Translations under genes and position numbers: made by a program | Notes under the pieces: model-generated | The model's database searches: none | Told to the model about the DNA's origin: nothing | The model's input: only the letters and a program-made list of their open reading frames with translations | In this document: positions 1-64,000 of the stretch, piece after piece | Layout: each line of letters begins with the position of its first letter | Position numbering within the stretch: position 1 is the first letter of the stretch | IMG/VR virus record: IMGVR_UViG_3300045282_000183 | Span: 5,181-69,180 of that record | DNA: 64,000 nt | Direction: 5' to 3' (one strand) | Origin: a virus

Positions 1-420
1 GACGGCAGGCTATTCGAGTGGACGTTCAGCGTCGGCTCTGTTTGGCTTGCCGTCGCGGTGTTCGTGTGGCCTGACATGATCATCTTGGGCGCGTTCAGGC
101 ATTTCTCGACGGTTATGTCTACCGAGGCTCTGTCGACGTACGCCGGGATTGTTGGCGCGTGCAGTCTTGTGGCGTTGTCCACTAATGGCACGTCGGTGGT
201 CGTCGGGCCTGTTATCCGTTCAGTGTGTGCCGTGCTGCGCGCGCTGATCTGGGGTGAGTTTGCATACGCTCTCTGGCTTCTGAGCAGGGACCAGCCAGCG
301 CCTTCTCTGGGAATGGGCTTCTGGATACTGTTCACTGCCAGTGAATTATATTCCTCATACCGGGCTATGATGGATGCATCCATTGGCAGCAGACTCCTCA
401 GTAATCAAAGAAATCTTTGA
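1..420 (+). CDS. multi-pass membrane protein, 5'-truncated (possible lysis-cassette gene)
   Basis: Frame is open back to position 1; several hydrophobic segments. Confidence 0.55.
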   Translation, partial: DGRLFEWTFSVGSVWLAVAVFVWPDMIILGAFRHFSTVMSTEALSTYAGIVGACSLVALSTNGTSVVVGPVIRSVCAVLRALIWGEFAYALWLLSRDQPAPSLGMGFWILFTASELYSSYRAMMDASIGSRLLSNQRNL

Positions 421-868
421 GGCGCTGTCCCCAACGGGACAGCTCGTCTTTGGTGCTTTGATCATAGGACTCGGGGCTTTTTTCATCGTGCGCGGTTGGC
501 TGGAAGGGCGCAAGCCGCAGGAAGCCGCTGCCAACGGGCTCGGTAATATTCCTACATGGATCATGGTCGGTCCGATGCACGACATGATGCAGTCGGTGCA
601 CGGCATGGCTGATCGCTCGCGACAGCAGACCGCTATTCTCAGAGAGAACCAGACCATACTCGCGGAGCATGCGAAGAAGCAGACCGACATTCATCTGGCC
701 AATCAGGCCATCCTGCGCGACATCGCGAAGGAGCTCAGCGATTGGAACCACGGGCAGGAGTACGGGCACAAGCTGCTCGAGCAGATTTCACGAAATCAAG
801 AACTGGGAATTCATCCTGCGCTGCAGAACCCGACAGCGTCCCGGCCCGAGAGGCCGAGGAGAGGGTGA
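374..868 (+). CDS. membrane-anchored coiled-coil protein (holin/antiholin-like?)
   Basis: One TM segment (QLVFGALIIGLGAFFIV) followed by a helical tail. Confidence 0.5.
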   Translation: MHPLAADSSVIKEIFEALSPTGQLVFGALIIGLGAFFIVRGWLEGRKPQEAAANGLGNIPTWIMVGPMHDMMQSVHGMADRSRQQTAILRENQTILAEHAKKQTDIHLANQAILRDIAKELSDWNHGQEYGHKLLEQISRNQELGIHPALQNPTASRPERPRRG

Positions 869-943
869 CCGGTTACTAGTCGGCCCTCACGAGCCGACCC
901 GCGCCAACGCAGCGCGGTCTCCTGACTGCTGTCTACCCAGACT

Positions 944-984
944 GGACCCGGGTCCTTTTTTGTTTGCGAACGATCCGTTCGCAA
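944..984. terminator. putative terminator between convergent units
   Basis: GGACCCGGGTCC followed by T6, and a 9-bp hairpin TTGCGAACG/CGTTCGCAA. Confidence 0.4.
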
Positions 985-985
985 C

Positions 986-1357
986 CTAGTCCGGTAACTT
1001 TACGGTGTCGCGGTTGTGCTGGTACACCGCGACCTCATTGGCGAAGCGGTAGGCCTCGTCTACCTTGGCGGGTACGGGTTCACCCCTGTTCAGGGCGATC
1101 TGCTTCACGCGCATCGCCCAGTCTCGCAGCACGTGCGGCATCGTCACGTCATCGCCGACCACGATGAACACCGGCTCGTCGTCTCTCGCCTTGCCGAGAC
1201 AACCCTCTCCGCGAGCGGCCTCGTCGAGTGCGTTCTTCTTTGTCCACATGACTCGCTTCTCCTCCGTGCAGTAGGGATACAGGCAGTTGTTGATGCTGCA
1301 CACACCAATCCTACAGTCCTTCGAGATGGCGTCCCGGTACGCGTGAATGTCACTCAT
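986..1357 (-). CDS. hypothetical phage protein
   Basis: DDEPVF motif typical of small phage proteins; coupled to upstream ORF. Confidence 0.6.
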   Translation of the reverse strand: MSDIHAYRDAISKDCRIGVCSINNCLYPYCTEEKRVMWTKKNALDEAARGEGCLGKARDDEPVFIVVGDDVTMPHVLRDWAMRVKQIALNRGEPVPAKVDEAYRFANEVAVYQHNRDTVKLPD

Positions 1358-1640
1358 CTAACGGATACTCTGTTGGATCGAACTGCCTCGCCGGGGCCGC
1401 GCGTACCACCGTCACGCTCTCCTCGAACCTCGACATGAAGTAGTCACGGGCCTGCCGATAGTCGTTGCGCGGCAGGCGCGCGATGAGCGTCGCGAGCGTC
1501 CACGCGATCGCATCCAGTATGTTGTGCGTGGTTTGTCGATCGGCCGCAGCGCCGACGTGACGCTGATAGCGAGCGATCGGCGTCGCGATCGCATCCGACA
1601 ATCTCTTGACATGGATCAGGTTGAGATCCTTGCCCGCCAT
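1350..1640 (-). CDS. hypothetical protein
   Basis: ATG at 1640 preceded by AGGGAG SD. Confidence 0.6.
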   Translation of the reverse strand: MAGKDLNLIHVKRLSDAIATPIARYQRHVGAAADRQTTHNILDAIAWTLATLIARLPRNDYRQARDYFMSRFEESVTVVRAAPARQFDPTEYPLDE

Positions 1641-1648
1641 AGTGCTCC

Positions 1649-3133
1649 CTATATCAGCCACTCTCGTGCCTCCTCTCGTGTCATGGTTGTCGCGGTGGTT
1701 ATCTTCTTGCGAAGGTTCTTGATGATCTTGTCGTCCACGGTGCCGGGTGTTCGCATGTCCACGTAGGTCACGCGATTGGTCTGCCCCTTGCGGTGGTTGC
1801 GATCCTCACTGTTCGCGCGCTGCTCAAGGTCGTCAGTGTTGCCGTAGTAGATGGTCTGGTCCGCGACGTTCCACGTGTTGCCGCGCCCACCCGCCGCCTG
1901 AGTGGAGACCATGAACCGGCACTCCGGGTCGCCGAGAAATCTTCGCTCGTCCTCGCCGCGCGTGCTGTTGTTCGCGCCGTGGAACTGCGCCGTGCAGCCC
2001 GCACCGAACTCCTCCTCCAGCGCGGCCACGATGCGTTTCAGTGGCGTGTGGAAAGGCACCCAGATGATGGTCTTGCCGCGATGCAGACCAAGGACCTCTA
2101 TGAGTTCCTTGGGTCTATTGCACGGTATCTCGTGCGTCCGGCCATGCTCATCCACCACGAAGCCGAGGTTGATCTGGTGCAGTCGCATGACCAGCGTCAT
2201 GACGTGCTGGGTCGACACGAACTCGCCGGTGCCGAGCTGCACCGAGGCGTTGTCGCGGAGCTCCCGGTAGAGCCTGCGCTGCTCCGGGGTGTGCTCCACG
2301 TCCCACATGACGTACCGCTTCGGCTCAAGATCGAGACAATCGGACTTCAGCACGCGATAGCTGTACGGCGCGATGCGATCGGCGAGCTCGTCCTGGTTCT
2401 TGTATCCCACGATCACGTCGAAGCGTCGCCCTCCCGTCTCCATGCGCCGCGTCACGCAGTACTCCCACTCGAACGAATGCCACGACTTGCAACCCACGAT
2501 GCGCCAGTCCAGGAACTGGAACTGCGCGAATATGTCCGCCGGTCCCTTCGGCGTGAGCAGCCCGGTCGCGATGCGCCGGACCACGGCCTCCTCCCCCACT
2601 GATCGTATGAATTTTGTGCGCTGCGCCTTGCGGCTCTTGATGGTCGTGCTCTCGTCCACGGCCACGTAAGCCAAACGCTGCGACACAAACTCCCGCACAA
2701 GCTCCTGCGCCTTCTCGACGCCTGATAGAGCCTCCACGTTCACGAACAGCGCGCGGGGGCGGTCGCTCACGCGCATGAAACGCTCCAGTCGTTTCAGCCG
2801 CTCCTTCCCGCCGCCGCTCCGCCAGCCCGCGATCTCCATGCGATCCACGAAGGCCGGGTCCATCTGCGCGTTGATCTCGCTCTGCTGGATATCGCTCTTG
2901 TCCTCGTACCAGTTGCGTATGGATCCGGCGGGCGCGATCACCAGAAGGTCCTGCGGCCCCCCGCTGCACGCCATCTCTCCCCACTCGTCGAGTATCGTGC
3001 CGGACTTGCCGGTTCCGTAGTCCATCAAGAACGCGAATACGTCCTCGGGCGCAGGGTCACTCGGGGCGCTGGCGGCGGCCTTCCGGGCGGCGATCTGGTG
3101 CGTCATCGGCGCGCGTCTTGGCTTGTATCTCAC
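1649..3133 (-). CDS. SNF2-family (SF2) helicase
   Basis: Motifs DYGTGKS, VDESTTIK, ATGLLTP, NSEDRNHRKGQ; GTG start after CACAGGAG. Confidence 0.9.
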   Translation of the reverse strand: MRYKPRRAPMTHQIAARKAAASAPSDPAPEDVFAFLMDYGTGKSGTILDEWGEMACSGGPQDLLVIAPAGSIRNWYEDKSDIQQSEINAQMDPAFVDRMEIAGWRSGGGKERLKRLERFMRVSDRPRALFVNVEALSGVEKAQELVREFVSQRLAYVAVDESTTIKSRKAQRTKFIRSVGEEAVVRRIATGLLTPKGPADIFAQFQFLDWRIVGCKSWHSFEWEYCVTRRMETGGRRFDVIVGYKNQDELADRIAPYSYRVLKSDCLDLEPKRYVMWDVEHTPEQRRLYRELRDNASVQLGTGEFVSTQHVMTLVMRLHQINLGFVVDEHGRTHEIPCNRPKELIEVLGLHRGKTIIWVPFHTPLKRIVAALEEEFGAGCTAQFHGANNSTRGEDERRFLGDPECRFMVSTQAAGGRGNTWNVADQTIYYGNTDDLEQRANSEDRNHRKGQTNRVTYVDMRTPGTVDDKIIKNLRKKITTATTMTREEAREWLI

Positions 3134-3156
3134 TGTGCTTCTCCTGTGCTGGGTTA

Positions 3157-3165
3157 AGTATAGCA
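3157..3165 (-). promoter_or_regulatory. extended -10 promoter for helicase unit
   Basis: TGcTATACT on minus strand just upstream of SD. Confidence 0.5.
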
Positions 3166-3237
3166 CGGGGACGGGTCAATTGCGCGTATTGCGGGGGTAT
3201 TGAAATCTAACATGCATGCGCCCGAGCGCTAGAAGGA

Positions 3238-3326
3238 GTTTAATTACGATATTGTGATATTACCTCACGCGCGAGGAGTGGACGATCCTCGCGCACGCGT
3301 GAGGCAATATTATAATATTTCAATAC
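3238..3326. repeat. ~89-bp palindromic element, copy 1
   Basis: Near-identical to 36425-36513; internal inverted repeat and CAATA(T/C) units. Confidence 0.9.
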
Positions 3327-3471
3327 CACAATACCCACTTGCCGTCGTCGCGCGCTTGTGGCAGAGTGACCACGAGCTGCTCTCCCGGCCAGCTTGGGGC
3401 GGCCTTCCTGTGCAGGCATACCGCCAGAGCGCCCCGTGCTGCTGGCAAACCGGCACGGGGCGCGACCATGT

Positions 3472-3500
3472 TTGCAGTCGTCGCTCGCCCGGGGTATCAT
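3472..3500 (+). promoter_or_regulatory. sigma70-like promoter of replication operon
   Basis: TTGCAG-N17-TATCAT, preceded by an 11-bp hairpin (3429-3463). Confidence 0.65.
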
Positions 3501-3539
3501 ACCCCTAGTTGCCAGCAGACCCAGCACAGGAGAACACCC

Positions 3540-4154
3540 ATGCCAAAGCAGACACGTGCGCCCAACGCAGCGCTTCTGGCCGAGATGACGGCCGACACCC
3601 CCGCTGCCTCCCCTGATCAGCTCGAGAACATCCGCAGGCTGGCCGCCGAGATGCGAGATCTTCAGACACACAACGCGAGCATGCAAGAGCAGATCAAGCA
3701 GAACAACGAGCGGATCGAGAAGATCAAGTGGCAGGATCTTCTCGACGCCATGGACCGGGCGCGCATGCGCTCGTTCGTGCTGGAGGCAGAGGGTAATTTT
3801 CCTGCCTACGAGATCAAGACCGGAGCCTACTACCACGCGAACATATCATCTGACTGGCCCGAGGAGCAGCGCGCGAAGTCGTTTGCTTGGCTCGGCAAGC
3901 ACGAGCCGGGCATGCTACGCAACACGATATCCGTAGAGTTCGGAAAGAACACCGCGAAGCAGCAGAAGATGCTGGCCGCGTTCTGCAAGAAGAATAAGAT
4001 GAACTTCCAGCAAATATTCGGTGTGCCGTGGAACACGTTAACGGCATACGTGAAAGAGCAGATCGAGGAGCACAAGGCCACGCCCCCGCTCGAACTGCTT
4101 GGAGCCAAGGTCGGGCGGGTGGCCAACATGAAGCCAGTCAAGGAGAAGAACTGA
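3540..4154 (+). CDS. conserved phage replication-region protein
   Basis: SD CACAGGAG, ATG 3540; coiled-coil N-terminus, VPWNTLTAYVKE motif. Confidence 0.7.
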   Translation: MPKQTRAPNAALLAEMTADTPAASPDQLENIRRLAAEMRDLQTHNASMQEQIKQNNERIEKIKWQDLLDAMDRARMRSFVLEAEGNFPAYEIKTGAYYHANISSDWPEEQRAKSFAWLGKHEPGMLRNTISVEFGKNTAKQQKMLAAFCKKNKMNFQQIFGVPWNTLTAYVKEQIEEHKATPPLELLGAKVGRVANMKPVKEKN

Positions 4155-5017
4155 TGGCTAAGACAGCAGTGAAGCCGAAGCCCAAGCCGGGCCGCGAGAT
4201 CGTGAAGCCGAAGTCCGGGGCTGTCGCTCCGGCTGATCTCCTGAAGATGATGGAGGGGGACGCCGGGAAGGGCGTCTCGACTTCTGCGGACGACAACATC
4301 GTACCGCTCCTCTACATTCTCCAGAAGGGCAGTCCGCAGTGCGACCGCGACGACAAGGCCAAGTACATCAAGGGCGCGATGCCGGGCAATCTGTGGTTCC
4401 GCGGAACCGCCGCCGTCATCGACGTCGAGGACGAGCCGCTCCTGTTCATCGCGTGCTACTTCGGCAAGCGATGGATCAGATGGCGGGCCAATCGCGGTGG
4501 CTACGTGGACGCCTACGCCAAACGTCCTGACGACGCGAAGCAGGTCGCCGACGCCAAGAACCCGGACCGCATGGTGTGGCGCATGCCGAACGACAAGGGC
4601 GAGTACAACGACGCGTGCGACGCCGTCGTCGAGACCCGGGAGTACGCCGGGCTCGGCCGGGTGGGCGATAAGTGGCTGAGCGTGGTGTTCCCGTTCAGCA
4701 GCACCGGCCACACTCCGGCCCGCGAGTGGATGGGTCTGATCAACCAGAAGACCGTTCCCGGCACTGATCGTCCGGCGCCGATCTTCTCGCACGTCTACAA
4801 GGTTGACACCATCCGGCGCGAGAATGACGAGGGCTCGTGGTATCAGGCCCGTATCATCGACGCCGGCGAGGAGGACGGCAAGGCTGTCGCCCAGATGGTC
4901 GACGACGTCGAGCTCTACAAGGCGGCGCGCAAGATCCACGCCGACTTCTCGAGTGGCGCGCTGAAGGCCGACGTGGGCGAAGCGGGCGGCGAGGCAGACG
5001 ACGACAACGACATGTGA
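4154..5017 (+). CDS. putative single-stranded DNA-binding protein
   Basis: IVPLLYILQKGSPQ motif, acidic C-terminal tail, position before primase. Confidence 0.6.
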   Translation: MAKTAVKPKPKPGREIVKPKSGAVAPADLLKMMEGDAGKGVSTSADDNIVPLLYILQKGSPQCDRDDKAKYIKGAMPGNLWFRGTAAVIDVEDEPLLFIACYFGKRWIRWRANRGGYVDAYAKRPDDAKQVADAKNPDRMVWRMPNDKGEYNDACDAVVETREYAGLGRVGDKWLSVVFPFSSTGHTPAREWMGLINQKTVPGTDRPAPIFSHVYKVDTIRRENDEGSWYQARIIDAGEEDGKAVAQMVDDVELYKAARKIHADFSSGALKADVGEAGGEADDDNDM

Positions 5018-5161
5018 ACGCGCGGCGACGGGGACACGGTGCACCGCGTCTAGTCGCCTCGTCAGGCCTCGCGCGTACAGGCGCAGCGCCCGGGCGGTAA
5101 TCCGGGCCAACTGCCGTCGGCGGCGCGCGAGGCCGCCTCTTCCTCGTACAGGAATACTGGA

Positions 5162-6748
5162 ATGCCGTCTGCCAACGACAACGCGCGCAGGATGCTGGAG
5201 CTCTTTCCAGGTAACGAGACTCATCACGGAACGCACGGCGAGCCAGACCTGGACATGATCGGCGGCGTCAAGTGGGAGATCAAGCGCACGGCGCGTCAGG
5301 TGAAGGGACCGGCGACGCTGGAGCTCTGGGAGAAGCATCTCGAGGGCACGCGCCCGCTCGGCGTGGTGCCGATCATGGGTGACGCGCTGTGCGCGTGGGG
5401 CAGCATCGACATAGACGACTACGACGTGGTGTCCGCCGACGTCATCCGGAAGATCGAGAGCGCGAAGCTGCCGCTGCTGCCGTGTCGCAGCAAGTCCGGC
5501 GGCCTGCATCTGTTCATGTTCACCAGCAAGCCCGTCACCGCCACGCTCATGCGCACGACGCTCAGCGACATAGCCGCGTCGATCGGGTACGCGGGCTGCG
5601 AGATATTCCCGAAGCAGACCCGGTTGCTCGTCGAGAAGGGTGATCAGGGCAACTGGATGGTCATGCCGTACTTCGGCGGGACGTATGACGGCAAGCTGCG
5701 CGAGCAGGTCGGCATCAAGCGGACCGGTGCGGAGATGCTCGTCGGGGAGTTTCTCTCGGCCGCCGAGAAGATGCGCGTGTCTCCGGAGGACATCGCCAAG
5801 GTTCGCGCCCCGAACACGAAGAAGCCACGAAAGGAGCGCCCCCCGTTCAGCGACGGACCTCCCTGTCTCGTTCACCTGACGTCGAGAGCCGGGGGGATAC
5901 CGCAGGGTGGGCAGAACAACACGCTGTTCCACATGGGAGTGTACTTTCGCAGGGCCGACCCCGAGAACTGGAAGCGTCGTCTCGAGGAGGCGAACCAGAA
6001 GTGGTTCACGCCGCCGTACCCGTCCGACAAGTTGTCACTACTGATGAAGTCGCTCGACAAGAAGGACTATCAGTACAAGTGTAAGGACCAGCCGATGGTA
6101 TCGCACTGCGACGCGATGCAGTGTCGCACGCGCAAGTTCGGCGTGGGAGCGGCCGGGACGTATCCGGAGATCACGAGCATATCGAAGCTGAACTCTGAGC
6201 CGCCGATATGGTTCGTGGACGTGGAGGGTGCGCGCATCTCGATGAGTACCGAGGAGCTCCAGACCTACGTCAAATTCCATAGACTGTGCATGGAGCACGT
6301 GCACAAGTCGTTCGCGACGATATCACAGGCGGCGTGGTTCGGCGTGCTGAACGAGGTTATGGCGCGCGGCGTGAGGGACATGGACACGTCCGAGGACGTG
6401 AAGCCCGGGGCGCAGTTCCTGGAGCTACTGCGGCAGTTCCTAACGGACCGAGGGCAGGGCAGGAACAAGGAGGACGTCGCCACGGGCAGGCCGTTCCTAG
6501 ATGAGGACGAGAAACTGTACTATTTCCAGCTCGCGGCGCTCAGGAAGTTTCTCGACCGCGAGGGCATGAAGGATCTCGCGAAGCACAGCGGCAGGATCAC
6601 GACGATGATAAAGGAACTCGGCGGGAACAATCATCAGTTCAATCTGAAGGGTGTAGGGAACCGCTTCGTGTGGTGGATACCATTCGATGTTATCGGCTCG
6701 AACCGCCCAATGCTCGAGGGGCCGAAGGCCGAGGAGGGTGAGCTGTGA
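5162..6748 (+). CDS. archaeo-eukaryotic primase (AEP) superfamily primase with PriCT-like domain
   Basis: IDIDDY, RSKSGGLHLF, MPYFG motifs; PPCL...GGQNNTLF. Confidence 0.85.
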   Translation: MPSANDNARRMLELFPGNETHHGTHGEPDLDMIGGVKWEIKRTARQVKGPATLELWEKHLEGTRPLGVVPIMGDALCAWGSIDIDDYDVVSADVIRKIESAKLPLLPCRSKSGGLHLFMFTSKPVTATLMRTTLSDIAASIGYAGCEIFPKQTRLLVEKGDQGNWMVMPYFGGTYDGKLREQVGIKRTGAEMLVGEFLSAAEKMRVSPEDIAKVRAPNTKKPRKERPPFSDGPPCLVHLTSRAGGIPQGGQNNTLFHMGVYFRRADPENWKRRLEEANQKWFTPPYPSDKLSLLMKSLDKKDYQYKCKDQPMVSHCDAMQCRTRKFGVGAAGTYPEITSISKLNSEPPIWFVDVEGARISMSTEELQTYVKFHRLCMEHVHKSFATISQAAWFGVLNEVMARGVRDMDTSEDVKPGAQFLELLRQFLTDRGQGRNKEDVATGRPFLDEDEKLYYFQLAALRKFLDREGMKDLAKHSGRITTMIKELGGNNHQFNLKGVGNRFVWWIPFDVIGSNRPMLEGPKAEEGEL

Positions 6749-7110
6749 GTAGTATCTACGACCGCAAGACACAGGTACTCCGGGTTGAGTGCGACAATCC
6801 GGAGTGTCTGGTGAACTACGAGACTGAGCCGGCCGAATTCAAGCAGGGCTGGCGTGAGGCAAGAACGATGGGGTGGGTTTATCACCCGACCTACGAGAAC
6901 GGCGTGTCTCGTGCTGGTCACCTGTGTCCACAGCACGCCCGGGAGAACGATCATGCGCGTAAGTTTCGAGGACAAGACGCAGACGCCTTCGAGCAGGCGA
7001 TCAGGAACGCTCGTGCAGTGCATCCAGGTGATGGACGTGCCCAAGCCGCGCCCGATCGGGGAGCGGGTCGAGCAGGAGGTCGTCCCAAACATCTGGGGCG
7101 TCGTCGCTGA
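6745..7110 (+). CDS. hypothetical Zn-binding protein
   Basis: CDNPEC...GW...HLCPQH; GTG coupled to primase stop. Confidence 0.5.
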   Translation: MSSIYDRKTQVLRVECDNPECLVNYETEPAEFKQGWREARTMGWVYHPTYENGVSRAGHLCPQHARENDHARKFRGQDADAFEQAIRNARAVHPGDGRAQAAPDRGAGRAGGRPKHLGRRR

Positions 7111-7189
7111 CGACAAGACCGGCGCGCTGGTCGCGATGCCGATCTACCTCATCACGGCGAAAATCTTGCCGGGTCAACAGGAGAAGTGA
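6953..7189 (+). CDS. hypothetical protein
   Basis: GGAGA SD plus ATG at 6953. Confidence 0.5.
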   Translation: MRVSFEDKTQTPSSRRSGTLVQCIQVMDVPKPRPIGERVEQEVVPNIWGVVADDKTGALVAMPIYLITAKILPGQQEK

Positions 7190-7190
7190 C

Positions 7191-7661
7191 ATGACGAACG
7201 ACGTCAGGAACAAGCGCATGGTCGTGGGCTTCCTCTTCGACGAGGACGGCAAGGTGGCCCTCGTCGAGAAGACACACCCGGACTGGCAGCGCGGACTGCT
7301 GAACGGCATCGGCGGCGTGATGGAGCTCGGCGAGACGCCGCCGGACGCCATGCGTCGCGAGTTCGTCGAGGAGACCGGGGTCACCGGGATCTCCTGGAAG
7401 CACTTCGCCACGGAGATCGAGCCGTTCGGGGCCTACGTCTACTTCTACACGGCGCACGGCAGCGCGAACCTTCCGGAGAAGAACGACGCGGGCGAGCTGC
7501 TTCGGTGGGTCGATCCGGTGGACATCTACAGCCACATGCGCGAGGAGCGGGCGCTGGGCAATCTTCACTGGCTCCTGCCGCTGGCGCAGGACCCGCGCCC
7601 GCTCCAGGAGCCGGTGGTCGTGCACGTCAGGGGCGACATCAGGGAGACGCCGACATGGTGA
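7191..7661 (+). CDS. Nudix hydrolase
   Basis: Nudix box GGVMELGETPPDAMRREFVEETGV. Confidence 0.9.
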   Translation: MTNDVRNKRMVVGFLFDEDGKVALVEKTHPDWQRGLLNGIGGVMELGETPPDAMRREFVEETGVTGISWKHFATEIEPFGAYVYFYTAHGSANLPEKNDAGELLRWVDPVDIYSHMREERALGNLHWLLPLAQDPRPLQEPVVVHVRGDIRETPTW

Positions 7662-8206
7662 AGGACAGATTTGATAAAGCTGAGGACGCTCAGAATTTCT
7701 ACGATCCGCGCGAGGCTGACGACTATGCTGAAAAACTGCGCAACGCGGCGAAGGGCTGGATCGGCGTGGACCTGGATGGCACGCTGTTCCACTACGACAA
7801 GTGGGTCGGCTGGAACGTGTTCGGCGAACCGATCGCGCCGATGGTCGAGCGCGTGCGGAAGTGGGTCTCGGAGGGCATCGAGGTTCGCATCGTGACGGCG
7901 CGCGTCGGCATTCCGGTCTGGGGTGGATACACCGACGCGCCGCGCGTGTCCCACGTGCTCAAGCACCAGTGCCGCGTGACCGGTGACATGTTCAGCGACG
8001 CCTCGATGATACGCGCGATCCAGGACCATCTCGAACGGCACGGTCTTCCGCGCCTGAAGGTCCAGTGCTACAAGGACGTCGACATGATCGAGCTCTGGGA
8101 CGACCGCGCCGTGCAGGTCGTGCCGAACACCGGACGCACGCTGGCCGAGGAGCACGCGGCCGAGCTGAGCGCGCTCCAGGGCAAGGCGCAGGGGGTGTCG
8201 TCATGA
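7655..8206 (+). CDS. HAD-superfamily phosphatase (PNKP phosphatase-like)
   Basis: VDLDGTL, IVTAR, LWDDRA motifs. Confidence 0.8.
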   Translation: MVKDRFDKAEDAQNFYDPREADDYAEKLRNAAKGWIGVDLDGTLFHYDKWVGWNVFGEPIAPMVERVRKWVSEGIEVRIVTARVGIPVWGGYTDAPRVSHVLKHQCRVTGDMFSDASMIRAIQDHLERHGLPRLKVQCYKDVDMIELWDDRAVQVVPNTGRTLAEEHAAELSALQGKAQGVSS

Positions 8207-8487
8207 TGCACCCAGACGAGATCGAGAACAAGACCAAGGCGTTGTTGGCGATGCGCGACGTCGTTGAGACGTACAAGTTGCTGCTGACAATCGTCAGCGT
8301 TGACATATACTACGATGGACACGCAATGACGAGACACGGCTCGATACAGATAGAGCCGCAGGGCGTGTCGGCGGTCGTGCGTCAGGCGCTGGTCGCGCAC
8401 TGGTCCGAGAAGGTGTTGCTGGAAGCCGCGAACATGCGCTCGCACAACGTGGACCCGACGTCCTTGATACCGGAGGAGCTGCGATGA
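8203..8487 (+). CDS. hypothetical protein
   Basis: ATGA-coupled ORF. Confidence 0.55.
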   Translation: MMHPDEIENKTKALLAMRDVVETYKLLLTIVSVDIYYDGHAMTRHGSIQIEPQGVSAVVRQALVAHWSEKVLLEAANMRSHNVDPTSLIPEELR

Positions 8488-8762
8488 TCGACTGGAGGAA
8501 GTCCTGCTGGGTGCCGAACGGCATGTTCCAGCGACTGTACTACGGCGAGAGCGCCGAGGAGTACAACGCCGGGCTCGCGGCGGTCGGCCTGCCGCCCGTG
8601 GCGCGGCCCGTGCGCCGCGAGTGGCTGGAGGACGCTGGCAAGGGTCGCACGGCTGGGCCATACTACGAGGCACCGCCCGTGCGCTACTTCTTCACGCAGA
8701 GCCTCGGGCGGCGAGACGCGGAGGCGCAGGAAGCTGCGCGCAGAGGGGAGATACGACGATGA
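8484..8762 (+). CDS. hypothetical protein
   Basis: ATGA-coupled ORF with GGAGG SD. Confidence 0.55.
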   Translation: MIDWRKSCWVPNGMFQRLYYGESAEEYNAGLAAVGLPPVARPVRREWLEDAGKGRTAGPYYEAPPVRYFFTQSLGRRDAEAQEAARRGEIRR

Positions 8763-8971
8763 GCGAGTCATCCAGAGCCGCAGAGGCGCAGAAGTGGATA
8801 GCACTGTTCTTCTTGGTGGTCGCGGTCGGCTGCTTCTGGTCGGCATATCTCGTGTGGCACACACCAAATCCCGTCCTGAGCGTAATCGGGGTGGTGTTCC
8901 TGGCATTCGTCGGGTTCTGCGTGCTGTTCTTATCATGGATCAGCGCGACCAACGGTGCGCAGGGAGGCTGA
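8759..8971 (+). CDS. small two-TM membrane protein
   Basis: Two hydrophobic helices. Confidence 0.6.
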   Translation: MSESSRAAEAQKWIALFFLVVAVGCFWSAYLVWHTPNPVLSVIGVVFLAFVGFCVLFLSWISATNGAQGG

Positions 8972-8972
8972 C

Positions 8973-10535
8973 ATGGCCGGAGAGCCGACGATCTATCTCG
9001 GACCACCCGGAACGGGGAAAACTACGACGCTGCTCGGCGTCGTCGACGAGGAGCTGGCGCGCGGCACCGAGCCAGAGCGCATCGCGTTCATCTCCTTCAC
9101 GACGAAGGCGGCGAACGAGGCGCGCGACAGGGCCTGCGCGCGTTTCGGGCTGGACCGTAGTCGGTTTTTTCACTTCCGCACGATGCATTCGCTGTGCTTC
9201 CGGGCGCTGGGTCTCACGAGCAGTGACGTGCTCGCCGGAAAACGGTTCCAGGAGTTCGCAGACTGGGCTGGCGTGCGCGTGACCGGCAGAGCGTGGTCAG
9301 ACGACGAGATGCTGGAGGGTTTCGAGACCGGTGACCGCATCCTGTTCATGGAGAACCTCGCGCGCATCAGGCGCGTGCCGCTGCGCGCCCTGTACGACGC
9401 GGACGACGACAACCTGAGCTGGATGGAGCTAGACCGCGTGGCGCGAGCGCTCGCGGAGTACAAGGCGCGACACGGGCTGCTGGACTACACTGACTTCCTG
9501 ACCGAGTTCGTTCGCCGCAAGCCGCGCGTCAACATCGACGTGCTCATAGGCGACGAGGCACAGGACTTCTCCGCGCTCCAGTGGCAGGTATTCTGGCAGC
9601 TCGCGCGCGGCGCGCGCCGAGCCTGCGTGGCCGGCGACGATGATCAGGCCATTTACGCTTGGGCCGGTGCCGACGTCGATCACCTCATCGACCTGAAGGG
9701 TGACGCCCGCGTTCTTGGTCAGTCGTGGCGGTGCCCCCCCGTCATCCAGAAGATGGGCCGGACCATCATCGAGGAGGTCAAGCACCGCAGGCCGAAGGAG
9801 TGGAAGGCTCGCGCGGGGGAGCGGGGGGTCGCCAGCAGGGTCGGGCGCTTCGAGCACGCGAAGCTGGACGACGACTGGGAGGATGACGACGAGAAGCACG
9901 AGCGTCCGCCCGTGCTCGTGCTGGCGCGGAACGTGTACGTGCTGCGGCGAGACGTGGAGCCTGCGCTGCGGGCGCGCGGCGTGGTCTTCGAGACCAGCAC
10001 GGGCAAGTCCAGCCTCGACCTCGGCGCGCTGGAGGCGGCCGAGACGTGGACGCGGCTGGGTGCCGGACACGACGTGACGCTGCGCGCGGCGCGCGTCATG
10101 TATGAGTATCTCTCGATGACAACGGGATACAAGAAGGGAAACAAGAAGCTGCCGAGGCTGGGTGAGGACGAGGAGGGCGTGGTCAGCGGTCACGAGCTCG
10201 TGGCGTTCGGCGGTCTTCGCATGAGCCTGAACGTGCCGTGGCACGCGGCGCTGGAGAAGATCGCGCCGGAGGACGTGAGCTACATGCGGTTGGCGCGGGC
10301 GCGCGGCGAACGGCTGCGCGGCAGACCCCGGATCCGCATAAGCACCATTCACAGCGCCAAGGGTGGCGAGGCGTCGCACGTGGTCCTCATGACCGAAATG
10401 GCGAAGCGTACGGCGCAGGAGATGGAGAAGAGACCTGACGACGAGCGTCGTGTCTGGTACGTTGGGGTTACGCGGGCCAAGCGACGCATCACGATCGTGA
10501 GCCCGAACGAGGGGAGGTACTGCCCGTGGCTGTAA
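8973..10535 (+). CDS. UvrD/Rep-like SF1 helicase
   Basis: GPPGTGKTT, DEAQD, GDDDQAIY, STIHSAKGGE, YVGVTRAK. Confidence 0.93.
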   Translation: MAGEPTIYLGPPGTGKTTTLLGVVDEELARGTEPERIAFISFTTKAANEARDRACARFGLDRSRFFHFRTMHSLCFRALGLTSSDVLAGKRFQEFADWAGVRVTGRAWSDDEMLEGFETGDRILFMENLARIRRVPLRALYDADDDNLSWMELDRVARALAEYKARHGLLDYTDFLTEFVRRKPRVNIDVLIGDEAQDFSALQWQVFWQLARGARRACVAGDDDQAIYAWAGADVDHLIDLKGDARVLGQSWRCPPVIQKMGRTIIEEVKHRRPKEWKARAGERGVASRVGRFEHAKLDDDWEDDDEKHERPPVLVLARNVYVLRRDVEPALRARGVVFETSTGKSSLDLGALEAAETWTRLGAGHDVTLRAARVMYEYLSMTTGYKKGNKKLPRLGEDEEGVVSGHELVAFGGLRMSLNVPWHAALEKIAPEDVSYMRLARARGERLRGRPRIRISTIHSAKGGEASHVVLMTEMAKRTAQEMEKRPDDERRVWYVGVTRAKRRITIVSPNEGRYCPWL

Positions 10536-10792
10536 GTGAAACTATCACGTTGAAACCGGGCCCAGACATCAAGGTCGAATTGCAGCACTACATGCTGAAG
10601 ATCTGGATCAATGGCCTGCTGCATCTGGCGATACCGCGAGGCAGAATATCCGTTCAGTCGTGGCGCGACGGCCCGCATCACTTCAGCATTCAGTATTATC
10701 TCGAGAATGGACAGTGTATCACGTCTGAGTACGATGACGCGGAGAAGTGGAAGATGATCCTTCGGGGTCTTGACGATCAGCTACATCTGTAA
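10526..10792 (+). CDS. hypothetical protein
   Basis: ORF filling operon gap; lower GC. Confidence 0.55.
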   Translation: MAVSETITLKPGPDIKVELQHYMLKIWINGLLHLAIPRGRISVQSWRDGPHHFSIQYYLENGQCITSEYDDAEKWKMILRGLDDQLHL

Positions 10793-10809
10793 ACAGAGGA
10801 GGGAAGTTA

Positions 10810-11346
10810 ATGCTCGACTGCATGACAGACTTGGAGACGTGGGGCGTGCGGCCCGGCTGCGCGATCCGCAGCGTCGGGGCGGCGATGTTCTCGACGCGCG
10901 GCACCGGGCACGGCGAGACGTTCTACATGAACGTGATGCTGGAGGACCAGAAGAAGCTGGGTCTGCGCGTGGACCCGAACACGGAGGCGTGGTGGAGCCT
11001 GCCGAAGATGCAGGACGCCGCCAAGGTGTTCGAGAAGGATCCTCGGCCGCCCCGGGAGGTCGCCAGCGCGTTCGTGGACTGGTGGCAGGCGCAGGGTGCG
11101 CGGCGCTTCTGGTCGCAGGGCGGCAACTTCGACGACCCGATCCTGACCGCGTTCCTGGAGGCGTGCGGCGAGAAGCCGCCGTGGAAGTTCTGGGACGGAC
11201 GCTGTACGCGCACGGCCTACGCGATGGGCGACGTCGAGTTCAACAGGGTTCCGCGTCTCGGGGTCGCTCATCACGCGCTCGACGACTGCAAGCATCAGAT
11301 CCGGTGCGTGCAGATGGCCTACTCCAACCTCAAGCTGAAGGACTGA
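10810..11346 (+). CDS. DEDDh 3'-5' exonuclease (Rv2179c/ExoVIII-like)
   Basis: DLETW, GNFDDPIL, HHALDDC. Confidence 0.88.
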   Translation: MLDCMTDLETWGVRPGCAIRSVGAAMFSTRGTGHGETFYMNVMLEDQKKLGLRVDPNTEAWWSLPKMQDAAKVFEKDPRPPREVASAFVDWWQAQGARRFWSQGGNFDDPILTAFLEACGEKPPWKFWDGRCTRTAYAMGDVEFNRVPRLGVAHHALDDCKHQIRCVQMAYSNLKLKD

Positions 11347-11350
11347 CAAC

Positions 11351-11725
11351 ATGAGACTGACAAGGACATTGCTCATCGCCACCGCGCTGCTCGTCGCCGG
11401 ACCCGTCGTCGCAGTCGAGCTGGACAAGAAGATCACGAACCTCGACGGCACGGCGATCGTCGACGACAAGGGCAAGGAGATGGATCTCACGATCCGGACC
11501 GTGATCATCAACGCCTTGATGTCACCGCGCGCGGACAAGCAGGACGAGACCGGCGTGGACAAGGTGAAGCGCGCCGAGCTGGCGCGGCGCGTGCTCCAGG
11601 ACAAGGACGGTTCCTACAAGTACACGGCCGAGGAGATCGCGCTCATGAAGGAATTGATCAACAAGAACTATCCGTCGCCTCTCGTGGTGGATCAGGCGTG
11701 GCGCGCACTGGAGAGCAACAAGTGA
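11351..11725 (+). CDS. hypothetical protein with predicted signal peptide
   Basis: MRLTRTLLIATALLVAGPVVA then a helical domain. Confidence 0.65.
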   Translation: MRLTRTLLIATALLVAGPVVAVELDKKITNLDGTAIVDDKGKEMDLTIRTVIINALMSPRADKQDETGVDKVKRAELARRVLQDKDGSYKYTAEEIALMKELINKNYPSPLVVDQAWRALESNK

Positions 11726-12639
11726 AGAACGCCGCCAAGTTCTACGCCTACGCGCGGGAGAGATACAACATATTTCTCTTGCGCGAGAAGGGTGTCCCGC
11801 CGCCTTGGACGAAGGACCAGATCCTTCGCGCAGGACGTTTCTGCAATGTTTTTCGTGAAGATGACAAGACGACGCGGTGGTTCCGGCAGCACGTGCGCGA
11901 GCGGTACATGAACAAGGACGAGGTTCTGCTCGCGACCGTTGTATTCCGCATGTTCAATCGGATCACGACCGGCGAGGCTATCTTCAACCAGATGATGTTG
12001 CCGTCGAGTCGTTTCAAGAAGAATGACATGTGTGCATTCGACATCTTTGCAGCCACGGGCGACCCGGAGATCTTGCGTTCGGCCGTGCTGGCGCTCATGC
12101 CATCAGGTCCGTATTGTACGGGGGCATATATCATCAGCAGTCCACCCGGCTACACTAAGCTGGAGGGAGTGCTGGAGGTCTTGGCTCGCTTCTGTCAGAA
12201 CTCCGGCTGGCAGGAATGGCTGCATACGGCTGGAGGGCCGCGCGCCAACGAGTGCACATTGGAGGCCGCGCACGACTGGCTCCGGGAGCAGGAATATTTC
12301 GGCAACTTCCACGCCTACGAGATTGTGACGGACCTGCGTCACACGCCGCTGCTCGATCAGGCCCCGGACATCATGACTTGGGCCAGCCCGGGTCCTGGAG
12401 CACGGCGGGGGGTGAACAGGATATGGGGTCTGCCGCACAAGGACAAGACACTTGCAAGGCCCCAGTTAATCGAGAAGATGCGAGAGTTGCTGTCGTTGTC
12501 AAGAGATGCCAGAATGTGGCCTAGTGAGTGGCCTGCCATGGAACTCAGAGACATCGAGCATCTAACTTGCGAGTGGGACAAATATTCCAGAGTGAAACTT
12601 GGTCAGGGCAAGCTGAAGGGGAAATTTGACGGTGGCTAG
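11722..12639 (+). CDS. 5-hydroxymethyl-dU DNA kinase (aGPT-Pplase1 family)
   Basis: ERYNIF...PWTKDQIL...RFCNVFREDDKTT, FRMFN, AYEIVTDL, GPGARRG, DIEHLTCEWDKY. Confidence 0.88.
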   Translation: MKNAAKFYAYARERYNIFLLREKGVPPPWTKDQILRAGRFCNVFREDDKTTRWFRQHVRERYMNKDEVLLATVVFRMFNRITTGEAIFNQMMLPSSRFKKNDMCAFDIFAATGDPEILRSAVLALMPSGPYCTGAYIISSPPGYTKLEGVLEVLARFCQNSGWQEWLHTAGGPRANECTLEAAHDWLREQEYFGNFHAYEIVTDLRHTPLLDQAPDIMTWASPGPGARRGVNRIWGLPHKDKTLARPQLIEKMRELLSLSRDARMWPSEWPAMELRDIEHLTCEWDKYSRVKLGQGKLKGKFDGG

Positions 12640-13240
12640 TGGTGTGCACATGATACGGAACACGGTGAACGGCAAGATGTACGTTGGCTCCGCCAAGCGT
12701 CTTGCCAATCGCTGGTCTGTGCACGTCGCTACGTTGAAGAAGGGTCGGCATCACTCGAAGAAGTTGCAGCGGGCATGGAACAAATACGGTGCACGAGCAT
12801 TCGTGTTCGAAGTACTGATCACCTGCGATATTAAGCACGCAGTCAAGATCGAACAGGACTTTATGAACAAGCTGGATGTCGTGAAGAACGGATACAATGT
12901 CCATCCAAATGCGCGCTCGGCCTTGGGACGAAAACACAATAAGATGACACGAGCCAGAATGTCTGCGAGTGCCGTGCTCGTGGCGTCGAGTGTGTCTGAG
13001 AGAAAACGAAGATCACAGCGCGCGAAGGCGCAGCACGTGGCGGGCAAGTTTGGTCAAAAGACCTGGACGCGCCCAGCGAGATACAATCCAATCAGCGCTG
13101 TGGCTGGCGCGAAGGCGTTGAAATCTTGCACGCGCGACAAGCGATGGGTCGCTAAGAGAGCCAAGAACGCTGTCGCTGCACGCCGACATTTCTACAATGT
13201 TCACACAAGACAAGTGGAACTGATGAGGAAATACAGATGA
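12626..13240 (+). mobile_element. free-standing GIY-YIG homing endonuclease
   Basis: SGVHMIRNTVNGKMYVGSA...R...H...E...GYN; lower GC. Confidence 0.85.
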
Positions 13241-13458
13241 GCAAGCGCATTACGTGGTACGTGACAGTCAAGAAGATCGAGGAACGCTTCGTGCGGCGCT
13301 GGGTGAAGGGTGTCGGCAACGAGGCCGTGTTCTCCAAGGACTCCGAGGGATGGTACGTCGTGTTCGCAGAGTGGGCCGCCGCAGCCCACGTCGGCAAGGA
13401 CAAGCCCGACTTCGAGCCGGGTGATTGTGTCAAGATGACAATGGAGAAGGTGTCATGA
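13237..13458 (+). CDS. hypothetical protein
   Basis: Coupled ORF. Confidence 0.55.
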   Translation: MSKRITWYVTVKKIEERFVRRWVKGVGNEAVFSKDSEGWYVVFAEWAAAAHVGKDKPDFEPGDCVKMTMEKVS

Positions 13459-14423
13459 GGAACGCCAAGATGTTCAGTTTCGTGCGCGTCAGCGAGAACA
13501 GCATGGTCGCGAGCGTTCGCATCGCGCGCTGGCTGTCGAACTACCTGAGCGTCGAGCTCGTCGACGACGAGCGTATAGCGGACAAGGTGCTCGACACCCT
13601 GATCATCATCAACGGAGCCTACGGCTTCTGCAAGTATCTCGCTCCTCTGGGCGAGGCCATCTACGACGCGCGACGCGTGATCTGGGCGCAGAACGACTAC
13701 ACCATCATCCCGCCGAAGGACGAGGGCGACGCCGAGTCTCCGTTCCGGAAGGCGTTCGTGCGCCGGAAGGAGATGGGCAAGCTGCCGACCATCTTCTGGT
13801 CCACCTGCGAGAAGTGGGCGTCGCGCAAGGGCTCGCACTACGTGAACTGGAACATGCTGACGTTCGACGAGAAGTACGACCAGAAGAAGGTCGAGCATCG
13901 ACGCAGTCTCGTCCCGCACGACACGCTTCTGTACTACGGCAGCTTCCGGGACGGAAGCGGCAAGTCCAGTCGCGTGTCGTTGTTCGATCGGTACTTCCGG
14001 AACCCCGAAGTCCAGACCGTGATCAGCAGCCCGTCGCCGAAGTTCGCCGAGCGATACCCGAACTGTCGATGCGTCGGCGTGATCGAGGACCCGTTCTACG
14101 CGGGGCTCGCCATGCACGGTCTCGGCCTCTACATCGAGGACCGCAAGTCCAGCGAGGAGTTCCACTCGCCCGCGAACCGCTTCTACGAGATGCTGTCGGC
14201 CGGGCTGCCGATGGTGTTCCAGCCGGAGGCTGGCTCCATGCTGCGACGCGCGGGCTTCGACCCGAGCCACTACGAGGTTCACAACGCGCGCGACGTCGTG
14301 AAGTTTATGGAGCGCCGCGAGACCATCGGCGAGGCGCAGCGTCGCGCGTGGATCGAGAGCAAGACCGGATTCCGCAACCGGCTGATCAGTCAGGTCGCCG
14401 AGGCGCTGGAGGCGCTGCCGTGA
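13455..14423 (+). CDS. GT-B fold glycosyltransferase, T4 beta-glucosyltransferase-like
   Basis: LLYYGSFRDG resembles BGT IYGGSFRSG; NRFYEMLSAGLPMV resembles the nucleotide-sugar-binding helix. Confidence 0.7.
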   Translation: MRNAKMFSFVRVSENSMVASVRIARWLSNYLSVELVDDERIADKVLDTLIIINGAYGFCKYLAPLGEAIYDARRVIWAQNDYTIIPPKDEGDAESPFRKAFVRRKEMGKLPTIFWSTCEKWASRKGSHYVNWNMLTFDEKYDQKKVEHRRSLVPHDTLLYYGSFRDGSGKSSRVSLFDRYFRNPEVQTVISSPSPKFAERYPNCRCVGVIEDPFYAGLAMHGLGLYIEDRKSSEEFHSPANRFYEMLSAGLPMVFQPEAGSMLRRAGFDPSHYEVHNARDVVKFMERRETIGEAQRRAWIESKTGFRNRLISQVAEALEALP

Positions 14424-14665
14424 CGCAGTACGTCGACAAGTGTTTGCTGTGTAAGGGCGACTCCGGTGTCGTCGACAGTAGACCTGTCGGTGAGACCGTG
14501 CGCCGAAGAAGAAAGTGCTTGTCATGTTGGGAGCGCTGGACAATATTCGAAGTGAGACGTGAGGATAGAAAAGACGTGAGAGTAGATGCTGTCCGAATAA
14601 ATCGTCTGAGACTAGCTGCCGAGTTTCTAACCGAGATAGCCACCAACTTGGAGCAGAAAACATGA
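14420..14665 (+). CDS. NrdR-like N-terminal zinc-ribbon protein (no ATP cone)
   Basis: CLLC...VVDSR...VRRRRKCLSCWERWTIFE. Confidence 0.8.
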   Translation: MTQYVDKCLLCKGDSGVVDSRPVGETVRRRRKCLSCWERWTIFEVRREDRKDVRVDAVRINRLRLAAEFLTEIATNLEQKT

Positions 14666-15210
14666 TCATCTCCCTGCGAGGCACGTCCGGCAGCGGCAAG
14701 TCCACGCTCGTGCGCAAGATCACGGCGCTCTACGAGGACGGAGGCACGCCCTTCTTCGTGGACGGCAGGAAGAAGGCGTACTACACGACGCACAACCGGG
14801 GCGGCGGGCGCGGGACGGCGCTGGTCGTGCCCGGGCACTACGACATTGCGAACGGTGGCATCGACACGCTGAAGTCACTGGACGAGGCCTATGAGATCGC
14901 GAGTCGCGCCGACAATGACGGCCACGACGTGCTCATGGAGGGCAAGAACATGAGCGACGGGCCACCGCACGCCTTGACGCTGTGCAGGGACGGGCGCGAC
15001 GTGCGCGTGGTGCACATACTGGAGCCGGTCTGGAAGTGCTATCACGCGGTGCGCAAGCGCGGGCATCACATACAGATGGAGACCATCGTACGGACACACG
15101 AGAAGTGCCTGCGCGACGTTCAGACTTTTCGCACGCTCGGTCTCGAGCACGTGCGACAGGAGGGGAGAGAGAAGTGCCTCGAGATCGTGAAGTGGTGGCT
15201 GGCGCTGTGA
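14662..15210 (+). CDS. P-loop nucleotide kinase associated with base modification
   Basis: LRGTSGSGKST, GGIDTL, VLMEG. Confidence 0.75.
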   Translation: MIISLRGTSGSGKSTLVRKITALYEDGGTPFFVDGRKKAYYTTHNRGGGRGTALVVPGHYDIANGGIDTLKSLDEAYEIASRADNDGHDVLMEGKNMSDGPPHALTLCRDGRDVRVVHILEPVWKCYHAVRKRGHHIQMETIVRTHEKCLRDVQTFRTLGLEHVRQEGREKCLEIVKWWLAL

Positions 15211-15791
15211 CAGTCGAGAAACCCATGCTGATCGGCATGTGCAACCCCGTGTCCCAAGAGCCGGGACACGAGCTCTACCCGCATCCGGACGGCTGCACCG
15301 GCCATCGGCTGTGGAAGATGCTCCAGGAGCGCCTGCCGCACGTGTCGCGGCGACACTACCTCGAGACGTTCGAGCGGCGCAATCTCGTGTGCGGCGTCGC
15401 GTGGAACCGCGCGCTTGGCCGGGCCGAGGCCGATCGCATCTACGCCGAGCTCTGGGGCAGCAGACGCACCGTCGTTCTCCTCGGCGAGGACGTGCGCCGC
15501 GCGTTCGGGCACCCCCGGCTTCTCGTCGAGCCGCAGGTGATCGGGGGTTGCACGTGGCGGCAGCTTCCGCATCCCAGTGGTCGCAATCTCTGGTACAACA
15601 GCCCGAACCATCGCAAGATGGCGGGCACACTGATGGAGGAGCTCTATGTGGCGTATCACCGTGATGATGATCATGTTCGTGCTGATCGGGATCGCTCTGC
15701 TGCGGCTGGAGCCGCTGCCGATCGTGATCAGCGGCGACGACGCGGTGCCGCTGCTCGCCGAGCGAAGGACGACGGCGTCGAGTATGAGTAG
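15207..15791 (+). CDS. uracil-DNA glycosylase superfamily protein
   Basis: LIGMCNP, TGHRL, VVLLGE, LPHPSGRNLWYN. Confidence 0.7.
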   Translation: MTVEKPMLIGMCNPVSQEPGHELYPHPDGCTGHRLWKMLQERLPHVSRRHYLETFERRNLVCGVAWNRALGRAEADRIYAELWGSRRTVVLLGEDVRRAFGHPRLLVEPQVIGGCTWRQLPHPSGRNLWYNSPNHRKMAGTLMEELYVAYHRDDDHVRADRDRSAAAGAAADRDQRRRRGAAARRAKDDGVEYE

Positions 15792-15924
15792 TGGCGCACC
15801 GATCTGCGCGCAGATGGTCGTGACGGGTGGTGGCGGCGCGTCCGGGACGACGGTGTTGGTGCCGTGCGCGACGAGTGCGACCAGCGGAACTTGGGTAACG
15901 ACAACTAGAAAGGGAGGAGACTGA
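15646..15924 (+). CDS. small membrane/exported protein
   Basis: GGAGG SD; hydrophobic N-terminus; overlaps UDG tail. Confidence 0.45.
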   Translation: MWRITVMMIMFVLIGIALLRLEPLPIVISGDDAVPLLAERRTTASSMSSGAPICAQMVVTGGGGASGTTVLVPCATSATSGTWVTTTRKGGD

Positions 15925-15925
15925 C

Positions 15926-17035
15926 ATGTACGTACTCATCGAGCGAAACGTGTGCGACTTGCTGCCGAGAGGTCTCGGGTTCATGCGCGACAAGCCTCGC
16001 GAGAAGACCCGGAACGGCGATGCGCTGGTGGCTCCGGCTCCGGTGATGTCGGTCTACCAGCGACCGACCGAGCGCGTGCTGCGCAGTCCGCAGCGCGACG
16101 CCAATCCATTCTTCCACCTGATCGAGAGCCTGTGGATGCTGGCCGGTCGTGACGACGTGGCGACGCTGAACCACTACGTCGGTGACTTCGGCGGGCGCTA
16201 CGCCGAGGAGGACGGCCGGGTCCACGGCGCGTATGGTCATCGGTGGCGCGTCGGGCTGGGGTTTGATCAGCTCGACGTGATCGTGAGACGTCTGCTCGAG
16301 AACCCGAGTGACCGGCAGTGTGTTCTGCAGATGTGGGACGCGCGAGCCGACACGTTGCATCAGGACGGCTTCGACGACCTGCTTGGTGACTGGAAGGACC
16401 GCCCGTGCAACACGCACGTCTACTTCCGGGTGCGGACCGTGCCGATTGATCCTATCATGTACGGCGATGGTGTCGTTCTGCCGCGCTACGAGTACGTGCT
16501 CGACATGACCGTGTGCTGTCGCAGCAACGACGTGGTCTTGGGTGCGTACGGTGCGAACGCCGTGCACTTCAGCATGCTCCAGGAGTACGTGGCCGGGCGA
16601 GTGCGGACGCAGGTCGGCACGATGTATCAGCTCTCGAACAACTATCACGTCTACGTCGATCAGCTCGCGAAGATGGAAAAGCGTCTGTTCGACGGCAAGC
16701 CGACGCAGAACCTCGCGAATGAAATGCAGCCCTACGGCGTGGGTGTCGGCTGGGAGGCCGAGCCGATCGGCGAGCACTGGGGCGCGTGGGACGATGATCT
16801 GCACGCATTCATGGAGTGTCACGACGTGCTGTGGAGCATTCCCGCTCCATCACTCGAAATGAGGGCGGAGGTGAGTAACAGGTGGTTCGCGCAGGTGGCC
16901 TGGAAGGTGGCGTTCGCCTACTTCTGTCACAAGCACGATCGTCGCGACGAGGCGCTCGCTGTGGCCGGGCAGATCGAGGCCGGCGACTGGCGCGGCGCGT
17001 GCGTGGAGTGGCTGCTGCGGAGGTACGCGCGATGA
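15926..17035 (+). CDS. thymidylate synthase homolog, probable dUMP hydroxymethylase
   Basis: ANPFFH, GAYGHRW, DRPCN, RSNDVVLGAYGANAVHFS (Asn at dUMP-specificity position), NNYHVY. Confidence 0.88.
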   Translation: MYVLIERNVCDLLPRGLGFMRDKPREKTRNGDALVAPAPVMSVYQRPTERVLRSPQRDANPFFHLIESLWMLAGRDDVATLNHYVGDFGGRYAEEDGRVHGAYGHRWRVGLGFDQLDVIVRRLLENPSDRQCVLQMWDARADTLHQDGFDDLLGDWKDRPCNTHVYFRVRTVPIDPIMYGDGVVLPRYEYVLDMTVCCRSNDVVLGAYGANAVHFSMLQEYVAGRVRTQVGTMYQLSNNYHVYVDQLAKMEKRLFDGKPTQNLANEMQPYGVGVGWEAEPIGEHWGAWDDDLHAFMECHDVLWSIPAPSLEMRAEVSNRWFAQVAWKVAFAYFCHKHDRRDEALAVAGQIEAGDWRGACVEWLLRRYAR

Positions 17036-17604
17036 TCAACCTCTCGGAGGATCCGCGCGCGGCGCTCGAGCTGACGCGCTATCACTCGTGGCGACGACTG
17101 CGCGATCAGTCGGTTGGCGAGCACTCGTGCCAGATCATGAGAATACTTCTCACGGTGTGGCCCGATTGTCCTCGTCGAATGCTCGTGTACGCCGTGACGC
17201 ACGACATGGGCGAGATGGCCGGGGACATTCAGTATCCGTACAAGCTGAAGTACCCCGAACTCAAGCCACTCATGGACCGGGTGGAAAAGGACGTGGTCGG
17301 TGTCATGCGCGACGGGCTGGGTGCACCCCCAGCCGTGATGTTATCGAAATATGAGCTTGACGTATTCAAGATCGTGGAATTTGTGGAGATGTTCGAGTAT
17401 GGTCTCTCTGAACAAGGAATGGGAAATCAGTATGCTCGTATCATCTCTTCCCGATGTATATTGGCAGCGTCTGAGTTGATGGGCAGACTGGAACCCGGTG
17501 ATGCACTCGACATCAGACCGGCGATAAAGAGGTATGTAGATGCGCGCGCGGAATGGGAAGGGCAAAATCAAAACACTACCGCTTCCGACAAGAAAGAGAC
17601 TTAG
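17032..17604 (+). CDS. HD-domain 5'-deoxynucleotidase-like protein
   Basis: TRYH...QSVGEHS...HDMGE (YfbR-like). Confidence 0.8.
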   Translation: MINLSEDPRAALELTRYHSWRRLRDQSVGEHSCQIMRILLTVWPDCPRRMLVYAVTHDMGEMAGDIQYPYKLKYPELKPLMDRVEKDVVGVMRDGLGAPPAVMLSKYELDVFKIVEFVEMFEYGLSEQGMGNQYARIISSRCILAASELMGRLEPGDALDIRPAIKRYVDARAEWEGQNQNTTASDKKET

Positions 17605-18040
17605 AGAACTATTCATCTACGACGAGAAGCGTGGTGTTCTCATAAATCGAGTGAGCTACGGCCACAGATTTGCCGGAGCGATCGTGGGAAGGCCAGACAG
17701 ATGCGGCGCGTTGCAGGCGATGGTAGACGGAAAGTTGTACTTCGTGCATCGCCTGATTTGGAAATACGTGAAAGGAAAAGATCCCAAGCACACGATAGAT
17801 CATAAGAACCGAAAATGTGATTTTAACCAGGCTTCTAATCTTCGAGACTTCACGATGCGACAGCAAGGATACAACAGAAAATTAAGTAAAAAGAACAAAT
17901 CTGGCGTGGCTGGAGTATTCAAGATGGGAGACGGGAGATGGAGAGTTCGCATCGGAGAAACTGGGTTGGGGAAATACCGTTCCAAGCGTGAAGCAATAAG
18001 AGTCCGAAGACAAGCAGAACAAATGGAGACACAGCGATGA
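17540..18040 (+). mobile_element. HNH homing endonuclease with AP2-like C-terminus
   Basis: VHRLIW...IDHKNR...NQASNLR, NKSGVAGV...WRVRI; AT-rich. Confidence 0.88.
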
Positions 18041-19239
18041 CTGAGCACAACATGAACCACCTGAACTACATTCGCGTCGTGGTCGAGGCGGACCTCGCCT
18101 ACGTCGACCGCAAGGACCGTCAGTACGGCGGGAGCTGGAAGCGCCGCGGCGGTGTCGGCGCGTTCATGATGCTGGCGCGCAAGTGGGACCGACTGGAGCA
18201 GTTCATGGCGAAGTTTCACTACGATATTTTTGGAGTGATCGATGCGGAGATCGCGCGCGAGAAGAGCGAAGCAGAAAGTCGCACGCCAGCGGGCTACACG
18301 CCAGACTACGACGTTGGTAAGGACGGCACCGTGCTTGCCGAGGTACGCGACCTTCGCCGTTATCTCATGCTCGTGGAGGCCGAGATGATGGCGCGCGGGG
18401 TTGTGCCCGGCGACCGCGTCTTCGGGGTCGCCACTGCTGGAGGCAAGAAGGGCGAGCCCGTCGACGTGCTGCGCGAAGGCACGACGGAGATCCGCAAGTC
18501 CTTCGTCGGTGGCGACGGTCAGGTCATCCGCGAGCTGGATCCGGTATGGGTGATGCCGGACCCCGGCGAGCTTCACTCGACCAGAAACAAGCCCGAGGCC
18601 GCCGTGGCGCGACGGCTCGAGCGCAACGGCGAGGTGACCGTGGACTACGCGACCGGCGAGTCGCAGATTGTGAAACACGGCAGGCTCTCGCGACGCGCGA
18701 CCGTGATCCGGGAGCTCGACGTGAACGGCCCGGTGATCATGAACGGCATGGTCCACGAACACGGCCGATCGCCTCGCGTCGCGACCGCCGAGGACCTCGC
18801 GCTGGCCGAGAGAACCTTCACGACGGACCGGCGCGTGCCGCGCTACGAGCCGGACACGCCCGACGAGGACAACATCGCCTGTCGGGACGCGCCCTTCGTC
18901 GTACCGGAGAGCTACTGGCGACGCAAGAACATCGAGCGGGACGCCTTCGATAAATTCTGGACGCTGCGAGCACCGGACGTGCACGTGCTGGACGCGCACG
19001 TGGTCAGCGACAGCATTCCGGGTCTGCTGCGCAACTACTACCACTCGCGGGGCGGCGAGTGGATCATCGATATCGACCGGGTGCCAGCGTCAGTTCGCGG
19101 ACACTTTCCGGCGCTGCGCGGCGAGGTCAACATGAAGGAGCACGAGGAACTGCCGGAGTGGCAGCGCGTGCTCTACACGTGGGACGCCAACGGCACGAAG
19201 TTCCGGCTGGCGCAGCTTGGTTGGGGAGGTGGACTATGA
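18037..19239 (+). CDS. nucleotide-modification-associated (MazG-like/Nmad) domain protein with long C-terminal extension
   Basis: KDRQYGGSWKRRGGVGAFMMLARKWDRL...DLRRYLMLVEAE. Confidence 0.7.
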   Translation: MTEHNMNHLNYIRVVVEADLAYVDRKDRQYGGSWKRRGGVGAFMMLARKWDRLEQFMAKFHYDIFGVIDAEIAREKSEAESRTPAGYTPDYDVGKDGTVLAEVRDLRRYLMLVEAEMMARGVVPGDRVFGVATAGGKKGEPVDVLREGTTEIRKSFVGGDGQVIRELDPVWVMPDPGELHSTRNKPEAAVARRLERNGEVTVDYATGESQIVKHGRLSRRATVIRELDVNGPVIMNGMVHEHGRSPRVATAEDLALAERTFTTDRRVPRYEPDTPDEDNIACRDAPFVVPESYWRRKNIERDAFDKFWTLRAPDVHVLDAHVVSDSIPGLLRNYYHSRGGEWIIDIDRVPASVRGHFPALRGEVNMKEHEELPEWQRVLYTWDANGTKFRLAQLGWGGGL

Positions 19240-19502
19240 GCAGCGTTCAGATCGGAAGGGTCTATCGTCACAAGAAGCGCGGCACGACGTACGAGGCCGA
19301 GGGGTTGATGCGGCTACAAATCAGCCCTGAAACTGTTGCGCGCATCACTGGCCTCGGAGAGATCAACTCAAAACGCGTCGCAGAGGCCCTCGAAAAGATC
19401 TCCTTCGTCTCGTACAGCGCACGCGCAGACGACTCGCTGTGGTGTCGTCCAGAGAGCGAGTTCATGGACGGCCGCTTCGAACTCTCGGGAATGATCCCGT
19501 GA
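19236..19502 (+). CDS. DUF1653-like protein
   Basis: GRVYRHKKRGTTY...LWCRPESEFMDGRF. Confidence 0.7.
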   Translation: MSSVQIGRVYRHKKRGTTYEAEGLMRLQISPETVARITGLGEINSKRVAEALEKISFVSYSARADDSLWCRPESEFMDGRFELSGMIP

Positions 19503-19650
19503 TCAGTGGTCCATATCACATAGAGATCCAGCAATGCGGGCGCTCGTACTGGGTCTGCGAGTGGCAGGGTGGTGGCTATCGCCAGTGGGGACCGTACCGT
19601 TGGCGAATAGTTGCCCGGTGGACGATGTTCTGTGTTAGAATGGACTGACC

Positions 19651-21873
19651 ATGCCAGCAAAGATAGTTCGCCCGCGCAAGCAGGCACTGAACCCAGACCA
19701 GATACCCCTGATCACTCCGTCCTCGGACTGGGTGCGACCCGCGGAGCTGCCGACGCTCCGCGGCGTCGAGGAGTTCGCCGCGGACACGGAGAACAAGGAC
19801 GAGGGGCTGGCGGCTGGTGTTGGGCCGGGCTGGGTGAATGGTGCGGGGTACGTGGCCGGGGTCGGTATCTCGTGGCGCGAGGGCAGTAAGCTGAAAAAGA
19901 TCTACGTGCCCGTGCGACACCCGGACACGGAAAATTTCGACAAGGATCAGGTCGGGCGGTGGTTCACTGATATCAGCCGCAAGCGACGCGTGGTGTTCTT
20001 CAACGCGGGCTACGATATCGGCTGGATGCAGACTGACTTGAAGGTGCCCCCGCCTCCGACGATCGACGACGCCTCGTGCGCCGCGTTCATGATCGACGAG
20101 AACCACGAGGACCTGAGTCTCGACGGCGTGTGCGCATGGCGGGGGGTGCCCGGCAAGGACCTGACAGCGCTGCGCGAGACGGCGGTGATCTACGGCGTTC
20201 CGGCCGCCAAGGCGGTCGCGAATATCTGGCGCTTTCCCGCGCGCTACGCTGCGGCGTACGGATCGCAGGATCCCGAGAGCACGCTGCTCGCGATGGAGGA
20301 CATGCGCCCGGAGCTGGCCCGTCAGGGTCTGCTTCGGGCCTACGACGTCGAGATGCGGCTCGTGCCGCTGATCCACGCGATGCGTCGGAAGGGTATTCGG
20401 GTCGATATAGACCGGGCGACGAGACTTCGCGACGGTTTGCGGGAACGTTCCCTGAACGTTCTCTCAAAACTTGGTGAAAGGTTAGGTCTGCGCCGCGCGG
20501 CCACGCTCGAGGAGGTGCGGTCGCGGGACACGCTGATCCAGTGGTTCACCACGGAGAACGTGCCGTATCACATGGAGATGCGCGAGGACGAGACGGAGAC
20601 GGCGGCGTTCACCAAGAACTGGATGCGGCGGGCCGAGCACTGGCTGCCGAGGATGGTGGCGGAGGCGAAGCAGTGTCACGAGTTCGCGGACAAGTTCGTG
20701 CAGAGCTTTCTCCTGGACTTCGCGAGCGGCGGGCGCATCCACGCGTCGATCAACCAGTGGAAGTACGAGACCGACGAGAAGTCGCGGGCTGGCACGCGGT
20801 CGCATCGTCTGTCGTACTCGGACCCGCCGCTCCAGCAGGCTCCCTCCAGGGGCGAGCCGTTCGACGGATGGGAGCTGACGGGCGAAATCGCCGTGGAGTA
20901 TCGGTCGTGCTTCCTGCCGGAGGAGGGCGAGCTGTGGTTCTCGCCGGACTACTCGCAACAGGAATATCGTCACATTGTAAACGACGCGGCAACCAAGAAG
21001 TGCGACAAGGCGGACGAGGCGGTCGAGCTGTATCGCAACGACCCGAAGACGGACTTTCATCAGCTCGTGGTGAATTGGACCGGGCTCGGTCGTCGCCACG
21101 CCAAGGACTGTAACTTCGCGAAGGCGTTCGGGGCCGGGATACCGAAATTCGCCACCATGATCAGCAAGCCGCTCGAGGAGGCGGCCACGATCATGGGCAC
21201 CTACGACACGGAGCTGCCGTTCGTGTCGCAGTTGAACAAGCTGTGCGCACGGCTGGCGGAGAAGCGCGGATACATCGTCATGTACGACGGCGCGCGCTCA
21301 CACTTCGATCAGTGGGAGAGCAAGTGGCTCCCCAAGGAGGAGTGGAAGCGCGGCCGGGACGAGGGCTGGGCCATGTGGCCGTGCGACTTCGAGGAGGCGC
21401 AGGAGCGGGCCTCCACGGAGGGTCATCCGTGGAAGGGTCGTCAGCTCCGGCGGGCGTACACGCACAAGGCGATGAACCGCCGGATACAGGGCAACGCCGC
21501 GCGCCAGATGAAGGCCGCGATGGTGACCTGCTACGAGGAGGGGCACACGCCGCTCCTGCAGATGCATGACGAACTCAGTTTCTCGCTTCTTGATCCTGTT
21601 GCCGGATCGAGGATCGAGGAGATCATGCGGACGGTGTACGAGTGCCGCGTGCCGTTCCTCGTGGACGCCGAATGGGGTCCCACGTGGGGCGAGGCCAAGC
21701 ACGACCACGCCGGGGCGCAAGCCCAACTTGCCGCCCGGGCACCCAAGCCAGCCGCCCCCGGGCGACTGGCAGGGGCCGACACACTGGTATCCAGTGCGGT
21801 GCAGCACGGCACCCAAGCCAGCCGCCCCCGGGCGGCTGGCAGGGGCCAAAAACGGCCCAAGAAAGGGGCCTGA
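19651..21873 (+). CDS. polA: family A DNA polymerase with 3'-5' exonuclease
   Basis: ADTE, FFNAGYD, DYSQQEYR, RRHAKDCNFA, NRRIQG, QMHDEL. Confidence 0.95.
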   Translation: MPAKIVRPRKQALNPDQIPLITPSSDWVRPAELPTLRGVEEFAADTENKDEGLAAGVGPGWVNGAGYVAGVGISWREGSKLKKIYVPVRHPDTENFDKDQVGRWFTDISRKRRVVFFNAGYDIGWMQTDLKVPPPPTIDDASCAAFMIDENHEDLSLDGVCAWRGVPGKDLTALRETAVIYGVPAAKAVANIWRFPARYAAAYGSQDPESTLLAMEDMRPELARQGLLRAYDVEMRLVPLIHAMRRKGIRVDIDRATRLRDGLRERSLNVLSKLGERLGLRRAATLEEVRSRDTLIQWFTTENVPYHMEMREDETETAAFTKNWMRRAEHWLPRMVAEAKQCHEFADKFVQSFLLDFASGGRIHASINQWKYETDEKSRAGTRSHRLSYSDPPLQQAPSRGEPFDGWELTGEIAVEYRSCFLPEEGELWFSPDYSQQEYRHIVNDAATKKCDKADEAVELYRNDPKTDFHQLVVNWTGLGRRHAKDCNFAKAFGAGIPKFATMISKPLEEAATIMGTYDTELPFVSQLNKLCARLAEKRGYIVMYDGARSHFDQWESKWLPKEEWKRGRDEGWAMWPCDFEEAQERASTEGHPWKGRQLRRAYTHKAMNRRIQGNAARQMKAAMVTCYEEGHTPLLQMHDELSFSLLDPVAGSRIEEIMRTVYECRVPFLVDAEWGPTWGEAKHDHAGAQAQLAARAPKPAAPGRLAGADTLVSSAVQHGTQASRPRAAGRGQKRPKKGA
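21738..21847. repeat. two 40-bp hairpin-forming direct repeats with 30-bp spacer
   Basis: 21738-21777 and 21808-21847, one mismatch. Confidence 0.85.
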
Positions 21874-21980
21874 GGACCTCCAGGGTGCGCCCGGGCCGGG
21901 CGGCTGGGGCGCAAGTGCCATTATATAGGGGCCGTGCTGGGCGGTCCGCCCCGGGGCCAGCCCGGGGGCCAGAAAACCCT

Positions 21981-22009
21981 TTGCTACGGGTAGCAAATCA
22001 GGCTATTCT
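21981..22009 (+). promoter_or_regulatory. sigma70-like promoter overlapping a palindromic operator
   Basis: TTGCTA-N17-TATTCT; palindrome TTGCTAC-GG-GTAGCAA. Confidence 0.65.
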
Positions 22010-22013
22010 GGGG

Positions 22014-22345
22014 GCCGTTACCCCGTCGACCCCGGGCAAAGCTCCCCACGTTTCGAGCAGGGTCCTAACGGCAACACCAGCCGTTTTGTTTTGCAGGGTC
22101 CCGTATCAGGATCGTCGCTCGCAGGCTCGCCTCCATCAAGGCACCTCAGGGGCGCAGTGCCCGGGTACACAGTGTCCAGTCCGCTCAGTCTGCGCTCGCA
22201 GCATGCGGCCAAAACAAACGGCAGGCGCAACGGGTAGGCAGTCATCTCAAGGTTCATCCGCCATCGGGGCGGGCGCAAGGTGGCTACACTGGTTTCCCGG
22301 CCGTTAGCTAACACTCCGCCACTTCACTGTGTCACGGGGGTCTGA
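22014..22345 (+). ncRNA. candidate structured non-coding RNA / long leader
   Basis: No credible ORF; nested and long-range helices; starts right after a promoter. Confidence 0.4.
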
Positions 22346-22449
22346 TCCGCGCCGATAGCAAGGCGCACACACGAATTGCAAGTTTCCGGGCGTCCGTCAT
22401 ATACCGACGCTCGGTGCCGTGCAATTCCGCACGATAGGAGAAGACTGTG

Positions 22450-22695
22450 ATGTCTACATTGAAAGCACTCCCGAAGAAACAGTGGAACCGAAACTCGAAG
22501 ACACCGATTATCGAGGTTCAGGCTCTGCTCTCGCCGGTCATCGTCGTCGAGGACACGCCGATAAATCGCGAGTTGGCGATGACGCTCGCCCAGACATTGT
22601 TCGACAAGTCCCGCGAGCCACACGAAGTCATCGTGTGGAAATGCGGACGAGGTCAGGGCATCTTCAAGCGCACCACCGGGCACTGCTACGGATAA
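22450..22695 (+). CDS. hypothetical early protein
   Basis: AGGAG SD. Confidence 0.55.
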   Translation: MSTLKALPKKQWNRNSKTPIIEVQALLSPVIVVEDTPINRELAMTLAQTLFDKSREPHEVIVWKCGRGQGIFKRTTGHCYG

Positions 22696-22799
22696 TTGGG
22701 GATCGTCATGTCAAAACAAGTAATCATCCAACTGCGCCGGTGGGAACTGGCGCAGTATCGCTACGGAAATCAGCCCAAGTAGAACAACAGGAGCCTGTG

Positions 22800-23024
22800 A
22801 TGGCAAAGCATCTTACATTCGAAGGCGTCAAGGGATACGCGACCTACGAGACGGCGCGGAAGCGCGGCGAGGAGGTTGCCGCCGCGCGCGGCAACGTTGA
22901 CTATCGTTGGGTCGTGATCGCGCTGCCATCTGGCAGGTTCGCGCCGATGGTGATCATCAACAACAACGTGCCGAGCGGCCCGGGAATATTTCTCGGCGAG
23001 CGCAATCTTTGCATGGCGAACTAA
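22800..23024 (+). CDS. hypothetical early protein
   Basis: CAGGAG SD. Confidence 0.6.
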   Translation: MAKHLTFEGVKGYATYETARKRGEEVAAARGNVDYRWVVIALPSGRFAPMVIINNNVPSGPGIFLGERNLCMAN

Positions 23025-23035
23025 GGGAGCGGAAG

Positions 23036-23737
23036 ATGACTGTAAACGAGAAGCTGATCGACAAGATCCGCAAGCTGCGCGCCAAGGCGCGGGGCACGAA
23101 CAACGAGGCCGAGGCCGCAGCATTCGCGGCCAAGGTACAGGAACTGCTCGCCGAGCACGGCCTGAGCGAGACCGCGCTCGGGTCAGACAAGACCGAGGAG
23201 GAGTCGATCGGGCGGACCGATCACAAGTTCAGTGGCTCCCCGGCGCGTCAGGTCATGCTGCGCGCCGTGTGCAAGTTCTATATGTGCATCGCGATCCGCA
23301 ACACGAGCGGGCCGTGGATCATCGTGGGCAAGCCGACCAACGTGATGGTTGCGATCGACATGTTCGAGTATCTGCTCAGCACGGTGGTCCGCATGTCCAA
23401 CACCTACGCTCGGGAGAACCCGGGCGGGAACAAGATAGACTGGCGTCGCGGCTGCATGTCGAGGCTGGCCGAGAGGCTGGACAAGCTGCGACGCGCCGAG
23501 CTCGAGAAGAAGCAGGAGCGCCACGCCGGAGGCGGCGCGGCCAATCTGCCAGCCCTGATACACGACGAGGGGCGCGCGGCGGCGCTCTGGATGAAGCAGA
23601 ATATTCAGACGACGACGCACACCACGCGCGTCAAGCAGGGCGACGATGCGGCGCGTGGTCGTGCCGCTGCCGAGGGCATCGGTCTTCATCGTCAGGTCGG
23701 CGGCGGAGGCGGACGGCTCATGATTGGGAAGCAGTAG
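23036..23737 (+). CDS. DUF2786-domain protein
   Basis: KLIDKIRKLRAKA...EAEAAAFAAKVQELLAEHGLS. Confidence 0.8.
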   Translation: MTVNEKLIDKIRKLRAKARGTNNEAEAAAFAAKVQELLAEHGLSETALGSDKTEEESIGRTDHKFSGSPARQVMLRAVCKFYMCIAIRNTSGPWIIVGKPTNVMVAIDMFEYLLSTVVRMSNTYARENPGGNKIDWRRGCMSRLAERLDKLRRAELEKKQERHAGGGAANLPALIHDEGRAAALWMKQNIQTTTHTTRVKQGDDAARGRAAAEGIGLHRQVGGGGGRLMIGKQ

Positions 23738-23812
23738 TTCATCGACGGTGCGCTGGCGTTCAGACCCCAGCGCACACCGATGCACTTCCGCATCACAGCA
23801 CAGGAGAAGACC

Positions 23813-24010
23813 ATGACCAAGAAGCTAGACCCGAAGGCCAAGATCGTCGTCCTCAAGAAGGACATCCCGTTCCGCACCGGAACTGCCGTGCACAAGCGGG
23901 CGCAGGCCGTGTACACCGGCCGCACGGTGGAAGGTGCGCTCAAGAGAGGGGCGCGCACTTCCACCGTGCGCTGGCTCGTGACCGGGCGCTACGTGAAGGT
24001 CGCGGCATAA
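23813..24010 (+). CDS. small basic putative DNA-binding protein
   Basis: CACAGGAG SD; paralogous to the C-termini of 24920-25819 and 27761-28831. Confidence 0.7.
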   Translation: MTKKLDPKAKIVVLKKDIPFRTGTAVHKRAQAVYTGRTVEGALKRGARTSTVRWLVTGRYVKVAA

Positions 24011-24147
24011 TGGGCCGCAAGCGCCAGTCCCGTCCGACCTCGCGTCGCGAGCGCAAGACGGGTGTGTCGCCGTATCAGAAGTACGGAAAGTCCGAGTACA
24101 AGTACTCGCACCAGAACGCGAAGGTGGCGCAGAAGGGCAAGCGCTGA
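24010..24147 (+). CDS. small basic peptide
   Basis: TAATG coupling; K/R-rich. Confidence 0.45.
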   Translation: MGRKRQSRPTSRRERKTGVSPYQKYGKSEYKYSHQNAKVAQKGKR

Positions 24148-24237
24148 TGCTCACGTTCACGTTCCGGGAGGCGGCTCTGGCCGCCTCCGTACTCGTCATC
24201 ATCTTCATCCTGCTGCGCTGAGCGGCATCAACTGGGA

Positions 24238-24429
24238 GTGATCCACATGAAGACACTGAAGGTAGCGTTCCGCGGCGTCGTCGCCAACAAGAAGACCTAC
24301 GAGGTCATCATCACCAAAAACACCACGGACTACGACCCCGGCCAGACCATGACCGAGGTAGAGGTCGCGGCGTTGTGCAACAACCCGTGCTGGGATGTCA
24401 TCATCCTCGGCGCGAAGCGGGAGGGCTGA
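24238..24429 (+). CDS. hypothetical protein
   Basis: ORF with GGGAG SD. Confidence 0.5.
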   Translation: MIHMKTLKVAFRGVVANKKTYEVIITKNTTDYDPGQTMTEVEVAALCNNPCWDVIILGAKREG

Positions 24430-24432
24430 GCG

Positions 24433-24663
24433 ATGGCGCTGCCAAACAAGAAGGCGCGGGCAACCGGGCTGAAGAAGGGCGACCGCGTCCAGACGAACGG
24501 GGCTTTTGTCGCACTCTTCTCGAAGGGTGCGACAAAACAGTGGCGCGGCGTGCTGCTGCGCCCGCACGCGCTCATTCAGGTCTCGTGGCACGTGCGCGTG
24601 GACAGCGTCGGGCCGGAGCAGGTTCTGCATCACAGATATCTCGAGAAGGAGCAGGGGAAATGA
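24433..24663 (+). CDS. hypothetical SH3/KOW-like protein
   Basis: LKKGDRV...WRGV pattern. Confidence 0.5.
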   Translation: MALPNKKARATGLKKGDRVQTNGAFVALFSKGATKQWRGVLLRPHALIQVSWHVRVDSVGPEQVLHHRYLEKEQGK

Positions 24664-24917
24664 GAGCGATAGCGTGGCACTACATACCGGCGCAGCCGGA
24701 CAAGATCCTGCCGGAGCAGTGGCAGGCCCGCGTGGAGGAGCGCAGCGTGGCGGCGGTTATGCGCAAGACAGTGCGAGGATCGTGGCGCGGAGAGTTCACC
24801 GTGCTGATGGTGCCTCCTGACGACGCGGCCGCGCCGTACATGGCGACGCTGGTCGGGTTCACGCTGGAGGCCGCCAAGGCCTCCACCAACGAAGATCTCC
24901 GGGCTCTGGGGTGGTAA
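24660..24917 (+). CDS. hypothetical protein
   Basis: ATGA-coupled. Confidence 0.5.
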   Translation: MRAIAWHYIPAQPDKILPEQWQARVEERSVAAVMRKTVRGSWRGEFTVLMVPPDDAAAPYMATLVGFTLEAAKASTNEDLRALGW

Positions 24918-24919
24918 TC

Positions 24920-25819
24920 ATGGCAAAATCAGCAGGCAAGAAGATGGTCGAGGCGGCTGCTCGCAAGGGCAAGATCGCGTTCACGCCGCTCTTCGGAGAC
25001 GTTGGTCCAGCCATCGCGGCGACGACGCCGAAGCGCAGCAAGACAGAGTCACTGTCCCCGGCCGGGCACGTGTCCCTGCGCTGGACGGACGACACGGTGC
25101 CCGGCACGGGCTGGATCTCGACGACGACACCGAAGGGCGAGCGGGTTCCGGCCCGCATCCGCCTGTCCAGCCGCAACTCCGACGGCTCGTACTCCTACTT
25201 CTGCTATCGCGACGCCGACGGCATCGCGATCGCGAAGTCGCTGGACGAGGCGAAGCGCAAGTGCGAGATAGGCAAGCAGCCGAAGCTCTCCGACAACGTC
25301 CTCCGGTACGTGGAGGATCACCCACTGGACATCCCGTGGTGGCTGAAGCTGACAGATAAGGAGCGCGCGGCCATCCGCGCTCAGTATCCCTACGCGGCAC
25401 CCCCCGCATCACGGGTCGATCGCGTGCTGAGTAGTATCGTAAAGAAGGGGAGGAACGGGGGGCCTGACCTAAGCGACCCGGGCACCCAGAAGCTGCTGGC
25501 CGAGATGGCGGCGAAGGAGGCCGCAGGAGCTACTGCGGCGGCTACCGGGCGTGTGGCCGCAAAGCCCCGTACCACAGCGCTGGAGACGGCCGAGGGGCGG
25601 CTGGTGCGGCTAAAGGAGGGCAACCCCAAGAAGCCGGGCACCTGGGCGCACAAGCGGTGGGAGGCATTGTTTGCGGCCTGTGATAAGCCCGCTTCGGCTT
25701 ATCGCTTGGCTGGCGGCAATCTGGAGACGCTGGCGAACGCCATCAGCAAGGGCTACGTGAAGATCGAGGTGGGCGGCGAGGAGCCGACGAAACAGAAACC
25801 CAAGAAGGGAGGCAAGTGA
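24920..25819 (+). CDS. hypothetical protein with C-terminal NPKKPGT domain
   Basis: Long ORF; NPKKPGTWAHKR...GGNL...KGYVKI. Confidence 0.7.
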   Translation: MAKSAGKKMVEAAARKGKIAFTPLFGDVGPAIAATTPKRSKTESLSPAGHVSLRWTDDTVPGTGWISTTTPKGERVPARIRLSSRNSDGSYSYFCYRDADGIAIAKSLDEAKRKCEIGKQPKLSDNVLRYVEDHPLDIPWWLKLTDKERAAIRAQYPYAAPPASRVDRVLSSIVKKGRNGGPDLSDPGTQKLLAEMAAKEAAGATAAATGRVAAKPRTTALETAEGRLVRLKEGNPKKPGTWAHKRWEALFAACDKPASAYRLAGGNLETLANAISKGYVKIEVGGEEPTKQKPKKGGK

Positions 25820-26112
25820 TGCCCAACATGAAAGCCAAGATCGAGACCACGACGCGCGTGGTCACCACCAAGAGCCACGAGCTCCGGATCAGCAACGAGT
25901 TGATCCTCGCGCTACTGCGCAACGCCGGGGCTCGGGTGCCGTCCGACGCGGAGGTTCACTTCCACGTGCCGGGTGGCGGTAACTGGTCGAACACCTCGAT
26001 CGAGGTCTCGGACGAGGACCCGGTGCACGTCACCTGGAAGGACGAGAACGAGTACGAGGAGGACGACACGCTGGAAGTCCTGCTCGAGAAAATACAGAAG
26101 GGAGGCGAGTGA
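25816..26112 (+). CDS. hypothetical protein
   Basis: FHVPGGGNWSN motif; coupled. Confidence 0.6.
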   Translation: MMPNMKAKIETTTRVVTTKSHELRISNELILALLRNAGARVPSDAEVHFHVPGGGNWSNTSIEVSDEDPVHVTWKDENEYEEDDTLEVLLEKIQKGGE

Positions 26113-26387
26113 TGGCCCTGATATACAGATGGTCGCAGCACGTGCGAGCGCACTGCGTCGGTGACGATTGCGAGGGGTGCTTCCTGTGCGAGGGCGGACT
26201 GCTGCTGTGCACGGTCTGCGGCGGCGCGGAGAGCAGCGCGCCGACCGAGTGCCCGGGGCGCGTGCTGACACAGGCAGAGTGCGAGTGGGTCAGCGACGGG
26301 CGCGTGGACTTTACGGTGAAGCGCGGGTGGCACGACCCGCGCGTAGTGGCTGGAACGATAACAGGGAGGACACCGAGCGATGCCTGA
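26109..26387 (+). CDS. Cys-rich hypothetical protein
   Basis: CFLCEGGLLLCTVCGGAE...ECPG. Confidence 0.65.
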   Translation: MMALIYRWSQHVRAHCVGDDCEGCFLCEGGLLLCTVCGGAESSAPTECPGRVLTQAECEWVSDGRVDFTVKRGWHDPRVVAGTITGRTPSDA

Positions 26388-26574
26388 GTGCAAGAACTAC
26401 CACAGACCATGCACGCGAGAGTGCAGCGGGGCGACGTACTGCCCGCACGACGTGGAGCGGCCCGAGTACGTCTGTGGCAACTTCTGCAAGATGGTTTTCT
26501 ACGGTCGCGCCGGATGGCCGCACAACAGCGAGTGGATCGTGCCGGGCACGATCACCGACGAGGAGCGGGTGTGA
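26380..26574 (+). CDS. small Cys-rich protein
   Basis: GGAGG SD, multiple Cys. Confidence 0.45.
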   Translation: MPECKNYHRPCTRECSGATYCPHDVERPEYVCGNFCKMVFYGRAGWPHNSEWIVPGTITDEERV

Positions 26575-26771
26575 TGGCGCGCATCGTGACAGTGTATCTC
26601 AAGGGACCGTGGTCTCGTCCAGGACATCACTCTGGTGATGACTGGGATCGTGGCATCGTGCACGTTCAGACGAAGGATGGTGTCACATTGGCCGACAACG
26701 AGTACGGTGCCAACGTGCGCACGTATCCGGTCGGCAACATAGCACGCATAGAGGAGACAGGGCATTGGTGA
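26574..26771 (+). CDS. hypothetical protein
   Basis: TGATG coupling. Confidence 0.5.
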   Translation: MARIVTVYLKGPWSRPGHHSGDDWDRGIVHVQTKDGVTLADNEYGANVRTYPVGNIARIEETGHW

Positions 26772-27364
26772 GTATCAGGCAGACGAGCACCAAGTACCGG
26801 GGGCGCAAGGCCGAGACGTACGACGCGATGCGCCAGAAGCAGGTGCGCTGGAAGATCGAGAACGAGACCGTGGAGCGCATGCTCCGCGAGATAAGGCCGC
26901 ACAGCGTGCTGGACTGCCCGATTGGCACGGGGCGGTTTCTGCGGCTGTATGCCGATCTGAGCGTGCGCGAGGTGATAGGCGTCGACAGTAGTGACGAGAT
27001 GCTGCGGCTGGCACGGCGCAAGGTGCCGCGCTCCATGAAGCAGCACGCCAAGGTGAGGCTGGAGGTCGGCGACGCGCGGAAGCACGACTGTGTCGATCAG
27101 CGCGTGCACTGTGTCGTGTGCGTGCGCTTTCTCGACCTGATCGAGGAGGAGGCTATGCACGCGGTCATGCAGGAGATGATGCGTGTCGCTGACAAGTTGA
27201 TCGTGCTGACCATTCGCTTCGGTCCGAAGTACGTGCCGAAGTCGAACACTGCGACGCACGACAGCAAGAAATTCTTGTCGCTTGTACGACACTCCAAGTG
27301 GATCGTCGTAGAACGGGTGCCCGTGCTCAACGCGGGCTGGGAGATCGTGAGGCTGGGAAGATGA
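26768..27364 (+). CDS. class I SAM-dependent methyltransferase
   Basis: VLDCPIGTGRF, GVDSSDEML, GDAR, EMMRV. Confidence 0.85.
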   Translation: MSIRQTSTKYRGRKAETYDAMRQKQVRWKIENETVERMLREIRPHSVLDCPIGTGRFLRLYADLSVREVIGVDSSDEMLRLARRKVPRSMKQHAKVRLEVGDARKHDCVDQRVHCVVCVRFLDLIEEEAMHAVMQEMMRVADKLIVLTIRFGPKYVPKSNTATHDSKKFLSLVRHSKWIVVERVPVLNAGWEIVRLGR

Positions 27365-27530
27365 AGAAGAAACAGGAGCCGAAGGATGGTGAGTACTGGG
27401 TCGTCCGACTCAGCGGGGGCGATAGAGAAGTTGTTCTCGTCACTGGCCATCGCATCTATCCCTGCGGCGATGAGGAGGGTTATCTTCTCGTGAACCTAAG
27501 ACAGGTCGAGTGGATACGGAGGATCAGGCT

Positions 27531-27761
27531 GTGAGCAAGAGACCAATGACACTGTGCGTGTCGTCGCCGTTCGAGATCACGATGACACAGCGCGCGCAGA
27601 ACGACACGTGGCGCGCATTCTTGCAGGGCGGCACGAACCACTCGGCGCAGGCCGGGACGCTGCCCTATATTATCCGGCGATGCGAGCAGGAAGGCGTGCC
27701 TTTCATGTTGAAGGCGCATCCGGGTCTCGGCTACTGGATCGAGCCGCAGGAGAAGAAGTGA
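27531..27761 (+). CDS. hypothetical protein
   Basis: GTGA-coupled ORF. Confidence 0.45.
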   Translation: MSKRPMTLCVSSPFEITMTQRAQNDTWRAFLQGGTNHSAQAGTLPYIIRRCEQEGVPFMLKAHPGLGYWIEPQEKK

Positions 27762-28831
27762 TGCAGACCTTTCTCCCTTATCCAGACTACGTTGCTTCGG
27801 CGCGCTGTCTCGACAGGCTGCGACTGAACAAGCAGCGCAGCGAGTGCTGGCAGATCGCCACGGCGCTCACCGTGTCGGGTGCGCCTTACACGCGGCATCC
27901 GGCCGTGCTCATGTGGGAGGGGCACGTAGGGTCGCTATGCATGTACATGGAGGCCGTGATCGACGAGTGGCGTCGACGTGGCTACCGGAACACGATCCAG
28001 ATACCGTGGATGCTGGACACGGGGCGGTCTCCGCCTCCATGGCTGGGAGACGCGATGTTTCACGCCTCGCACAGGAGTAACCTCCTGCGCAAGGACGCGA
28101 GACACTACGGCAGGTTCGGCTGGAAGGAACGGGCGGACCTGGAATACGTGTGGCCGAAGTCGACCGGACAGTCGACAATGAAGAAGGAGACAGACGGAAT
28201 GACGAGCAAGCTGATTGCACTGCCCAAGGATCTGCTGAAGACCGACCTAGCTGGTCTTCAGAACCTTCACTCTGACATGCTGGCGACGGCGTCGGACGTG
28301 GCGTTCGAGCCGCCGCCGGAGTTTCTGGTGGAGCTCGAGACGCCGGAGCAGGCCCGAGTGATCGTGGAGGGCCTCCACGCGGCTCTCCAGAAGCACCTTG
28401 CAGCGGACGACAAGAAGAAGGATACTAAGTCCTCGAAGAAGACTGAGACAACCGAGCAGAAGACCGCTCGGCTGAAGGCAGCACGCCTCGAGAAGGAGGC
28501 GACCGACAAGGCAACCCAGAAGCCCGCGGACAAGCCGACGGGCAAGCAGCAGAAGGAGAAGACCGTGGCCAAGAAAGCGAAGAAGGCAGTTGCCAAGAAG
28601 AAGGCGTCGAACAATGCTCGCGCCGGAGTCGACACGAGCAAGAAGATCACGTGGCTCGGCGCCGGCGGCGACGCCAAGGACCTCGGCGCCCGCGAGGGCA
28701 GCGAGCGCCACGAGCGCCGCAAGAAGTTGAAGGCCGCCAGCGGCAAGACCATCGAGTCCTACGTCAAGGGCGGTGGCAGCATCGCGACGCTGAACCGCGC
28801 CGTGTCCGAGAAGATCGTGAAGGTGGCGTGA
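27761..28831 (+). CDS. pyrimidine-dimer DNA glycosylase/DenV-like (MSMEG_6728 family) domain in frame with Lys-rich DNA-binding region
   Basis: MQTFLPY...RLNKQRSE...HPAVLMW...PPWLG...HASHRSNLLRKD; internal SD+start at 28199 and 28565. Confidence 0.8.
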   Translation: MQTFLPYPDYVASARCLDRLRLNKQRSECWQIATALTVSGAPYTRHPAVLMWEGHVGSLCMYMEAVIDEWRRRGYRNTIQIPWMLDTGRSPPPWLGDAMFHASHRSNLLRKDARHYGRFGWKERADLEYVWPKSTGQSTMKKETDGMTSKLIALPKDLLKTDLAGLQNLHSDMLATASDVAFEPPPEFLVELETPEQARVIVEGLHAALQKHLAADDKKKDTKSSKKTETTEQKTARLKAARLEKEATDKATQKPADKPTGKQQKEKTVAKKAKKAVAKKKASNNARAGVDTSKKITWLGAGGDAKDLGAREGSERHERRKKLKAASGKTIESYVKGGGSIATLNRAVSEKIVKVA

Positions 28832-28903
28832 TCCCCGAGCCGAGGGTTTGAGCCTCGGCGAATGGACCGTGTAGTTCCGAGCGGTTCGGGAAATCGGGAC
28901 AGG

Positions 28904-28941
28904 GAGGCGGGGCCGCGAGGCCTCGCCTCTTCTTGCATTTT
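28904..28941 (+). terminator. intrinsic terminator
   Basis: GAGGCGGGGCC-GCGA-GGCCTCGCCTC then T-rich tract. Confidence 0.6.
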
Positions 28942-28958
28942 CAACAGGAGCAGGAAAC

Positions 28959-29294
28959 ATGACCAAGCAGAGACCCGACATCGACATGAAGATCGTTGCC
29001 GAGATCGATCGGCTTCTCACGGGGGCCAGCACCGACACGAAGGCCGAGATAGCGGCGCGGGCGCTGCCCGGGCGCATCAGGGCGTTCAGCCCGCACTTCG
29101 CGGCGTTGTCGCCCACGACGCAGCAGCGACTCGCGGAGAGCACTGCCACCATGATGCAGGGACGCGGCGACGTGGTCTCCGCAACGGGCATCACCGCCGC
29201 GATCGCTATCAACTGGTGCGAGGCGCAGGGACGGGACTACACCGTGGCGCGGCGCGGTGAGAAGTACACGGTGATGGTGGAGGCGAGCCGATGA
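28959..29294 (+). CDS. hypothetical protein
   Basis: CAGGAG/AGGA SD. Confidence 0.6.
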   Translation: MTKQRPDIDMKIVAEIDRLLTGASTDTKAEIAARALPGRIRAFSPHFAALSPTTQQRLAESTATMMQGRGDVVSATGITAAIAINWCEAQGRDYTVARRGEKYTVMVEASR

Positions 29295-29457
29295 AAAGGA
29301 TCACAGAGTACGTGGTCGTGCGCGTGGTCGCACTCGTCATCGCGATCTTCACAATGACCACGATGGTCTTCGTGATCATCGCGGTACTACAGGGCGTCGC
29401 GCACTACAGGGCGTCGTGTCTCCAGATGACGGTCGACAACACAGGAAGGTGTCAGCG

Positions 29458-30975
29458 ATGACAACGAAACCGAAGGACGACGTCACGGTCATGCGCGTGA
29501 TCACGCCGCCACCGTCTCTCCGGGACGGAATTCCCGAGAGCGGTGGTCTTCTCATGAACGGCTCGTGGAGTGACGCGTGCCAGCACGACTACGACAATCT
29601 TCTGCACGGCTGCGCTATCAAGAGACCGGAGAGCGGCTGGGTCCCGGCCTGTCTGCGCGAACTTGGCTACACGTGGCAGCAGGCGTGTCAGCAGGCGTGT
29701 CAGGCACCGCAGACCAAGCGCATGCATCTCTGCAACGAGGTCGTGCGCATGTCGAGGCGCAAGAACGACAAGCTCCTGTCCGAGATCGAGCAGGAGGCGC
29801 TCGGCAGCGCGGTCTACCGGAAGGGCGCAACGGGCGGTGGACACGACGCGCGCGGCACGATGGCGCAGATGATGCTGACGATGAAGGACCACGACACGTT
29901 CCTGCTACCGGGCACGAAGGTCGAGGTTGCCGCCGACGCGTGCAAGAAGGTTCTGCTGGAGATGTACAAACTGACGCCAGAGAGCTACGCGGCGCTACCC
30001 TGGAAGAAACAGAACCGGATCTACGACGAGATGATGCGAACCATCAAGCGCTGTCTTCGCAAGAAGGGTGTGATCGAGAAGAAGGGAACACTATGCGTCG
30101 AGGACGACGAGGCGCAGGCTGAGCGCACGCGGCTCCACGCCGAGCTGCGTGCTTGGGCGATCGGTGATCTGCGCCTCGAGCATCCGCAGGGCAGCAGCTA
30201 TCATCATCTCGTGGACTACGACGCGACGCACGGGCCTGCGCCAGACGGGAGCAACGACACGATGCGGGAGCTGACCGCGCTGTACGGCGAGCCCGAGAAG
30301 TTCGTCGTAGAGCGGGACTGGGCGCGAGCCTTCTCCGGCTACGACCTGAGCGAGGGCGAGTGCCCGATGCCGTTCGAGCACTGCGTCTTCGAGTTCCGCA
30401 TCAGTGGTGTGAGGGTATTGGCCTTCACCCGAGAAGAGTCGGGCGTAGGCCAATTGATGTACTGCGTCTACGGTCGCGGAGGTGTGTGGGTCGTCGACGA
30501 CTACTGCTACGTCGTGGACGGCCCGAGCATGCGACGAGAGACGCACCACCCGAAGTACAACATCGACCGCTGCGAGTTCCCACGCGTGAACCGTCTGGTG
30601 TGGGACAACATCCGCGTGGCAGTCATCATGGTCGACGCCGACATCGCGGAGAGCACGCGGCGAGAGCCCGGCGACGGCCTGAACAAGAAGCGCCAGCGGG
30701 AGGGACGCCCCCCGCTGCGCAATCACTACGTCATCGACCTGAAGCGAAGGCACAGACCATCGAGCAACGTGTCAGGACACGTCGCACGCGCCGGAGTCGG
30801 GGGCTACCGCCAGCGCGGGCACTTTCGGCGCGGGAACTGGTTTCACTACGACAACCCGGAGAGCGGGAAGGTGGTGTACGTCGACGACGGCGGGTTCTTC
30901 AAGTCCCGCACGTGGCGGTCGTGGTATTTCGCCGGTGATCCCGAGAACGTGATCGAGAAGGAGTACAGGCTATGA
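29458..30975 (+). CDS. large hypothetical phage protein with C-terminal HFRRG motif
   Basis: 505 aa ORF; RGHFRRGNW...W...GDP tail seen in phage early proteins. Confidence 0.7.
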   Translation: MTTKPKDDVTVMRVITPPPSLRDGIPESGGLLMNGSWSDACQHDYDNLLHGCAIKRPESGWVPACLRELGYTWQQACQQACQAPQTKRMHLCNEVVRMSRRKNDKLLSEIEQEALGSAVYRKGATGGGHDARGTMAQMMLTMKDHDTFLLPGTKVEVAADACKKVLLEMYKLTPESYAALPWKKQNRIYDEMMRTIKRCLRKKGVIEKKGTLCVEDDEAQAERTRLHAELRAWAIGDLRLEHPQGSSYHHLVDYDATHGPAPDGSNDTMRELTALYGEPEKFVVERDWARAFSGYDLSEGECPMPFEHCVFEFRISGVRVLAFTREESGVGQLMYCVYGRGGVWVVDDYCYVVDGPSMRRETHHPKYNIDRCEFPRVNRLVWDNIRVAVIMVDADIAESTRREPGDGLNKKRQREGRPPLRNHYVIDLKRRHRPSSNVSGHVARAGVGGYRQRGHFRRGNWFHYDNPESGKVVYVDDGGFFKSRTWRSWYFAGDPENVIEKEYRL

Positions 30976-31403
30976 GAGCGGTCGAGGCACTGGGAATGTT
31001 CATGCAGATCCTGCGAGGCAGGTCCAGCTCCATGAAGGACGCGTACGAGCTGCACGTGTCGAAGAAAGATTACGCGGCGGCGCGGGCCGCGTACGACGCA
31101 GAGCTGACCTACCCGACGCTGCCGTGGCGGCCCATCGCCGAGCTCGCGGATCGGTACGAGAACGGGCTCCTGCTGCTCGCGCCGGAGCTCGTAGACCTGG
31201 ACTGCAACCCGAGCGGGGTGGGGATGGGATACTGGCAGGACGACGGGTTGACGTGGAGCATGACGCAGGAGGAGTGCGACAGGCTTGATGACAGCGAGGA
31301 CTGGGGCAGCTGGATGGCGTGCAAGTGGTCGATGACGAACGACGAGTGGTCACACGTCGTGTGCACGCCGACGCACTATCTCAAGCTGAGGGGAGCGACG
31401 TGA
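30972..31403 (+). CDS. hypothetical protein
   Basis: WRPI...PTHY pattern. Confidence 0.6.
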   Translation: MRAVEALGMFMQILRGRSSSMKDAYELHVSKKDYAAARAAYDAELTYPTLPWRPIAELADRYENGLLLLAPELVDLDCNPSGVGMGYWQDDGLTWSMTQEECDRLDDSEDWGSWMACKWSMTNDEWSHVVCTPTHYLKLRGAT

Positions 31404-31879
31404 TGTTCAGGAAGATCGACGACTGGATACTGACACGGGCGCAGGCCGCGTATCTCTGGCTGCTGGACGAGACCGGTGTGTATGTCGCCACGTGCTCGGT
31501 GGTCGTGTACATGCTCGGAAAGGCCGCGTGGTACACGACGCGGACTACACCGATCTGGTGGGTGGACACGGTGTTTCTCGTGGTTATGATGGTGCTGTTC
31601 TCAGCGAGCTGGGCCACGCAGCACGCCGGAAGGGAGGAGACGTACAATGCGCAGGCGCGCGAGTGGCGAGACGGTGCGGCGCGACGCGTGTTCATGATAG
31701 TATGGATCGCGTTCGTTGTCGGTGACGTCGCGGGAGCCACGTCTACGGCGCGTCTTGCGTGTGATCTGGTGAACGACATCACGTCGTGGATCGCGCTGCT
31801 CGTAATACCGACGGTGCAGATCAGGAAGCGCGAGCCGCCGGAGAAGACAGTGCTCGCACCGGCCAGAGGAGGAGTGTGA
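31403..31879 (+). CDS. multi-pass membrane protein
   Basis: About four hydrophobic segments. Confidence 0.6.
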   Translation: MFRKIDDWILTRAQAAYLWLLDETGVYVATCSVVVYMLGKAAWYTTRTTPIWWVDTVFLVVMMVLFSASWATQHAGREETYNAQAREWRDGAARRVFMIVWIAFVVGDVAGATSTARLACDLVNDITSWIALLVIPTVQIRKREPPEKTVLAPARGGV

Positions 31880-32088
31880 ATGGGATGCTTCGCCTACTGC
31901 CAGACGCCGGGCTGCGAGCTCGGGCTAGACGCGCCGACTGCACGAGAAGACATGAACGGCGAGTGGCTGTGTCCGCGTGGTCACGCGCAGCCGCGCAGCC
32001 GCGCAACCAGCACATGTCGGTCAATGAGTGGGTCATCGACATCGACGATCGACTGCGAGAACTGGAGAAGAAGCGTGGCACAGAGTAA
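31880..32088 (+). pseudogene. small Zn-binding gene frameshifted by an 8-bp duplication
   Basis: GCGCAGCC x2 at 31985-32000; removing one copy restores a 66-aa ORF ending at 32088. Confidence 0.5.
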
Positions 32089-32239
32089 GGAAAGACGCGC
32101 GCTGCTGGAGCGCGTTCGGGACGACATACACCACGGCGACGTCAGCAAGCGAAACGTGCTGCGCCTGATTGACGTGGTGTTCGAGATGGAGCAGGAGATC
32201 GAAAGGCTGGAGCGGCGCGTGTATGCCGACGCGAGATAA
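32075..32239 (+). CDS. small coiled-coil protein
   Basis: GGAG SD + GTG; last gene before terminator. Confidence 0.5.
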   Translation: MAQSKERRALLERVRDDIHHGDVSKRNVLRLIDVVFEMEQEIERLERRVYADAR

Positions 32240-32283
32240 AAGAGGGACCGAAACCCCGGGCGGGTTTCGGTCCCTTTTTCTTT
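32238..32283. terminator. bidirectional intrinsic terminator
   Basis: 14-bp stem AGGGACCGAAACCC/GGGTTTCGGTCCCT flanked by A- and T-tracts between convergent operons. Confidence 0.9.
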
Positions 32284-32321
32284 GCCCTGTCGGCGGTATC
32301 TGGGTAGGGGTGAGACGGGGC

Positions 32322-32867
32322 CTAGGGGCCGCGCGCGGGACGCCGGGCAGGCTTGGGCCACACCGGCCCGGCCGACGCATGAGCGGGCTCCTCTGCGCGG
32401 CTCAGGGGTACGCTGGCAGCTACGGCAGGGGCCGCCAGCAGGCACCGCGCCACGTCGGGCCAGTCCCATCGGGCGGGGCCGCCTTGGTGCACCGTGGCGT
32501 GAGCCCGCACCACGGGGCTCCTCAGGCCGTTGGCACGGGCCTCCCGGGCGAGGTTGCCGGGCAGCATGTGCAGCTCGTCGGCTGGAGGCCCGCGTCTTGG
32601 GCCTCCTTGGTTTCTGCGGCGCACGCCGATCCAGACACAGCAGCCGAGGCGCACGCTGCGCTCGATCCAGCTCTGCTGGAACTGGTCGAGTTCGACCGCC
32701 CAGCCGTTCGTGCGCTTGAATTCCACCCATCCGGACAGTCCGCCGTCGTGCTGCCAGTGGCTGTCTGGGATGCCCTGTCCCGTTCCTCCGGTCTCGATGC
32801 TCGTCCAGAAGAACTCGGGGAGGTGAGTGCGGAAGATGGCGCGGAGGCCGTCGTCGGGGCGGCTCAC
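32322..32867 (-). CDS. PD-(D/E)xK nuclease (VRR-NUC/Holliday junction resolvase-like)
   Basis: IET...GIPDS...WVEFK...QQSW. Confidence 0.8.
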   Translation of the reverse strand: MSRPDDGLRAIFRTHLPEFFWTSIETGGTGQGIPDSHWQHDGGLSGWVEFKRTNGWAVELDQFQQSWIERSVRLGCCVWIGVRRRNQGGPRRGPPADELHMLPGNLAREARANGLRSPVVRAHATVHQGGPARWDWPDVARCLLAAPAVAASVPLSRAEEPAHASAGPVWPKPARRPARGP

Positions 32868-33388
32868 GAGCGCGTCTCCGTGCTCGTGATCGGTAGCATC
32901 TCCATCATGATCCTCTCGGGCAGTCCCCAGCAGTGCTCTCCGGCCAGACGCAGCGTGATCTCCGTCTTCCAGGACTTGGTCGCGCGTCGCGACTTGTCGG
33001 GCAGCGGCCTGATCTCGCGAGCATACGCCTCCAGGGCGGCGCGCAGCTCGACGCGTCGCTCGTGGCTCATCGTGAAGAAGTCGCGCACGAACTCGCGGCG
33101 CAGGCTCCGGATAGAGGGAGCCGGGCGAGGGAAGCGCACGAGATCCTCAGGCTCGACGCCGCGAGGCACGCGTCCCGGGGGCATCTTGCGATCTCGCTGC
33201 TTGATCACGGTGCACATGACCGTTCCGTCGCTGGCGCGCAGAACCGTCAAGTTCCTGTGTATGCGCGCGAGGAAGCGCACGGTCTCGACCGTGATATTCG
33301 CCACCTCGGCTATGTCTCGCTCGTCGCGGCCGAGCTCCAGCATTCTCGTGACCAGAGGCACGCGACTATCGACGGGAGGCTCAATCAT
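32864..33388 (-). CDS. hypothetical protein with N-terminal HTH-like segment
   Basis: GRDERDIAEVANITVETVR. Confidence 0.5.
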   Translation of the reverse strand: MIEPPVDSRVPLVTRMLELGRDERDIAEVANITVETVRFLARIHRNLTVLRASDGTVMCTVIKQRDRKMPPGRVPRGVEPEDLVRFPRPAPSIRSLRREFVRDFFTMSHERRVELRAALEAYAREIRPLPDKSRRATKSWKTEITLRLAGEHCWGLPERIMMEMLPITSTETRS

Positions 33389-33630
33389 CTGGCGGCCTCC
33401 GTCGTGCGGAAGCGATGGTTGCGGGCGCACACGCGCTCCCGCTGAACAGCGCCGTCCACTCTGGCGGTGCGGAGTACTCGGGTGGGACGATCACAGGTCG
33501 GGCACTGCACCGACGCCGTGCCGCGTCCCGGGGTGATGCGCAGCGCGCGGGTCTTGCGCGGCCTACCTACCAGACCACCCGGAGAGGTGGTCCGGCGGAC
33601 CTTTCGGGGCTTCTTCATCTTCCTGCTCAC
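33385..33630 (-). CDS. second NrdR-like zinc-ribbon protein
   Basis: CPTC...TRVLRT...RERVCARNHRFRTTE. Confidence 0.7.
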   Translation of the reverse strand: MSRKMKKPRKVRRTTSPGGLVGRPRKTRALRITPGRGTASVQCPTCDRPTRVLRTARVDGAVQRERVCARNHRFRTTEAAR

Positions 33631-33905
33631 TGCACCCTCTCGATCGTGACGCGCCAGCGCCCGGGCTGGAGGGACATGCTCTGTATCACGGAGCCGCTGA
33701 TCACGTACTGGAGCGAGGCGTGCGCGGGCACGTCCTTGATCAGCACGAGCGGCTGCGCAGCGACCTGAACGGTCGTCACGATCGGGGCCTCGGGGCCGTA
33801 CCACGGAGCGTAGTGACACCTGACCGGGGCCTCGTCTGCCCTGGAGCATCTGTCGGTGACCAGCGTCGCGCCCAGAACAACTCCCATGATTATCAATATT
33901 CTCAT
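33627..33905 (-). CDS. small exported protein
   Basis: MRILIIMGVVLGATLV...SRA signal-like N-terminus. Confidence 0.5.
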   Translation of the reverse strand: MRILIIMGVVLGATLVTDRCSRADEAPVRCHYAPWYGPEAPIVTTVQVAAQPLVLIKDVPAHASLQYVISGSVIQSMSLQPGRWRVTIERVQ

Positions 33906-34089
33906 CTACCTCTCCTTCTGCACTGCTTGCACAGATGTTATCGACAGCCGACGCGGATCCAGCCGAAGAAAGTTCTGAGAACGCGCTCCGCGTTCTCAGA
34001 AACCGGGCTCAGGTCTATCACGTTCTCGTCGCAGCCCTCGGCATCGCAGACTGCGTAGTTTCGGCCGTGGCCATTGATGTGAATGGACA

Positions 34090-34320
34090 TCAGTATCCTC
34101 TGCTGCGGCGTGCTTCCTGCGCGTCGGCGACACGCTCCAGGGCCAGCAGGAAGCGCTGAGCGATGAGGAGCAGCGGGTCAGCGACGCCGAGAACCATGCT
34201 CGCGACCTCCTCGGTCTCCTCCTTGCTCCTCTTGTTCTGCGCGCCGAGCACCACGACGCACGCCAAGATCTTTGTGCGAATGTCCTGGAAGTCTCGGTCG
34301 AAGTCCTTGTCCGTAGCCAT
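34090..34320 (-). CDS. hypothetical protein
   Basis: GAGGAG SD. Confidence 0.55.
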   Translation of the reverse strand: MATDKDFDRDFQDIRTKILACVVVLGAQNKRSKEETEEVASMVLGVADPLLLIAQRFLLALERVADAQEARRSRGY

Positions 34321-34321
34321 G

Positions 34322-34717
34322 TTATGTCTCCTCTCCGCGCAGACCAGCGGCGGCACACCATCGAAGAAAGAACTCTTCGATGGCGCTGAGCGCGGCCTGC
34401 TCGGTCGTCGCGTGGCCGCGTGGGTAGCCCCGAAGCTGCTCGCTCACGAGCGAGAGCTCCCAGAACCAGAGACCACTGTCGGAGATCGGCGCGTGATAGT
34501 AGCCGATCTTCGCGCGCAGCGAGTAGACGGTGTGGAACCGGCCCTCCTTCTTGGTGTTCAGGCCCGTGGTCTCGACACGCTTTGTGATCTGCGAGGGCTC
34601 GTCGTTGATGCGACCCTTGACCAGAGTAGAGCGTTTCTTCTTGATAGAACCAAGAACTCTTTTCGTAACAGGCGCTCGTTTCTCGAGATGCCTGAAGTTG
34701 CTCTCGTCCACCATCAC
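34322..34717 (-). CDS. hypothetical protein
   Basis: Coupled ORF in leftward operon. Confidence 0.55.
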   Translation of the reverse strand: MMVDESNFRHLEKRAPVTKRVLGSIKKKRSTLVKGRINDEPSQITKRVETTGLNTKKEGRFHTVYSLRAKIGYYHAPISDSGLWFWELSLVSEQLRGYPRGHATTEQAALSAIEEFFLRWCAAAGLRGEET

Positions 34718-34908
34718 GTGATCTCCCAGTCCGCGTTAAGTTTTTTCCAAGCCTTATCAAGCCCGAACATCTTGCCGCACTTGTCGCAGCGCGTAACGCC
34801 CAGAGTGCAGCCGAACGAGAACGTGCTCGCGTGGTCACAGGCCGCCTGTCTCGCGAGCACGCTCGCTCTACGTTGTCGTTCTATCCACCATGTCCAGGGC
34901 CAGCGCAT
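34714..34908 (-). CDS. small Cys-containing protein
   Basis: CDH...RCDKCGK. Confidence 0.45.
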   Translation of the reverse strand: MRWPWTWWIERQRRASVLARQAACDHASTFSFGCTLGVTRCDKCGKMFGLDKAWKKLNADWEIT

Positions 34909-35174
34909 CAGTATCTCCTCAGCACGTGGTTGATCCGGCCCCTGCGCGCCATCTTGCTCAGGTGGGCGCGATAGCGACGCATGAGACGGCGGGATTTCTT
35001 GTAAAGAGCGTTCGTAATCACATAGAAGCGGCGCATGTCACGCTCGTTGTATCTGAGAACGAACGAGCCCGAGATAACGTCCTGGGAGACGCCGACCACG
35101 GATGCGAGCTCAGATTGAACTATTCTCGTGAGTTCCTGCGCATCTATCTCGCGTCTCAATTTGGAGGAGCTCAC
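34908..35174 (-). CDS. basic hypothetical protein
   Basis: Coupled ORF. Confidence 0.5.
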   Translation of the reverse strand: MSSSKLRREIDAQELTRIVQSELASVVGVSQDVISGSFVLRYNERDMRRFYVITNALYKKSRRLMRRYRAHLSKMARRGRINHVLRRY

Positions 35175-35659
35175 GATGTGACCTCCTCCAGCCGTATCCA
35201 GCCGCGACGCAGCGCCCCCCGCACGTCGCGCTGACGGGCTCCTCGGGATCTACACTGCTCGATGGTGAAGTGCTTCTTGAACGAGCGCTCGAAGCGGCGG
35301 TAGGCGTCGGTGTTCGGCTTCCTCGGATTAGCCACGACGTGGCTGATCCGCGGCTGCCGACGCACCTGAGGCCGCCCGTTAGATCTCCACTGAAGGAGCA
35401 CGCTCTGGCATTGCATGATTGGTCTGCCAAGTATGCGCTCGATAAGCAGGCGCGAGCCTCTCGTGTTGATCCTGAGAAGGCTCAGGATCAGGTCGGCCTG
35501 ACCAAGACCGTGATCGTGGAGCGCGTACGGCATGGACCTGCCCAAGGGCAGGTCCAGGTCGCGGCGGACGAGGTACGACACGACCGGGTCTCGGTCTACG
35601 TAGGCGATGGCCGGGAGGTAGCGAGCTAGGATCATGAGCGCGACTCCCTCGCCATCCAC
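35171..35659 (-). CDS. hypothetical protein, C-terminus resembles the NPKKPGT domain
   Basis: NPRKPNTDAYRRF...TIEQCRSRGARQRDVRGALRRGWIRL. Confidence 0.6.
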   Translation of the reverse strand: MDGEGVALMILARYLPAIAYVDRDPVVSYLVRRDLDLPLGRSMPYALHDHGLGQADLILSLLRINTRGSRLLIERILGRPIMQCQSVLLQWRSNGRPQVRRQPRISHVVANPRKPNTDAYRRFERSFKKHFTIEQCRSRGARQRDVRGALRRGWIRLEEVTS

Positions 35660-36027
35660 GAAACGACGTACGGGCGAATGCGGTCAAAGTCCTCGGGGTA
35701 CTCGAACAAAGATGAATTCGTCACGAGATCCTCGGTGACGAGCAGATGCGTCGTGGCACGCAGCTTCTCGGGAGTATTGTAGTAGCCGTTGGCCTTCGCC
35801 GCGTCGAGCTCGGTGTAGACCTCGCGACGGAGGAGCTCGTCGTGGCGAACACGGCACACCTTGTTCCAGTGTCCGCTGTACACGAGCATCTCGATCTCCT
35901 GTTGCTCCTGAAACGTCAAGTCGTCACGCTCCACGCAGTCAGAGGCGCGGAGCACGAGGCCGTAGTCGAGGCCGAGGCGCTGCGCGAGGGCGAGGTATGG
36001 GTAGGAGGTGCTGTCTGGGGCAATCAC
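35632..36027 (-). CDS. hypothetical protein
   Basis: AAGGAG SD + GTG. Confidence 0.55.
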   Translation of the reverse strand: MIAPDSTSYPYLALAQRLGLDYGLVLRASDCVERDDLTFQEQQEIEMLVYSGHWNKVCRVRHDELLRREVYTELDAAKANGYYNTPEKLRATTHLLVTEDLVTNSSLFEYPEDFDRIRPYVVSWMARESRS

Positions 36028-36182
36028 TGCTTGGTCTCCTTCTTCTTGCTCTCCTCGTTCTGCTTTTCGAGCATCTTCGTTATCGGATGGTTGCGTATCG
36101 CGTCGTGCCACTCCTCCAGTGTCTGGCGCTGAACCAAACCGTTCTTGATCTTGGACATCTTTGGTCTCCTGTGCTAAGGCGG

Positions 36183-36201
36183 CTGATTTGCTACCCGTAG
36201 C
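36183..36201 (-). promoter_or_regulatory. second copy of GCTACGGGTAGCAAATCAG element
   Basis: Exact 19-bp inverted copy of 21983-22001, upstream of the leftward early operon. Confidence 0.7.
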
Positions 36202-36424
36202 GCAGGCTGGCCCAAATCACGGGGGCGGGGCAAGCCACAAGTGTCCGGCATTTTGGCGTGTGTTATGGGTTGTGCGGCAACCCGTAGTGGCGCTTGGTCC
36301 GCACTTAAAAGCGGTTGTGCTATCGGTTGTGGAGCAACCTCTGGTGATCGGGGGTGGCCGCTTGTATTGTAGATCGTAATTAGAGTGAAAAAGGCAATAC
36401 CGATGCGCGCGAGCCCCGTATCAT

Positions 36425-36513
36425 GTTTAATTATGATATTGTGATATTGCCTCGCGTGCGGGGAATGAAGACGATCCTCGCGCGTGTGAGGCAATATTTC
36501 AATATTTCAATAC
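36425..36513. repeat. ~89-bp palindromic element, copy 2
   Basis: Near-identical to 3238-3326. Confidence 0.9.
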
Positions 36514-36557
36514 GGGCTTGCCAACGGCCCCGGAGGTGGCGTAGTAGCCTGAGCCCA

Positions 36558-37049
36558 ATGGCACCGCGCAAGGCAAAGCTCTTCTGGGCAGCACTCACCG
36601 TCGGGTACGGCGACGAGCAGCGCGCGATGTACTCGGTGACAGATCTCGTCGTCGACGCCTACAACCCACAGATGAAATCACGCGGGACGTCCCGCTCAGT
36701 CCTTCCAGGATATCTGCTCGTCAAGCTGCGCCGGGGCCAACACCTCGGCGAAGTTTCGAGGGCGAAGCACGTGACGGGATATCTCGGCGAGGTGGATCGG
36801 GCTGACGTCGAGTGGATACGCTCTCTCGAGAACTCCGCCGGGTACGTCGAGCCTGACAAGGTGGCGAGCCCCCCGACCTTCGCGTTCGGGGACCGGGTGA
36901 TGGCCTTGTCCGGCGTCGCCAAGCACTGCGCGGGCGAGTATCGTGGCCTAGACCGAACCAACTACGACGACGCGAGGATACTGTTCCGCGTGCTGGGCCG
37001 CGAAGTTCGCGTCTCGGTGCCGCGTCGCGATCTGGTACTCTCCGCGTAG
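36558..37049 (+). CDS. NusG/RfaH-family transcription antiterminator paralog
   Basis: VLPGYLLV (NGN), FAFGDRVMALSG (KOW), LFRVLGREVRV. Confidence 0.85.
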   Translation: MAPRKAKLFWAALTVGYGDEQRAMYSVTDLVVDAYNPQMKSRGTSRSVLPGYLLVKLRRGQHLGEVSRAKHVTGYLGEVDRADVEWIRSLENSAGYVEPDKVASPPTFAFGDRVMALSGVAKHCAGEYRGLDRTNYDDARILFRVLGREVRVSVPRRDLVLSA

Positions 37050-37167
37050 GAGGGTGCTGTCATCGGCCAGAACTGAGCGCCCGGGACATCCGGGTGCGGA
37101 GCCTCGGCCAAATTCAAGAACCGCAAGCACTTAGATGCGTTCCACGCATCGTGCAGAAGGATCTGGG

Positions 37168-37629
37168 ATGCATACACAGATAGAACGAAGAGGCAGGAAG
37201 GGAGCAGGGCCGACGCCCGGGTCTTTCAAGCCAGGAAACAAGGCGGCCACTCGTGCTCCAGGCAAGATGCCGATGGGTCGCTTCATCACTGCTCAGCTGA
37301 TCCGTTTGATGCAGGAAGAGATCCCCGACCCGAACGACAAGGCGAAGATCAAGGCGCGAGCGAAGCGTGTCTATTTCTTCTGCCTCACGCTCGTGAACGC
37401 CGCGATCGCGGGCGACACTGCCGCGCTGAAGATGGTGATGGATCGTATCGAGGGCACGCCGATCAGTACGATGAACCTCAAGGTGACAGACGATCCGGAT
37501 AATATCACTCCCGAGGAGATGGGAGCGCTGGCGGAGACGCGCGAGAAGCTCAAGACCATGACGCGCGACGAGAAGCTGGAGTTGTACAACCGGCTGACCA
37601 GCAGCAGCGAGACGCGTGGGGAGGCGTGA
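37168..37629 (+). CDS. terS: terminase small subunit
   Basis: SFKPGN, AIAGD...MDRIEG motifs; directly upstream of terL. Confidence 0.7.
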   Translation: MHTQIERRGRKGAGPTPGSFKPGNKAATRAPGKMPMGRFITAQLIRLMQEEIPDPNDKAKIKARAKRVYFFCLTLVNAAIAGDTAALKMVMDRIEGTPISTMNLKVTDDPDNITPEEMGALAETREKLKTMTRDEKLELYNRLTSSSETRGEA

Positions 37630-39319
37630 GAAATTTGTCGACCCGATCGACACTCGCGTCAACAGGTGGCTCGATCTCGCCGACCCGGATCCTGGATCGA
37701 GTGACGCCGAGTGGCTGCGCGTGCGAAAGGCGCGAGAGGTCGAGCTGGATCTCTGCGCCGAGGACAAGATCTACTGGTTCAATACTTGGGTCAAGACGTA
37801 CAATCCCAAGCTCGTTGGTCTGCGAAGTCCGTGGCTCCCGTTTGATCTTTTCCCGAAGCAGGAGGAGTTCATACGATGGTTCGAGCGTCTGTCCGCGAAC
37901 AAGGAAGACGGACACTGCGACAAGAGCCGCGACGTCGGTTTCACGTGGCTCACGGGCGGGTTCGCCGTTCATCGGTTTCTCTTCGAGGATGGATACAAGT
38001 GCAACTTCGGCAGTCGCAAGGCCGAGTACGTCGACCGTCTGGGCGACCCGGACAGCATCTTCGAGAAAATTCGCATGCTCATTCGCGGCCTGCCCCCGTG
38101 GATGCTCCCGTCGCCGAACGCGCTGCATCTCAACTCGATGCTCATCATTAATGAGGAGCGCGGCTCGGTCCTTCGCGGCGAGGCCGGAGACGACATGGGC
38201 CGAGGCGGTCGATCGACCGACTACGTCTTCGACGAGTTCGCCTTTGTCGAGCGAGCAGACAGTGTGGACGCGGCCTCTGCGGCGAACGCAGACTGTCGCA
38301 TCTTCGGCTCGACCGTCAATGGTCAGGGCAACCTCTTCTTCCGCAAGCGCCACGACGGCAGCATGCGAGACGACCAGAAGTTCCGCATTCACTGGAGCGA
38401 CGACCCGCGCAAGCGAGACGGGACGGTCGAGGTCCGCGAGCCCGGCAGGCCCATCGTCGTCATCTCCTGGGAGCAGGCGACTCGTCTCAAGATGGAGGCG
38501 CACAAGTGGGGCAGCGAGTACGACTGCGACTACTCGGCGTCTGTCGAGGGCATATGCATCCTAGCCAAGTGGGTCGAGGCTGCGAAGCGTCTCGGGCCGC
38601 TCCTGCGCGCGAGAGGGATCAAGATACCGGAGCCGTTGAACGGTGTGGCGGGTGGCGACGTCGGCGCTGGCAAGGCGAAGTCGGTCGTGGTCGCGCGCTT
38701 CGGGCCGGTGGTTCGCGTGCCGAAGAGCTGGACCGACCCGGACACGGTGGACACCGCGAACCGGATGCTGCTGCACTGCTCCGAGATCAAGACCAAGGGA
38801 CCGCAGGGTCACGAGGGTGGCGTGAAGAACATTCGGTTCGACGCGACGGGCGTGGGTCACGGCGTCGGCTCGGTGATGAAGCGCGGGCTCGGCGCGACGA
38901 TATCGTACGCGGTGCTCGTTGGCAATCCGCCCAGCGAGACCATGTGGCCGGACGGCAAGACGTCGAAGGAGAAGTTCCTGAACATCAAGGCCGAGAGCTG
39001 GTGGATCTGTCGCGAGAGAGCCAAGAACTCGTACGAGCAGATGCTCTTCCTGACGGACAAGGTCAACGCCGAGGCGATCGAGCACCCGATCGAGGACTGT
39101 CTACTGCTGCCGCCGGACGATGCGGGACCAGACGCGATGACCATGAACTCGCAGCTCTCGCTCGTCAAGTGGCTCACCACGGTCGGCGGCAAGATCGTGA
39201 TCGAGAGCAAGCAGCAATTGCAGAAGCGCGAGATCGCTTCGCCGGACCACGCGGACGCGCTGATGCTGACGTTCACGCCGGAGTCCACGGCCGAGAAGCT
39301 CATGAAGGCGTACGCGTGA
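37616..39319 (+). CDS. terL: terminase large subunit
   Basis: PFDLFPKQ, KSRDVGFTW, GRGGR...FDEFAF, GGDVG, SPDHADAL. Confidence 0.93.
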   Translation: MGRREKFVDPIDTRVNRWLDLADPDPGSSDAEWLRVRKAREVELDLCAEDKIYWFNTWVKTYNPKLVGLRSPWLPFDLFPKQEEFIRWFERLSANKEDGHCDKSRDVGFTWLTGGFAVHRFLFEDGYKCNFGSRKAEYVDRLGDPDSIFEKIRMLIRGLPPWMLPSPNALHLNSMLIINEERGSVLRGEAGDDMGRGGRSTDYVFDEFAFVERADSVDAASAANADCRIFGSTVNGQGNLFFRKRHDGSMRDDQKFRIHWSDDPRKRDGTVEVREPGRPIVVISWEQATRLKMEAHKWGSEYDCDYSASVEGICILAKWVEAAKRLGPLLRARGIKIPEPLNGVAGGDVGAGKAKSVVVARFGPVVRVPKSWTDPDTVDTANRMLLHCSEIKTKGPQGHEGGVKNIRFDATGVGHGVGSVMKRGLGATISYAVLVGNPPSETMWPDGKTSKEKFLNIKAESWWICRERAKNSYEQMLFLTDKVNAEAIEHPIEDCLLLPPDDAGPDAMTMNSQLSLVKWLTTVGGKIVIESKQQLQKREIASPDHADALMLTFTPESTAEKLMKAYA

Positions 39320-39627
39320 GCAGAGCCAACCGACGCAACGTGATGCTCGACCTGAATGGCGAGCATCTCTCGCGACTCCTCCAGGTCATCGCCGACGATC
39401 AGCTCGTTCTCGGTGTTCTGGACGACGACAGCCAGATCCTGCGCACCGTGTCCGGGCGCAAGGCACACGATCGCCCGAGCACAGTGTCCCGCTCACAAAC
39501 CCCCCGTGAGCAGGGTGCATGTGTCGCTGACCTTCCCACTGCGAAGTGCTCTGGCGTAGGGGCCGCCGACCGGTCTTCCGATCCGTCGCTGGTTGGCGGC
39601 CCCGTCATCACAGGAGTGCCCACTTGA
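39316..39627 (+). CDS. possible small hypothetical protein
   Basis: GTGA-coupled ORF between terL and portal. Confidence 0.3.
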   Translation: MSRANRRNVMLDLNGEHLSRLLQVIADDQLVLGVLDDDSQILRTVSGRKAHDRPSTVSRSQTPREQGACVADLPTAKCSGVGAADRSSDPSLVGGPVITGVPT

Positions 39628-41618
39628 CCAAGGCGCGAAAGGCTGGCATCACCAAGGACACGATCCGCAGGGCGGGTGTCGCCGAGCGACGGACCGCGAA
39701 GCAAACGAGCGACAGCTTCCAGAACTTCATGCTGAAGCTGGGCATGGGCACCGACAATCCACTGTCCGGCAGCACGTACGGCTTCAATCCCATCTCGCGC
39801 GTGCGCACGCTCCTCGAGTGGATCTACCGAGGCAGCTGGATCGGGCCGATCGCGATCGATATCATCGCCGAGGACATGACCCGGGCTGGCATCGACATCT
39901 CCACGCAGATGGAGCCGAAGGCGCTCGAGAAGCTGAACAAGGGCGTGCAGAACCTCGGCTTCTGGAACGCGGTCAGCGACACTATCAAGTGGTCTCGCCT
40001 GTATGGTGGCGCGATCATGGTCCCGATGATTGACGGGCAGGACGTCAGCACGCCACTTCGCGTGGAGACCGTGACGCGGGGTCAGCTCAAGTCGTTCATG
40101 GTGCTGGACCGCTGGATGGTGGAGGCTCGTCTCGAGGAGCTCGTCGGTCCCGCTGATGCGCGCGTCGGCGAGCCGATGTTCTACCGCGTGAACAGCGACG
40201 CCCCCGCTCTTCGCGGCAAGAACATTCACTACACGCGCTGCATGAGGATGCTCGGCACGAAGCTCCCGTACTGGCAGGCCGTGCAGGAGAACCTCTGGGG
40301 ACTGAGCATCTTCGAGCGCATCTACGATCGCCTCGTGGCCTTCGACTCGTCGACGCAGGGCGCGGCGCAGCTTGTCTACAAGAGCTTCCTCCGTACCTAC
40401 AAGATGAAGGGCATGACGGAACTCTTGTCGTCCGGCAGCGAGCAGGGGATACAGACCCTGATGCGCAAGATGGACGCGATGCGTCGCTACCAGAGCAACG
40501 AGGGCATCACGCTCGTGGACGGCGACGACGACGTGACCGCCGTGACCAACTCCAGCTTCACAGGCATCAGCGACGTGATCCTGCAGATGGCGCAGCAGAT
40601 CAGCGGCACGCTGCAGATGCCTCTCGTGCGCATGTTCGGGCAGAGCCCGGCTGGGCTGAACTCCACCGGAGAGGCCGACCTCCGCACGTACTATGACGGC
40701 GTGAACACCAAGCAGGAGCGCGAGACGCGCGCGCCCGTGACCACCATGTATCGCCTGATGGCTCAGTCCCTCGGCACGCCTCTGCCCGAGGACTTCGACT
40801 TTCAGTTCACGCCGCTGTGGCAGCTGGACGAGGGCCAGAAGAGCGAGATCTTCAGTCGCGACGCCACGTCGTACTCGGCCCTGAAGGACGCGGCCATCGT
40901 CGACGACGCCTTCGTCTTGCGCGAACTCAAGCAGTCTTCCAAGTCGCTGGGCCGAGGCGACAACATCACCGACGAGATGATCGCGGCCGCTGAGCTGGAG
41001 CCCGACGACCTCGGCGTCGGTGCCGGGCTGGGCCTCTCCGACGACGAGATACGCGAGGCCGGGGGCGACCCCTCGAAGATCAAGCACGACAATCCGGTCA
41101 AGTCGCCGCTGGCACAGCTCGCCGCGGGAGGATTGAAGCCCGGCAAGTCTACGCCGATGAGCAAGCCGACGCTGGTCAGCAGTCGCGACAAACAGCGCAC
41201 CCGCGACAGTCTGCCGCAGTACTCTGTCTGCGGCGTCATGGTCGCGATCGAGAACCTCGCGGGCAGCACGCGCACCGGCCCGGGCTGGTCCGTCGTGATG
41301 ACGGCCGACTACGGCCACGTGCCGACGGTCTCGTCGGCCGAGGGTGACATGCAGTGGATGGACGCGTTTGTCGGCCCGAACCGCGACAGCGAGGACGCGT
41401 GGATCATCGACGCGCACGATCCTCGCACCGGCGAGTTCGACGAGCACAAGTGCATGCTCGGCTTCGACAGCGAGGACGAGGCGATGGAGTGCTTCCGCAC
41501 CTCGTACAACGACAACGCGCGAGGGCGCATCGGAGGCGTCACGCACATGGACCGCGAGCAGTTCACGGCGTGGCTCCAGGGCGGGGATCACGCGCGACCC
41601 GTCGCGAGGGCCGCGTAG
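39624..41618 (+). CDS. portal protein (DUF1073 type) fused to C-terminal inorganic pyrophosphatase-like domain
   Basis: WSRLYGGA, RMFGQSPAGLNSTGEADLRTYYD, FTPLWQ; C-terminal IEN..GSTR..DYG..DAFVG..FDEHKCMLGF. Confidence 0.88.
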   Translation: MTKARKAGITKDTIRRAGVAERRTAKQTSDSFQNFMLKLGMGTDNPLSGSTYGFNPISRVRTLLEWIYRGSWIGPIAIDIIAEDMTRAGIDISTQMEPKALEKLNKGVQNLGFWNAVSDTIKWSRLYGGAIMVPMIDGQDVSTPLRVETVTRGQLKSFMVLDRWMVEARLEELVGPADARVGEPMFYRVNSDAPALRGKNIHYTRCMRMLGTKLPYWQAVQENLWGLSIFERIYDRLVAFDSSTQGAAQLVYKSFLRTYKMKGMTELLSSGSEQGIQTLMRKMDAMRRYQSNEGITLVDGDDDVTAVTNSSFTGISDVILQMAQQISGTLQMPLVRMFGQSPAGLNSTGEADLRTYYDGVNTKQERETRAPVTTMYRLMAQSLGTPLPEDFDFQFTPLWQLDEGQKSEIFSRDATSYSALKDAAIVDDAFVLRELKQSSKSLGRGDNITDEMIAAAELEPDDLGVGAGLGLSDDEIREAGGDPSKIKHDNPVKSPLAQLAAGGLKPGKSTPMSKPTLVSSRDKQRTRDSLPQYSVCGVMVAIENLAGSTRTGPGWSVVMTADYGHVPTVSSAEGDMQWMDAFVGPNRDSEDAWIIDAHDPRTGEFDEHKCMLGFDSEDEAMECFRTSYNDNARGRIGGVTHMDREQFTAWLQGGDHARPVARAA

Positions 41619-41708
41619 ATGGAGGTTGTCTACGGCGGGGTCATTCTGGCGGTGGTCGTGTTGTTCTTCATCAGGATGGCGTGTTGACACAGACAGTGGA
41701 GAACTGAG

Positions 41709-41882
41709 ATGCAGGAACAGATCAACAAGAAGCAGGACTTTGAGCGCCGCGCGCGCGAGTGTCTTCAGGGGTTGCACGGCCTGATCGAGGAGGCCAAGCG
41801 CGAGGGCTACTCGCTCAGCGGCGAGTTCGGCCTGGACGTCGGCGGCAAGCCGCAGTCGCGCATCGTGGTTGGACTGCGATGA
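41709..41882 (+). CDS. small hypothetical protein (57 aa)
   Basis: GGAG SD; own translation MQEQINKKQDFE... Confidence 0.45.
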   Translation: MQEQINKKQDFERRARECLQGLHGLIEEAKREGYSLSGEFGLDVGGKPQSRIVVGLR

Positions 41883-42085
41883 TCACGCGGGTCAGCCAGC
41901 GCGTCAGCGATGCGGCGTTCGCCGCCGTGCGCAAGTTCGCCGACGACTCGGGCTATGGCAGCTTTCTCACGAACGAGAACGCTCGCGCCATCGGCGACGT
42001 CGCCGCGCTGGCCGCAGTGCGCGCCGCACTCGAGGACAGCGGCGCGAAGATCGTGAACCCCGAGCAGCCGTTCGCGCCGGAGTGA
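41879..42085 (+). CDS. small hypothetical protein
   Basis: Coupled ORF. Confidence 0.5.
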   Translation: MITRVSQRVSDAAFAAVRKFADDSGYGSFLTNENARAIGDVAALAAVRAALEDSGAKIVNPEQPFAPE

Positions 42086-42852
42086 TGGTCAAGACTGCCG
42101 ACAGAGCTCGCCGCGAGACCAAGAAGGAGCGCGTCTCCTTCGCGGCGAGCAGGAAGGCCGAGAAGGACTTCGCTCGGCACCTGCGCAAGATCGCCGGAAA
42201 GATCGGCCATCTCGTCGAGCAATTCGAGCCGGACGATCCGCAGCAGATGACCGAGCTCGAGCACATGTTGCAGAGCTACGCGAAGACCATCGAGCCTTGG
42301 GCGCGCGCCGTCAGCCGCCGCATGCTCGCCGACGCCAGTCGCCGCGACGAGCGCGAGTGGCGCAAGATGTCCGACAAGATGAGCGGTCTCATTCGCGGAG
42401 AGACGCGAAGGAACAATCCCGTGGGGCGAGCGCTTCGCCAGCTCCACGACGAGCAGGTCGCGCTCATCACGAGCCTCCCGCTGGAGGCGGCTCAGCGCGT
42501 GCACGAGCTGACGATCAAGAACCTGACCACGGGCGGGCGCTCGAAGGAGATAGCCGCCGAGATCATGAAGTCGGGCAAGGTCGCTCGCAGCCGCGCTAAC
42601 TTGATAGCCCGGACTGAGGTGGCGAGGTCATCGAGCCTGCTCACGCAGGTTCGAGCCGAGCAGATCGGCTCCGAGGGCTACGTCTGGCGCACGAGTCTGG
42701 ACCAGGACGTGCGCCCTGCGCACAAGAAGATGGAGGGCAAGTTCGTGCGCTGGGACAGCCCTCCTCGTCTCGAGGACGGCACCGTCACGCACGCGGGCCA
42801 GATCTACAATTGTCGCTGTTACCCCGAGCCGGTCATACCGGACGAACTCTGA
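42085..42852 (+). CDS. MuF/SPP1 gp7-family head morphogenesis protein
   Basis: RANLIARTE, YVWRTSLDQDVRPAH, HAGQIYNCRC. Confidence 0.92.
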   Translation: MVKTADRARRETKKERVSFAASRKAEKDFARHLRKIAGKIGHLVEQFEPDDPQQMTELEHMLQSYAKTIEPWARAVSRRMLADASRRDEREWRKMSDKMSGLIRGETRRNNPVGRALRQLHDEQVALITSLPLEAAQRVHELTIKNLTTGGRSKEIAAEIMKSGKVARSRANLIARTEVARSSSLLTQVRAEQIGSEGYVWRTSLDQDVRPAHKKMEGKFVRWDSPPRLEDGTVTHAGQIYNCRCYPEPVIPDEL

Positions 42853-42865
42853 AGGAGCTACTCAC

Positions 42866-43462
42866 ATGAAGAACCGCATCTTCGGCCTCGCTCTCGCGCT
42901 GGTCACTCTGTTTCCTGCTGCTGCGCTGGCGCAGTTCATTCAGCCGCCGAACTCGACGACGCTCTACCCGACGTATCGCGCGGCAATCACGGGTCTGGTA
43001 ACCGCCGCGTCGGCCACTGACTTCTTCACCATTCAGGGCAGCGCCACGAAGACGGTCTACGTGACCGACATGCGTTGCTCGGGCATCGGCTCGACTGCCG
43101 GAACGCCGGACATTCAGGTCGTGAAGCGCAGCGCGGCTAACACGACCGGCACGTCGACGTCCCCGACCGTCGTGCCGCTGGACAGCCAGAACGCGGCCGG
43201 GACCGCCGTCGTTAAGGCGTACACCGCGAACCCGGGCGCGCTCGGGGCCATCGTCGGCGTCGTCGACTCCTACAAGCTGGCGCTTCCGCTGGCCGCGACC
43301 GGCTCGGAGATGCAGGTCGGTGCGACAGACTTTCTGCAGAGTCGCTTCACGCAGCCGATCATTTTGCGCGGCGTGGCGCAGACGCTCGCGCTCAATGGCA
43401 ACGCGGCCACGCTCGCGGCTGGCGCGTCGCTGAACTGCTCGGCCACATGGTTCGAGAAGTGA
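42866..43462 (+). CDS. beta-rich putative virion protein with signal peptide
   Basis: MKNRIFGLALALVTLFPAAALA|Q; Thr/Ala/Gly-rich; 2 Cys. Confidence 0.75.
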   Translation: MKNRIFGLALALVTLFPAAALAQFIQPPNSTTLYPTYRAAITGLVTAASATDFFTIQGSATKTVYVTDMRCSGIGSTAGTPDIQVVKRSAANTTGTSTSPTVVPLDSQNAAGTAVVKAYTANPGALGAIVGVVDSYKLALPLAATGSEMQVGATDFLQSRFTQPIILRGVAQTLALNGNAATLAAGASLNCSATWFEK

Positions 43463-43464
43463 TC

Positions 43465-43881
43465 ATGAGGAGAGCTCTCGTACTCGGAGCTCTTCTGCTC
43501 GCACTCGCGAGCTGGAACTCTCCGGCCTCGGCGCAGTCGTTGCCGAAGAAGTACCTGAGCGCCGCGTCGAACAACTCGACGCTCGTGCTCGGGCGCTCGT
43601 CCGTGGTCAAGATGCTCGTCGCGGTGAACACCACGGCGACCATCTACTACGTCAAGCTCTACAACAAGGCCACCGCGCCGACGTGCGGCACGGACGTTCC
43701 AGTGATCACCGTGCCGGTCCCGGCGCTCGCCACGGGTGGCCCGCCCGTGCAACTCGGCGTCGACGACGGTCTCCTGTTTCCGCTCGGCGTGGGCTTCTGC
43801 ATCGTCGCCGGCATCGCCGACAACGACAACACGAGCGCTGCCACTGGCGTCGCGCTCAATCTCGGAGTATCCGGACGATGA
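43465..43881 (+). CDS. beta-rich putative virion protein with signal peptide
   Basis: MRRALVLGALLLALASWNSPASA|Q; VKLYNKATAPTCGTDVP; 2 Cys. Confidence 0.75.
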   Translation: MRRALVLGALLLALASWNSPASAQSLPKKYLSAASNNSTLVLGRSSVVKMLVAVNTTATIYYVKLYNKATAPTCGTDVPVITVPVPALATGGPPVQLGVDDGLLFPLGVGFCIVAGIADNDNTSAATGVALNLGVSGR

Positions 43882-45317
43882 CCATGACGAGGCGCTTTCA
43901 CACCACGATGGCGCTCGGCGACAAGCGTCACGTGACGCCCGAGGGTTTCCTCGTGTGCCACGACGTCCCGATGGCTCGCATCGGCGACATGTTGTACGGC
44001 CCGGAGGAGACCCCCGTTCACTCCACCGACGGCGTGTCGGGGGTGACAATTCGTCGCGAGGAGGACGAGGTGTTCCGCGAGGACACCATGCTCTCGATCA
44101 TCGGCAAGCCGGTGACCAATGACCACCCCGAGGCGCTCGTTGATCCGCAGTCGTGGCGCGACAGCTCGGTCGGCACGGTCATGAATGCTCGTCGCGGGGA
44201 GGGTGTCTACAAGGACCTTCTCATCGGCGACATCATGATCTGCGAGCCGCAGGCGATCCAGGACGTGCTCGCGGGCAAGGTCGAGGTCAGCTGCGGCTAC
44301 GACGCGGAGTACGAGGAGCTGAAGCCCGGTCTCGGGCGACAGAAGAACATCATCTACAATCATCTGGCGCTGGTCGACAAGGGTAGATGCGGCCCGCGCT
44401 GCTCGATCGGGGATTATCAGCCCCCGGAACTTCAAACAGAAGAGGACGACACCATGAGCAATCGACTTGTCGTGAAGGACAAGAAGTCACTGTACGCGCG
44501 CCTGAAGCAACTGATGGGCAGCGGCGTGACTGTCAAGGACGCTGATCTCGAGGAGGCCTTCTCCAAGGAGACCAGCGACGACGTCACCACCGAGGAGGGC
44601 GCGTCCGGCATGGGCGACGTCCACATTCACATGGGCGGTGCGCCGTCCGGAGAGAAGCCGATCGCGGTCGGCGGCGACGCCGTGGACCCGAACGCGGTCG
44701 ACCCGACCGCTGGTCAGGGTCAGCTCGACCCCGCGCTCGAGGCTCGTTTCCAGGGCATCGAGACCTCGATCTCCACGATCGCGGCCGCCGTCCAGAAGCT
44801 GGTCGGCGGTGAGGAAGAGGAAGACCCGAGCAACAACTTCTCGGAGCAGGCCGACGAGGTTGGCAAGACCGAGGAGGAGATGAAAAAGGCCGAGGACAGC
44901 GCGTTCTTCCGGGACACGTTCCAGGAGACCGTGGCTCTGGCCGAGATCATCGTGCCGGGCGTCAAGGTGCCGTCGTTCGACGCCAAGGCGAAGCCGGGCA
45001 AGACCTACGACGCCATCTGCAATTTCCGTCGCACCGTGCTTGATCTGGCGTGGAACGATGGCAAGTCGCGTCAGTATCTGCAGGACATCCTTGGGAACGG
45101 CAAGGACCCGAAGACCGGCTGCAAGACGTGTGATCAGGTGCGCAGCGCGTTCCGCGCCCTGTCTCTCGCGCGACGTGCGGACAACAACGGCTCGGCGACC
45201 AATGATCGCCGCGAGCGGACCGGCGACTACGGTGCCGTGCGCAGCACGAGCGCGATCAAGACGCCGGCCGATCTCCAGAAGCACATCGAGGCGAAGCGGA
45301 AGAGCAAGGCCGCCTGA
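43878..45317 (+). CDS. DUF2213 prohead protease / scaffold
   Basis: TPEGFL, GKPVTNDHP, EVSCGYDA, NHLALVDKGRCG; probable nested scaffold start at 44454. Confidence 0.9.
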   Translation: MTMTRRFHTTMALGDKRHVTPEGFLVCHDVPMARIGDMLYGPEETPVHSTDGVSGVTIRREEDEVFREDTMLSIIGKPVTNDHPEALVDPQSWRDSSVGTVMNARRGEGVYKDLLIGDIMICEPQAIQDVLAGKVEVSCGYDAEYEELKPGLGRQKNIIYNHLALVDKGRCGPRCSIGDYQPPELQTEEDDTMSNRLVVKDKKSLYARLKQLMGSGVTVKDADLEEAFSKETSDDVTTEEGASGMGDVHIHMGGAPSGEKPIAVGGDAVDPNAVDPTAGQGQLDPALEARFQGIETSISTIAAAVQKLVGGEEEEDPSNNFSEQADEVGKTEEEMKKAEDSAFFRDTFQETVALAEIIVPGVKVPSFDAKAKPGKTYDAICNFRRTVLDLAWNDGKSRQYLQDILGNGKDPKTGCKTCDQVRSAFRALSLARRADNNGSATNDRRERTGDYGAVRSTSAIKTPADLQKHIEAKRKSKAA

Positions 45318-45344
45318 GCCCAGCAACGAAAGGAAACCAGAGAC

Positions 45345-45944
45345 ATGTTGTTCTTCAAGAAGAAAGCGCTGATCCTCGCGGCTCCCGCGATCATCGGCAT
45401 CTCGCGCGGTCGCTCCTACACCCGGGACGTCGCGTACAACTACCGGATGCCTGCCGGGTTCTCCGGCGACATCAATCGCACGCATCCCGCCAGCGTCGAG
45501 CCGGTGCAGTGGGATCCAACCAATCCGCCGACCTTCACTGGTCAGGCGGTCGTGGTCGACGCGACCAGCAAGAAGGTTCGCGCGTGTGGCGTGGTCGACG
45601 ACTCGGCGCTCACGGACATCTACGGTCTGGCCGTGCGCGTGTTCCCGATCCAGCAGTCGACGGGCGGCATGTCCGCGTCGTTCGGTGTCGGCGCTCCTCC
45701 GGTCAATCAGCCGGGTGACGTGCTGAAGTCTGGCTACATGATGGTCACCGTCAGCAACCTCGGTGTTCCCGTCAAGGGTGGTCAGGTCCACGTCTGGGCC
45801 AAGCCCGCTGCCGGTAATCACATCCAAGGAGGCCTGGAGGTCGCGGCCGTCGGTGGCAGCACCATCTCGCTTCCGCTCAACTCCTACTCGTGGAACGGTG
45901 GTCCGGACGCCAACGGCGTCGCGGAAGTCATCATCCGCGCCTGA
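45345..45944 (+). CDS. capsid decoration/cement protein
   Basis: YRMPAGFSGD...DANGVAEV; lies between protease and capsid. Confidence 0.75.
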   Translation: MLFFKKKALILAAPAIIGISRGRSYTRDVAYNYRMPAGFSGDINRTHPASVEPVQWDPTNPPTFTGQAVVVDATSKKVRACGVVDDSALTDIYGLAVRVFPIQQSTGGMSASFGVGAPPVNQPGDVLKSGYMMVTVSNLGVPVKGGQVHVWAKPAAGNHIQGGLEVAAVGGSTISLPLNSYSWNGGPDANGVAEVIIRA

Positions 45945-45967
45945 TCCCAGGAAAGGACATCAGTACC

Positions 45968-47161
45968 ATGAAACACTTCTCTCCTCAGCAGCTCGCGGTC
46001 ATCAACCGCGTTGCTGCTCCCTTCGTCGCTCGCAGCTTGGGCCGGGCCTACACCCGGGACATGCTGACGTTCGACAACCGGGCACACGAGATGATCCCGG
46101 GCACGCGCGGCGACGCGCGCGGCATCACGCTGGATCACTCGTACGGTCGGCCGTTCGGCTACACGTACACCGGCGACGGCAGCATGACCTGCGACAGTAC
46201 CGGCGCGTATCTCGTCGGCGAGCTGGAGCGACTGGACCAGACGCTGCACGAGCCGCTCGCGGCAATCTCGTGGGATCGCGACATCGATCTTCGCGAGGAC
46301 GTCACGATCGCTGACGACATCAGCTCGTTCACTCTGTCGACGTACGCGTCGGCTGGCGGTCTGGGCACCGGCAACGGCATCGGCAACGGCAAGGCGTGGA
46401 TCGGCAAGACGACCGATCAGGTCACCGGCGTCGGCGTCGACATCGCCAAGCTGCCCTTCCCGCTCACTCCTTGGGGCATCGAGATCAAGTACACGATCTT
46501 CGAACTCGAGAGTGCCGCGAAGGTTGGTCGTCCCATCGACCAGCAGAAGTACAACGGCATGAAGCTGAAGCACGACATGGACATCGACGAGCAGGTGTAC
46601 ATCGGCGACACTTCGGCCGGGTTCACGGGTCTGCTGAACAACACGCTCGTGACCAACGTGACCAACCTGCCCGCCGGAGCCGGCGGATCCACGCTCTGGT
46701 CGACCAAGACCCCCGACGAGGTTCTCGCGGACTTCAACTTCGCGATCACCTCCGTCTGGTCGGCGTCGGCTTGGGCGAAGATGCCCAACAAGATCCTTGT
46801 TCCCCCGACGCAGTTCGGCGCGCTCTCGACCGCCAAGGTCTCGAACGCGGGCAACATCTCGGTGATCAAGTACATCGAGGAGAACAACGTCGTCGCTACC
46901 TCGGGCAAGGGCAAGCTGGACATCCAGCCCTGCAAGTGGAACATCGGCGCCGGAGTCGGTGGCACGGTCGGCACTGCCGACGGTCACGACCGGATGCTCG
47001 TATACACCCAGGACAAGGACATGGTTCGGTTCCCCATGACCCTTCTGCAGCGGACGCCGGTGCAGTACGAGTCCATCTATCACAAGTGCACGTACTTCTG
47101 CAAGCTCGGCGTCGTCGAGGTCGTGTACCCCGAGACCATCGGCTACTTCGACGGTCTCTGA
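45968..47161 (+). CDS. major capsid protein (DUF2184 type)
   Basis: ELERLDQTLHEPL, YTIFELESA, VYIGD...GLLN, VYPETIGYFDGL. Confidence 0.92.
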   Translation: MKHFSPQQLAVINRVAAPFVARSLGRAYTRDMLTFDNRAHEMIPGTRGDARGITLDHSYGRPFGYTYTGDGSMTCDSTGAYLVGELERLDQTLHEPLAAISWDRDIDLREDVTIADDISSFTLSTYASAGGLGTGNGIGNGKAWIGKTTDQVTGVGVDIAKLPFPLTPWGIEIKYTIFELESAAKVGRPIDQQKYNGMKLKHDMDIDEQVYIGDTSAGFTGLLNNTLVTNVTNLPAGAGGSTLWSTKTPDEVLADFNFAITSVWSASAWAKMPNKILVPPTQFGALSTAKVSNAGNISVIKYIEENNVVATSGKGKLDIQPCKWNIGAGVGGTVGTADGHDRMLVYTQDKDMVRFPMTLLQRTPVQYESIYHKCTYFCKLGVVEVVYPETIGYFDGL

Positions 47162-47183
47162 GCCCAAGGAAAGGACAACCAAG

Positions 47184-48008
47184 ATGCGAGATGCACAAGA
47201 CACGAACCGACAGACCGTCGGCGGCACCGCCGCGATGTTCGGCGGCAACGAACCTCGTCCGGCCTTCGCGGTCGACGAGCGCAACACGGTGCAGCGGTTC
47301 TTCCCGGGGCCCGTGAGGCTCACCCTCCCCGACCACACTCAGCGGCAGTGGAACGCCGGTCTGCAGGACGTCCCGGCCGAGCTGGCCGACCATCCGTGGC
47401 TGAAGAGCAACGGTGTGGTCGAACCGGCGAAGGGTCAGGTCGCTCCGCAGATGATGCTCATGGCGCATCCCAACTCGCAGGCCGCCGCGACTGCCATCGC
47501 GCAGTCGGGGGTCTACGACGCCACGCTCGTCCCGACGCACGAGACCACGGACGAGGACGTGCAGGCCGCCGACCAGATGGCCGGTCTGGCCGCCGAGAAC
47601 CTGCGCGCCGCGGAGGACAATCTCGAGAAGGCTCGGCAGACATACGCGTCCGCCGTCCAGGCGGTCGAGACCTCGCGAGAGCGGGCTCTTCGTCGCCGCG
47701 GTCCCGACAACGAGCGTCGTCTCGAGGGACCGGGCAAGGGCGAGCGCATGACCAAGGAGCAGCGGGACTTCGCCGAGCAGCGTGCCCGCGAGCAGGGTGG
47801 CGGCGGCACCACCAAGGAGCTGCCGCACGTCGACAAGCTCACCGCGACCCAGCGCGAGGACTACGACAAGCTCGAGACCGACGAGCAGCGCGACCGCTAC
47901 ATTCGCGCTGCTCGCGCCGACAATCTCACCGACAAGATGCGTGAGGACTACGACGAGCTCAAGACCAACGACGAGCGCGACGCCTTGCTCGACAGCAAGA
48001 ACAGGTGA
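47184..48008 (+). CDS. head-associated hypothetical protein with C-terminal duplicated helical repeat
   Basis: AGLQDVPAELADHPWL; DKLTATQREDYDKLETDEQRD / DNLTDKMREDYDELKTNDERD. Confidence 0.7.
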   Translation: MRDAQDTNRQTVGGTAAMFGGNEPRPAFAVDERNTVQRFFPGPVRLTLPDHTQRQWNAGLQDVPAELADHPWLKSNGVVEPAKGQVAPQMMLMAHPNSQAAATAIAQSGVYDATLVPTHETTDEDVQAADQMAGLAAENLRAAEDNLEKARQTYASAVQAVETSRERALRRRGPDNERRLEGPGKGERMTKEQRDFAEQRAREQGGGGTTKELPHVDKLTATQREDYDKLETDEQRDRYIRAARADNLTDKMREDYDELKTNDERDALLDSKNR

Positions 48009-48012
48009 GCTC

Positions 48013-48504
48013 ATGATGACGGCGGCACAGTTCAGGCAGGCATTCACAGAGTTCGGGAGCACGGCCACGTACCCGGACAGCATGATCACGTTCTGGCTGG
48101 GCGTCGCCGCCGTCCTCATTCCTCAGTCCACGTGGGGTCCTCCTGCTGACCCCTACGTCAATCCGCCGACAATGGTCTACGATATCGGCGTTCTCAACTA
48201 CGTCGCGCACCAGATTTCCCTGGAGGCGCGCGCGATCGCGACCACCGCGGCTGGCGCGATACCCGGAGGCACTCCCAGCGGACCCGTCTCGAGCGAGTCC
48301 GTCGGCGGTGTCTCCAGAAGCTACGACGCCGATGCCACGCTGCTCGAGAGCGGCGGCGACTGGAACCGCACGACCTACGGCGTGCGCTTTCTCCAGCTCG
48401 CGCGTCTCATGGGCAAGGGACCGGTGCAGATCGACACGTGCGGCGGCAATCCCTACGGCTATCCGTGGGCGGGACCGTTCCCCTTCGGCGGACCGTACTA
48501 CTGA
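48013..48504 (+). CDS. DUF4054 head-tail adaptor
   Basis: FRQAFTEF, SESVGGVSRSYD, WNRTTYGVRF. Confidence 0.85.
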   Translation: MMTAAQFRQAFTEFGSTATYPDSMITFWLGVAAVLIPQSTWGPPADPYVNPPTMVYDIGVLNYVAHQISLEARAIATTAAGAIPGGTPSGPVSSESVGGVSRSYDADATLLESGGDWNRTTYGVRFLQLARLMGKGPVQIDTCGGNPYGYPWAGPFPFGGPYY

Positions 48505-48517
48505 GAGGATCAACCTG

Positions 48518-48874
48518 ATGGCTCTGCTGATCACCACTGTTCTTGCCGTGCTTGCGCTCGTCGCGCCCGCGAATGCCGACATCGTCGCGCATCCTGCCGG
48601 GTGCCCGACCAGCGCGTTTTGCGGCTGTGGAGCCTCGGTCCGCGTGTTCGGCGCGCCGCGCCGCGACCTGTATCTCGCCCGCGCGTGGCTCCGGTTCCCG
48701 CGCGCCGCCCCGGCTCCGGGCATGGTCGGCGCGCGCTCGGGTCACGTGCTCGTGCTCGAGAGCCACGTGTCCGGCGACACGTGGATGGTGTACGACGCGA
48801 ACAGCGGCGGCCGAAAGACCCGCCTGCACGCGCGCTCTATCCGTGGCTACTCGATCGTGAACCCTCATGGCTGA
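48518..48874 (+). CDS. exported CHAP-like (Cys/His) peptidoglycan hydrolase candidate
   Basis: Signal peptide ..APANA|D; FCGC, ARAW, PAPG, GHV, DANSG. Confidence 0.6.
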   Translation: MALLITTVLAVLALVAPANADIVAHPAGCPTSAFCGCGASVRVFGAPRRDLYLARAWLRFPRAAPAPGMVGARSGHVLVLESHVSGDTWMVYDANSGGRKTRLHARSIRGYSIVNPHG

Positions 48875-49277
48875 GGACACCTACGACCTTCTCGCGAAGA
48901 TAGTCGCGGAGACCCGGTGCAAGCCAAACTGGAGCTTTCGTCTGGTCGACGAGGACGGCGCGAAGCGGCTCGTGATCCGCATGTACGAGACGAACAACTA
49001 CGACCAGTCGAAGCAGTTCACGGTCGACCACTATCATCCGTGCCCGGTCGCGACCTACAACGAGAAGACTTGGCGTCGCTGGATCTTCGATCAGTGTGTT
49101 CGCTCCATGAACCACGAGATCGGCGAGGCGCTGCGCTTCGGTCCGGACGAGAACTGCGTGCGTCCCTTCGTGTCCATGCACGGCCCGGGCGAAGACCCGT
49201 ACACCGTTCACGAGTGGCGTCCCGAGACCGACGCGCTCACCACGCAGGACGGCTCTCTCCGAGAGGGGTCGGTGTGA
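48867..49277 (+). CDS. hypothetical protein
   Basis: HEIGEALRF...HGPGEDPY. Confidence 0.6.
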   Translation: MAEDTYDLLAKIVAETRCKPNWSFRLVDEDGAKRLVIRMYETNNYDQSKQFTVDHYHPCPVATYNEKTWRRWIFDQCVRSMNHEIGEALRFGPDENCVRPFVSMHGPGEDPYTVHEWRPETDALTTQDGSLREGSV

Positions 49278-49759
49278 AGAGCGGCCTTCACGTCATCCTC
49301 GACAACGTCGCGCAGGTCGCCGACGGCATCGGCATCTTGTCGCGCTCGCGCGTCATGGTCGGCATCCCGGAGGACAAGGGTGCCAGGAAAGAGGGCGCGG
49401 TCACGAACGCTCAGCTGCTCTACGTGCACGAGAACGGCGAGCCTGCGCACAACATCCCCGCGCGTCCGACGCTGAAGCCCGGCATCCAGAACGCGCAGGG
49501 CGAGATCAACCGACGTCTCGAGCTCGCCGGACACGCCGCGCTCGACGGCAAGCCGAGCAGCGTGCGCGCGCAACTCGCCGCCGCAGGATCCGCTGGCGCG
49601 CAGTCCGTGAAGCGCATGATCAACAGCAACGTCGGCCCCCCGCTCAAGCCCTCCACGCTCGCCGCTCGCAAGAGGCGGGGGGTGAAGCGCACGAACACGC
49701 TGGTCGACACTGGCCGGATGCGCAACGCCGTGACCTACGTGGTCAGTGAGGAGAAGTGA
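49274..49759 (+). CDS. neck/tail-completion protein
   Basis: VGIPE, HENG...NIPARP, PLKPST, LVDTGRMRNAVTY. Confidence 0.8.
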   Translation: MKSGLHVILDNVAQVADGIGILSRSRVMVGIPEDKGARKEGAVTNAQLLYVHENGEPAHNIPARPTLKPGIQNAQGEINRRLELAGHAALDGKPSSVRAQLAAAGSAGAQSVKRMINSNVGPPLKPSTLAARKRRGVKRTNTLVDTGRMRNAVTYVVSEEK

Positions 49760-49998
49760 TGCCCAGTCTCGGTGAGCTCTCTCAGGCCGTTATCGCACTC
49801 GTCGCCGTGGTCGGCTGCGTAGAGGCCATTCGCGCCCGGAGACAGTCGGCGCGCAACGGCGTCACCATCGCTCAGGTTCGCAAGGAGACCAACGGCATGC
49901 GCGCTCAGCTCGAGAACGCCGCCCGCGCGAGCGGGAACCTGGAGGGGCGCGCCGAGCAGCACGCCGAGGACATCAAGCGAGAAGGAACCACGAGATGA
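49756..49998 (+). CDS. small membrane protein
   Basis: One TM segment plus VRKETNG. Confidence 0.5.
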   Translation: MMPSLGELSQAVIALVAVVGCVEAIRARRQSARNGVTIAQVRKETNGMRAQLENAARASGNLEGRAEQHAEDIKREGTTR

Positions 49999-50618
49999 CC
50001 CGCCGCATAGTGATCCATCACGGAGCCAGGAAGGTCACCGTGCATCCTCACAACAAGTCCAGCGACGGCCTGACGATGTTCGTGCATCGCGCGGCCACGG
50101 GTGCGAGGCCATTTGTGCGGGATGCTGGTGAGAAACATGATCCTGGAACTGGTCAGTTCACGGGTGCACACGGTGGACCGCATCATATAGTGCGAGAAAA
50201 GGGTGACCCTCGTGCAAAGGCGAGTGAGAAGGAACAACGATTGTTGAATTCTGTATCACCGTCTAAATCTTCTGGACCAAAGATAGATCCAGAAAAATTG
50301 CGCAAGTCTCAAGAACAGGCTGCCGCCACGCGCAAGTTGATGGGATTTGGTGACAGTACCGGCGCGTTCCTCCGCCCCGGCACGCACCGGCCAGAGACGC
50401 GTGCCAAGCGCACGCCGATCGATGCTGCGAAGGATGCGTTGTCTAATGATCCAGCTCAGTTGCGAGCCACGGGCCGCACGCTCTTGCAGTATTGTGACAC
50501 GTCCGCAGAAGTGCGCGAGTGGGCGCGCGACGAGGGCTACTCGCGCGCGGCCGAGGCTTATCTGATTGAGGGCTTCAAGCAGCAGCGCGTCAAGGAAGGT
50601 CTGAGCGAGAACGTCTGA
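49995..50618 (+). CDS. putative internal head (poly)protein
   Basis: HDPGTGQF motif; xxD-delimited modules. Confidence 0.5.
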   Translation: MTRRIVIHHGARKVTVHPHNKSSDGLTMFVHRAATGARPFVRDAGEKHDPGTGQFTGAHGGPHHIVREKGDPRAKASEKEQRLLNSVSPSKSSGPKIDPEKLRKSQEQAAATRKLMGFGDSTGAFLRPGTHRPETRAKRTPIDAAKDALSNDPAQLRATGRTLLQYCDTSAEVREWARDEGYSRAAEAYLIEGFKQQRVKEGLSENV

Positions 50619-51028
50619 TGCCTCTCATCGACCTCAACGACGTCCTTGTCAGCATGGACATCGCGTGCCAGACCTTCGACGTGATCCGTCGCGAGGAGGT
50701 CGTTGGCAGCAACGGTCGGGCGACGATCACGGAGACCGTGATCAGCGACGTCGTCGGCGCGGTGCAGCCGCTGGGCGACAACAGTCTCCTGCGCGAGGAG
50801 GCCTTCGCCGCGCAGAAGAACGGCGTCGAGGTCTGGACGCAGACTCGCCTGTACGCCGTCGGTCGCGTCGGCACCAAGAAGTATCAGCCAGACATCATTC
50901 GTCTCGCGAACGGCAACACCTACGAGGTCAAGATCCTCGACGGCTGGAACGAGTTCGGGCGAGGCTTCTCGCACGCGCACTGCGAGGCGTTCGACTACGT
51001 GCAGACGCAGCCGGAGGACCTGGATTGA
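50618..51028 (+). CDS. head closure / head-tail joining protein
   Basis: FDVIRR...NGR...VQP...PDII; synteny. Confidence 0.75.
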   Translation: MPLIDLNDVLVSMDIACQTFDVIRREEVVGSNGRATITETVISDVVGAVQPLGDNSLLREEAFAAQKNGVEVWTQTRLYAVGRVGTKKYQPDIIRLANGNTYEVKILDGWNEFGRGFSHAHCEAFDYVQTQPEDLD

Positions 51029-51603
51029 GCGTCCAGCCGCTCCCGACCCCGGCTCCGCTTCAGGGCGACGCGCTGCTCGACTTCGTGCAGGGCTGGATCG
51101 CCGGGGTGCTCGGCTCCGCGGTCATCGACTCGTCGCTCGTGCGACCCTACGCGCAGGCGGTGCCGCCCGTCGTGCCGACCGAGGGCACGGCGTGGATCGC
51201 GTTCACCGTCGCCGTCGACGAGAGCGACACGTTCACGTACCAGAAGCAGATCGACGACGCGACCGTGGAGTTTCAGCGTCAGGAACGCATGCGCGTGCTG
51301 TGCAGTTTCTACGACACCGGCGTCGCCAGCGACGCCGGAATGCTCGCTGATCTTCTTCGTGACGGGATCACGATCCCGCAGAACCTCGAGCCGTTGTATC
51401 TGGCGAACTTCGGTCTGGTCGGCACGGAGCAGCAGACATCTATCTCGGTCATGGAACCGCAGACGCGCTGGACTTGGCGCGTCGACATGCCGATCATTCT
51501 GACGCGTCAGGTTACGCGCAACTACGGCCAGACGAGCATCGCCAGCGCGAACGGAACACTCAAGACAGACGTCGGTCTTCCCGACGTGCCCATCAACGCC
51601 TAG
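51025..51603 (+). CDS. tail terminator / neck protein
   Basis: LVRPY, LCSFY, WRVD; immediately before sheath. Confidence 0.7.
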   Translation: MSVQPLPTPAPLQGDALLDFVQGWIAGVLGSAVIDSSLVRPYAQAVPPVVPTEGTAWIAFTVAVDESDTFTYQKQIDDATVEFQRQERMRVLCSFYDTGVASDAGMLADLLRDGITIPQNLEPLYLANFGLVGTEQQTSISVMEPQTRWTWRVDMPIILTRQVTRNYGQTSIASANGTLKTDVGLPDVPINA

Positions 51604-51614
51604 GAGACTGACAC

Positions 51615-53414
51615 ATGCCCCTTCCCATCTCGAGGCTGATCAACGTCAGCGTGGTTCTCTCTCCCGCGCTGGCGCAGCAGGCCAACTTCAACTCGCTCAT
51701 GATCCTCGGGTCGAGTGCCGTTATCGACGTTCAGCAGCGACTGCGCACCTACGAGACGCTGGCCGCCGTGGCGGCTGACTTCGGCACGCTGGCCGAGGAG
51801 TATCTCTCCGCGGTGCGCTGGTTCGGGCAGGTGCCTCAGCCGACATCCCTCGTCGTCGGGCGCTGGGCCAAGACGGCGGCCCCCGGTCAGCTGATCGGCG
51901 GTTCGGTGTCGGCGGCCAATCAGGTCATCGGCATCTGGAACGCGATCACGACCGGCGCGGGTCTGGTCTACGTGGACCTCGTGCCATACGCGCTCAGCGG
52001 TCTGAACTTCTCTGCGGCCGCGAACATGGCGGGTGTCGCCAACGTGATCCAGGTCGCGCTTGTCGCCGCTGGTGCCGCCGGAGCAACCGTTACGTGGGAC
52101 TCGGTGTACCAGCACTTTGTCGTCACGAGCGGCACGACCGGCGCGAGCAGCTCTGTGAGCTTCATGGCGAACCCGACGGCTGTCGGTAATATCATGTTCG
52201 GTGCCAATCCGTCGAACAACGACACCATCACGCTCGGTGGTACTGTCGTCACGTTCAAGGCGGCCGGGCCAGTCGGCAATCAGGTGCTGATCGGGGGTAC
52301 GCTCGCGAACACGTTGGCGAACCTGCTCGCGTTCCTCCAGGCTTCGGTGGATGCGAATATTTCGCTGGCCTCATACTCCGTGGTCGGCAGCAAACTCTAC
52401 GTCGTCTATAAGACTACGGGCGCGGGCGGCAACGCCTTCACGCTCGCCGCGAGCGTGGCCGTGGTGAGCGCCGGGACCCTGAGCGGCGGCGCTGGCGTCG
52501 CGATCGCGACCACGGCGGCGCTCACGGCGCTGGCGGGCGCGTATCTCGCGGCGGGTGTCGCTGCGGAGACCGCGCTGGCTGCTGTCCAGATCATGGACGA
52601 TCGGTTCGCCTCCTCGTGGTATGGTCTCGTCGTGCCGGGCGGCTCGGTCTCCGATCAGGTGGCGATCTCCGGATACATCAACTCGGACACTGCGATGCAC
52701 TTCTTCGGCGTCACGTCGAACGACCCGAACGAGGTTGTCGCGGGCCAGACGTCCAGCCTCGGTTATCTGCTCGCGCAGCAGGCCGCGGACGACACCATGT
52801 GGCAGTACAGCAGCACTGATCCGTACGCGGTGGTGAGCGCGCTCTCGCGCATCCTCACGACCAACTGGAACGGCAGCAACACGGCCATCACGCTCATGTA
52901 CAAGAACGAGTCGGGCGTGACGGCGGAGTCGCTCAATCTCACGCAGGTCGACGCGCTGGAGGCGAACCGAGGCAACGTGTTCGCATCGTACAACAACAGC
53001 ACGAGCATTCTCGAGAAGGGCACGTGCTGCTCCGGTCAGTTCGTGGACACCATCATCGGCGTAGACTGGCTCGCCTCGTACGTGCAGACGAACCTGTACA
53101 ACGTGATGTACGGGAGCACGACCAAGATCCCGCAGACCGACGCAGGCAACAACATCCTCGCCACGAGCATCGAGGGCTCGTGTCAGCAGGCCGTCGACAA
53201 CGGGTTGCTCGCGCCGGGCGTGTGGAACGCCGCAGGGTTCGGTCAGTTGCAGCAGGGCCAGACACTCTCGAAGGGCTTCTACGTCTACGCGCCGCCCATC
53301 GCGACCCAGAGTCCGGCCGATCGGGCCGCGCGCAAGTCCGTTCCGTTCCAGGTCGCCGCCAAGCTGGCTGGCGCGATCCACACGGCGGATGTCACCATCA
53401 ACGTGAACCAGTGA
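51615..53414 (+). CDS. contractile tail sheath protein (DUF3383 type)
   Basis: DFG...EEYL..WFGQ.PQP, VGRW, ITLMYK, KIPQTDAG, LAGAIH. Confidence 0.92.
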   Translation: MPLPISRLINVSVVLSPALAQQANFNSLMILGSSAVIDVQQRLRTYETLAAVAADFGTLAEEYLSAVRWFGQVPQPTSLVVGRWAKTAAPGQLIGGSVSAANQVIGIWNAITTGAGLVYVDLVPYALSGLNFSAAANMAGVANVIQVALVAAGAAGATVTWDSVYQHFVVTSGTTGASSSVSFMANPTAVGNIMFGANPSNNDTITLGGTVVTFKAAGPVGNQVLIGGTLANTLANLLAFLQASVDANISLASYSVVGSKLYVVYKTTGAGGNAFTLAASVAVVSAGTLSGGAGVAIATTAALTALAGAYLAAGVAAETALAAVQIMDDRFASSWYGLVVPGGSVSDQVAISGYINSDTAMHFFGVTSNDPNEVVAGQTSSLGYLLAQQAADDTMWQYSSTDPYAVVSALSRILTTNWNGSNTAITLMYKNESGVTAESLNLTQVDALEANRGNVFASYNNSTSILEKGTCCSGQFVDTIIGVDWLASYVQTNLYNVMYGSTTKIPQTDAGNNILATSIEGSCQQAVDNGLLAPGVWNAAGFGQLQQGQTLSKGFYVYAPPIATQSPADRAARKSVPFQVAAKLAGAIHTADVTINVNQ

Positions 53415-53426
53415 GGAGCCTAGATC

Positions 53427-53879
53427 ATGGGTGTCTATAGTTTTCCAAATGTCCAGGCCTCACTCGTGGGGCCTGGAGGCAACGTCAATCTTGGGTACGG
53501 CTCCGGCGCGTCAGAGGAGGGCATCGTGGTCGAGATGACTGAGGAGAAGGGCGACACGAAGGTGGGTGCCGACGGTCAGATCATGCAGTCGCTGCGCGCG
53601 AGTAATCTCGGCTCGATCACGGTGCGTCTTCTCAAGACGTCGCCGACCAACTCGCTGCTGAGCAATATGTACAATGCGCAGAAGACAATTTCCTCGCTCT
53701 GGGGGAACAATGTTCTTCGCGTGTCGGACGTGGTGCGCGGCGACGTGATCCTCGGCACGAACATGGCGTTCACTAAGCAGCCGACCGTCACGTACGGCAA
53801 AGACGGTGACATGATGGAGTGGCGTTTCACGGGGAACATCGAGCAGCAGCTCGGCAGCGGCTCGCCGGTCGCGGCCTGA
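53427..53879 (+). CDS. tail tube protein (DUF3277 type)
   Basis: YSF, EEGI, GADG, LLKTSPTN, EWRF. Confidence 0.88.
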   Translation: MGVYSFPNVQASLVGPGGNVNLGYGSGASEEGIVVEMTEEKGDTKVGADGQIMQSLRASNLGSITVRLLKTSPTNSLLSNMYNAQKTISSLWGNNVLRVSDVVRGDVILGTNMAFTKQPTVTYGKDGDMMEWRFTGNIEQQLGSGSPVAA

Positions 53880-53890
53880 GGGGATAGACT

Positions 53891-54331
53891 ATGACACGGA
53901 TCGGACAACATGACTACATCGTCGAGACCCTGCCGGTCACGACGCAGTTCTCGTTGTCGGCGCTCTTGTCGCCGGTGGTGTCAATCATGACGCTTCAGGA
54001 GGATCGCTCGGAGCTCGCCAAGAAGTTCCCGCAGTCCTTCACGGCGCTGTGCGGCGGCATGTCTCCGGACGATCATAAGTGGATCCTCGAGACTTGCCTC
54101 AGCGTGGTGCGCCGCGTGGACGCGGGCAGTCCACCGATGCCCGTGTGGGTCGGCGGCATGCCAGCATTCCAGGACATCGGCCTGACGGAGATGCTTCAGC
54201 TCGTGTGGCTCGTGGTCGAGCATCACAGGATGCTGGATTTTTTCGCCGCAAGCCGCTCGGCCTTGACGGATCAGCCGGACGGCCAGAAGGGATCCGCTGG
54301 GCAAGGCTTCCGGACGGCAGAGGCTGGCTGA
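53891..54331 (+). CDS. tail assembly chaperone (G)
   Basis: Between tube and tape measure; slippery T TTT TTC at 54238-54244. Confidence 0.8.
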   Translation: MTRIGQHDYIVETLPVTTQFSLSALLSPVVSIMTLQEDRSELAKKFPQSFTALCGGMSPDDHKWILETCLSVVRRVDAGSPPMPVWVGGMPAFQDIGLTEMLQLVWLVVEHHRMLDFFAASRSALTDQPDGQKGSAGQGFRTAEAG

Positions 54332-54483
54332 TGCGGCCCGTGCTCGCTGGCGTGGTGTCTGAGTTCGCGGTGATGGTCGGCAGGCCGCTCGACCTCGTGG
54401 ACTTTGCGGACATGAACGACGCACTGGACGTGCAGGCACATAACGATAATCTCCTGCGCGAGCATCTGGAGCGTAGTCGATGA
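54238..54483 (+). CDS. tail assembly chaperone -1 frameshift extension (T)
   Basis: Open -1 frame LPDGRGWLMRPV...LVDFADMNDALD. Confidence 0.7.
   Translation, partial: FFRRKPLGLDGSAGRPEGIRWARLPDGRGWLMRPVLAGVVSEFAVMVGRPLDLVDFADMNDALDVQAHNDNLLREHLERSR

Positions 54484-64000: not shown

Follow-up and report, generated by a model that had tools for sequence, protein, structure and literature searches.

What is known of the phage pathways that build on 5-hydroxymethyluracil (5hmU) in DNA? The closest described systems are the PaMx11/M6-type clusters, which combine a 5-hmdU DNA kinase (5-HMUDK) with an amino-acid:DNA transferase (aGPT-Pplase2/AADT) (Lee 2018; Lee 2021). As presented in Lee 2021, PaMx11 DNA carries 5hmdU-derived bases and gp49 of this phage is the 5-hmdU DNA kinase (Table 1 of that paper); the kinase domain of SP10 is active by itself; gp54 and gp51 are sufficient for glycinylation in M6, gp55 not being needed; and in hypermodifying phages the remaining 5hmdU is turned into thymine before packaging. 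For metagenomic GT-B glycosyltransferase (GT) pathways, Pyle 2023 reports ~28% near a thymidylate synthase (TS) versus ~10% near 5mYOX, and clade C2 of the T-dioxygenases is often found near GTs (T-dioxygenase paper 2026). The word kinase is absent from the main text of Pyle 2023, and a link between GTs and either 5-HMUDK or HMUDK_hel is therefore not described in that main text.

Here we describe a locus in which a putative T4-like DNA sugar-transferase stands where related phages have an amino-acid transferase, an arrangement that predicts an undescribed sugar-decorated thymine; such a base, if made, could protect phage DNA from bacterial nucleases. The thymidine-hypermodification module occupies the + strand at 11698-19239 of the window, the 64,000-nucleotide stretch of DNA analysed, and belongs to a 69-kb tailed phage whose genome is complete (69,180 bp), so that whole-genome searches add 5,180 bp outside the window. 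The genes named in an earlier note on this DNA were found at or near the positions it gave (Table 1). The GIY-YIG gene, the HNH gene and the zinc-ribbon ORF were absent from that reading.

Table 1. Features of the module and of its surroundings, in window coordinates.
Feature	Position	Strand	Evidence
HMUDK_hel (old aGPT-Pplase1; "Hel")	11698..12639	+	PF18723, 150.8 bits vs cut-off 25
GIY-YIG homing endonuclease, between Hel and GT	12626..13240	+	PF01541 E 2.6e-8; phrog_314 E 5.9e-24
Small ORF, 73 aa, immediately 5' of GT	13237..13458	+	no Pfam/PHROG family match
GT-B glycosyltransferase, T4 BGT-like, 322 aa; predicted DNA hydroxymethyl-pyrimidine glycosyltransferase	13455..14423	+	predicted structure, motifs
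NrdR-like zinc-ribbon ORF, 81 aa	14420..14665	+	PF22811 E 1.2e-10
P-loop kinase, 5-HMUDK (5-hmdU DNA kinase) ortholog	14662..15210	+	PaMx11 gp49 identity; phrog_800 E 1.1e-11
TS homolog, uracil-type, predicted dUMP hydroxymethylase	15926..17035	+	PF00303 68.7 bits; phrog_5131 E 1.7e-84
HD-domain hydrolase	about 17032..17604	+	YfbR-like E 4e-4 (weak); phrog_6047 E 5.5e-18; phrog_7076 E 1.8e-6
HNH homing endonuclease	17540..18040	+	PF13392 E 2.5e-7; phrog_99 E 5.3e-38
400-aa protein (o400)	18037..19239	+	conservation among relatives limited to the N-terminal ~120 aa
Family A DNA polymerase, 3' end of conserved module	19651..21873	+	PF00476 E 1.2e-31
Class I SAM methyltransferase	26765..27364	+	Methyltransf_25 E 2.2e-15

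The synthase homolog is 41% identical to PaMx11 gp51, retains the catalytic Cys and has Asn at the position where T4 gp42 and MilA have Asp. Among TS homologs adjoining GT homologs, this discriminating residue is Asn in 25 of 26 and the catalytic Cys is present in 26 of 26. The Asn and the identity to gp51 bear out the dUMP-type assignment of the earlier note, which had also recognized a separate P-loop kinase, here an ortholog of PaMx11 gp49 (39% identity, E 3e-24) from a family with an invariant Walker A motif. The same note had taken the aGPT-Pplase1 protein, HMUDK_hel (hereafter Hel), for the 5hmdU DNA kinase. Hel has no P-loop and is ruled out for this role, the kinase ortholog being the P-loop protein; Hel is an AADT paralog with an HhH-glycosylase-like fold and a retained catalytic Cys. 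The HD nucleotidase of the first reading is present; its gene starts with an ATG that overlaps the TS stop codon, and the protein, weakly similar to PaMx11 gp52, likely acts as a (deoxy)nucleotidase, clearing the dTMP/dTTP pool. A MazG-like nucleotidase, by comparison, was not confirmed: the 400-aa protein has no match in Pfam, PHROG or NCBIfam, and Atlas pointed to DUF1599 only below threshold (score 0.84), with no match to the DUF1599 HMM. The o400 family occurs in 22 of 35 loci, with a median length of 197 aa.

Third-position GC (GC3) is 0.63 in the GIY-YIG gene versus 0.8-0.9 in the adjoining genes, and 0.50 in the HNH gene. Homologs of the 73-aa ORF lie directly 5' of GT in two of 34 loci (L004 and L005; tblastn), while none of the 34 related loci has a homolog of the zinc-ribbon ORF. 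Family A polymerase is found 3' of the module in 16-17 related loci. The SAM methyltransferase, in which no DPPY-type DNA-MTase motif was found, has family members in 13 of 34 related loci by HMM (cluster 9, 13 loci), and its orthologs adjoin GT or the kinase in 12.

The GT has no match in Pfam, PHROG or NCBIfam, and therefore lies outside the BGT family at the sequence level. Its AF2 model (pLDDT 91.9) has T4 BGT as best match in Foldseek (1j39, E 4.8e-10), the search that the earlier note had recommended, and in VIA (1c3j_A; Z 19.4, 291 residues aligned, 4.0 Å); T4 AGT is the second VIA match (Z 16.4), with generic GT-B enzymes at Z ≤16.0. Judged by this model, it is a GT-B protein whose nearest structural neighbours are BGT and AGT, the two DNA glucosyltransferases of T4. 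In hhalign, S163/R165 and R242/E245 correspond to S189/R191 and R269/E272 of T4 BGT, in a weak alignment (probability 3%) that covers the C-terminal domain only and whose mapped positions exclude the catalytic Asp100. These GSFR and RxxE positions of BGT, which we take to be its UDP-binding motif, are kept in the GT and are invariant or nearly so across 28 family sequences. Both the fold and the motif positions thus agree with the T4 BGT-like GT-B enzyme first proposed. Family members are basic, with a median pI of 9.2, and the family comprises 431 homologs and 607 representative clusters; its only cultured phages are the coliphages IME392 and EP_H11, both of which appear in Table 1 of PMC12686479.

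Is the position of this gene conserved? In the 17 loci of related viruses in which GT is flanked by 4 kb or more on each side, Hel and TS are each present in 17, o400 in 16, the HD hydrolase in 15 and the P-loop kinase in 12, and in all 17 the GT lies beside Hel and TS within a nucleotide-metabolism/replication module. This neighbourhood is common to 63%-GC metagenomic phages and coliphage IME392. The start of Hel abuts the GT stop in IME392, GT and Hel share 8 nt in L030, and there is one natural GT-Hel fusion (P0201). IME392 also encodes a PIG-L sugar de-N-acetylase two genes 5' of GT in the same cluster. L036 is the sole locus with an Asp (cytosine-type) TS; there a C5-cytosine methylase accompanies the GT, together with a different P-loop protein, and Hel was not found. 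We favor direct action of the GT on the hydroxymethyl group because the GT is kept in L036, where the TS is cytosine-type, and a PIG-L gene is nearby in IME392. A radical SAM/SPASM gene occurs in 19 of 34 related records, directly 3' of GT in five loci checked and between Hel and GT in L005, which suggests more complex chemistry in these relatives.

In the phage itself, Radical_SAM, SPASM, Tet_JBP and the AADT families of clade 2 (PF18724) and clade 3 (PF18746) have no match at E ≤ 1 anywhere in the 69,180-bp genome, and the PF18724 search found the PaMx11 control (E 3.3e-29). An AADT outside the window, as the earlier note had envisaged, was thus not found: the remaining 5,180 bp hold no clade 2/3 match. 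Likewise, neither TET/JBP nor a clade-2 or clade-3 AADT was detected in any of 34 related viral records, AADT was detected in none of seven near-complete genomes, and a Pfam scan of about 36 window ORFs and four ORFs outside it matched no PLP family. The first reading on radical SAM enzymes, and on PLP enzymes among the ORFs scanned, agrees with this. The further statement that no transferase is recognizable holds genome-wide for clades 2 and 3 but was too strong, Hel being an AADT paralog with a catalytic-type Cys.

We propose, as the best reading and one about equally likely to be right or wrong, that 5hmU in the phage DNA is glycosylated after replication. By orthology, the uracil-type TS homolog would make 5-hydroxymethyl-dUMP, depletion of the dT pool would fall to the HD hydrolase, perhaps along with other nucleotide hydrolases, and the family A polymerase would then build 5hmU DNA. 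Fold, motifs and gene neighbourhood together predict that the BGT-like GT-B enzyme flips 5hmU from the duplex and loads its hydroxymethyl group with a hexose taken from a host UDP-sugar, which would give a base-J-like O-glycosyl-5hmU without a TET/JBP oxygenase. Least certain are the next steps, in which the P-loop 5-HMUDK may phosphorylate other 5hmU residues and the Cys-bearing Hel may process 5-phosphomethyl-dU by the exocyclic-methylene chemistry known for AADT paralogs, the outcome being another added group or, as we ourselves suggest, reversion to thymine. The product may in turn be tailored by a SAM methyltransferase whose gene lies elsewhere in the genome. The roles given to the kinase and to Hel, its HhH partner, and the DNA product are our inference; Hel may have its own role since the SP10 kinase domain is active alone, M6 gp55 is dispensable and conversion of 5hmdU to thymine is known. 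The uracil-type TS, the PaMx11-type kinase module, the T4-like GT and the lack of TET/JBP and of a clade-2/3 AADT make a TET-independent glycosyl-5hmU a reasonable prediction. To this extent the earlier proposal of a glycosyl- or phosphoglycosyl-5hmU stands, its choice between glycosyl, phosphoglycosyl and sugar-on-linker forms being undecidable from sequence.

The alternative that survives best, itself unlikely, is that Hel is the actual group transferase (a clade-1 AADT), exchanging the phosphate of 5-phosphomethyl-dU for a small hydroxyl-bearing nucleophile, and that the GT glycosylates this linker. Hel is about 45% identical to PaMx11-type proteins, and all 17 sequences compared share its C291, E292 and K295. 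E287..C291 aligns with E243..C247 of PUGT (PaMx11 gp46), in which E243 is a metal ligand and Cys247 is catalytic; the invariant Cys therefore suggests that Hel may transfer a group itself. However, the hhalign probability of this match is very low (0.3%), and roughly half of the 17 sequences have Gln at the E243-equivalent position, where IME392 has Thr. The AF2 model of Hel (pLDDT 90.4) has PUGT (8z2m_A, Z 10.0) among its best VIA matches, ranks 1-25 all belonging to the HhH superfamily, but its best Foldseek match (E 0.26) is not significant. While the P0201 fusion, the constancy of Hel in the well-flanked loci and the listing in Lee 2018 of SP10, which makes glutamyl-thymidine, with only a clade-1 domain, fused to its kinase, and no clade 2 all speak for a transferase, the second paralog is dispensable for transfer in M6 (Lee 2021), in Pfam the family is named as the kinase's helical domain, and no donor-synthesis genes were seen.

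Similarly improbable, and ranked next, is a sequential route in which the kinase makes 5-phosphomethyl-dU and the GT adds sugar to the phosphate, or the kinase phosphorylates the transferred sugar, so that thymine would bear a sugar that is joined through a phosphodiester or is itself phosphorylated. The GTG start of the zinc-ribbon ORF and the GT stop overlap (GTGA), as do the stop of this ORF and the kinase ATG, so that GT, zinc ribbon and kinase are linked by 4-nt overlaps; methyltransferase, kinase and GT genes overlap in L023, L031 and L032; and the kinase is present in 25 of 34 related loci. The co-occurrence, these overlaps and the GT-Hel fusion are explained no less well by a sequential pathway than by two parallel branches, against which it also counts that kinase and GT would compete for one hydroxyl. 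Thymidine bearing phosphate and sugars is reported for SP-15, YerA41 and Carin-5 (PMC12686479), but these phages lack both the GT family and Hel, and hence offer no precedent for this enzyme set. Against the route, two complete genomes have GT and Hel with no detectable 5-HMUDK, and the kinase step is therefore not shared by all; L036 has its GT alongside a different P-loop protein and a TS of the cytosine type; and the closest folds, BGT and AGT, use a hydroxyl acceptor.

We consider it very improbable that the GT acts off DNA, on host surface polysaccharide, protein or a small molecule, its place in the cluster being incidental: most GT-B enzymes are not DNA enzymes, many score Z 12-16 against the model and a sequence-level BGT match is missing, but the two known DNA glucosyltransferases rank first and second among the structural matches, and the 17 of 17 association with Hel and TS, the Hel fusion and the neighbourhood shared with IME392 point the other way. 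Least probable is a T4-like system in which the TS homolog is a dCMP hydroxymethylase and the GT glucosylates 5hmC, for although the best PDB sequence matches of the TS homolog are to the CMP hydroxymethylase MilA (E 4.5e-11) and L036 has Asp, the window enzyme has Asn, resembles the synthase of a phage with 5hmdU-derived bases and accompanies a 5hmU-specific kinase module.

Finally, how does glycosylation of 5hmU, the reading we prefer, compare with known systems? The oligosaccharide-phosphate thymidine hypermodification of SP-15, YerA41 and Carin-5 ("RP13-like") also puts sugars and phosphate on thymidine, but its linker chemistry differs and its biosynthesis is unsolved, and RP13 has Hel only. 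In phage 5mYOX/TET-linked pathways (Burke 2021; Pyle 2023/2024), GT-A and GT-B enzymes likewise decorate DNA hydroxymethyl-pyrimidines, but those characterized are post-replicative and shown for cytosine. Kinetoplastid base J (JBP1/2 and JGT) shares the predicted end product, a glycosylated 5-hydroxymethyluracil in DNA; here, however, 5hmU is predicted to come from a dUMP hydroxymethylase before replication, with no Tet_JBP match, and the enzyme is GT-B, whereas JGT is grouped with GT-A in Pyle 2023. With the PaMx11/M6-type clusters the locus shares an orthologous kinase (39%), Hel (about 45%), TS (41%) and HD hydrolase, and a module 5' of family A polymerase; in place of AADT, FAD lyase and acetyltransferase it has a BGT-like GT-B gene, around which the Hel/kinase order is swapped, and homing endonucleases are inserted. 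T4 differs in its cytosine-type (Asp) synthase, as opposed to the uracil-type (Asn) enzyme here, in the sequence-level family of its GTs, and in having no DNA base kinase or HhH partner. Yet both T4, with gp42 and BGT/AGT, and this phage would join a TS-family hydroxymethylase that acts before replication to a GT-B enzyme that acts after it; BGT and AGT head the structural matches of the GT described here, which keeps the positions of the UDP-binding motif, and homing endonuclease genes adjoin the GT genes in both.

What is the relationship of the glycosyltransferase (GT) of this cluster to the enzymes that glucosylate T4 DNA? Its AlphaFold (AF2) model, built from an alignment of 28 homologs (pLDDT 91.9), has a GT-B fold, with two Rossmann-like domains. 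Searched with Foldseek, the model gave 273 matches at E ≤ 0.001; those listed are GT-B enzymes, and ranks 1-6 are T4 beta-glucosyltransferase (BGT) entries, the best being 1j39 (E 4.8e-10). Similarly, a VIA search against representative structures placed T4 BGT first (Z 19.4, 291 residues aligned, 4.0 A) and T4 alpha-glucosyltransferase (AGT) second (Z 16.4), with generic GT-B enzymes at 16.0 or lower; BGT stands clearly above the generic enzymes, AGT only slightly. An hhalign comparison with the BGT sequence from the T4 record, at a probability of only 3% and with the GT N-terminal domain outside the alignment, sets S163/R165 on BGT S189/R191 and R242/E245 on R269/E272. These four BGT residues bind UDP. 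Across 28 sequences of the GT family, R165, R242 and E245 are invariant and S163 is nearly invariant. Asp100, in the N-terminal domain, is the catalytic base of BGT; its counterpart in the GT may be D81, which is invariant and lies where strand 4 ends. The agreement with BGT in both fold and motif confirms the label of BGT-like GT-B enzyme that an earlier note had attached to this protein from its sequence. The GT has no match in Pfam, PHROG or NCBIfam, and among PDB sequences the top hit of the family profile was a ribosomal protein at E 0.28. The GT is thus a family separate from BGT at the sequence level, and BGT-like by its modelled fold. Its predicted activity, from genomic context, is sugar transfer to a hydroxymethyl-pyrimidine in duplex DNA.

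The family is a large one. A word-indexed database yielded 431 homologs at E ≤ 0.001 among 1703 candidates, with no Pfam domain among the 120 matches listed and no fused form of at least 565 aa. An exhaustive HMM search raised the family to 607 representative clusters (E ≤ 0.001; 270 at E ≤ 1e-30) and recovered two fused proteins from the representative library. In one of them, P0201 (634 aa), a GT domain (residues 11-317) is naturally fused to the clade-1 HhH protein HMUDK_hel (residues 347-599; PF18723, 35 bits). In the other, P0236 (784 aa), the GT is followed by about 450 residues that carry a second RLYEALWAG-type motif and resemble a second GT-B C-terminal domain. Complex prediction for the window's GT and HMUDK_hel scored 0.00, which leaves binding neither supported nor contradicted. 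Of 50,697 phage records, just two contain a GT relative, those of the E. coli phages IME392 (MH719082) and EP_H11 (OP688485), at about 25% identity, and a megablast search of the 7.5-kb region against these records gave no match.

The parent IMG/VR record (69,180 bp, with the window at bases 5181-69180) has direct terminal repeats and a completeness rating of 100%; the 5,180 bp that lie beyond the window encode tail-like ORFs, an Amidase_2/SH3 endolysin and small ORFs. The genes of the module and of its relatives are collected in the table. A zinc-ribbon ORF fills the 238 bases separating the GT and P-loop genes, its GTG start overlapping the GT stop and its own stop overlapping the kinase ATG, by 4 nt at each end. 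It has no homolog among 34 related loci; its position is that of the radical SAM/SPASM gene in several relatives. An ORF read in another frame across the GT (13814-14665) is a shadow ORF save for its last 81 codons, which are the genuine zinc-ribbon gene; one ORF cluster of the related loci blended such shadow ORFs with the relatives' real radical SAM genes. Both homing endonuclease genes of the module have low GC3, in a window of about 63% GC. In T4, likewise, segA (GIY-YIG) adjoins b-gt and mobB (HNH) adjoins a-gt. Only the first ~120 residues of the 400-aa protein are common to relatives (median length 197 aa), and its long C-terminal part is specific to the window phage and close kin; it has no match to the DUF1599 HMM, and its comparison with gp53 of PaMx11, a phage with 5hmdU-derived bases, is not significant. 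Upstream of the module, 7191-8206 (+) encodes a NUDIX hydrolase, weakly resembling pyrimidine dNTP diphosphatase, and a protein of HAD/PNK-phosphatase type; homologs of this second protein adjoin the GT in one related locus (L033) and the kinase in another (L016).

Genes of the modification module in the window and in related viral loci (TS, thymidylate synthase)
Genome or locus	Feature	Position	Strand	Remarks
Window	HMUDK_hel	11698-12639	+	PF18723, 150.8 bits vs gathering score 25; model positions 5-278 of 281
Window	GIY-YIG homing endonuclease	12626-13240	+	family scan; GC3 0.63
Window	73-aa ORF	between GIY-YIG gene and GT	+	family scan
Window	GT, 322 aa	13455-14423	+	without curated-family match
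Window	NrdR-like zinc ribbon, 81 aa	14420-14665	+	PF22811, E 1.2e-10
Window	P-loop protein	14662-15210	+	family scan
Window	TS homolog	15926-17035	+	PF00303, 68.7 bits
Window	HD hydrolase	about 17032-17604	+	family scan
Window	HNH homing endonuclease	17540-18040	+	family scan; GC3 0.50
Window	400-aa protein	18037-19239	+	no family match
Window	Family A polymerase	19651-21873	+	family scan
Window	SAM methyltransferase	26765-27364		
Window	Pyr_excise protein, 425 aa	27554-28831	+	PF03013, E 1.1e-20; NCBIfam MSMEG_6728 family, E 9.6e-37
L025	Radical SAM + SPASM gene	2727-3752		
L020	Radical SAM + SPASM gene	6006-7037		
L037	Radical SAM + SPASM gene	10833-11822		
L028	Radical SAM + SPASM gene	10864-11910		
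L010	Radical SAM + SPASM gene	2661-3731		
L036	Gene order	3028-7688		DUF4254, GT homolog, C5-cytosine DNA methylase, AAA_33-like P-loop protein, TS homolog
IME392 (L003)	Gene order	1060-10598		methyltransferase, unknown protein, BCCT transporter, PIG-L family de-N-acetylase, unknown protein, GT homolog
IME392 (L003)	Order after GT homolog			HMUDK_hel, P-loop protein (AAA_28), TS homolog, HD hydrolase

What base would the GT act on? The TS homolog has the TS fold and the catalytic Cys. At the base-discriminating site, read from an alignment with E. coli TS and MilA, it carries Asn in place of the Asp of T4 gp42 and of MilA, which is a CMP hydroxymethylase. It is 41% identical to PaMx11 gp51; from this identity and the presence of a 5hmU kinase module we infer hydroxymethylation, and the protein is predicted to be a dUMP hydroxymethylase rather than a reductive methylase. 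Likewise, the P-loop protein shares 39% identity (E 3e-24) with PaMx11 gp49, which Table 1 of Lee et al. 2021 gives as a 5-hmdU DNA kinase, and all of 11 sequences retain its Walker A residues G7, G10, G12, K13 and S14. By homology it belongs with the 5-HMUDKs and is predicted to phosphorylate 5hmdU in DNA. The earlier note had named the aGPT-Pplase1 protein, now HMUDK_hel, as this kinase; HMUDK_hel is without a P-loop, and the kinase role passes to the separate P-loop protein. In PaMx11 the order is AADT (amino-acid:DNA transferase), FAD enzyme, acetyltransferase, P-loop kinase, HMUDK_hel, TS and HD, followed further on by the polymerase, and comparison of the two gene orders indicates that the window holds the same core module without the AADT branch.

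The missing branch was sought in the complete genome. The clade-2 AADT family PF18724 (old aGPT-Pplase2) has no match there at E ≤ 1, with PaMx11 gp46 recovered at E 3.3e-29 as positive control, and the same is true of the clade-3 family PF18746 (aGPT-Pplase3), of Radical_SAM and SPASM, and of Tet_JBP (PF12851), for which no control genome rose above the cut-off. No PLP family was found among about 40 ORFs scanned. The absence of an AADT and of a radical SAM enzyme, which the earlier note reported for the window, therefore extends to the whole genome, including the part outside the window that it proposed to search; its report of no PLP enzyme holds for the set of ORFs scanned. The Pyr_excise protein, considered as a hidden AADT, was ruled out, since it belongs to the T4 endonuclease V/MSMEG_6728 family and occurs in 0/34 related loci. 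It joins a T4 endonuclease V-type pyrimidine-dimer glycosylase domain to about 220 additional residues of unknown function.

An IMG/VR scan for GT relatives gave these 34 loci, many of which are truncated, and their genes were counted by clustering and HMM searches. HMUDK_hel is present in 27, the TS homolog in 29, the P-loop kinase in 25, the 400-aa family in 20, HD in 19 and the methyltransferase in 13. When only the 17 loci whose flanks reach 4 kb or more on each side of the GT are considered, HMUDK_hel and TS each occur in 17, the 400-aa family in 16, HD in 15, the kinase in 12 and the methyltransferase in 4; in 12 loci, an ortholog of the window methyltransferase is the neighbour of the GT or of the kinase. 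PF18724 is found in 0/34 records and in 0/7 of those at least 90% complete. In 5/5 loci scanned, the gene next downstream of the GT encodes a radical SAM/SPASM enzyme of about 340 aa; SPASM occurs in 19/34 records and 4/7 near-complete ones, and the window is without it. In L005 (converted coordinates) the radical SAM gene lies between HMUDK_hel and the GT, at the site that GIY-YIG occupies in the window. The kinase profile has no match in the whole records of nine GT loci, two of them complete genomes. In two loci without the P-loop kinase (L033:8851-9624 and L034:5721-6482), a protein of 253-257 aa stands beside the GT. It has a sulfotransferase-like GxGRxGT[ST] loop and a Sulfotransfer_3 match (E 0.0033) below the cut-off. 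Sulfate may here have replaced phosphate as the activating group, or the protein may be a sulfotransferase that acts on sugar. Finally, L036 is the sole locus with Asp at the TS base-discriminating site. Its P-loop protein differs from the kinase family of the other loci, no HMUDK_hel was detected in it, and it looks like a cytosine-type version using the same GT family.

In HMUDK_hel, residues C291, E292 and K295 are invariant in 17/17 sequences, including PaMx11 gp50 and the IME392 protein. An hhalign comparison, at a probability of 0.3%, places E287...C291 on E243...C247 of the PaMx11 AADT gp46 (PUGT, structure 8z2m_A), of which E243 is a metal ligand and C247 the catalytic nucleophile according to the PUGT structure paper. 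In the 17 sequences the position equivalent to E243 is Glu in about half and otherwise Gln, with Thr in IME392. A VIA search with the HMUDK_hel AlphaFold model (pLDDT 90.4) ranked the queuine-salvage DUF2419 (Z 10.6) and PUGT (Z 10.0, 217 residues, 4.3 A) ahead of HhH DNA glycosylases; ranks 1-25 all belong to the HhH superfamily, and Z of about 10 is middling for helical proteins. Foldseek E-values were 0.26 or more, not significant, and the HMUDK_hel profile did not find PUGT among PDB sequences. Five long forms of HMUDK_hel all combine it with a thymidylate-kinase-like domain, with no GT fusion among the five. In SP10 the clade-1 domain is fused to the kinase and there is no clade 2 (Lee 2018); Lee 2021 describes the SP10 kinase domain as active on its own, and M6 gp54 plus gp51 as enough for glycinylation without gp55. 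Leftover 5hmdU is described as being turned into thymine ahead of packaging in hypermodifying phages. In the literature consulted, no function is assigned to clade 1.

Do phages already known to carry sugar on thymidine provide a precedent? SP-15, YerA41 and Carin-5 have linker-phosphate-sugar thymidines, described as of unsolved biosynthesis in the Carin-5 paper (PMC12686479), which places IME392 and EP_H11 among the phages with a YerA41-like polymerase. Neither the GT family nor HMUDK_hel was found in the SP-15, YerA41 and Carin-5 genomes, and the RP13 genome has HMUDK_hel only, without the GT family. An SP-15-type modification as product of the module is therefore rejected, and these phages offer no precedent for the enzyme set of the window. 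IME392 has no AADT. Its BCCT gene (betaine/choline-type transporter, E 1e-92) lies upstream of the GT together with the PIG-L de-N-acetylase gene, and the pair suggests an imported substrate and an amino sugar.

We propose, as the best-supported account, that 5hmU DNA is made pre-replicatively and then directly glycosylated. First, orthology suggests that 5hmU would be supplied before replication. Second, the BGT-like GT would glycosylate the hydroxymethyl group, with a host UDP-sugar as donor; fold, motifs, context and the cytosine-type variant L036 all point to this direct step. Third, the kinase and the Cys-bearing HMUDK_hel may act on other 5hmU residues or in a later step. The strongest rivals are sequential, namely a phosphate-bridged sugar on thymine, or a clade-1 transferase that adds a linker first; both stay in play in view of the gene overlaps, the GT-HMUDK_hel fusion and the radical SAM genes that relatives carry. 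A bolder version, which we consider improbable, is that the GT works as a single catalytic unit with the Cys-bearing HhH protein and that this unit, fed by the kinase, builds a linkage new to DNA; the two are fused in P0201. The sugar might then be joined via a phosphate on the C5-methylene, giving glycosyl-phosphomethyl-uracil, or a sugar hydroxyl might attack the exocyclic methylene to give an ether-linked sugar. Were this true, clade-1 HMUDK_hel would have to be seen as an active transferase, and not as a passive kinase domain, throughout the thymidine-hypermodifying phages. An acceptor other than DNA would suit a GT-B enzyme distinct from BGT in sequence, and has the genomic context against it. 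A cytosine system, as L036 appears to be, is disfavoured in the window by the Asn of the TS homolog. Direct glycosylation of 5hmU remains our preferred reading. The glycosyl- or phosphoglycosyl-5hmU predicted by the earlier note is in this way supported in part, and the gene cluster it described stands with corrections.

To our knowledge, characterised phage DNA glycosylation is all on cytosine derivatives. The thymidine hypermodification pathways solved in the literature covered append amines via a clade-2 AADT. From the cluster we predict a third combination, in which 5hmU from the thymidylate-synthase route receives a sugar. Our literature searches, covering text outside supplementary tables, found no description of a natural sugar-bearing 5hmU in phage and no paper linking a GT to 5-HMUDK. 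That T-derived bases might bear sugar is an idea already in circulation: the Pyle et al. preprint reports that metagenomic GT-B pathways lie close to thymidylate synthase more often than close to 5mYOX, and the T-dioxygenase paper (2026) links clade C2 enzymes with GTs. Since two cultured coliphages, IME392 and EP_H11, share the core genes (GT, HMUDK_hel, kinase, TS and HD), the prediction is directly testable. It also bears on the role of the second, clade-1 HhH paralog in all such phages, and a DNA 5hmU glycosyltransferase, if real, would be a useful reagent for 5hmU mapping. The cluster is a variant of the known phage DNA hypermodification systems, built on a large uncharacterised GT family.
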